A stretch of DNA of 27,859 bases. Source: a virus (Duplodnaviria; Caudoviricetes). Below, one piece after another: positions 1-27,859 of the stretch. The stretch covers positions 1 to 27,859 of the IMG/VR virus record IMGVR_UViG_3300033433_000028; one strand, written 5' to 3'. Each line of letters opens with the position of its first letter. Position 1 is the first letter of the stretch. The translations under genes were made by a program, and so were the position numbers. The notes under the pieces are model-generated. The model searched no databases. It had not been told where the DNA came from and was given only the letters and a program-made list of their open reading frames with translations.

Positions 1-21
1 AAAAATACGATTAATAAATAG

Positions 22-556
22 TTACCCGCAATCAGGCTCGGCTCGGCTGCGGTACAATTAAATAGGCGGGCGCAAAGGAGAAAAGTAAATGAGAACCATT
101 GAAGAAAAATATTTGAACGATCCGGAATTCCACTCTTTAGTAGATATGATGTACCATTTGATTGGCACAAAAGATTATTCGCCTTCCGAATTAAGAGAAG
201 CTGCAATGCTTGCGTCTATCAAATTTCAGATGGTAAACGCAAGAAAATACGTTTTTACATATGCGGAAGGCGAAAAGGTAATACATGAAATTGATCGATT
301 AAGGGAGGAAATACAATTAAAGATGCAGCCGATTGCGCCCGCTAAGACAGAGGAATCGCGATGAATAGAGCGAGCCGAGCCAGCGGGCCTTACAGGCCCT
401 TCATTGCGGGTAACGCGAGCGAACTCTTTGCCTTGCTGCCCGTCATGTCCGCCGAGCCTGACAGACGGGCAACAAGTCGAAGTTTGCCATCCTGACACCA
501 TGGCAAAAACAGAATGAACGCGAGTGGTGTCAGGACGGGCAAACCGTTCGCTCGCG
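22..556 (+). mobile_element. Putative integron-like gene cassette 1 (535 bp)
   Basis: Starts at G|TTACCCGCAAT (21-32), the exact reverse complement of ATTGCGGGTAAC (403-414). Contains one gene with an RBS, followed by an AAC...GTT palindrome (412-558). Confidence 0.65.
89..364 (+). CDS. Hypothetical protein (91 aa), cassette 1 cargo
   Basis: AAAGGAG RBS upstream of the ATG; fills the cassette; no recognisable domain. Confidence 0.8.
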   Translation: MRTIEEKYLNDPEFHSLVDMMYHLIGTKDYSPSELREAAMLASIKFQMVNARKYVFTYAEGEKVIHEIDRLREEIQLKMQPIAPAKTEESR

Positions 557-558
557 TT
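412..558. repeat. attC-like branched palindrome 1
   Basis: Outer stem AACGCGAGCGAAC (412-424)/GTTCGCTCGCGTT (546-558) is a perfect 13 bp. It encloses hairpins 432-476 and 482-544. Confidence 0.8.
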
Positions 559-1140
559 GTCCAAAACGACCCCGCCAGCTATGCTGCGGGACGAATTAAA
601 TAGTTTGGCGCTGGAGAAACTTATGGGAATATGCAAAGAGTGTCACGGTCAACCGCTAAGATATGGAATGGCTCCACATCATCACGATATCAAACGAACC
701 GGCTCCATTATAGGAAGCACTGTGCTTGTACCTAAAGAATCTTGGCCTAAAAACTTTTCTCCCGATCCTGAAGAAGAGGGAGCCGGTATTTATACATGTG
801 AGCATTGCAATGGAACTGGCAAAGAACCCTTGGAGCCGTATGATGAAGACGAGTGCCCGCATCAATATCGTTTCGAACATCGAGGATATTTAAGATGCAG
901 AAATTGCGGCGCAGTCTATAATGAATCAACTTGCGAATGGGAAAAAGCGCCAAATGAATAATTTTGGAATCGCAATGAATAGAATAGCTGGCGGGTCGGC
1001 CTTCCAGGCCTTCGTTTTGACCAACGCATCGCGCCGATCGTCGGTCTGGTCGATTACGCACGCGACGTGCGCATCGACCAACCCGTCGCAAGGTGCCACG
1101 CCCACCGAAGCGGTGTGGCGCAGCACCTCTGCGCGATGCG
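557..1140 (+). mobile_element. Putative integron-like gene cassette 2 (584 bp)
   Basis: Starts at G|TTGTCCAAAACGA (556-569), complementary at 12 of 14 positions to TCGTTTTGACCAAC (1012-1025). One gene; same motif layout as cassette 1. Confidence 0.65.
623..961 (+). CDS. Cys-rich putative zinc-binding protein (112 aa), cassette 2 cargo
   Basis: GGAG RBS at 613-616 favours ATG 623 over 524. Motifs CKEC, CEHCNGTG (CxxCxGxG) and CPH...CRNC. Confidence 0.75.
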   Translation: MGICKECHGQPLRYGMAPHHHDIKRTGSIIGSTVLVPKESWPKNFSPDPEEEGAGIYTCEHCNGTGKEPLEPYDEDECPHQYRFEHRGYLRCRNCGAVYNESTCEWEKAPNE

Positions 1141-1142
1141 AT
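1023..1142. repeat. attC-like branched palindrome 2
   Basis: CGCATCGCGC (1025-1034)/GCGCGATGCG (1131-1140) stem encloses hairpins 1047-1080 and 1091-1128. Begins at AAC and ends at GAT. Confidence 0.75.
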
Positions 1143-1173
1143 GTGTCGAAATGGCCCCCTTGAGGAAATTTAA

Positions 1174-1605
1174 ATGAGTGGCGGAATAAAAAGCAAAAGA
1201 TCGGGTGATTTTGGCGAATCCGTTGCTCGCTACGCGCTCAGGGAATTCGGCGTGCGCATGATTGAAAAAGTCAATACTCCATGGAAAGTATTGTGGAAAA
1301 ACGGTCACCCGGCCCAGGCGTTCGTCATTGAAAAGGTTTCCGGCGACTTCATCGGGATCGGTGCGGGTGGCAAGAAGGTTCTTGTCGAAGTGAAATTCCG
1401 GGACAATTGCCTTTCGTTGTCCGACTTTGAAAAACACCAGATCGACGCGCTCGAAGAAAATAATCAGCTCGGCGGGATCTCGCTTGTTGTGTGGGTGACG
1501 CACAAAACGTGGAATATTTACTATTGGCCGTCCATGGTCCTTAAAAAAGGCGCGCCGATCAAACCGGGAGAAAAACAAGGACTACAAATGTCGAGAGAAT
1601 ATTAA
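1174..1605 (+). CDS. RecU-like Holliday junction resolvase (PD-(D/E)XK nuclease)
   Basis: G..FGE N-terminus, GDFIG...LVEVK catalytic motif, and LSDFEKHQIDAL as seen in the RecU family. Confidence 0.75.
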   Translation: MSGGIKSKRSGDFGESVARYALREFGVRMIEKVNTPWKVLWKNGHPAQAFVIEKVSGDFIGIGAGGKKVLVEVKFRDNCLSLSDFEKHQIDALEENNQLGGISLVVWVTHKTWNIYYWPSMVLKKGAPIKPGEKQGLQMSREY

Positions 1606-1625
1606 CATTAACTGAGGAGGTTGCG

Positions 1626-2237
1626 ATGGATTTGAAAGATATGTTCGCTGACGAGAGTATTTGCGTTCGGAAAGCCGACAAAGAACTATTCGTCCCGCTG
1701 GCTGGTGAAGAGCGCGAAGCGGCGGTCACGGATTTGACAGGCGCTATAAAGCGCCGGAGCGACCTGCAGGACCGCAAAAAATCGTTAGACACTTCATTAT
1801 CCGACCAGATCAAAACCGAGGACGGATATATCGTCAACATCGGCGAAAAGCTTCGCGAGGGCGTTCTCCGTAAAATTGAATGCAAGGAATTCTTTTTCTG
1901 GAAAGCCGGAAAAGTTTATACGATCCGCATGGATACCGGGGAAATCATTGGAGAGCGCGCCGTAACCCCCGAGGACGCCCAAACAAAGTCGACCGATATC
2001 GAAGTTCCGACCAGGGAAATCCCCGAAGATTTCAAAACAAAGATCCTTGCACTTGAGGACAAAACCGAAAAGACCGGCGCCGAAGAAACGGATGTTGAGA
2101 TTATCGAAAACATCACGAGCGGGGGCGAAGCGGTCGAGACATCCGACCAGGCCGAACAATCCGGCGGCAATGGCGACGATGGTCCTGTCGATCAAAATTA
2201 TAAATCGGCAGACGAACCGAAAGAAAAAGCGGCATAG
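1626..2237 (+). CDS. Hypothetical phage protein with acidic C-terminal tail
   Basis: GAGGAGG RBS; 203 aa ORF in an operon-like arrangement. Confidence 0.75.
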   Translation: MDLKDMFADESICVRKADKELFVPLAGEEREAAVTDLTGAIKRRSDLQDRKKSLDTSLSDQIKTEDGYIVNIGEKLREGVLRKIECKEFFFWKAGKVYTIRMDTGEIIGERAVTPEDAQTKSTDIEVPTREIPEDFKTKILALEDKTEKTGAEETDVEIIENITSGGEAVETSDQAEQSGGNGDDGPVDQNYKSADEPKEKAA

Positions 2238-2239
2238 AT

Positions 2240-2377
2240 ATGACCGACCGAGAAATAAGGATCGAGTCGATGAAGCCGTTATTTTCCCCGAGGTCTATTA
2301 TGCGATATCTGGACCTTGACGGGAAAGACGAGTCCGTCATCCGAAAATTCCAGAAAGGACCAGAACGTGAAAAATAA
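2240..2377 (+). CDS. Small hypothetical protein (45 aa)
   Basis: Hand-translated MTDREIRIESMKPLF...EREK. Starts 2 nt after the upstream stop and overlaps the next start. Confidence 0.4.
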   Translation: MTDREIRIESMKPLFSPRSIMRYLDLDGKDESVIRKFQKGPEREK

Positions 2378-2600
2378 ATTAGCAGATTTGAACGATCACC
2401 TGTTCGCCCAGCTTGAGCGGCTGAGTGATGAGGAGATCACCAGCGAAAAGCTCGATGCCGAACTCAGTAGAACCGAAGGAATTTGTAAAATTGCCCGACA
2501 CATCATCGATAATGGCCAGCTTGTGCTCGATGCGAACGTCGCCATACAGGAGCATAATACGGGAAGAATTCCGCAACTCGTCGGACCGGTGGAAAAATAA
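2367..2600 (+). CDS. Conserved phage protein (KNKLxDLNxHLFAQLERL type), usual partner of a downstream HNH protein
   Basis: GTG start at 2367 with AAAGGA RBS; recognisable N-terminal motif. Confidence 0.75.
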   Translation: MKNKLADLNDHLFAQLERLSDEEITSEKLDAELSRTEGICKIARHIIDNGQLVLDANVAIQEHNTGRIPQLVGPVEK

Positions 2601-3238
2601 TGAAGGGGAAAAGATTGTTGTTTTCAAAAGAGCAAATCGCTTTCATTAAAAAGTTCTATCGGAAATTTCCTCCCAAATATGTCGCCGAAGGATTAAATGA
2701 ATGCTTCAATTTGGATTTGAAAGAAGGCCAGGTTCGATCGTTCATTCATAATCACGGTATCAAATCGGGTCGGAACTGCTGTTTTCAAAAAAACCATCTG
2801 CCATGGAACTACGGAACCAGGGGAATGGGAATTTGCAAAGGGAACTCCGGAAACTTTAAGAAAGGGCACATCTCGCAAAATCGGAAGCCGCTTTGGAGCG
2901 AGCGGATTGATCCTGACGGATATGTCTGGATCAAGGTCCAGAAGCACGATCCCAATACCGGATCCCCGACGCGGTACATGCTCAAGCATGCCTGGGTTTG
3001 GGAAAAAGTATACGGTAAACCTCCCAAGGGGTCGAATATTGTTTTTAAAGACGGGAATCGGACCAATTGCGATATTAAAAATCTTATTCTCGTTTCTGAT
3101 GCCGAATTAGCGGTAATGAATAGGCATGAAGGCTTTGGCGCTGCGCCTGCAGAACTTAAAGAGTCGATAATCATGTTGACAAAATTAAAAGTAAAAGCGT
3201 CAACCTTAAACCGGGCGAATTCGGGAAGGACTCTATGA
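2600..3238 (+). CDS. HNH endonuclease-like protein (HNH_3 type)
   Basis: HAWVWE...GKPPKG.NIVFKDGNRTNCDIKNL motif; FQKNHLPWN and FKKGH repeats. Confidence 0.8.
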   Translation: MKGKRLLFSKEQIAFIKKFYRKFPPKYVAEGLNECFNLDLKEGQVRSFIHNHGIKSGRNCCFQKNHLPWNYGTRGMGICKGNSGNFKKGHISQNRKPLWSERIDPDGYVWIKVQKHDPNTGSPTRYMLKHAWVWEKVYGKPPKGSNIVFKDGNRTNCDIKNLILVSDAELAVMNRHEGFGAAPAELKESIIMLTKLKVKASTLNRANSGRTL

Positions 3239-3690
3239 CCTTTTTTCCTGTTGAAAAACCGTGCGATAAATGCGGCCGGGAATTCCTCGCCTCGATTCCG
3301 GGGCAAACAACCTGTACGCAGTGTCTTATTATCCCGAGCCGGAAAAATATTATAAGGCCCGAACAAACAATAAAACCAGAAGGAGAAATTATGGCTATCA
3401 CAGCGGAAGAAAAAATATGCATTGATTGCAAAAAACCGTTCAAGCCGACCAGCAATGTTCAGAAACGGTGTCTGGATTGCGGCAAGATTCATGCTCGGGA
3501 ATATGGAAAAACTTATAGGAGGCCCTCTTCGGAAGGTCGACCAAAAGCTACCACGCCTCCGAAGCTAACAAAGATTGAAACCGTAGGAGGCGACGACTCT
3601 GTGGTCCTTCGCATGCTCGTCGCCGCCGGTTTAGTGACGGAAGAAAAAATCCAAGCCGCCCGGGAAATTGTTGGGAAGTTGAAAGCATAG
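3235..3690 (+). CDS. Hypothetical protein with two zinc-ribbon-like CxxC pairs
   Basis: CDKC..CTQC and CIDC..CLDC; ATGA overlap with the upstream gene. Confidence 0.7.
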   Translation: MTFFPVEKPCDKCGREFLASIPGQTTCTQCLIIPSRKNIIRPEQTIKPEGEIMAITAEEKICIDCKKPFKPTSNVQKRCLDCGKIHAREYGKTYRRPSSEGRPKATTPPKLTKIETVGGDDSVVLRMLVAAGLVTEEKIQAAREIVGKLKA

Positions 3691-3725
3691 AATTGTTTTA
3701 AAACCAAAACCAGAAAGGGCACATC

Positions 3726-5210
3726 ATGCTAATCAAAATCACAAACATCGTTCCGTCCCCATTTCAGAAGCGGACGGAATTCACGAACATCGAGAGCCTG
3801 GCAGCCGATATAAAAGCACAGGGGCTTTTGTCGCCGATTATCGTGCGCCGGACGCTGGATGATCCGGAAAATAAATACGAACTGATTGCCGGAGAGCGGC
3901 GTCTGCGCGCTTATCGATTGCTCGCAATCGATAACGGAAACTATTCCGAAATCGAGGCAGTGGTCCGCAAGGATTGCAGCGACGACGAAGCGCAGTCGAT
4001 TCACCTCTCCGAGAACCTGCAGCGCGAGGGAATATCGCCGCTTGAAGAGGCCGCCGAACTCGCGCAGCTCCTCGAGCATTGCACGCTCAAACAGGCCGCG
4101 GAATATCTCGGACGGTCCGCTGGCTGGATCGCAAAACGCGCGAACCTCGCGAAGCTCTGCCCGAAGTTTATGGCCGCTTATGCCAAGAACGATAAAATCA
4201 AGTTGTGGCCCATCGAAGCCCTTGAGCTCGTCGCTCGCATGCCTGCGAAGGTGCAGGAAGATATTCTCTCCCGAAATGATCGTCATGTTCCTACGGTTAA
4301 AGAATTGGCAAAAGAAATAGCCGGGCGCATCATGAAACTTTCATCGGCGACCTGGCCAAAGGACGACTGCCAGAAATGCCAGAAACGGACCGCGGCCGCC
4401 CCGGACCTGTTTGCTGAAATAAGCGTGGAAAAAGACGACCGTTGTCTTGATGCCAAATGCTTGGGCGAGCACACGGAGGCGGCGCTCAAGGCAAAAATGA
4501 CCGAACTTAAGAAGGGCTGGGAAAAATTCTTTACCGTCGAAGGCGATTATAACGAATTCGACCCGATCCCCCGAAACAGCGAATTGAAAAATGGCGCGTT
4601 GAGTAGGTGGCAGATCAAAAAGGTGAAGGCCGGAACAAAAGGCGCGGTCCCCGCCCTGGTCGTCGGAGGAGCCGGGATCGGAGAAACGATTTATATCAAG
4701 CCGAATGAAGATTATACCGACAGGTCCGCGGCTCCAAAGGCTCCAAAATCGATGAAGGAAAAGCGGGCAGGACTGGAGAAGAGGCGGGTTGTAAAATATA
4801 TCGGCATGCTTATCGCGATCATCGAAAAAATGGTCAAGGAAAAAATCGAGTTTCCGTATAAAACAATCGTCCCGCTTGTGTCTCTTTTCGGCGCAAAAAC
4901 ATTAAAGGGCGAAGAATCTCGATATGCCTCGAGTCCTTGGAAAAAAGTCTGCGAAGCATCCCCGATTGAATTGTTTGCATTTATAGCGCCCTGCATTATA
5001 TATCATCTTCAAACGCAAATTTCCTGCGGTAATCCAAATAAAAAAGAAGTCGACATGCTTTCCGAATACCTCGGGATTCAATGCGATCGCGTATACGCCG
5101 ACGCGGTCGCCGAGATTCCAGAGCCGAAGAGTTGGGCAAAGGATCCGCCGGAACCGAAAACCGAGAAACCGGAAAAAAGGAAATCGACGAAGAAAGAAAA
5201 CAAACAATGA
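3726..5210 (+). CDS. ParB/RepB/Spo0J-family protein (494 aa)
   Basis: GLLSPIIVR, YELIAGERRLRA and ENLQRE motifs, an HTH (LKQAAEYLGRSAGWI), then a Cys cluster CQKC..CLDAKC and a long C-terminus. Confidence 0.9.
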   Translation: MLIKITNIVPSPFQKRTEFTNIESLAADIKAQGLLSPIIVRRTLDDPENKYELIAGERRLRAYRLLAIDNGNYSEIEAVVRKDCSDDEAQSIHLSENLQREGISPLEEAAELAQLLEHCTLKQAAEYLGRSAGWIAKRANLAKLCPKFMAAYAKNDKIKLWPIEALELVARMPAKVQEDILSRNDRHVPTVKELAKEIAGRIMKLSSATWPKDDCQKCQKRTAAAPDLFAEISVEKDDRCLDAKCLGEHTEAALKAKMTELKKGWEKFFTVEGDYNEFDPIPRNSELKNGALSRWQIKKVKAGTKGAVPALVVGGAGIGETIYIKPNEDYTDRSAAPKAPKSMKEKRAGLEKRRVVKYIGMLIAIIEKMVKEKIEFPYKTIVPLVSLFGAKTLKGEESRYASSPWKKVCEASPIELFAFIAPCIIYHLQTQISCGNPNKKEVDMLSEYLGIQCDRVYADAVAEIPEPKSWAKDPPEPKTEKPEKRKSTKKENKQ

Positions 5211-5392
5211 TCCGATGTCCATTCGAAAACCATTGCACGGAAGAGGATATGTGCCGACTTACACCGAAGGTCCGTGAATCAATAATCTGCAAATATACAA
5301 AGCGGGTCGGCGTCGCACTGAATATTGAAACGCGGCGAAGGCATTTGAGAGAATGCGCGACAAAGAAAGGGATTAATCATGCCATTAAATGA
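5207..5392 (+). CDS. Small Cys-containing hypothetical protein (61 aa)
   Basis: ATGA coupling with the ParB stop codon; fills the gap to the next gene. Confidence 0.55.
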   Translation: MIRCPFENHCTEEDMCRLTPKVRESIICKYTKRVGVALNIETRRRHLRECATKKGINHAIK

Positions 5393-6077
5393 AAGCCGGG
5401 GCCAAATGTATCCGTGGGTGACCCATACCCATACGCATCTCGGCGGCGAATGCCCGCACGCATGTTCATATTGCTACGTCGATACCGGCTTCATGAATAC
5501 CCCGCGCCCGAAACGGTATTGCGGCCCGCTGCGCCTTATCGAGGAGGAATTCAAGGTCGATTATGGCGCCGGCAAGACGATTTTTATCGAGCATAAAAAT
5601 GATCTTTTTTGCGCTGACGTCCCGCAGGAATTTATAAATCGAATTATCGTGCATTGCTTGAGCTACCCCGACAATACCTACGTTTTTCAGACGAAAAACC
5701 CGGCCCGATATTTGACAATGGACGCACTTTTGCCGGAAGGGTCGATTCTCGGCACTACCATCGAGACAAATCGGGATATGTCGAAAATAAGTAAGGCGCC
5801 AACTGCAGGAGAAAGGGCGCTTGCAATGTGTAGGCTTCCAAAAGAGATAAGAAAATTCGTTACGATTGAACCGGTCCTCGACTTTGACGTGGACATACTC
5901 GCCGGATGGATCGCCGATATCCGCCCGGAGTTTCTCAATCTTGGAGCCGACAGCAAGGGACACAATCTGCCGGAGCCGCCGATTGAGAAAATTTACGCGC
6001 TGATCGAGAAGCTCAAGGGGTACGGAATCGAATTGAGGGAAAAGCACAATTTGGAAAGATTGAAACGAATCAAATAA
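5379..6077 (+). CDS. DUF5131 / phage Gp37-Gp68-like radical SAM protein
   Basis: CPHACSYC (CxxxCxxC), DLF, FQTKNP, GTTIE, FVTIEP and GADS motifs. Confidence 0.8.
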   Translation: MPLNESRGQMYPWVTHTHTHLGGECPHACSYCYVDTGFMNTPRPKRYCGPLRLIEEEFKVDYGAGKTIFIEHKNDLFCADVPQEFINRIIVHCLSYPDNTYVFQTKNPARYLTMDALLPEGSILGTTIETNRDMSKISKAPTAGERALAMCRLPKEIRKFVTIEPVLDFDVDILAGWIADIRPEFLNLGADSKGHNLPEPPIEKIYALIEKLKGYGIELREKHNLERLKRIK

Positions 6078-6167
6078 TCCGTGGGGACGTACACCCCGCC
6101 GGCGCTGGTAATGGCCGGAATGCGGCAGGAGCGGCCTCCTGGTTAATGGTATGACCATGGTTGATGG

Positions 6168-6190
6168 ACCCTGCCGCAGCGGGTTTTTAT
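6168..6190 (+). terminator. Possible intrinsic terminator within a structured intergenic region
   Basis: ACCCTGC-CGCA-GCGGGT imperfect stem followed by TTTTAT. Confidence 0.35.
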
Positions 6191-6201
6191 AGAAAGGGAA
6201 T

Positions 6202-6642
6202 ATGATTAAGAATTATACGTCCGACGTTCAGGTTGTTCGGTCTGTCGATCATATTGAAAGCAAACTCGTTGAGGCGGGCGCAACGAACGTCATGAAGCTT
6301 TATAAAGACAAATCGATCTCGGGAATAGCGTTCATTCTCGATTTCAACGGTAAACAATATCCGTTCAAATTGCCGGCCAGGGTCGAAGAAGTGGAAAAGA
6401 TTTTTGCTGCGAGACAAAAACGGAATAGAACACTGACGGAATCAATGAGGGCTCAGGCGCACCGCACCGCATGGAAACTTCTCTCAGATTGGGTTGATAT
6501 TCAATGCTCATTCATCGAAATGAAGCAGTCTCAATTCATGGAAATTCTGATGGCGTTTATTTATAACCCAATGAAAGACGAGACGCTTTTTCAATCATGG
6601 GAGAAAAGTGGTCGATTTGCCGAGTTGGAGTATAAACGATGA
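6202..6642 (+). CDS. Conserved hypothetical phage protein
   Basis: 146 aa; QAHRTAWKLLSDWV...Q motif recurrent in phage hypothetical proteins; purine-rich RBS. Confidence 0.75.
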   Translation: MIKNYTSDVQVVRSVDHIESKLVEAGATNVMKLYKDKSISGIAFILDFNGKQYPFKLPARVEEVEKIFAARQKRNRTLTESMRAQAHRTAWKLLSDWVDIQCSFIEMKQSQFMEILMAFIYNPMKDETLFQSWEKSGRFAELEYKR

Positions 6643-6983
6643 AAGCCCTCTCCATTCAACAGCCCTGGGCCTGGGCGATATTCCACGGCAAGCCCGTCGA
6701 GAATCGTTCATGGTATACGTCGGTTCGTGGGCGGATTTTAATTCACACAGGAAAAAAAGTAGATACCGAAGCGTTCTTTTGGATTGAAGACAAATTCGGA
6801 TTGATAATCCCCCATGACCTTCCAACCGGCGGAATTGTCGGAGAGGTTGAACTGTACGATTGCGTTAAAAAATTCGATAGCCAATGGTTTTTCGGTCCCT
6901 GGGGCTTTTTAATGCGCAATCAAAAGGAATTACCATTCCGATCATGTCGTGGACAGCTCGGATTTTTCGAGGTTCCGGAATGA
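6639..6983 (+). CDS. ASCH domain protein
   Basis: MKALSIQQPWAWAIFHGKPVENRSW...RGRILIH...GQLGFF, the classic ASCH signature. Confidence 0.9.
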   Translation: MKALSIQQPWAWAIFHGKPVENRSWYTSVRGRILIHTGKKVDTEAFFWIEDKFGLIIPHDLPTGGIVGEVELYDCVKKFDSQWFFGPWGFLMRNQKELPFRSCRGQLGFFEVPE

Positions 6984-7279
6984 ACGTCACCCGAGCCGCG
7001 AAAATCCTGTGTATAGCCCCCGAGACTGTCCGGCGGCTCATCCGGTCCGGGATTCTCAGGGCTGAAAAGCGCGGGCGGGCGCATGCCCTGGACGTCCAGC
7101 TTTCGGACGATCACCGCCTTACGGTCAGGGCATTGGCGGATTGTATGCATTGCTCGCCGCGCTGGGTGCGGTATCTCATTCAGCGCCAGGCGCTGCGGTC
7201 GGAGAGGATCGGGAGGGCGCATCGGATATCAGTGGCGGAGGGAATTAAACTTATGCAAATCAGACTGAAAAACTCATGA
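6980..7279 (+). CDS. Tandem excisionase/MerR-like HTH DNA-binding protein (99 aa)
   Basis: Two repeats: VTRAAKILCIAPETVRRLIRSGILRAEKRGRAH and VRALADCMHCSPRWVRYLIQRQALRSERIGRAH; ATGA-coupled start at 6980. Confidence 0.8.
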   Translation: MNVTRAAKILCIAPETVRRLIRSGILRAEKRGRAHALDVQLSDDHRLTVRALADCMHCSPRWVRYLIQRQALRSERIGRAHRISVAEGIKLMQIRLKNS

Positions 7280-7394
7280 AAAATATTCCAAAATTATTCT
7301 GCGTTGATTTCGCTGCTACTCTACGGAATAGTACCCCATTATGATCAATAAATACTGAGTTATACTTTAAGGCGTCTTGTTCTGGTTTCTGGTT

Positions 7395-7428
7395 GCCGTG
7401 TCCTCTTTGTCGGGGACGCGGCTTTTTT
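7395..7428 (+). terminator. Intrinsic terminator-like hairpin directly upstream of terS
   Basis: GCCGTGTCCTC/GGGGACGCGGC 11-bp stem (two G-U pairs) followed by TTTTTT. Confidence 0.65.
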
Positions 7429-7439
7429 ACAGGAAAACC

Positions 7440-8081
7440 ATGGAAAACCAAGAAAACACGCCGAAAAAAGATCAAATCCCCGAAGAAATTATTGTTTTAT
7501 CCCCGAAAAGAGAGCGTTTTTGCCAGGAATATATCATTGATTTGAACGGCAAACAAGCCGCGATACGTTCCGGGTATTCTGAAAAATCTGCCGAAGTAAC
7601 CGCATCAAGACTGTTAAGCGATGTTAAGGTCAAAGCCAGAATCGCTCAATTGATGGCCGAACGCGCAAAGCGCTGCGAAGTAAAACAAGATGATGTCATC
7701 GCCGAGTTAAAGCGTCTCGGCTTTTCCGATATGCGGAATCTCGCCGAATGGAATAGCGTTCTTGTAAAACTCAAGGATTCTTCGGAAATATCCGATTCGG
7801 ACGCCGCCTGTGTCGAAAGCGTTTCTCAAACCGTTTCAAAAGATGGCGGATCACTTTCCATAAAGCTGCATTCAAAAACGAAGGCGCTCGAATTGCTTAC
7901 CCGGCACCTCGGCATGTTGCACGATAAAATCGACCACACCACCAAGGGCAAGGAACTCGCGCAGCCGCCGGTTTTTCAAATAATCGACGACAAAACAAAG
8001 GCGCAGTGTGAGCAGCTCATCGCCGGAGGCGGGCGCGAATCAGAAGCGCCATTAACAGCGGCGCCGCCCGATGGAAAATGA
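7440..8081 (+). CDS. terS: Terminase small subunit
   Basis: RFCQEYIIDLNGKQAAIRSGYSEKSAEVTASRLL and KTKALELLTRHLGM motifs; AGGA RBS before ATG 7440. Confidence 0.93.
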   Translation: MENQENTPKKDQIPEEIIVLSPKRERFCQEYIIDLNGKQAAIRSGYSEKSAEVTASRLLSDVKVKARIAQLMAERAKRCEVKQDDVIAELKRLGFSDMRNLAEWNSVLVKLKDSSEISDSDAACVESVSQTVSKDGGSLSIKLHSKTKALELLTRHLGMLHDKIDHTTKGKELAQPPVFQIIDDKTKAQCEQLIAGGGRESEAPLTAAPPDGK

Positions 8082-9262
8082 TAACCAAAACAACTAACGT
8101 TTTCACACGGAACCTTGATGCTTACCTCAATAAAAAAATCCGCCGCGCAATCAACCAGGGCGGCACGTCAAGCTCGAAGACCTTCTCGATCATTCAGCTT
8201 CTTATTTTCATCGCCGAATACGCAAAACGCGCAATCATCATTTCCGTCGTTTCCGAATCCGTTCCGCATCTTAAGCGCGGCTGCCTGCGGGATTTCAGAG
8301 CGATCATGGGCGAGCGGTTCGAGGAAAAGCGATGGAACAAAACAGACTCGATTTACACCTTTCCGAACGGAACACAATTTGAATTTTTCAGCGCGGATAA
8401 TTCCGCGAAGTGCCGGGGCGGCCGCCGCGACATTCTTTTCATTAACGAGTGCAACAACCTCTCGTATGATACATATATGGAGCTTGATATCCGGACACGG
8501 CTTTTCACGTTCCTCGATTTCAACCCGGTCGCCGAATTCTGGTGTCACGAGCAGGTCATCCCTTACGAAGAAAATGCTTTCATTCATTCGACATATCTTG
8601 ATGCACTTCATGTCCTCGAACCAGCGGTCGTCAAGAATATCGAATCTAATAAAGACAAGGACCCGAACTGGTGGAACGTCTACGGCTTGGGAAACGTCGG
8701 AAAGATCGAGGGCCTCGTCTATCCATTCTTCACGATCATTGACCAGTTTCCGACGCTTTCCAGCAATATCGAAGTATTCGGTCTCGATTTCGGTTTCTCG
8801 GTGGACCCCACGGCGCTCGTTAAAAATTGGATACGCGAAAAGAACCTATACTCCGAGGAACTCATCTATCAACGGGGCATGGACAACAATCAAATCAGCG
8901 TCAAGATGCAAGAACTCGGCATGCGGAAATCTCACGACGTTATCGTCGCCGACAATTCCGAACCGAAAAGTATTTCCGAGGTCGCCGGGTATGGATGGAA
9001 TATCATCGGCGTCGAAAAGAAGCCCGGAAGCGTCGAGTTCGGACATCAGAAAGTCAATCAGTACAAGCAGTATTGGCTAAAGTCAAGCACGAACTGTATA
9101 AAAGAGCAGCGGAATTTTATGTACATCAAAGATAAAAACGGCAAGTTGACAGAAAAGACGACCCATTATTTCAGCCACGGCATGGACGCGCGGCGATATG
9201 CAATCCAGGGCCTGGGGAATGTAACCGGATACAACCTTTCCGCGATGGGATCACTCGATTAA
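8078..9262 (+). CDS. terL: Terminase large subunit, PBSX family
   Basis: Walker A variant QGGTSSSKT, Walker B ILFINE, nuclease motifs GLDFGFSVDP and HGMDARRY. Confidence 0.95.
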   Translation: MITKTTNVFTRNLDAYLNKKIRRAINQGGTSSSKTFSIIQLLIFIAEYAKRAIIISVVSESVPHLKRGCLRDFRAIMGERFEEKRWNKTDSIYTFPNGTQFEFFSADNSAKCRGGRRDILFINECNNLSYDTYMELDIRTRLFTFLDFNPVAEFWCHEQVIPYEENAFIHSTYLDALHVLEPAVVKNIESNKDKDPNWWNVYGLGNVGKIEGLVYPFFTIIDQFPTLSSNIEVFGLDFGFSVDPTALVKNWIREKNLYSEELIYQRGMDNNQISVKMQELGMRKSHDVIVADNSEPKSISEVAGYGWNIIGVEKKPGSVEFGHQKVNQYKQYWLKSSTNCIKEQRNFMYIKDKNGKLTEKTTHYFSHGMDARRYAIQGLGNVTGYNLSAMGSLD

Positions 9263-9274
9263 AAAGGAATTTAT

Positions 9275-10819
9275 ATGGCAAAAAAAATTGAAAACAAAAC
9301 AATGCTCGATGGATGGGGGAACGTGATAACGGGCCTCGGAGTCAAGGGGCGCGACCGCAAGGAAGACACTATGTTTTCCTCAGAGTTTCGCCTTTCTGAA
9401 ATGATATGCCGCAATCTGTTCACGTACTCGGGCCTTGGCCGCCGTATCTGCGAAATGCCGGTTGCAGACGCTTTCCGGAAATGGTTTACCATTGAAGGAG
9501 ACACGGACAACACGATTCAGAACGAAGTCAAGCGCCTTGCGGTCAAACAGGAATTGACTCGCGCCTGGGCATGGTCGCGTTGCTATGGCGGAGCGTTGAT
9601 TGTGGTATCTGCGAACGATGGGCGATTTCTCGACGAACCTCTCGACGAAGCAAGTATTAGGGATATCGAAAAGCTTCGGGTGTACCACAGATGGCGGACC
9701 TCCCGCATGTCATACTATCTCGATCCGGACGATCCGAAATACGGAGAAACCGAATGTTTCATGATCGCGCCGAATCAACCGTTTCAAACTTCGTTTTCCG
9801 TTCACGAATCGCGTTGCCTCATTTTCGACGGCGTGGACGTTGCGCCGGAAATTCGTATCGGGAATCAGTGGTGGGGCGACTCTGTTTTCCAGGCGATATA
9901 CCAGCGCCTCCGCGGCCTTGGTGAGAGCTATTTGAACGTCGAGCATATTATCGGGGAATTTTTGTTGATGATCATGAAAATCAAGGGGCTTTCTCAAAAA
10001 CTCGCCGAGAAAAAAGAGGACGAGGTTGTCAATCGCATCATGATGAACAATCTTACGCGCCACCTCATGGGGGGTTATGCCATCGACGCCGACGGCGAGG
10101 ACGCGACCAGGATAAGTGCGACGACAACCGGCCTGCGGGACCTCATGGAAGTGCTCATGATGGGCCTCTCCGCCGACGTGCAAATCCCCATCAGAAAGCT
10201 ATTCGGTTCACCGATCCAGGCAGCCGGACTTGGCAAGGATGGCGACCAGGAAACGAACGATTATAACGAGTGGGTCATCGGCCAGCGCGACAAACACGCG
10301 CAGAACCCGACCGAACGACTCGTCAAACTCCTCATGCTGCAAAAGGCCGGGCCGTTCCACGGGAAAGAACTGCCGAACTGGAAAATAATGTGGAACGCAA
10401 TCCAGGAGGATTCACTATCTACGCAACTCGATAATAAGAAAAAGCAATCGGAAATCGACCGCACTCATTGGGAAATGGGAGTCATGGATGAAAATGAAAT
10501 CCGGAAAAACCGCTTCGGCGGCGACTCGTATTCTCACGATACGGTTTTGAAAGGGAAGGCGCCGGGGAAGACGAGCGAGGAAGATGATCCGGGTGCGGTG
10601 ACCCACGGGGATTCCCTGGATGATGAACAAAAAGCCGCCATGGAGCACGAAAACAAGCTCGGCGCGGGGGCGGAGAAAAGGAAAAAACTTCCTGCGCATA
10701 AGCGCGGATCGGTTGTCATGGCTGAATTTGAAAGGGGCACCCTACACTCAGGCAACGGCGCAATAGTGACGAGTAGGGAACAGGCGATTGCGATAGCGGC
10801 AAACGAAAGCAAGGATTGA
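9275..10819 (+). CDS. Portal protein (DUF1073-like) with C-terminal DUF6496-like extension
   Basis: Follows terL; DGWGNVITGLG, WSRCYGGA, VHESR and IPIRKLFG motifs. Confidence 0.88.
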   Translation: MAKKIENKTMLDGWGNVITGLGVKGRDRKEDTMFSSEFRLSEMICRNLFTYSGLGRRICEMPVADAFRKWFTIEGDTDNTIQNEVKRLAVKQELTRAWAWSRCYGGALIVVSANDGRFLDEPLDEASIRDIEKLRVYHRWRTSRMSYYLDPDDPKYGETECFMIAPNQPFQTSFSVHESRCLIFDGVDVAPEIRIGNQWWGDSVFQAIYQRLRGLGESYLNVEHIIGEFLLMIMKIKGLSQKLAEKKEDEVVNRIMMNNLTRHLMGGYAIDADGEDATRISATTTGLRDLMEVLMMGLSADVQIPIRKLFGSPIQAAGLGKDGDQETNDYNEWVIGQRDKHAQNPTERLVKLLMLQKAGPFHGKELPNWKIMWNAIQEDSLSTQLDNKKKQSEIDRTHWEMGVMDENEIRKNRFGGDSYSHDTVLKGKAPGKTSEEDDPGAVTHGDSLDDEQKAAMEHENKLGAGAEKRKKLPAHKRGSVVMAEFERGTLHSGNGAIVTSREQAIAIAANESKD

Positions 10820-10845
10820 TTTAACCCACAATACGGAGGTATTCA

Positions 10846-11154
10846 GTGGAAGCGGAAAAGAAAGTTCTCGTCGGTGAAATCCCGAAGCCGCCGGTCGGTA
10901 GGCTGGAGGCTGGAAGCGAAATCCCGATGCCGAAAGGCAAGGGCAAGATGGTTTTCGTTTCTTGCAGCGCGCCCTTTGATTTCGAGGGCAAGCGGGTCCG
11001 GCGCGTAGCGCGGCTTGATAGCAAAGAGCGTGCCTACAAAAAGCGAATCATGGCCGAGAAAGGATTCAACGGAAAGCAGTTTCGAAAGTGGGTCAAGGAG
11101 ATGCGCCGGAAGGACGCCGCGAAGGCGACAACTCAAACGGAGGTAAAAGAATGA
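10846..11154 (+). CDS. Hypothetical basic protein
   Basis: GGAGG RBS before the GTG start; 102 aa. Confidence 0.65.
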   Translation: MEAEKKVLVGEIPKPPVGRLEAGSEIPMPKGKGKMVFVSCSAPFDFEGKRVRRVARLDSKERAYKKRIMAEKGFNGKQFRKWVKEMRRKDAAKATTQTEVKE

Positions 11155-11465
11155 ACGGAATGCAAAATGACTTGCCGATGGCGACACGGGACGCGATTGA
11201 TACAACAGAAACCGCTCTGCCCGAAACGCCAAAAGGTGGAAGTGGAAAAAGGATTTCGCCCGAAGAATTCAAAGACCCAGAAGCAAGATACATAGCGCAG
11301 ATTGCCAATTGCGTAGACGACCTTTATGAAAAATTCCGCACGCTTCAAACCCGTTGCAATAGCGTCCTTGCCATGCAGGCGCAGATCGAGGCGCTGTTGA
11401 ACGAATTGAAAATCAGGATGCGCGGAAAAAAATCGGAACCGAAAAAAGCGCGGGCGAAGAAGTGA
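11151..11465 (+). CDS. Hypothetical coiled-coil protein (104 aa)
   Basis: GGAGG RBS and ATGA overlap favour start 11151. Confidence 0.65.
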   Translation: MNGMQNDLPMATRDAIDTTETALPETPKGGSGKRISPEEFKDPEARYIAQIANCVDDLYEKFRTLQTRCNSVLAMQAQIEALLNELKIRMRGKKSEPKKARAKK

Positions 11466-12418
11466 ACTCCCTCGACCTCCATTCCCTCCGCCGCAAGCGC
11501 CCTCCAAAGCGCTTTCCCCGCACGCAGGTGATGCGGCTGCCATCCCGCGTATGGAGCGACTACGGAGCCGCCATCAAAGAACGGATCATCGATAAGTGGC
11601 GCGAAGCAACGCAGCGCATTATTATCGACCGGCTGCCAGCAATCGAACGCATGGTTGAATTCGAAAGGCCCGGCCCCATGCGAGCGGACGCTTGGCCGGA
11701 TGAAATGGGCCACCAGCTCGTTGAACTCAATTCTGAATACGATGCGCTTGCGAAACAGTCGGCGGATATCGCCGCCGGAACATTCAACGCCGTGAATGGC
11801 GTATCCCATCAACAATGGTACGCCGTGGCCAAGCGCGTCATGGGTGTCGATCTTTTTTCGTTCGAGCCATGGCTGGAATCAGAGTCAAAGGCGTTCATCC
11901 ACCTCAATACGGACCTCATCACGAAAATAAAAAGTGAAGTCCAATCCGACGTTTCCCGCGTTGTCATGGGCGGCTTCCGGGAAGGGAAGCGCCACGAGAC
12001 GATTGCCAAGGAGCTGCTAAGCGGAACCGACCTCGAACCGGGCGTGTTCAACAAGGCCGAAACACGTGCGGAGCTGGTCGCCCGCGATCAAACAATGAAA
12101 CTCTACGGCGACCTCGCGCAAAAGCGGCAGGAAGGCGCGGGACTCACACTTTACATCTGGCGAACACTTGAAGACGAGCGCGTCGTCGGCAATCCGGACG
12201 GGAAATATCCGAAAGGCTCGCCCGGCCATCACGATCATTTTGTCATGGATGGCAAAGTCTGCAAATGGAATGACCCGACCGTGTACGCAAATACTGTCGA
12301 ACGAGCAATTGCGGGGGATTGGATTAAAAGAAATAAAAGTATGCCGCAAGTCCACCCAGGCGTCGAGATTCAAGACCGGTGTTATGCGGAGCCTGTTTTT
12401 CAAACGTTGTTTCAATAG
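11462..12418 (+). CDS. Minor head morphogenesis protein (Mu gpF / SPP1 gp7 family)
   Basis: RAELVARDQ, YIWRTLEDERV and HPG...RCYAEP motifs; position after the portal. Confidence 0.9.
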   Translation: MNSLDLHSLRRKRPPKRFPRTQVMRLPSRVWSDYGAAIKERIIDKWREATQRIIIDRLPAIERMVEFERPGPMRADAWPDEMGHQLVELNSEYDALAKQSADIAAGTFNAVNGVSHQQWYAVAKRVMGVDLFSFEPWLESESKAFIHLNTDLITKIKSEVQSDVSRVVMGGFREGKRHETIAKELLSGTDLEPGVFNKAETRAELVARDQTMKLYGDLAQKRQEGAGLTLYIWRTLEDERVVGNPDGKYPKGSPGHHDHFVMDGKVCKWNDPTVYANTVERAIAGDWIKRNKSMPQVHPGVEIQDRCYAEPVFQTLFQ

Positions 12419-12423
12419 CTATT

Positions 12424-13890
12424 ATGTCAATACCTAAAATTCACCATATGCTCTGGACAAGCAATAACGACTTCGTGCCAAAGTTTCACGATTTCCGCCT
12501 ATCTTGGATGCGGAACAATCCGGAGTGGAATTTCAAGCTATGGCGGCTTAAAGATTTGCCGTACGATCAATTTCCCGGAAAATGCAACGAGCTTTTATTT
12601 TCCGAAAAGCTTCATTGGGTTTTAAAATCCGACATTGCCCGCTGGCTTATCATTTGGCTTTATGGCGGCGTATACTCGGACACGGATGTCGAATGCCTTA
12701 AGCCAATGGACCGCTTTCTCGATGATAAGGCCTTTTGTGCACATAGCATTACTCCGAATATCGTGGGCAATGCCGTTTTCGGCGGCATATCCGGATATCA
12801 GCTTTTTCTCGATATCGCCTGCGCGGAAGCCGAAAAAATAAGCAGCAACATTGAGGGCGCAAACAAAACTATCGTTGATTATGGTGTCAACCTCGCCGGG
12901 AAAATGCTTTTACAATGTGAAAAGATTTATCCGGCAGAATACTTTTATCCGGTTTCCTGGGGACAACGCAGAGAGGGACGGGCAAGGCCCGCAAGCGACT
13001 ACCCCGACGCTTATTGTATGCACCATTGGAGCGGCATGGATGAAGACGGCTGGTACTCCGAAACGATAGGGGCGGGAAGGCGCGTGCGTAGTATTCGGCA
13101 ACAAGCTGAGCCGGCGGCGACTTACGTGTTTTACGGGAAAAATACCCCGCAGGCCATGAAAAAAGTTCCCGAAAGCAGGCGCGCGGTTTCTTGTCGTCGA
13201 TTAGTCGCAATGGAAGAGCCAAAGCCAATATTGGGCGGAGCGATAATTCCGAAGATTATTCATCGGATATGGATAGGCGGAAAACCTATTGACGAAAAAA
13301 CGGAAAAATACATTGAATCTCAAAAGGTAATTTGCCGCGACTATCATCATTTTTTATGGACAGATGAAAAAATAAAAGAGATTCATGAATTTATTTATCC
13401 CTCGTCCTTGCAAATGCTAAATGACGACAGATTGAACCCCGTGATAGGGTCCGATATTCTCCGCTATGAATTGTTGCGTCTTTTCGGGGGAATCTATCTT
13501 GATACCGATGTTGAAATATTAAAGTCGTTCGACGAGTTTCTAGTCATGCCTTTCTTTTGCGGCATGGAAAGCAAGGATAAAATAGGCTCGGCGATACTTG
13601 GATCAATACCATATTACCCCGTGTGCTCTGAAATGTCGAAAAAGATTTATGCCAATTATCTTGACAGGGGAATTCCAAAAAACTCTTATCAACAACTGAT
13701 TTTTGGAGGGCCGTATCTGCTTACCGATATCATAAAAAACCATCCGTCGATTCGCCCATTTCCCCATGAATATTTTTATCATAGCAATAAACCGGCTGAA
13801 AATATAACGCTTCATTTTTTTTACGGGGGAAAAGACAAAAACGGATGGACGCACCAACTGAGGCAACCAAATAGATTTAACCCTTTATGA
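12424..13890 (+). CDS. Double-domain DXD glycosyltransferase (GT32/OCH1-like, 488 aa)
   Basis: Two copies of IPKIxH..W...SDIxR..L...GGxYxDTDV; start reassigned to MSIPKI at 12424. Confidence 0.9.
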   Translation: MSIPKIHHMLWTSNNDFVPKFHDFRLSWMRNNPEWNFKLWRLKDLPYDQFPGKCNELLFSEKLHWVLKSDIARWLIIWLYGGVYSDTDVECLKPMDRFLDDKAFCAHSITPNIVGNAVFGGISGYQLFLDIACAEAEKISSNIEGANKTIVDYGVNLAGKMLLQCEKIYPAEYFYPVSWGQRREGRARPASDYPDAYCMHHWSGMDEDGWYSETIGAGRRVRSIRQQAEPAATYVFYGKNTPQAMKKVPESRRAVSCRRLVAMEEPKPILGGAIIPKIIHRIWIGGKPIDEKTEKYIESQKVICRDYHHFLWTDEKIKEIHEFIYPSSLQMLNDDRLNPVIGSDILRYELLRLFGGIYLDTDVEILKSFDEFLVMPFFCGMESKDKIGSAILGSIPYYPVCSEMSKKIYANYLDRGIPKNSYQQLIFGGPYLLTDIIKNHPSIRPFPHEYFYHSNKPAENITLHFFYGGKDKNGWTHQLRQPNRFNPL

Positions 13891-14645
13891 GCATTCCGAA
13901 AATCATCCATCAAGTATGGGTCGGCGATTTCTTCGACGAGCAGCTTGTTATTTACGCCTCGGAGGTATCGCTATACTGCGAGATAAATGGATATGATTAT
14001 TATTTTTGGAATTTAAATAGAAGCGGCGATGAGCTTTTCGTAAAACACGATCTTTCCTATGGACTTTGTAAAATATCCGATCTTAACAAAAACAACACTG
14101 TTTTAGAAATGATAAAAGACGAGAAATTACCCGCCGTAATCAAGGCCGATATTTTGAGATTCATGATTTTGGAAAGGCTTGGAGGATTTTATGTTGATGT
14201 CGATATGATAATCTTAAAACCCCTCGAAGGGTTTTTACAGATGGAGTATGTTTGTGGACATGAGAAATGGACGAACCTTGTTTGTACCGGATTTCTCGGT
14301 TCGCCCTCCGGGTCATTGGTCAATACCGAGGCAATATGTTCCATTGTCCATTCTTACGAAAAGGTTAAGATTGAAAACCGATACCCCGAAAACGTCGACG
14401 AAGTGATACTATTCAGCGGCCCGGCGATGTTCACGGAACTCATTAAAAAGTTTCCTTATATAGAACCGTTTCCGGTCGAAACGTTTCACGCGTGCCCGGT
14501 TCCCGAATTGAAAAAACAATTTACACTGCATTATTTCGCGGGTTCAAAAAAAGGCGGGTGGGCCGGGGATGGATGCAAGGGAAAAAAATGTTCAATATGC
14601 GAAAACAGGAAAGAATGTAGTATTATCCTTGAGGAAAGAAAATAA
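13887..14645 (+). CDS. DXD glycosyltransferase (GT32/OCH1-like) with Cys-rich tail
   Basis: MSIPKIIHQVW, KADILR, GGFYVDVD and SGP motifs; C-terminal CxxxxCxxCxxxxxC. Confidence 0.88.
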   Translation: MSIPKIIHQVWVGDFFDEQLVIYASEVSLYCEINGYDYYFWNLNRSGDELFVKHDLSYGLCKISDLNKNNTVLEMIKDEKLPAVIKADILRFMILERLGGFYVDVDMIILKPLEGFLQMEYVCGHEKWTNLVCTGFLGSPSGSLVNTEAICSIVHSYEKVKIENRYPENVDEVILFSGPAMFTELIKKFPYIEPFPVETFHACPVPELKKQFTLHYFAGSKKGGWAGDGCKGKKCSICENRKECSIILEERK

Positions 14646-15574
14646 TGGAAACGATATTACCCGTTAAAAATATAAAAACATTATGGATAACCCTTTCGAA
14701 TCGATGCAACCATCGGTGCGCCTTTTGTTACCAGACGGACTTTGAGGCGATTCTATCGAAAATAGTTTTTAAAAATATAGAACCGATTTATCCGACGATT
14801 TCCAATTGTCTTTTACAGGGAGGCGAAGTCACCGTTTTGGGGATGACGCGCCCATTCTGCGATGAAATACTTTCCGTTAACAAATCGGTAAAGTTTGACA
14901 TTGTGACAAACGGCCATGAATTCGGCGAGGAATGGCAATCGTTTTTTATCGAACATGGCCGGGCGGTCCATTTTTCAATCAACGCCTCGAAAGACTACAC
15001 CTATCAGAAAATAACCCGCGGCGGAAATTGGGAAAGACTTCTGAGCAATATTTGGTCAATGGTTGAATTGAAAAAAGAGAGCGGATTATCGGAGCCCATT
15101 ATACGGGCGAGCATGGTCGTCACCGACGACAACGTGGAGGAAATCTACGAATTTGCCAGAATGTGCGAATTTATGGGTTTAGATGCTTGTAATATTACCT
15201 ATGATTGTGCGCATTTTCCTAAAAATGCGGAGCGCGTGATCGCCGAAGCGACCAAACTGCAAGATGTTAAAATCGTTCATCCCTCGTGGCCAAGCGCTCT
15301 ATTAAGCCGGGCGCGCGGAATTCCGACGCGACGAGAAAGACAAATGCACAACAACGAATTTATTTGCCAAAACGCTTTTGAAAGCCTCATGGTCGATATA
15401 GATGGGCGCGCCCGCTTTTGCTGCCTTATGGACACCCGCATTGGCGATCTTTCGATAAACACAATCGAGGAGGTATGGAATAGCGAAGAGGCTCAAAGAA
15501 TTCGCCGCTGCTTTACTGAAAATAAATACCGGGAAGCCGGTTGCGTCGTTGAGCGGTGCATGGCATTTAACTAA
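14645..15574 (+). CDS. Radical SAM protein with SPASM/twitch-like domain
   Basis: CNHRCAFC, QGGE and TNG motifs; C-terminal C...FCC...IGDL...IEEVWNS...C...C. Confidence 0.9.
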   Translation: METILPVKNIKTLWITLSNRCNHRCAFCYQTDFEAILSKIVFKNIEPIYPTISNCLLQGGEVTVLGMTRPFCDEILSVNKSVKFDIVTNGHEFGEEWQSFFIEHGRAVHFSINASKDYTYQKITRGGNWERLLSNIWSMVELKKESGLSEPIIRASMVVTDDNVEEIYEFARMCEFMGLDACNITYDCAHFPKNAERVIAEATKLQDVKIVHPSWPSALLSRARGIPTRRERQMHNNEFICQNAFESLMVDIDGRARFCCLMDTRIGDLSINTIEEVWNSEEAQRIRRCFTENKYREAGCVVERCMAFN

Positions 15575-15582
15575 GGAGAATT

Positions 15583-16122
15583 ATGGAAGGAATTGAAAAA
15601 TTAATAGAGGTAATAAGTCAGGGGTCACCCGCTTGGTTTATGTCATGTAAAGAAAGGATCTTGCTCGTTAGTCTTTTGCATATTTTAAAGCCGAAAGTTG
15701 TCATTGAGCTCGGCGTATTGAATGGGGGCTTTACAAAGCATATCGCGGAAATAGCCGATGAAATTTATTGCGTCGACGTGAATAAAATTGAGGGACTTCC
15801 CGAGAATGTGAAATCTTTTACAATGCTGACCGACACCTTTTTCGAACAGCACCCCGATTTAAAAGCCGATATGATAATCGTAGATGCGGGACACCAAGAA
15901 GAATTTGCTTATCGGGATATGAAAAACAGCATTAATAGAGGGAGGGTGATTTTGATGCACGATACCGGTACCGCCTTTACGCGCCGGGGATACGCCAAGG
16001 CCATTCAGGAAAATATTGATAACATAGTTTATTATGATCTCGACTTCATTGAAAAGCAGGAATTCGAGACGAAGCAGTCGGTTGAGATTTGGGGCGGTAT
16101 CGGGATAGTGATAAAAAAATGA
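15583..16122 (+). CDS. Class I SAM-dependent methyltransferase (Methyltransf_24-like)
   Basis: VIELGVLNGG, IIVDAGH and ILMHDT motifs; AAGGAG RBS. Confidence 0.85.
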   Translation: MEGIEKLIEVISQGSPAWFMSCKERILLVSLLHILKPKVVIELGVLNGGFTKHIAEIADEIYCVDVNKIEGLPENVKSFTMLTDTFFEQHPDLKADMIIVDAGHQEEFAYRDMKNSINRGRVILMHDTGTAFTRRGYAKAIQENIDNIVYYDLDFIEKQEFETKQSVEIWGGIGIVIKK

Positions 16123-16322
16123 AAGCAATCGACGCCACTGAAACAATCGGTCGAATGCTGAAAAAAGTCGTCGACGAAAACCGGCATACTGGCGACATCA
16201 ATGTGTCGATGAGCTGCAACCAAGGCGGCATTCGCTCGGTTAAAATTGAGGTCATAGAAACCCGGATATCATCGTTCGAATTTGAAACACAAAAAAAAGA
16301 TATTGACAATGGTTCGAAATAA
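16119..16322 (+). CDS. Small hypothetical protein (67 aa)
   Basis: ATGA coupling to the methyltransferase stop codon. Confidence 0.6.
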   Translation: MKAIDATETIGRMLKKVVDENRHTGDINVSMSCNQGGIRSVKIEVIETRISSFEFETQKKDIDNGSK

Positions 16323-16331
16323 TCGTATATT
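16303..16331 (+). promoter_or_regulatory. Sigma70-type promoter
   Basis: TTGACA (16303-16308), 17-bp spacer, TATATT (16326-16331), with an A-tract upstream. Confidence 0.7.
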
Positions 16332-16384
16332 ATGCGAGTAAAGACATTCCCGGTTTCTTTTTGACCGCAATTGTGCGTTCTCAT

Positions 16385-16430
16385 AAAGCCCGGTTCTCTG
16401 CCTAACGGCGGGGGATCGGGCTTTTTTATT
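16385..16430 (+). terminator. Long intrinsic terminator-like hairpin upstream of the protease gene
   Basis: 18-bp stem AAAGCCCGGTTCTCTGCC/GGCGGGGGATCGGGCTTT with four G-U pairs, a TAAC loop and a T-tract. Confidence 0.75.
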
Positions 16431-16446
16431 TGTCTCGCGAGGTTTT

Positions 16447-17682
16447 ATGCCGAATATCATCAAAGACGCGCAGAGGATCGATAAGGCCCTCATCATCGGC
16501 AGCATCAAGAAAACCGACGACGGATATTTGCAGGGCAACGCCGTTGTTGCTCGCTCCGGAATCCTCGAATACTACGAAAACGGAAAAGTGGTCCGCGAGC
16601 TCGTGACGGATGAAGAGCTCGCCAAAGCCGATTCTCTCCTGACCCTCAAAATGAAGCCTGTCACGAATGGACACCCCTCGGTTAAGGTTGTTACCTCCCA
16701 AAACGTGAAACAGTTTCAAGTCGGATTCACGGGTGAAAATGTTGTCTGCGAAGACGGTCGCCTGGTTACCCCGATCACGATAAACGACAATGTTGCCATC
16801 ACCGATGTCGAGGCCAACAAACGCAGGCAGCTTTCCTGCGGGTATATCTGCGACGAGATCGAAGAGCCTGGCGAATGGAACGGACAGCCCTACGACCGCA
16901 AGCAGACGAACCGCCGATACAACCACGTCGCCCTCTGTGACCATGCCCGCGCCGGTTCGGTCGCGTCGCTTCACCTCGACGCCTCCGACGTTTACGAATG
17001 TGGAGAGCCGGATTTTAAAGAAAACAAGAAACAAAATAAAATCGACAATCAACCTCAGAAAAGGAGCAGACCCATGCCCGTTACAATAAAAATTGATGGA
17101 ATCGACTACCCGGAGCAGGCCCCGGAAGTGGCAAAGAGAATCGAAAAGCTCGATGCCGATATCAAAACGGCCCAGGCGGCGACAGCGGCAATCCAGACGA
17201 AGCTCGACGCAATGACCGCCGACCGCGATGCGACGAAAGTCAAGCTCGATGCGGCCAATGTGGAGATCGCGACGTTCCCCACAAAAGTCGTGACCGCCTC
17301 GAAGGCCCGCGCCGATCTCGTTGCGATCGCAAAGCCACATCTCGACAAAGCGGACCAGGAAAAGATCGATACGTTGACCGATGCCCAGATCAAGAAGGCC
17401 GTCGCCCTGAAAGCCTTCCCGGCCAGCAAGGTTAAAATCGACGCGGTCAAGGAAGACGCTCTCGATGCCGTCAACACCTGGTTCGACGCAGCAATCGAAC
17501 ACCTGAAAAACGATGTCATCGATACGGCTGCCCGGCAGAACCGGCAGGATTCCGTAGGTGTCGACAAGGTCCACGTCGACGGTTGCCAATGCGACGCCTG
17601 CGCGAATGCGGGAAAATCCGAGGACATCAATGAGCATTGGAAAAAGAACAAAGAGGATTCGTTCGCAAAAAAAGGTAAGTAG
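16447..17682 (+). CDS. Prohead protease/scaffold protein (DUF2213-like)
   Basis: DGYL, ARSGILEY, PVTNGHP, QLSCGY and NHVAL..HARAG motifs; Ala/Lys-rich coiled-coil C-terminal half. Confidence 0.9.
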   Translation: MPNIIKDAQRIDKALIIGSIKKTDDGYLQGNAVVARSGILEYYENGKVVRELVTDEELAKADSLLTLKMKPVTNGHPSVKVVTSQNVKQFQVGFTGENVVCEDGRLVTPITINDNVAITDVEANKRRQLSCGYICDEIEEPGEWNGQPYDRKQTNRRYNHVALCDHARAGSVASLHLDASDVYECGEPDFKENKKQNKIDNQPQKRSRPMPVTIKIDGIDYPEQAPEVAKRIEKLDADIKTAQAATAAIQTKLDAMTADRDATKVKLDAANVEIATFPTKVVTASKARADLVAIAKPHLDKADQEKIDTLTDAQIKKAVALKAFPASKVKIDAVKEDALDAVNTWFDAAIEHLKNDVIDTAARQNRQDSVGVDKVHVDGCQCDACANAGKSEDINEHWKKNKEDSFAKKGK

Positions 17683-17753
17683 GACCGGACACTAAAACCA
17701 GGAACAAGAACTTTAACTAATAGCAATAGAAACCTTAAAAGGAGTGATATAAA

Positions 17754-18578
17754 ATGAACATCCCTCAAACATCTTACGCGATGTACTTCACCCAGGCAAT
17801 TCTCGGAATGCAGGCGCTGGCCTCCGAAGTTGCGCGAAAAATTTCCCGCACGGCTGCCGGCATTATCTATTACGGCCGGGCCGTGATCCAGAGCCGATTG
17901 TATGACAGCGTGTGCCGCCTCCCGCGGGCGAATAAATTTACCATCACGGTCACCGGCTCGACGATGAGCGCCGGCAGCATGGTTTCCGCTATCACACATG
18001 GAACCATCGCAAACGGCGAGGTTGCGGCCAGCACGTCCATAACCACGGTCACTACCGCTTTCACCTCCAACCTTGCAAACACGATGATCCAGCATGCTGC
18101 CGATATCGCAGCAGCTATGGAGGACTGCTTTACGTGCGTGCGATCATCCGCAACAATCGTTTATATTGGCGATTGTGAGGATATTACAGCAGTCACGACA
18201 TCATTTACCAGTCCCGGCTCCGGCGACGATGCCGCGGCGACCGCAGCAATCACGACCGCCGATGTAGCCGCCGACCTTCTTGGCCTCGCATACTTGACCC
18301 ATAACCGCCAACAGCAGTTGACCACCGGCTACACCTATTTCGAGGACAAGGAGCCGGTCAACATTTGTCAGGGTGGAACGATTTGGGTTTATGGCGAGGA
18401 AGCATTCGGCCCTGCAGATGCGCTATACGTCCGACTGATAACCAATAGCACCAAGTACGCGGGCTACATCGGGAAATCAAGCGACTCCTCGAAATGCGTG
18501 GCCCTTACCGGCGCAAAGGCGGGGACAACAATCTCAGCAGCCGGAATTGTGCCGGTCACGGTCAACTGGCCTCAGTAA
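17754..18578 (+). CDS. Putative capsid cement/decoration protein
   Basis: Lies between protease and capsid genes; I.YGRAV and VNICQGGTIWV...LYVR motifs; Ala/Thr-rich central insert. Confidence 0.7.
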   Translation: MNIPQTSYAMYFTQAILGMQALASEVARKISRTAAGIIYYGRAVIQSRLYDSVCRLPRANKFTITVTGSTMSAGSMVSAITHGTIANGEVAASTSITTVTTAFTSNLANTMIQHAADIAAAMEDCFTCVRSSATIVYIGDCEDITAVTTSFTSPGSGDDAAATAAITTADVAADLLGLAYLTHNRQQQLTTGYTYFEDKEPVNICQGGTIWVYGEEAFGPADALYVRLITNSTKYAGYIGKSSDSSKCVALTGAKAGTTISAAGIVPVTVNWPQ

Positions 18579-18650
18579 TCAAACCGGAAAGCGTGGATAT
18601 TAAAAACAAGAACCATTAACAAAATGAAAATTTAACAAAAGAGGTCAAAT

Positions 18651-19742
18651 ATGCCTTTCAAAATCATCAAAGTCGACGGACAGAACCGGACGGTCAGGGA
18701 CTTCGACCGCGTTGGCGGCGCAAAGTTCGCAATGGATGCCATTGACGCAAATCTTTCGGTGTTCTTCCAACGCCAGTTGGAATTCATCGAAAACGACCTG
18801 AACTTCGTCGAGTACGGCGAGCTCAAGTCGTTCAAACACATTCCCATCGAATCGCGCGGCGGCGACAACCTGTGGTACACCTGGCGCTTGTTCGACAAGG
18901 TCGGCAAGTGGAAAATCAGCGGTGAAGACGCGGACGACGTTCCGGAAGTCAACATTATGGGCGCCGAATTGCCGGTCCCGATCCGCTGGCTGACCGGCGG
19001 GTTCAAGTACAACATCAAGGAGCTCCAGAACGGCAAACAGGCGTCGGCAAACTATCCGAACCAGCCCTCTCTCCAGATCGAGCTCCAGAAGGCAAAGGCA
19101 TGCTATGAGGCATATCAACAGCTCGTCGACCAGATTGCCTGGTTTGCCGATCCCGCGTCCAAGGAATACGCGGGCCTCACCGGCGTGTTCTACAATTCGT
19201 ATATCAGCACGGTCGCCGCGGCTGCCGGTACGCATAACTCCAATACCAAAACGAACTGGTTCAACAGTTCCGGAGTTGTGCAGAAAGACCCGCTCGACAT
19301 TCTCGCCGACCTGAACGCGATGCTGACCTACATCTGCAACATTACCCTTGACCGGTATGCCGCGGACACGATCCTCATGCCCATCTGGCATTATAACGCC
19401 CTCGTCAATACGCCTCTGTCATCAGCGTATCCGCTGCTCACGATTATGCAGCGGTTCCGCGAAGACCATCCTGAGATCAAGATGGTCGATAAGCTCGTGA
19501 ACGCCGAGAGCGTACCTGCCGGCGGAAACATCGCGACCGCGAGCGACATTATCCTCGCGTACAAGAAGGACCCGGATGTCTGCAAGCTGGTTCTTCCCCG
19601 GACGTATACGATGATGCCCGTCCAGGAACGAGGGTTCAACTACATCGTTCCGTGCTACGCGACGACCGCGGGCGTGATCACGAAGAAACCGAAAGCGATG
19701 TGCATGCTCACCGGGACGTCCCTGGCACATGTCGGATCGTAA
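18651..19742 (+). CDS. Major capsid protein (DUF2184-like, HK97 fold)
   Basis: FFQRQLEFIE, DVPEV, YNIKELQ, AADTILMP, AYKKDP and TAGV motifs; size and position. Confidence 0.9.
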   Translation: MPFKIIKVDGQNRTVRDFDRVGGAKFAMDAIDANLSVFFQRQLEFIENDLNFVEYGELKSFKHIPIESRGGDNLWYTWRLFDKVGKWKISGEDADDVPEVNIMGAELPVPIRWLTGGFKYNIKELQNGKQASANYPNQPSLQIELQKAKACYEAYQQLVDQIAWFADPASKEYAGLTGVFYNSYISTVAAAAGTHNSNTKTNWFNSSGVVQKDPLDILADLNAMLTYICNITLDRYAADTILMPIWHYNALVNTPLSSAYPLLTIMQRFREDHPEIKMVDKLVNAESVPAGGNIATASDIILAYKKDPDVCKLVLPRTYTMMPVQERGFNYIVPCYATTAGVITKKPKAMCMLTGTSLAHVGS

Positions 19743-19769
19743 CCGAAAGGACGGTATAAGGCGAATGTA

Positions 19770-19798
19770 GCGGGCGGCAAAAGGACCGCCCGCGTTTT
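19770..19798 (+). terminator. Terminator after the major capsid gene
   Basis: GCGGGCGG/CCGCCCGC perfect 8-bp stem followed by GTTTT. Confidence 0.65.
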
Positions 19799-19824
19799 AA
19801 AACTCAAATCAAACGGAGGATCTC

Positions 19825-20292
19825 ATGATTATCAATCGCAGGACCCCGAACGATCACCAGATCGAGGGTTTCACGTTTCACCCCGGCGCCCAGTTCGTCG
19901 CCGACGATTTCTATCGCTCCAAACTCGAAAAAAACACCGATTTCAAAGCGCAACTTAAGGCGCGGCTCATGGTCATCGATGAGCCGCCGGAAGAGTTGTC
20001 GAAGGACCTACTCAAACCCGGCAAGGAAGGCAAGCTCCCTGATGTGAAAAAATCACTGGCCGAAACAGTTGTCGCGCTTCCGGAAGAGCGGGCGATCGCG
20101 ATAATTCGAGACATCGTCGACGGCAAGGACCTTAAAGAAATCATTCGGCTCGACAAGCGGAGCAAGGTCGTCGAGGCTGCGGAAAAACAGATCGAGGAGC
20201 GACAAGGAACAATGGACGGCATGGCTCCGAAGCTCCCGAAAACGCATCCCGGAAACATGGTTATCAACGATCCGAACAAGGACATGGATTAA
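19825..20292 (+). CDS. Hypothetical head-associated protein
   Basis: GGAGG RBS; position between the capsid and connector genes. Confidence 0.75.
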   Translation: MIINRRTPNDHQIEGFTFHPGAQFVADDFYRSKLEKNTDFKAQLKARLMVIDEPPEELSKDLLKPGKEGKLPDVKKSLAETVVALPEERAIAIIRDIVDGKDLKEIIRLDKRSKVVEAAEKQIEERQGTMDGMAPKLPKTHPGNMVINDPNKDMD

Positions 20293-20684
20293 TGAGCGTT
20301 TCCGCACTCATCGTCGCGATTGCGCCTGCGTATGCAGCCGACACGCGGCTTGCCACCTTTACGACGATCGCAACGGGGCAAACAAGCAGGGCGCGGTTCG
20401 GGGAAAATTACGAATACGCGATCGCGCTGCGAGTTTGTCACATGATCGCGCGCAACCCGATAGCCGGTCCGGGGACTTCCGGAGCCGTTACCAGCGCTAC
20501 GGAAAAAAGTGTTTCGCAATCGTATTCGGTTCCGCAGGATTTGCAAAAACGGTACGGGGATCTGTGCAGTACTCCCTACGGCGCGCAGTTGGCGGGTTTG
20601 ATCGACGGGAATATTGTCGCGCATCTTGCGGTCGGGGGTGGCGGAACGGATACGCTGGCCGGAAATCAGGGAAACGACATATGA
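20292..20684 (+). CDS. Head-tail connector protein (DUF4054-like)
   Basis: ALRVCHM, GAVTSATEKSVSQSY and STPYG motifs. Confidence 0.85.
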   Translation: MSVSALIVAIAPAYAADTRLATFTTIATGQTSRARFGENYEYAIALRVCHMIARNPIAGPGTSGAVTSATEKSVSQSYSVPQDLQKRYGDLCSTPYGAQLAGLIDGNIVAHLAVGGGGTDTLAGNQGNDI

Positions 20685-20685
20685 T

Positions 20686-21219
20686 ATGTTGCGGGCCAAA
20701 GTTGAAATCATCGAGAAGGATACCGGATATAGCAAACTGAAAGACGCATTGCTCCGGTTGTCGGGTGGATATGTCAAGGTGGGATTTCCCGAGGGCAAAG
20801 CGCCGGGAAGTCCGGGCGATCCGGGGAAGGCCAGGAAAAAAGGTAAGCCGAAAAAACCCTGGGACAATATGAGCGAAGTGGCTCGCGTCGCCACTTGGAA
20901 TGAGTTCGGAGTCCCGGCAAAAAACATTCCGTCGAGGCCATATTTTAGAGAAGCCGTTGACGGAAATCGGGAAGCGCTCAAGGAATTTAAGGGTGATATT
21001 TATAAGCAGGTTTTACAGGGGAAAATTACTCCCCACCAAGCGCTCGAATTGATCGGACTCTGGATGCAAAACAAAATCAGGGAATCGATTTTAAAGGGAG
21101 GTTGGATTGCAAATGCGGAAAGAACGAAGCGGGCCAAGGACTCGACAAGGCCGCTTATCGATACCGGGCAAATGATTAATTCTTTGAATTTTGTAAATAG
21201 CCTGACGAAAGAAAAATAA
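20686..21219 (+). CDS. Neck/tail completion protein
   Basis: VKVGFPE, ATWNEFG..NIPSRPYFR and PLIDTGQMINS motifs; start reassigned to 20686. Confidence 0.85.
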   Translation: MLRAKVEIIEKDTGYSKLKDALLRLSGGYVKVGFPEGKAPGSPGDPGKARKKGKPKKPWDNMSEVARVATWNEFGVPAKNIPSRPYFREAVDGNREALKEFKGDIYKQVLQGKITPHQALELIGLWMQNKIRESILKGGWIANAERTKRAKDSTRPLIDTGQMINSLNFVNSLTKEK

Positions 21220-21560
21220 TGCTTTTCTTCTGCAATAGAACTCTGAACTGCAAGTCCTTCCTCGAAGGAACGCTCGACCATGGCATATATACACCTGGGG
21301 CGTCGATCGCCTTTACCATTCAGGCCGGGGTCCAGGAAGTAACGCCGCAGGAACTTGCCTTGCTTGACGAGGGCAAGCGGACGAAGAAAAGCGCTTATCT
21401 CATAACCAATTCAGAACTTCGCCTGGCGACGCAAACAACGAAAGCGGACCAAGTTGAAATAGATAGTGAATGGTACGAAGTTGAATCGAAAGCAAAATGC
21501 GCGAGCGACGTGATAAACCACATGGAGTACATTGCGCTTAAAATCGAGAATCCTGTATGA
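21219..21560 (+). CDS. Head-closure/head-tail adaptor protein
   Basis: IQAGVQ..LDEGKR..ADQVEIDSEWYEV pattern; gene order. Confidence 0.75.
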   Translation: MLFFCNRTLNCKSFLEGTLDHGIYTPGASIAFTIQAGVQEVTPQELALLDEGKRTKKSAYLITNSELRLATQTTKADQVEIDSEWYEVESKAKCASDVINHMEYIALKIENPV

Positions 21561-21598
21561 TAACTATTGCGATTTTAAATTTATAAAGGAGCCATATC

Positions 21599-22207
21599 AT
21601 GGACAAATCTTTCGTTCGGGATGCCTTTTCCGGTCTCTATACTCCCGGCAATTCGGGAAAGGACATCATCAAACCCAAAGGGGTTTTCGTCTTCGAATAT
21701 CTGGACAAAACGGGAAAATTGCTATGGAAAGACGCCATCAACAACACCATCATGGACCTCGGCGCGAACCTGATGCTCAATCAATGTTTCGGGGCCGCGC
21801 AGAATGCGGCCTATTTCATGGGCCTCATATCGAGCGTCGGATATACCGGGATCCCCGTCGTCGGCGATACGATGTCATCGCATGCCTCATCGAACCATGT
21901 ATGGGTCGAAGCGGGTAACGGCAGCAACTATCCCAACTGGTCGACGCCGGCCTCCAATGCACGCGCAACTCTCGCATGGAGCGCGGCAGCAGCTCGCGCG
22001 AAAGCGCTTTCCTCGGCGGCGGCGTTCACCTTCGCCACAAATGGCGGGACCGTGAAAGGCGCGTTCATCGTGACCGGGTCCGGCGCCGTGGCCACGAATA
22101 ACGACACGAACGGAACTCTTTTCTGCGCCGGTGTTTTTTCCGGCGGCGACCAGGTGGTTTCGGTCGGCGGAACATTGAGCGTATCGTATTCGGTGACGTT
22201 GTCATAA
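21599..22207 (+). CDS. Putative virion structural protein (Gly/Ala/Thr-rich, beta-rich)
   Basis: AAGGAG RBS; C-terminal TVKGAF...GTLF.AG.F...V..G.TLSVSY motif recurrent in phage structural regions. Confidence 0.65.
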   Translation: MDKSFVRDAFSGLYTPGNSGKDIIKPKGVFVFEYLDKTGKLLWKDAINNTIMDLGANLMLNQCFGAAQNAAYFMGLISSVGYTGIPVVGDTMSSHASSNHVWVEAGNGSNYPNWSTPASNARATLAWSAAAARAKALSSAAAFTFATNGGTVKGAFIVTGSGAVATNNDTNGTLFCAGVFSGGDQVVSVGGTLSVSYSVTLS

Positions 22208-22272
22208 GGTTATTAAAAAGGCGGCGATCTTCATTTCCCGGATCGCCGTCGCATTTCCGCGAGGTGAATTGA

Positions 22273-22374
22273 ATGAAAAAAATCCTCGGAATCATCATCG
22301 GGGCTCTTTTCGTTTACGGACTGTCCTGGATTTTCGGACTGGTCATCGCCAGTATGCAAATCGCAAATTATTGA
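22273..22374 (+). CDS. Small hydrophobic membrane peptide (33 aa)
   Basis: GAGGTG RBS; MKKILGIIIGALFVYGLSWIFGLVIASMQIANY; below the ORF-track cutoff. Confidence 0.55.
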   Translation: MKKILGIIIGALFVYGLSWIFGLVIASMQIANY

Positions 22375-22404
22375 GAATATAAAATAATCGTAAGGGAGAA
22401 GGAA

Positions 22405-24270
22405 ATGAAAAAAGAATTATTGGGATTGGCTCTCATATTGATGATATCGACCGTGTGGCCTACAGATACATTGAGATTTATTGACGTAGCGAACACAACC
22501 GGTACAAACACAGGGCGCGACCCTGATAATGCCTGGAAATATATTGACAGCATAAACCGACCTATACCCGCCCCCTTTCGGTGCTACATTTTGGGAAATG
22601 CCGGTGCTACCCCGAGCGCAACCATTACCACTGCTGGAACGTCAAGTTGGCAGCAAAACTTATCCTATTATTCATTATGGCCGCGAGATACTCTCAAAAT
22701 ATCTGGCAACATAGTTAATGGATCAAATATAATTTCGAATGCTGATCGACCCTTAATTCTTGAAATATTTGCGTCAAGGAACATTCGAAATAACTCCCAT
22801 ACTGAAAAGGCGTTCGTGGTAACCGCTATCGCAGCTTTATTGCCATGTGCATCAACGACCGTAAATTTTGCTGTTGGACGAAATGTCCTTGGAAAAACCT
22901 CCGGGGCAAAGGGGAAAATACAAAAATATGTGTCAGATAGTTTATGGGTCGTTGTTTTATCAGGCACATTTGTAGACGGTGAGTGGATTTTTTCCGCCAA
23001 TGCCACAACTTATGCCAAAGATTCGGTAAACGGGGCTGGCATCGCCGGGACCGTTGACCTTGACAATGGACTCGTGATCAACGAAAAATATCCATATGCC
23101 ACTACTACCGGTGCGGCCTTTACTATTGATCGCGATGCCGGATATGACGAAGCCCACGCCCTGAACGATGCTGCATGGACTATGAAAATTGCCGACATGG
23201 ACGCAAGGACGGATTCACTGTTTAAAATCACATTTACTGGTACAAACCAACTCGTCCACGCTACAGGTTCGACGGTCCTGCAAGGACTTTATGTCACGGG
23301 AAGCACCAACAGCAGCGGGCAGATTTTAGACTATTCTGCTTGCGGATTGTTGAGATATATAATTGTCAAGCAAACGGCGACCGGGCCGGGTGTACATTTA
23401 TATTTGGGCAACTCATCTTCCATTACAAATTTTATTGGTATTGGAGCAACAGCGACTACTGCCCCTCTTTACCTTGACAATACCGCGCTTCAACGCATTG
23501 AAAATAGCGCCGTATACGCCGGGGCGGGATATGGAGTAAATGGAACCGGGGGTAGTAAATTTGTGAATTTTAATTCCGGTGTGGACTTGAATAACGTGGA
23601 CTACGACATCCAGAATCAGAGCGGGCGTATTCGGGGGCTTGATATCCTTTGTGACGGCAAGGGAGCTGGTACACTACGAGCACCTTCTTATGATTCGAAA
23701 GACAATACAACAGAAATGCAAAATTGGCAGCGGGTATTCGGACAAAATTTGACCCGGATACATAACGGGTGGATCACTCAACTTTATGTCGGAGCCGCTA
23801 CTGATCCTGTTAAGCGGGCTGGAGGCTCTGATATAATAATGCAGATTACTCAGAGCGAGGACGTGAAATATCAAGTTATGACTGAGGATTTATATCGTGT
23901 AATTTGGGAGACTCATTTTTATGATACCAACACGACAGGTTTTGATACAGTGAGATTTTATTTCCAAAACAATGGTTTTGGAAATATCAATGCCAATGAT
24001 ACGAATTCAGCTCAATTTTATCTAAAAATATATTATCCCGATACCTATACCGATTCTACCAATTACGCTATTAGCTGGCACCAAGGTACTTGCAATTCAC
24101 ATCCAATACCTAACCGGGCAAGTACTTCCGATTGGGATTATTTACAACATGTTTGGGCACCGAAAGCAAAGGGTGATGTGATTTTCCAAATTTGCATGAA
24201 GCAACTTTTCAACGCTACGGCAAAAATTTACCTTGATCAAAAATACGAAGTTATTCATCAAATCCCTTAA
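22405..24270 (+). CDS. Large hypothetical protein with N-terminal signal peptide (621 aa), probably beta-rich
   Basis: MKK plus hydrophobic LLGLALILMISTVWP; rich in Gly/Asn/Thr; strong purine-rich RBS. Confidence 0.75.
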   Translation: MKKELLGLALILMISTVWPTDTLRFIDVANTTGTNTGRDPDNAWKYIDSINRPIPAPFRCYILGNAGATPSATITTAGTSSWQQNLSYYSLWPRDTLKISGNIVNGSNIISNADRPLILEIFASRNIRNNSHTEKAFVVTAIAALLPCASTTVNFAVGRNVLGKTSGAKGKIQKYVSDSLWVVVLSGTFVDGEWIFSANATTYAKDSVNGAGIAGTVDLDNGLVINEKYPYATTTGAAFTIDRDAGYDEAHALNDAAWTMKIADMDARTDSLFKITFTGTNQLVHATGSTVLQGLYVTGSTNSSGQILDYSACGLLRYIIVKQTATGPGVHLYLGNSSSITNFIGIGATATTAPLYLDNTALQRIENSAVYAGAGYGVNGTGGSKFVNFNSGVDLNNVDYDIQNQSGRIRGLDILCDGKGAGTLRAPSYDSKDNTTEMQNWQRVFGQNLTRIHNGWITQLYVGAATDPVKRAGGSDIIMQITQSEDVKYQVMTEDLYRVIWETHFYDTNTTGFDTVRFYFQNNGFGNINANDTNSAQFYLKIYYPDTYTDSTNYAISWHQGTCNSHPIPNRASTSDWDYLQHVWAPKAKGDVIFQICMKQLFNATAKIYLDQKYEVIHQIP

Positions 24271-24278
24271 GGATAACC

Positions 24279-24854
24279 ATGGAAAAAATACTGATTTTTA
24301 TACTTGGTATTGTGTCATTGGTGGCCTCGACGGATATTTGGTATGATGGTATGCCCCAAATACCCGGAACCGACACGACCGGGAATGTATGGTATAACGG
24401 CATGCCGCAAATACAACATTATGGCGGCGGGGGGACAAATCCGCGTCTCAAATGGCAGGGCGGAATCTCCGCCAACGCCGCGACAGCTGGAAATTATTAT
24501 CCCGCGCGCGTCCCGACCATCACCGACACCCTATATTTGGATTCCGGCGTAGTCAATTGGGTAATGTCGTCCGTCCTGTCCGTAGGACATTTAAAAATCC
24601 ATAGCGGGTATACGGGCACGGTGAAATATAACGATACCCTGCATGTCAATTATCTCGGCATTCATGCGGACAGTTCCCTATTCACCATGCCGGTAATCGT
24701 GCGGGACTCGGTGGTCTATGACAGTACATCGATTCCAATCGGGCAACCCGGCGGCAGAATACAATCCGTCGCCGGCTATACGCTGACGATCAAACCTACC
24801 AATAAAACAGGGTATCCCCGTGTCGTAAATAAGGGCAAAATCAGATGGCAATAA
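24279..24854 (+). CDS. Hypothetical protein with signal-peptide-like N-terminus (191 aa)
   Basis: MEKILIFILGIVSLVAS; duplicated W-Y-(D/N)-G-M-P-Q-I motif; AAGGA RBS. Confidence 0.7.
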   Translation: MEKILIFILGIVSLVASTDIWYDGMPQIPGTDTTGNVWYNGMPQIQHYGGGGTNPRLKWQGGISANAATAGNYYPARVPTITDTLYLDSGVVNWVMSSVLSVGHLKIHSGYTGTVKYNDTLHVNYLGIHADSSLFTMPVIVRDSVVYDSTSIPIGQPGGRIQSVAGYTLTIKPTNKTGYPRVVNKGKIRWQ

Positions 24855-26314
24855 AACATATACCACAAATAACATCCGATTTAACCACGACGGACACATA
24901 CGTTGAGTGGGAATTCGGCATTGCGGATACCTGGATCATCGATCTATACGTCCCAGGGGAATGGAACGGGAGCTCGTCAAAATTAGTAAAATTCTATTCG
25001 GACACGCCCGCATCCCAGACAACCATCGATTTATCGACTATCGGCAATGTTTCGGTTTCCTATATTGATTTCAAGGATATTGCCTTTGTGAATGGAACGG
25101 TTTATGCGGACTCTACATGCACCGGAATAAATCAAAATAATAGTGGAATTGTTTGGGGCGCGGTTACATCCACGGACGCCTCAACCATTTCCGAATCGCT
25201 CTCGGCGCAATTCGACGCAATTTCAAGTCTTGACGATACTTCAACACTATCGGAAAATCTGTCCGCACAGGGCGCAGGGGTTTTGAACGAATCCGATACA
25301 TCGTCTTTGTCCGAATCGCTCTCGGCGCAATTCGACGCAATTTCAAGTCTGGCGGATACCTCGACTATTTCCGAATCTCTCGCAGCCGTCTCCGGCGCAA
25401 TATCGAGCCAGGCCGATACAAGCGCTCTTTCCGAAATCCTGGCCGGGACCTTCGCAGCGATTTGCGATCAGTCAGATACGGCAAGCATTTCCGAATCCCT
25501 GGACGCATCCTTTGCGGCGCAATTGGCGACTCAATCCGATACATCGACTACGAGCGAAAATCTTTCCGCCGTCTTTGATGCGGTGTCGAGTCAGGCCGAT
25601 GTAGCGTCGGTTTCCGAAGCGTTGAACGGGACATTTTCAACGACCTGCAGCATGGGGGATACGGCGGTCATATCGGATTCAATGGATGCGCAATATTCCC
25701 AAGGCTACGCGACACTCTCCGACACCTTGACCGTTTACGAATCTCTGACCGCTCAATCCGATTCGTCGCCCTCCCAACTTAGCGAGATCTATTTGCAGCG
25801 GAAACTTTATGACTGGATCGGAACGATACTCAATCTATGGAGCGGCCAGAGCATCAGGGCAATCAACGAGATTGCCTTCGTTTGGCACATGCAGAATATG
25901 CCGCGCTATAAAATACCGCTTCTTATGGGGCGTATATCTGCGGTCCAGCGGATCGGGCGCGATGTACCGTTCATGCCTGACAATTCAGGGTCCCGTCGCG
26001 GCGCGGGGATCCGTGAGTTTATGCTCTATCTGCAATTCTTTGGCGCCGGCGCGATCGATGCCCTTGAAAAACTCGTGGATGCAACCGACATGCCGGAAAT
26101 GATCGCAAGCTTGCAGGCCAATGGTATAACGCCGGTTGAATGCCAGGATGTCCTGGACGCGCATGTTTTCCTTGATACAATGCCGGAAGAACGGGCGATG
26201 CTCGATATCCGGTTCCGCACGACTTCAGAGTGGTCGAGTACAATTGACGCTATCGAATCGGCGCAAATAACGGGCGAAATAAACGAATTGGACAATGTAA
26301 CAATTAACGCATAA
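24845..26314 (+). CDS. Putative tail terminator/completion protein with N-terminal domain and 20-aa repeat extension
   Basis: The C-terminal ~175 aa (LYDWI..., LQFFGAGA, EERAMLDIRF, IESAQITG) and the position directly before the sheath fit a neck terminator. The central part is Ser/Thr/Asp/Ala repeats. Confidence 0.65.
   Translation: MAIKHIPQITSDLTTTDTYVEWEFGIADTWIIDLYVPGEWNGSSSKLVKFYSDTPASQTTIDLSTIGNVSVSYIDFKDIAFVNGTVYADSTCTGINQNNSGIVWGAVTSTDASTISESLSAQFDAISSLDDTSTLSENLSAQGAGVLNESDTSSLSESLSAQFDAISSLADTSTISESLAAVSGAISSQADTSALSEILAGTFAAICDQSDTASISESLDASFAAQLATQSDTSTTSENLSAVFDAVSSQADVASVSEALNGTFSTTCSMGDTAVISDSMDAQYSQGYATLSDTLTVYESLTAQSDSSPSQLSEIYLQRKLYDWIGTILNLWSGQSIRAINEIAFVWHMQNMPRYKIPLLMGRISAVQRIGRDVPFMPDNSGSRRGAGIREFMLYLQFFGAGAIDALEKLVDATDMPEMIASLQANGITPVECQDVLDAHVFLDTMPEERAMLDIRFRTTSEWSSTIDAIESAQITGEINELDNVTINA
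25169..25774 (+). repeat. Ten tandem 60-63 bp coding repeats (consensus xxDTSTxSESLxAxFxAIxx)
   Basis: Visible in the translation; 41 bp are identical at 25190-25230 and 25310-25350. Confidence 0.9.
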
Positions 26315-26330
26315 CCTGGGGAGGTCAATC

Positions 26331-27419
26331 ATGGGACAATATGACAAGATGATAAATATCTCGATCACGGAGGCCGCGCAAGGCATTTCCTTCACCGGGT
26401 TCGGGACCGTTTTGATTTTGACGTATGACGCCACGTTTTCACCGCGTACAAAATCCTATTCCGCCGCCGATGCCACGCTCTCCGCCGATTTGACCGGCGG
26501 TGTCGCGTCGGGCGCGTATAAGATGGCCCAGGCGATCTTTTCTCAGTCCCCGGCGCCGACAAGCATTAAAATAGGCCGCGTGGGGGCATATGAGGCGCTG
26601 GACGATGCCATCGACGCCATACTTCTCGACGACGTCGACTGGTATATAGTTATCACGTCGGACCGTACCGCGGCTGACGTTGAAGATTTGGCCGCGAAAA
26701 TCGAGAGCCTGCAGAAGCTCATGATCTATGCGTCCGACGATTCAGGTATCCCGGCGACTCCGGACACAACGAGTCTGCCCGCGCTTTTTAAGGCCGCCGG
26801 CTACAACCGGACGGCGGGTATTTATAAGGCGGACGCGGCCACGGCCTTCGCCGACGCGGCGCTTGCCGGGTATCTCGGCGGACAGGACAAGCCCGGATCG
26901 TACACGGTTTGCTATAAAAAGCTCATCGGGCAGACTCCGGACGCGCTCACCAGTGGTGAGGAAGATATTATCCTGGGCGATACCGTAGACCCGACATCCG
27001 GAAAACATTGCAACACCTATCAGACCATCGGCGGGGCGGGGCGGCTTCGCTATGGAAAGGTTGCGTCCGGAAAATATATAGATTACATCATTTTCAAGGA
27101 CTGGCTGACGGCCCGTCTGCAGGAAGCCATCTTTTCGCTCTTTGCGAGCACGCCGAAGGTCCCCGGCGACATTAATGGCGCAACCATGATACAGAATGCA
27201 ATGGAGCCGGTTTTTAAGCTCGGGCAGGCAAACAACGCTATCACACAGTTTCACCAGGACGAAAACAAGAAACAGGACGGCGGATACTGGATCAGACTGC
27301 CGGAAATGTCCACGCGGTCGTCGGCGGACAAGCTCGCGCGCCATCTTTCGGGGATCACGTTCGGCTGCTGGTATACGGACGGTATCCATACAGTCGAGAT
27401 CGACGGCATTATTTTGTAG
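26331..27419 (+). CDS. Tail sheath protein (DUF3383-like)
   Basis: YKMAQAIFSQSPAP..IKIGR, PGSYT..YKKL.G and GKVASGKYIDYI..KDWL motifs; GGAGG RBS. Confidence 0.9.
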   Translation: MGQYDKMINISITEAAQGISFTGFGTVLILTYDATFSPRTKSYSAADATLSADLTGGVASGAYKMAQAIFSQSPAPTSIKIGRVGAYEALDDAIDAILLDDVDWYIVITSDRTAADVEDLAAKIESLQKLMIYASDDSGIPATPDTTSLPALFKAAGYNRTAGIYKADAATAFADAALAGYLGGQDKPGSYTVCYKKLIGQTPDALTSGEEDIILGDTVDPTSGKHCNTYQTIGGAGRLRYGKVASGKYIDYIIFKDWLTARLQEAIFSLFASTPKVPGDINGATMIQNAMEPVFKLGQANNAITQFHQDENKKQDGGYWIRLPEMSTRSSADKLARHLSGITFGCWYTDGIHTVEIDGIIL

Positions 27420-27435
27420 TGTTTCACGTGGAGCA
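27420..27435. other. parS-like palindrome
   Basis: TGTTTCACGTGGAGCA, one mismatch from the TGTTTCACGTGGAACA chromosomal parS variant; intergenic. Confidence 0.55.
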
Positions 27436-27495
27436 TTGTTAAGAAGATACCTTAAAGTTTTCATATAGTAAATTGATAAAAAAGGAGATACACAA

Positions 27496-27859
27496 ATGGG
27501 CGCAACAAAGACTTTTGATCCGAAGCGCTGGGCGTTGATTGTAGCCGGTGTCCCGGTCGTGGGACTGGCGTCCGACAGCATGATCACCGTCAAGCGGTCC
27601 GAGGACAGCTACACGAAATATGTGGGAGTGCTTGGCGAGGTCACCAGGTCCCGGCAGCACAACAAAACCGGCGAGTTCACGTTCAAACTCATGCAATCGT
27701 CCCCCCTCAACGATGTTTTTTCCGGCCTGAGAATTCTCGACGATATGTCGAACGCCGGCGTCGTGCCCATCGTGCTCAAGGATTTCAATGGGGCGACGGT
27801 CCTCACCTGCGGCGAAGCGTGGATTCGGAAGAACCCTGACTACGAGCTCGGAAAGGACA
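27496..27859 (+). CDS. Tail tube protein (DUF3277-like), truncated by the window end
   Basis: AAGGAG RBS; MGATKTFDPK...VG..GEVTRS...TGEFTFKLMQSSPLND...AWIRK.PD; follows the sheath. Confidence 0.88.
   Translation, partial: MGATKTFDPKRWALIVAGVPVVGLASDSMITVKRSEDSYTKYVGVLGEVTRSRQHNKTGEFTFKLMQSSPLNDVFSGLRILDDMSNAGVVPIVLKDFNGATVLTCGEAWIRKNPDYELGKD

What the first reader, a model, noticed from the sequence alone, without database searches (positions are those of the whole stretch)
21..1142. Tandem one-gene cassettes in a phage, with integron-like G|TT...AAC boundaries and no integrase in view
Seen: two adjacent units of 535 and 584 bp, each laid out as G|TT start, RBS plus one small gene, then an AAC-initiated palindrome closing at the next G. 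In each unit the bases before AAC are complementary to the bases after that unit's OWN starting GTT (21-32 with 403-414, 12/12; 556-569 with 1012-1025, 12/14), not to those after the downstream GTT. Established: this is the signature of integron cassettes, where crossover between G and TT splits one attC site across the two ends of an integrated cassette. Inference: these are excisable, shuffled gene cassettes carried in a phage early region and mobilised by an integrase encoded elsewhere in the phage or host. The sites lack the canonical RYYYAAC/GTTRRRY flanks and are much more elaborate than attC, so this may be an undescribed cassette system.
Basis: partly seen in the sequence, partly recalled or inferred. 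Interest (0 to 1): 0.9.

Follow-up and report, generated by a model that had tools for sequence, protein, structure and literature searches.

The report
Phage integron-like array, insertion-less recombinase
A peat phage carries small gene cassettes right behind a recombinase that lacks the segment thought essential for integrons, and a third cassette is present or absent at the exact boundary, so this enzyme likely swaps genes integron-style.

Summary
The two cassettes (535 and 584 bp) are real; 0 of 2000 shuffles gave even one such unit. A contig overlapping the window by 97 identical bases carries an intact, co-oriented 276-aa tyrosine recombinase ending 35 bp before G21. It groups with integron integrases but lacks their I2 insertion. 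Bases 1-21 form an attI-like dock, conserved in a related phage with its own arrays. Public contigs show a third, ~473-bp cassette present or absent exactly at G21-T23. Cultured Polaribacter Freya phages, with a distant insertion-less recombinase, show nested cassette losses at one AAC. Verdict: a complete phage-borne integron-like system whose enzyme fails the IntI membership test. Its activity is inferred, not shown. Nine literature searches found no description of it. This scan noted such insertion-less arrays on other DNA before; new here are an intact phage unit and direct gain/loss evidence.

The parts
1..23 (+). attI-like docking site (right part): TAAT, 5-nt spacer, G|TT at 21|22. It continues left on contig L035, where the recombinase gene P0001 (L035 6415-7245, +) ends 35 bp before G21. 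A third cassette (~473 bp) is inserted here in part of the population.
   Evidence: 97-bp identical overlap L035/window. Site conserved twice in phage G001. No fold (z -0.5). Junctions in runs X1 and X2.
22..556 (+). Cassette 1 (535 bp)
   Evidence: its start follows either the dock or another cassette's site
21..45 (+). Cassette 1, 5' half-site: GTT box plus outer stems (21-32 pairs with 403-414; 35-45 with 371-381)
89..364 (+). Cassette 1 gene, 91 aa, unknown function; RBS at 75-80
   Evidence: no Pfam or NCBIfam family; no homologue but itself; phage-like look-alikes under 0.9
371..558 (+). Cassette 1, 3' half-site: outer stem, side hairpin, TTC, AAC at 412-414, branched palindrome 412-558 ending at G556|TT
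   Evidence: (I2)
557..1140 (+). Cassette 2 (584 bp)
623..961 (+). Cassette 2 gene, 112 aa, cysteine-rich (predicted zinc-binding); RBS at 613-616
   Evidence: phrog_5457, unknown function, E 2.7e-7; one 61% homologue and a close variant on another contig
984..1142 (+). Cassette 2, 3' half-site: outer stem 984-995, side hairpin 998-1010, AAC 1023-1025, branched palindrome to G1140. Stretch 1009-1139 is shared with the third cassette.
1140..1153 (+). Array end G|AT; inferred right half of the original empty dock or a decayed cassette start
   Evidence: sequence; resembles first-cassette starts of L038 and L039
1174..1605 (+). RecU-like Holliday-junction resolvase, first phage gene after the array (context)
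   Evidence: PF03838 E 2.8e-8; phrog_843

Best explanation
This is a complete integron-like unit inside a tailed phage's replication operon: a tyrosine recombinase without the IntI I2 insertion, a dock right behind it and two or three one-gene cassettes, which that enzyme likely inserts and removes at G|TT. Shown: the layout, the intact catalytic residues, the missing insertion, the conserved dock, and a cassette present or absent at the exact boundary. Inferred: (1) an excised cassette joins its two half-sites into one long hairpin on single-stranded DNA, which would be recognised by shape and the AAC/GTT core; (2) the recombinase would exchange one strand between this hairpin and the double-stranded dock; (3) dock and cassette sites share no sequence 5' of the G, so a second exchange would fail for lack of homology, without needing I2, and replication (perhaps helped by the adjacent RecU-like resolvase) would resolve the junction; (4) new cassettes would enter first behind the recombinase and be read from the phage operon, so no separate cassette promoter is needed.
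For: Recombinase: PF00589 + PF13495; R135, K159, H222, R225, H248 and Y257 invariant in 20 of 20 close homologues; start codon overlaps the upstream AAA gene's stop. Dock: the same motif and spacing lie behind a 66%-identical recombinase in phage G001 and again 7.35 kb on, each heading an array (3 and 6 cassettes), with one recombinase match in the 42.4-kb record. L039 (35% identical) also has an array directly behind the gene. Gain/loss: in 2 of 4 runs laid (X1, X2) the dock continues into cassette 1 (depth 2.7, 3.1) and also into a third cassette (2.3, 4.8). A site-to-cassette-1 joint (1139 to 21) stands in X1 and X3. Only GTT is shared at the breakpoint. The third cassette's first 13 bases are the perfect complement of 1013-1025. 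Structure over sequence: in 17 hand-curated cassettes the box before AAC matches the own start better in 13, ties in 3 and loses in 1 (means 4.8 vs 2.9 of 6), while the box sequences differ. Independent case: Polaribacter Freya_1, 2, 5 and 9 differ from Freya_10 by 4942, 4100, 3198 and 307 bp, 4 of 4 joined at one AAC beside an insertion-less recombinase.
Against: No assay shows that P0001 acts on these sites. No free circle was seen; the 59-nt X1 joint could be a circle or an array junction. No single contig spans dock, third cassette and cassette 1, and X2 lists no site-to-cassette-1 joint. X1 may be the source of the window, and the peat runs may be one campaign. The window's sites (paired spacer, branched, side hairpin) differ from those in the related phages (short unpaired spacer, bulge mostly on the right arm), and five pattern scans of viral contigs found no further site of the window's type. 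The Freya enzyme is only 28% identical, has the mirror layout and was not put in the tree. The grouping with IntI has only SH-aLRT 84 in a quick tree. Deleting I2 abolishes IntI1 function (PMC7790495, passage), so step (3) is a hypothesis.
Confidence: 0.75

Rival explanations
1. The cassettes are moved in trans by a canonical host IntI; the phage recombinase is a bystander and the array is a CALIN-like capture.
For: Phage-borne attC sites can be recombined by IntI1 (PMC9892861, section 3.4 read). All 17 cassettes end in C-G|TT or C-G|AT, as attC sites do (attC pattern recalled). The host is unknown.
Against: The dock lies 35-43 bp behind the recombinase in two phages and keeps its motif. The window's sites lack RYYYAAC/GTTRRRY flanks, the unpaired spacer and a lone extrahelical base in the L box, which is what I2 docks (PMC7790495 passage).
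Confidence: 0.12
2. P0001 is the phage's lysogeny integrase, bases 1-21 are its attP, and the cassettes are hitch-hikers that exploit it (IMEX-like).
For: PHROG integrase families match. The similar Freya and Leef enzymes were read as lysogeny markers (PMC8776804, passage). CTX-phi integrates as a hairpin through I2-less XerC (PMC7790495, passage).
Against: Phage genes run on along both sides of the site, so it is not a prophage-host junction. G001 has two docks for one recombinase. The gene is coupled into the replication operon. Even under this reading the enzyme would move the cassettes.
Confidence: 0.08
3. The units are structured-RNA elements (intron- or ribozyme-like) that enclose a gene in a loop and move through RNA.
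For: Cassettes 1 and 2 share short outer motifs on both sides of the gene despite unrelated stems and genes. The outer stems would close around the ORF in a transcript.
Against: Rfam gave only two weak miRNA matches (E 1.8 and 3.2). No reverse transcriptase was among the 41 ORFs scanned. The boundaries fall at a tyrosine-recombinase core next to such an enzyme.
Confidence: 0.04
4. The alternative junctions are assembly artefacts of a 131-bp repeat.
For: Contigs are graph products, depths are 2-5, and the third cassette shares 1009-1139 with cassette 2.
Against: The branch at the dock (G21-T23) lies outside the repeat and appears in two runs of two studies; the third cassette's two ends are complementary to each other.
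Confidence: 0.01

Closest known systems
Integrons (IntI + attI + attC cassettes; class 1 integron, Vibrio cholerae VchIntIA, PDB 2a3v)
   Same: Tyrosine recombinase beside a non-folding dock; promoterless one-gene cassettes; G|TT crossover; each cassette's AAC box complementary to its own start; the variable cassette is in first position.
   Different: The recombinase lacks the I2 insertion (64 residues from the catalytic GKG motif to the HxLRH motif, against 106-112 in five IntI); TIGR02249 145 bits, cut-off 265. It is co-oriented with the array and coupled into a phage operon. Sites lack RYYYAAC/GTTRRRY, have paired spacers and extend 20-30 bp of pairing outside the R box.
Integrons and CALINs in phage genomes (Qi et al. 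2023, PMC9892861; abstract, first third of Results and section 3.4 read)
   Same: Cassette arrays with attC-like sites in phages.
   Different: Those are canonical IntI integrons or arrays with no integrase, found by IntegronFinder/HattCI. Here the phage has its own non-IntI recombinase and dock, with gain/loss in the population.
Archaeal XerA and bacterial XerC/XerD, including CTX-phi integration as a single-stranded hairpin
   Same: Short two-domain tyrosine recombinase without I2; best PDB sequence and fold match is archaeal Xer 4a8e; precedent for single-strand exchange without I2 (PMC7790495, passage).
   Different: Below the curated cut-offs for XerA (179/220), XerC and XerD; outside the presumed XerC/D rows in the tree; acts next to a cassette array rather than a dif site.
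'Integron-like subgroup' of simple tyrosine recombinases (Smyshlyaev et al. 2021, PMC8138268; passages read)
   Same: [quoted passage not shown]
   Different: It calls the insertion essential for integron function; the passages seen link no insertion-less member to cassette arrays.
Reverse-oriented chromosomal integrons of Treponema (recalled, not read)
   Same: Integrase co-oriented with the array; long attC sites.
   Different: Those integrases are, from recall, true IntI with the insertion.

Membership tests
Integron (IntI) | Tyrosine recombinase with intact R-K-H-R-H-Y catalytic residues next to the array | tested here: met
Integron (IntI) | IntI-specific insertion with the I2 helix | tested here: not met
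   Aligns to 2a3v in two stretches, 18-169 and 201-273; motif spacing 64 versus 106-112; TIGR02249 145 < 265 bits, while L048 and L049 pass at 369 and 398; model has only about 20 residues between helices 170-180 and 200-214 (pLDDT 80)
Integron (IntI) | attI: non-folding site adjacent to the integrase where new cassettes enter at G|TT | tested here: met
   conserved dock, z -0.5; variable first cassette
Integron (IntI) | Cassettes bounded by G|TT, with R'' complementary to the cassette's own R' | tested here: met
Integron (IntI) | Canonical attC: RYYYAAC/GTTRRRY boxes, unpaired central spacer, extrahelical bases in L'' | tested here: not met
   Window sites have non-consensus flanks and fully paired spacers. 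IntegronFinder and HattCI were not available.
Integron (IntI) | Single-strand (bottom-strand) recombination with replicative resolution | not testable with these tools
   Only inferred from folding and from the lack of spacer homology
Integron (IntI) | Cassette promoter Pc | tested here: inconclusive
   No sigma-70 site above chance in 1-1700; L035 was not scanned
XerC/XerD/XerA chromosome dimer resolvases | Score above the family cut-off | tested here: not met
   NF040815 179/220, TIGR02224 150/335, TIGR02225 149/330
CALIN (attC cluster without an integrase) | No recombinase near the array | tested here: not met
   recombinase ends 35 bp upstream
Known structured RNA (intron, ribozyme) | Rfam family match | tested here: not met

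The most novel reading that the evidence does not exclude
Phages run their own active integron-like gene-capture platform with an I2-less sister of IntI. It recombines folded single-stranded cassette sites recognised through long outer stems instead of extrahelical bases, and preserves the state from which integrons arose before I2 was acquired.
Probability: 0.45. Interest if true: 0.92.

Novelty: new variant of a known kind. Interest (0 to 1): 0.8.

Why it matters
The published view is that I2 and single-stranded recombination occur only in integron integrases, that a causal proof is missing because deleting I2 kills IntI1, and that a viral origin of integrons is speculation (PMC7790495, passages). 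A phage-encoded, I2-less relative with its own dock and a cassette that comes and goes at G|TT makes that question directly testable with the standard attC x attI assay. The cultured Freya phages and their Polaribacter host offer a ready natural system. It also implies that integron finders keyed to the IntI insertion and canonical attC miss a gene-shuffling route in phages, and that such 'integrases' may be misread as lysogeny markers.

Tried and rejected
blastn of 1-1200 against named phages and plasmids: no match. Motif scans of viral contigs for the window's site type: 2 chance hits, 0, 32 hits without the architecture on reading their flanks, 0, 0. The RecU gene found no viral relative. 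L036 is a chance match to the dock pattern. A strict detector over 129 recombinase loci found two or more units on one side only at L039, one at L038 and scattered singles at five others; it misses the window's own units, so it is a weak control. L039 units 7-8 were mis-chained and left out of the count of 17; two L038 cassettes have degenerate boxes and were kept in. Rfam, promoter scan and the ESM Atlas gave nothing useful. No RNA holder was listed. Rejected: insertion at a random GWT secondary site with the integrase elsewhere (my first reading, based on recalled attG work), because a dock and a recombinase are adjacent; a pistol-like ribozyme suggested by a recalled A-rich motif (no Rfam match). 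Host identity was not established: the nearest named homologues (41-42%) are from Fibrobacterota/Chitinivibrionales. Literature searches that found no description of I2-less cassette systems: (30 of 132 listed; 40 of 54 listed), judged from listings; the library lacks most subscription journals, and supplements were not read.

Full report
Observation. The window is a tailed-phage fragment: terminase, portal, major capsid and tail genes, held as a virus record. The two units are exactly as described, and the complementarity between each unit's two ends goes beyond the reported 12-14 bases to a second stem of 11-12 bp with a side hairpin. Each AAC opens a branched palindrome whose outer arms pair perfectly up to the next G. 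None of 2000 dinucleotide shuffles of 1-1200 produced one such unit, and joining a unit's ends gives a more stable fold (z -11.5, -12.8) than the junctions in the array (z -7.9, -6.4). The two genes (91 aa; 112 aa, cysteine-rich) have no named family.

The missing recombinase. The window starts 20 bases before G21. A metagenome scan with that flank returned L035, a 7.4-kb contig whose last 97 bases equal the window's first 97. It carries phage replication genes (RecQ, replisome organiser, AAA ATPase, DUF2800) and, overlapping the ATPase stop, a 276-aa tyrosine recombinase (P0001) that ends 35 bp before G21 on the same strand as the cassettes. P0001 and both cassette genes are each on record on a contig of 48,605 bp, which suggests another assembly holds them together. 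All six catalytic residues are invariant among 20 close homologues. It scores below the cut-offs for IntI (145/265), XerA (179/220), XerC and XerD and aligns to VchIntIA in two pieces around the missing insertion. Its motif spacing is 64 residues; 95 of 120 homologues could be measured and all lie at 58-70, whereas five IntI-type proteins from viral loci lie at 106-112 (two of them confirmed as IntI). In a quick 90-row tree (46 of the 120 homologues and 44 locus proteins, insertion columns dropped) its clade joins the IntI rows with SH-aLRT 84, next to archaeal XerA-like rows and apart from the presumed XerC/D rows. That placement is suggestive only. The predicted fold is closest to archaeal Xer, then VchIntIA.

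The dock. Bases 1-21 do not fold (z -0.5) and show TAAT, five bases, then GTT, the spacing I recall for attI1. Phage G001 has a 66%-identical recombinase followed 43 bp later by the same site (there a perfect AAC-5-GTT) and three cassettes, and a second copy of the site 7.35 kb away heading six more, with a single recombinase match in its 42.4-kb record. L039, with a 35%-identical enzyme, has at least six cassettes right behind the gene. Across 17 hand-curated cassettes the box before AAC matches the own start better than the downstream start in 13, ties in 3 and loses in 1. The related phages' sites have short unpaired spacers and a bulge mostly on the right arm; the window's have paired spacers, a branch and a side hairpin, a subtype I could not find elsewhere.

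Gain and loss. Four runs were laid on the window and four on L035. In X1 and X2 the dock continues both into cassette 1 and into a foreign sequence, diverging right after GTT. In X2 that contig has 339 foreign letters and then rejoins at 1009, so the extra unit is about 473 bp and shares cassette 2's 3' site. Its first 13 bases are the exact complement of 1013-1025, better than cassette 2's own 12/14, and it has its own outer stem and side hairpin. X1 and X3 hold a joint from 1139 to 21, in X3 preceded by 97 foreign letters. The simplest reading is dock, cassette 3, cassette 1, cassette 2 in part of the population. No contig spans all of it, X2 lists no such joint, depths are 2-5, and X1 may be the window's source. 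No other letter differences were listed over window 1-2400, so the event looks recent. Only GTT is shared at the breakpoint, which is too little for homologous recombination. The array's G|AT end places the crossover at or before G|T, unless it mutated later.

An independent case. P0001 finds 271-287-aa 'integrases' in cultured Polaribacter phages (28-30% identity, no insertion), with arrays upstream in mirror layout. Six of the nine other Freya isolates were compared with Freya_10: isolates 1, 2, 5 and 9 lack 4942, 4100, 3198 and 307 bp, equal to their genome-length differences, all joined at the same AAC beside the recombinase; isolate 6 has another unit there; the fetched part of isolate 8 showed no break. 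The source paper has no mention of integron or cassette and reads the gene as a sign of temperate lifestyle (PMC8776804, passages).

Mechanism. I commit to recombinase-driven, integron-style exchange (0.75). Site boxes vary in sequence but keep self-complementarity, which points to a folded single-strand substrate. Dock and cassette sites share nothing 5' of the G, so only one strand exchange could be completed, and replication would resolve the junction. Lack of homology would then do what I2 does in IntI, much as CTX-phi uses one Xer exchange (PMC7790495, passage). These steps are inferred. Rivals are a host IntI in trans (0.12), a lysogeny integrase with hitch-hiking cassettes (0.08), an RNA-level element (0.04) and assembly artefact (0.01).

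Comparison and novelty. It works like an integron but fails two defining tests, the I2 insertion and canonical attC. Phage integrons in print are canonical or integrase-less (PMC9892861, abstract and two result parts). [quoted passage not shown] A review's passages added nothing on this point (PMC8618304). Nine searches found no description of I2-less cassette systems; the library is incomplete and supplements were not read. Earlier notes of this scan describe the same kind of system on other DNA; they are unchecked and are not counted as support. I rate this a new variant of a known kind, interest 0.8.

Noticed in passing
L201 (Polaribacter phage Leef_1) 1-4010 and L202-L212 (Freya isolates), upstream of the annotated integrase: Cassette arrays in mirror layout beside an insertion-less recombinase; Freya isolates differ by nested cassette losses at one AAC. 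A cultured test system, not noted in the source paper's main text.
   Followed up: partly
L198 5001-5034 (minus), phage G001: A second dock with six cassettes 7.35 kb from the only recombinase match; two of its cassettes have nearly identical sites.
   Followed up: partly
window 46-74, 331-368, 583-612, 945-982: Cassettes 1 and 2 share short outer motifs on both sides of unrelated genes, plus a further GCGCC/GGCGC pair; 590-612 resembles the dock. Possibly an older, nested recombination site. Unexplained.
   Followed up: partly
window 1009-1139: Cassette 2 and the third cassette share this site, and the third cassette's start fits it better, which suggests that cassette 2 took its 3' site from a cassette-3-like unit.
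   Followed up: no
window 12379-16122: Low-GC block between the head-morphogenesis and DUF2213 genes: two DXD glycosyltransferases, a radical SAM/SPASM enzyme and a methyltransferase; possibly virion modification.
   Followed up: no
window 24845-26314: ORF with 60-bp periodic repeats (25175-25746) ahead of a tail-terminator domain; may be two genes read as one.
   Followed up: no
L048, L049, L057, L059, L106: Five viral contigs carry IntI-type integrases with the insertion (two confirmed above the TIGR02249 cut-off).
   Followed up: partly
protein P0128: A close variant of the cassette 2 gene with a different last residue lies on another 2.2-kb contig, so this cassette exists in another lineage.
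   Followed up: no

Follow-up and report, generated by a model that had tools for sequence, protein, structure and literature searches.

The window analysed here is the whole 27,859-base contig of a tailed phage, and the runs that contain its sequence are peat and soil metagenomes; none of those listed is an RNA run, which carries no information on expression. Genes for a RecU-like resolvase, HNH, ParB, terminase, portal, capsid and tail proteins, assigned with Pfam and PHROG, lie 3' of an array of two cassette-like units that starts 20 bases after the contig start. No tyrosine recombinase is encoded among the ORFs of the window contig, and the recombinase gene of the array presumably lies just upstream of the contig start. 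Promoter-like sites in 1-1400 number one, against 1.5 expected by chance. The features of the array are as follows, with P1, P2 and P3 denoting three nested pairs of complementary arms from the outside inwards.

1-23, plus strand: left half of an attI-like primary insertion site, crossover between G21 and T22
21-32, plus strand: unit 1, 5' arm of P1, begins with GTT; 12/12 pairs with 403-414
35-45, plus strand: unit 1, 5' arm of P2; 11/11 pairs with 371-381
46-65, plus strand: unit 1, 5' loop motif, a short helix and then an AT-rich stretch with a terminal TAG
66-75, plus strand: unit 1, 5' arm of P3, GCGC at its inner end, adjoins the ribosome-binding site; 10/10 pairs with 333-342
89-364, plus strand: cargo gene 1, 91 aa, crosses the 3' arm of P3 and stops within the 3' motif
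333-381, plus strand: unit 1, 3' frame with P3 (333-342), motif (352-369) and P2 (371-381)
385-399, plus strand: unit 1, side hairpin, predicted by folding to form a three-way junction between P1 and P2
403-414, plus strand: unit 1, 3' arm of P1, with the AAC end
412-558, unstranded: site 1, attC-like, from AAC to GTT, stem 415-424/546-555 fully paired, two terminal hairpins (Y)
556-612, plus strand: unit 2, 5' frame with P1 (556-569), P2 (571-582), loop motif (583-603) and P3 (604-612)
623-961, plus strand: cargo gene 2, 112 aa, Cys/His-rich, last codons within the 3' arm of P3
946-1025, plus strand: unit 2, 3' frame with P3 (946-954), motif (966-983), P2 (984-995), side hairpin (998-1010) and P1 (1012-1025)
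1023-1142, unstranded: site 2, Y-shaped and attC-like, stem 1026-1034/1131-1139, also present on a third cassette
1140-1152, plus strand: degenerate right half-site in sequence (GAT for GTT), putative end of the array
1174-1605, plus strand: RecU-like Holliday junction resolvase (Pfam RecU, PHROG 843), the first ordinary phage gene past the array

The six arm pairs reported in the preliminary description are all found in place, and Watson-Crick counts confirm them, with 12/12, 11/11 and 10/10 pairs for P1, P2 and P3 of unit 1 and 12/14, 12/12 and 9/9 for those of unit 2; the four conserved motif stretches and both side hairpins also read as described. The motif stretches contain, in addition, a fourth short helix, TGCG/CGCR. 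A circle of unit 1 would have close to the 280 nt outside its gene that had been proposed (278 non-cargo bases, approximately 195 of them paired), but its predicted fold is branched by the Y end and the side hairpin and is not the single long hairpin envisaged. The folding z-scores are -5.98 for unit 1 (none of 100 shuffles as good) and -3.03 for unit 2 (one of 100). End-to-end pairing energies reach -41.6 and -28.9 kcal/mol respectively, whereas 27 ordinary genes from this contig average -6.3 kcal/mol and none goes below -11.6 kcal/mol. Arms, motifs and side hairpins are genuine features, well beyond what chance would produce. Both units have GTT at the start and AAC at the end, and at sites 1 and 2 the stem begins directly after AAC without an unpaired spacer. 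Cargo gene 1 belongs to no Pfam or NCBIfam family at cut-off, while cargo gene 2 matches PHROG 5457, of unknown function (E 2.7e-07), and has one relative, which is 61% identical.

Natural rearrangements of the array are visible in metagenome runs. Contigs of four runs were aligned to 1-3000 and those of X1, X2, X3 and X6 to 1-1000, where none came from X6, and two joints are seen, in the three peat runs X1-X3; X2 and X3 are filed under studies other than that of X1, which may be the source run of the window. The attI-like sequence 1-23 leads into unit 1 in contigs of X1 and X2, which also carry the window's own order (1-50 and 1-138), and into another cassette of 359 nt in X2. This X2 contig runs from 1-23 through 339 foreign bases into 1009-1035 and represents a third cassette at the first position, equipped with the 3' arm of P1 and site 2 of unit 2. 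A 283-nt contig of X3 comprises 97 foreign bases followed by 1009-1139 and then by 21-75, and in a contig of X1 position 1139 continues into 21, the G of G^TT being the single ambiguous base, so that site 2 is joined to position 21 in both runs. The joint contigs are of low depth (2.4-5.4), and two of the joint sides are shorter than 30 bases (23 and 29). The third cassette does not have the side hairpin of unit 2; in X3, the 30 foreign bases displayed ahead of 1009 fold into another side hairpin, of approximately 7 bp. As the joints of the third cassette are found together with the original order of the window, two forms of the array exist side by side, one of them with an additional first cassette, and the junction lies at G^TT. 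The connection to cassette recombination made in the preliminary description is thereby borne out in DNA contigs, since the third cassette has been either acquired or lost ahead of unit 1, precisely at G^TT. Like an attI, which serves the integrase as insertion point and receives new cassettes, position 21 carries the third cassette in X2 and X3, and the 1139-to-21 joint corresponds to a G^TT/AAC crossover. A circle of units 1 and 2 was considered as the source of this joint and is ruled out in X3, where the bases before 1009 are foreign; the X1 joint contig is too short to tell such a circle from the linear order. No circular cassette was seen in the contigs, and the linear order in X3 accounts for the 1139-to-21 joint.

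Relatives of the array were sought in phages and in bacterial genomes. A metagenome scan for the 3' motif yielded two real loci out of 113, namely the window's own record (L124) and a further contig, L045. Motif scans of viral contigs found the architecture in 0/3, 0/12 and 0/10 loci and returned chance matches only, the window's RecU and ParB retrieved no viral relatives, and window positions 1-1200 gave three matches to cultured phages, all at chance level. L045 carries a Y site and two complete cassettes, and a third in part. At 1465-158 (minus strand) its last site is shortened, and immediately after it come a prophage-type integrase and a tRNA-like piece; the L045 array abuts an integration module. 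The 421-aa recombinase of L045 was considered as the array enzyme and rejected, as the 94% relative found in L139 lies ahead of a tRNA-like piece and is distinct from the enzyme of the L139 array. Used as a query, the prophage integrase next to the L045 array found five genome matches, all in Fibrobacterota, as well as L139.

L139 is a 44-kb phage that has ParB, ASCH and other genes in common with the window. Its positions 16849-21209 share replication-region genes with 7377-10819 of the window and the terminase/portal region is without detected similarity, a mosaic relationship. In L139 a 284-aa tyrosine recombinase is followed by a G^TT, 27 bases past its stop, and then by nine co-oriented cassettes. 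L151 has the same layout, with an enzyme that is 40% identical and a G^TT 43 nt past the stop. The L139 recombinase has no match in cultured phages at 1e-30. Enzyme alignment at 1e-60 identified related enzymes in 35 of 296 Fibrobacterota genomes; in these 296 genomes the single L139 protein gave no match at 1e-55, the window DNA gave three weak short matches, and a 12-base pattern was uninformative as a search key for Fibrobacterota. Twenty of the 42 listed host enzyme places, picked for the length of the surrounding sequence, were examined, and in 13 of these 20 regions a cassette starts at most 260 nt from the recombinase. Judging from these relatives, the host of the window phage probably belongs to the Fibrobacterota.

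The three-stem frame is thus found around unrelated genes in three other phage contigs (L045, L139 and L151) and in arrays of Fibrobacterota genomes, and each cassette of the window, L045, L139 and L151 holds one co-oriented gene. The closest case concerns window unit 2, L045 cassette B and L139 cassette 6, in which a near-identical frame surrounds three unrelated genes (112, 88 and 61 aa): the frames are 72-83% identical and no pair of cargoes aligns better than E 0.05. In the 5' frame of unit 2 (556-612) the identity to L139 cassette 6 is 83% over 47 nt, and in its 3' frame (946-1025) it is 77% to L045 cassette B and 72% to L139 cassette 6. R1, a sequence model, recovered six training sites and one weak match from 53 sources, and two weak matches (E about 0.008) with no convincing copy from 81 host-class genomes; the motif subtype of the window is therefore known from phage-type contigs only. 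In this subtype the small AA/CA loop is replaced by a continuous P1 plus side hairpin, which goes together with fully paired Y sites. An unpaired spacer is present in some cassettes of L139, L045 and L151.

Several smaller observations concern the internal layout of the cassettes. The cargo genes mostly have no stop inside P3; they exit via the 3' arms and stop at varied points of the frame or site (333-364 and 946-961 in the window, and cassettes of L045 and L139). The heptamer at 14-20, before the attI-like G^TT, equals the heptamer before P3 (59-65 and 597-603) and recurs in L139 cassettes 7 and 8, and TAG precedes P3 in most phage cassettes. The heptamer could be an inner recombination core, two-frame stop codons or chance. 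In cassettes 1 and 2 of the host locus L274 (G041) each loop strand forms its own small hairpin, which replaces P3 or stands beside it, and cassette 1 has a perfect P2 of 19 bp. Eight further viral contigs (L179, L188, L195, L196, L157, L202, L209 and L212) carry cassette arrays upstream of short Xer-type recombinases. These eight have terminal arms of 8-10 bp and no inner arms, and their enzymes measure 266-277 aa where whole. A P2-type helix occurs in none of 13 cassettes beside short enzymes in other phages, all with a P1 of 8-10 bp and picked by a detector that needs P1.

The preliminary description had proposed that a single-stranded fold, holding the gene in the loop, is under selection, and compensatory changes in the homologues agree with it. 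Of the 148 cells in five complete window-type frames, 143 are paired, and 21 of 30 positions show at least two Watson-Crick pair types, with registers set by hand and partners taken as the best match. The pairing of cassette ends amounts to 23-42 bp, divided among three or four stems. A cassette's own ends are its best partners in 11 of 16 phage cassettes and not in the other five, and in both exceptions of the window type the own ends rank second, behind a closely related frame. Among hosts, an inner arm of at least 9 bp is found in 9/13 cassettes versus 4/156 non-cognate pairs, counts from which 4 of 17 units with a P1 under 6 of 8 are excluded. P2 is present in 12 of 16 phage cassettes and in 13 of 18 host cassettes (absent in four and five; one nested duplicate was dropped from the host set and two L276 units were added). 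It begins at base 12 in 17/25, mostly directly behind a small AA/CA loop, and most cassettes start with GTT followed by six bases and AA or AT. P3 has a G+C content of 71-79% and contains GCGC in 8/12 phage and 6/13 host cassettes, leaving 11/25 without it.

Mismatches in the stems carry information on the strand that folds. In the P1 zone and site stems A.C exceeds G.T on the top strand by 17:4 in phages and 28:6 in hosts, an excess that in the P1 zone is largely due to one conserved position; in the site stems taken separately the ratios are 9:3 and 14:6. Such an A.C excess on the top strand means wobble on the bottom strand, as would be expected for bottom-strand DNA sites, and by this sequence proxy the bottom strand appears to be preferred. 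The P2 arms comprise 319 Watson-Crick pairs, 1 G.T, 0 A.C and 4 other, a purity that is biased upward because P2 is by definition the longest Watson-Crick run. A P2 nearly free of wobble would suit DNA or copying better than RNA. At the helix ends of the inner arms in 16 phage cassettes G.T outnumbers A.C by 15 to 6 (Fisher p 0.0016 versus the outer zone); in host cassettes the ratio is 3:2 and the wobble bias of the phages is not repeated. The loops are 35-56% A on the top strand, and both this and the top-strand wobble at the inner helix ends fit an RNA fold. In predicted folds all arms co-form on either DNA strand, and the AAC/GTT triplet at site 1 is shared between partners (0.76-0.85 versus 0.1-0.2).

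Since the window is without a recombinase, the link to an enzyme is drawn from its relatives. The arrays of Fibrobacterota, L139 and L151 follow a co-oriented Xer-type tyrosine recombinase that does not have the integron-integrase insertion. The best solved match of the L139 enzyme is an archaeal Xer-like protein (E 7.6e-39) and its best NCBIfam match is XerA, under the cut-off of that family. It scores 137 against TIGR02249, the cut-off of which is 265, and aligns with the solved integron integrase 2a3v in two pieces with approximately 40 residues missing. The IntI-specific insertion (intI_Cterm) is likewise absent from the enzymes of the relatives, and the spacing from GKG to HxLRH is 53-59 residues in all 39 listed frames of host and phage relatives. 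In a midpoint-rooted tree of 50 proteins, which includes no IntI, the L139 and L151 enzymes group together (99/95) and with the host array enzymes (96/86), while six enzymes of arrays with P1 only form a separate branch. From these alignments the array enzyme is likely to be of a non-IntI type. Many relatives of the enzyme (L230-L259; P0081, P0083, P0090, P0119, P0127) have an N-terminal extension of some 120-220 residues with no Pfam match.

The units are very probably cassettes of an integron-like system. The preferred reading, given a probability of roughly 0.55, is that they are swappable cassettes, with ends complementary to each other in three nested stems, and that a short Xer-type recombinase moves them by cutting at G^TT. 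The arm of an Xer binding site is approximately 11 bases long. P1 is probably a binding arm, which would have been lengthened from about 7 to 9-14 bp, would be read on the bottom strand and would restore the 11-base arm in duplex form. Once the DNA is single-stranded, the stems of the sites and P1 would abut end to end with no unpaired base between them, and the shared AAC/GTT triplet could switch partner. Whether P2 and P3 are a DNA clamp is evenly balanced; in that role they would keep both crossover points of one cassette close to each other, also in host cassettes of up to 2.9 kb, and one pair of strand exchanges would then free a closed, largely paired circle, ready for insertion at the attI-like site. 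A clamp of this kind, if true, would explain the dispensability of the IntI insertion. P2 and P3 are not needed by every short enzyme, as P1-only arrays exist beside such enzymes. A tentative and rather doubtful extension is that Fibrobacterota and their phages have a further integron-type system that does not depend on IntI, in which the cassette strand would fold itself into a four-way junction, a plain Xer-type enzyme would resolve it and the frame would act as a reloadable chassis; if true, such a chassis would expose how cassettes arise.

The features assigned here to DNA have also been weighed as properties of RNA. The main alternative, possible if unlikely, is that the units are indeed cassettes but that P2, P3 and the purine-rich loops act on the sense-strand RNA, as a clamp on the message for processing by a double-strand RNase, in translation control or as a template for new cassettes. 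The 15:6 top-strand wobble bias at the inner helix ends of phage cassettes and the A-rich top-strand loops would agree with this, as would the position of P3, which in both window units opens beside the ribosome-binding site and closes over the last codons, and which in L139 cassette 8 covers the ribosome-binding site itself. However, the bias is absent in hosts (3:2) and several of the phage counts represent homologous positions, the scanned window ORFs include no reverse transcriptase family, and P2 has one G.T in 324 positions, below the share of roughly one in ten that is usual in RNA helices. Far less credible is the suggestion of the preliminary description that the conserved loops could form a catalytic RNA, that is, a split self-cleaving or circularising ribozyme around each gene. 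Motifs of 18-21 nt are common to both window units and lie inside a nested fold, but they vary in the homologues, where an alignment of six homologous 3' halves has no more than 15 invariant columns out of 104, with four of these at the AAC end, and no convincing copy occurs in the 81 host-class genomes, whose frames keep the stems without the motifs. The Rfam screen envisaged at the outset matched no described family: Rfam 15 gave no match in the window at gathering thresholds and none in 1-1200 at E values up to 1, and on the L139 region it gave a sub-threshold tRNA piece only. In addition, the joints come from runs that are listed, by a guess, as DNA.

The inner arms might instead be a footprint of cassette building with no present job, left when one arm was copied from the other or when a gene dropped into the centre of a palindrome with duplication of GCGC. 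This is improbable, more so than a role in RNA. It would account for the near-identical frame around three unrelated genes, for a third cassette that combines the 3' arm of P1 and site 2 of unit 2 with a different side hairpin, and for the GCGC of many P3 arms; yet at 71-79% G+C this tetramer is often expected by chance and 11 of 25 cassettes do not have it, the host data weaken the idea of duplication, no empty frame was found among the parsed cassettes, and the compensatory changes in related frames point to continued selection. It is less probable still, and indeed very unlikely, that these are ordinary integron cassettes with unusual attC sites, served by a canonical IntI whose gene would lie upstream or in the host. 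The G^TT crossover is that of integrons, the window's own enzyme is not on the contig, and phage-borne integrons and integrase-less arrays have been published (PMC9892861). Against this, wherever the enzyme of a related array is visible, it is a short recombinase (53-59 residues from GKG to HxLRH), and the window sites are paired from AAC inward without an unpaired central spacer.

Under the preferred reading of swappable cassettes moved by an Xer-type enzyme, the system resembles integrons in its tandem, co-oriented one-gene cassettes, in the insertion point beside a tyrosine recombinase and in the G^TT/AAC crossover, which in integrons is defined at G^TT (PMC4792948). The folded end sites with bottom-strand wobble are likewise shared with integrons, including the inverted-integrase group. 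It differs in that the enzyme does not have the IntI-specific insertion, in that the end pairing extends over 23-42 bp in three or four stems instead of about 7 bp, and in that the window sites are Y-ended with no unpaired central spacer; the R and L boxes, unpaired central spacer and extrahelical bases of an attC are not found together in them. The system is therefore integron-like in its working but departs from integrons in two defining characters, the IntI insertion and, in the window, the canonical shape of attC. Insertion-less enzymes beside fewer than three attC sites were judged not to be IntI by Cury et al. (PMC4889954), whereas nine cassettes lie behind the L139 enzyme. The insertion has been described as 'not fully conserved' in an integron-like subgroup (Smyshlyaev et al., PMC8138268), and the clade of the L139 enzyme may accordingly sit inside that subgroup. 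With XerA, XerC and XerD the array enzyme shares size and domain layout, but it heads cassette arrays and would act on folded single-stranded sites rather than on a chromosome dimer site. Qi et al. (2023; PMC9892861) reported phage genomes with cassette arrays, of which some have no integrase; these phage integrons and CALINs were found with canonical attC models and recombined by IntI1, and the available text of that report makes no mention of long inner arms or of a non-IntI enzyme. A literature search, conducted mostly outside subscription journals and supplements, found no description of this architecture.

Integron surveys rely on the IntI insertion and on canonical attC models, and active arrays behind insertion-less enzymes would be an overlooked branch of bacterial and phage gene capture. 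Cassette formation has been called 'largely unknown' (PMC5371416), and a single frame around three unrelated genes, in which the inner edge of the arms sets the boundary of the cargo, provides a concrete substrate on which to test it. The system is noteworthy in being active in nature, tied to an identifiable clade of enzymes and suited to making cassette formation testable.

Two minor observations were made in the remainder of the window. Positions 12379-16122, between a head morphogenesis gene and the next capsid genes, encode two DXD glycosyltransferases, a radical SAM/SPASM protein and a methyltransferase, possibly a module for virion or DNA glycosylation. At 25175-25746, within the gene for a 489-aa protein with a neck terminator domain, there are seven copies of a coding repeat at a spacing of 60 bases.
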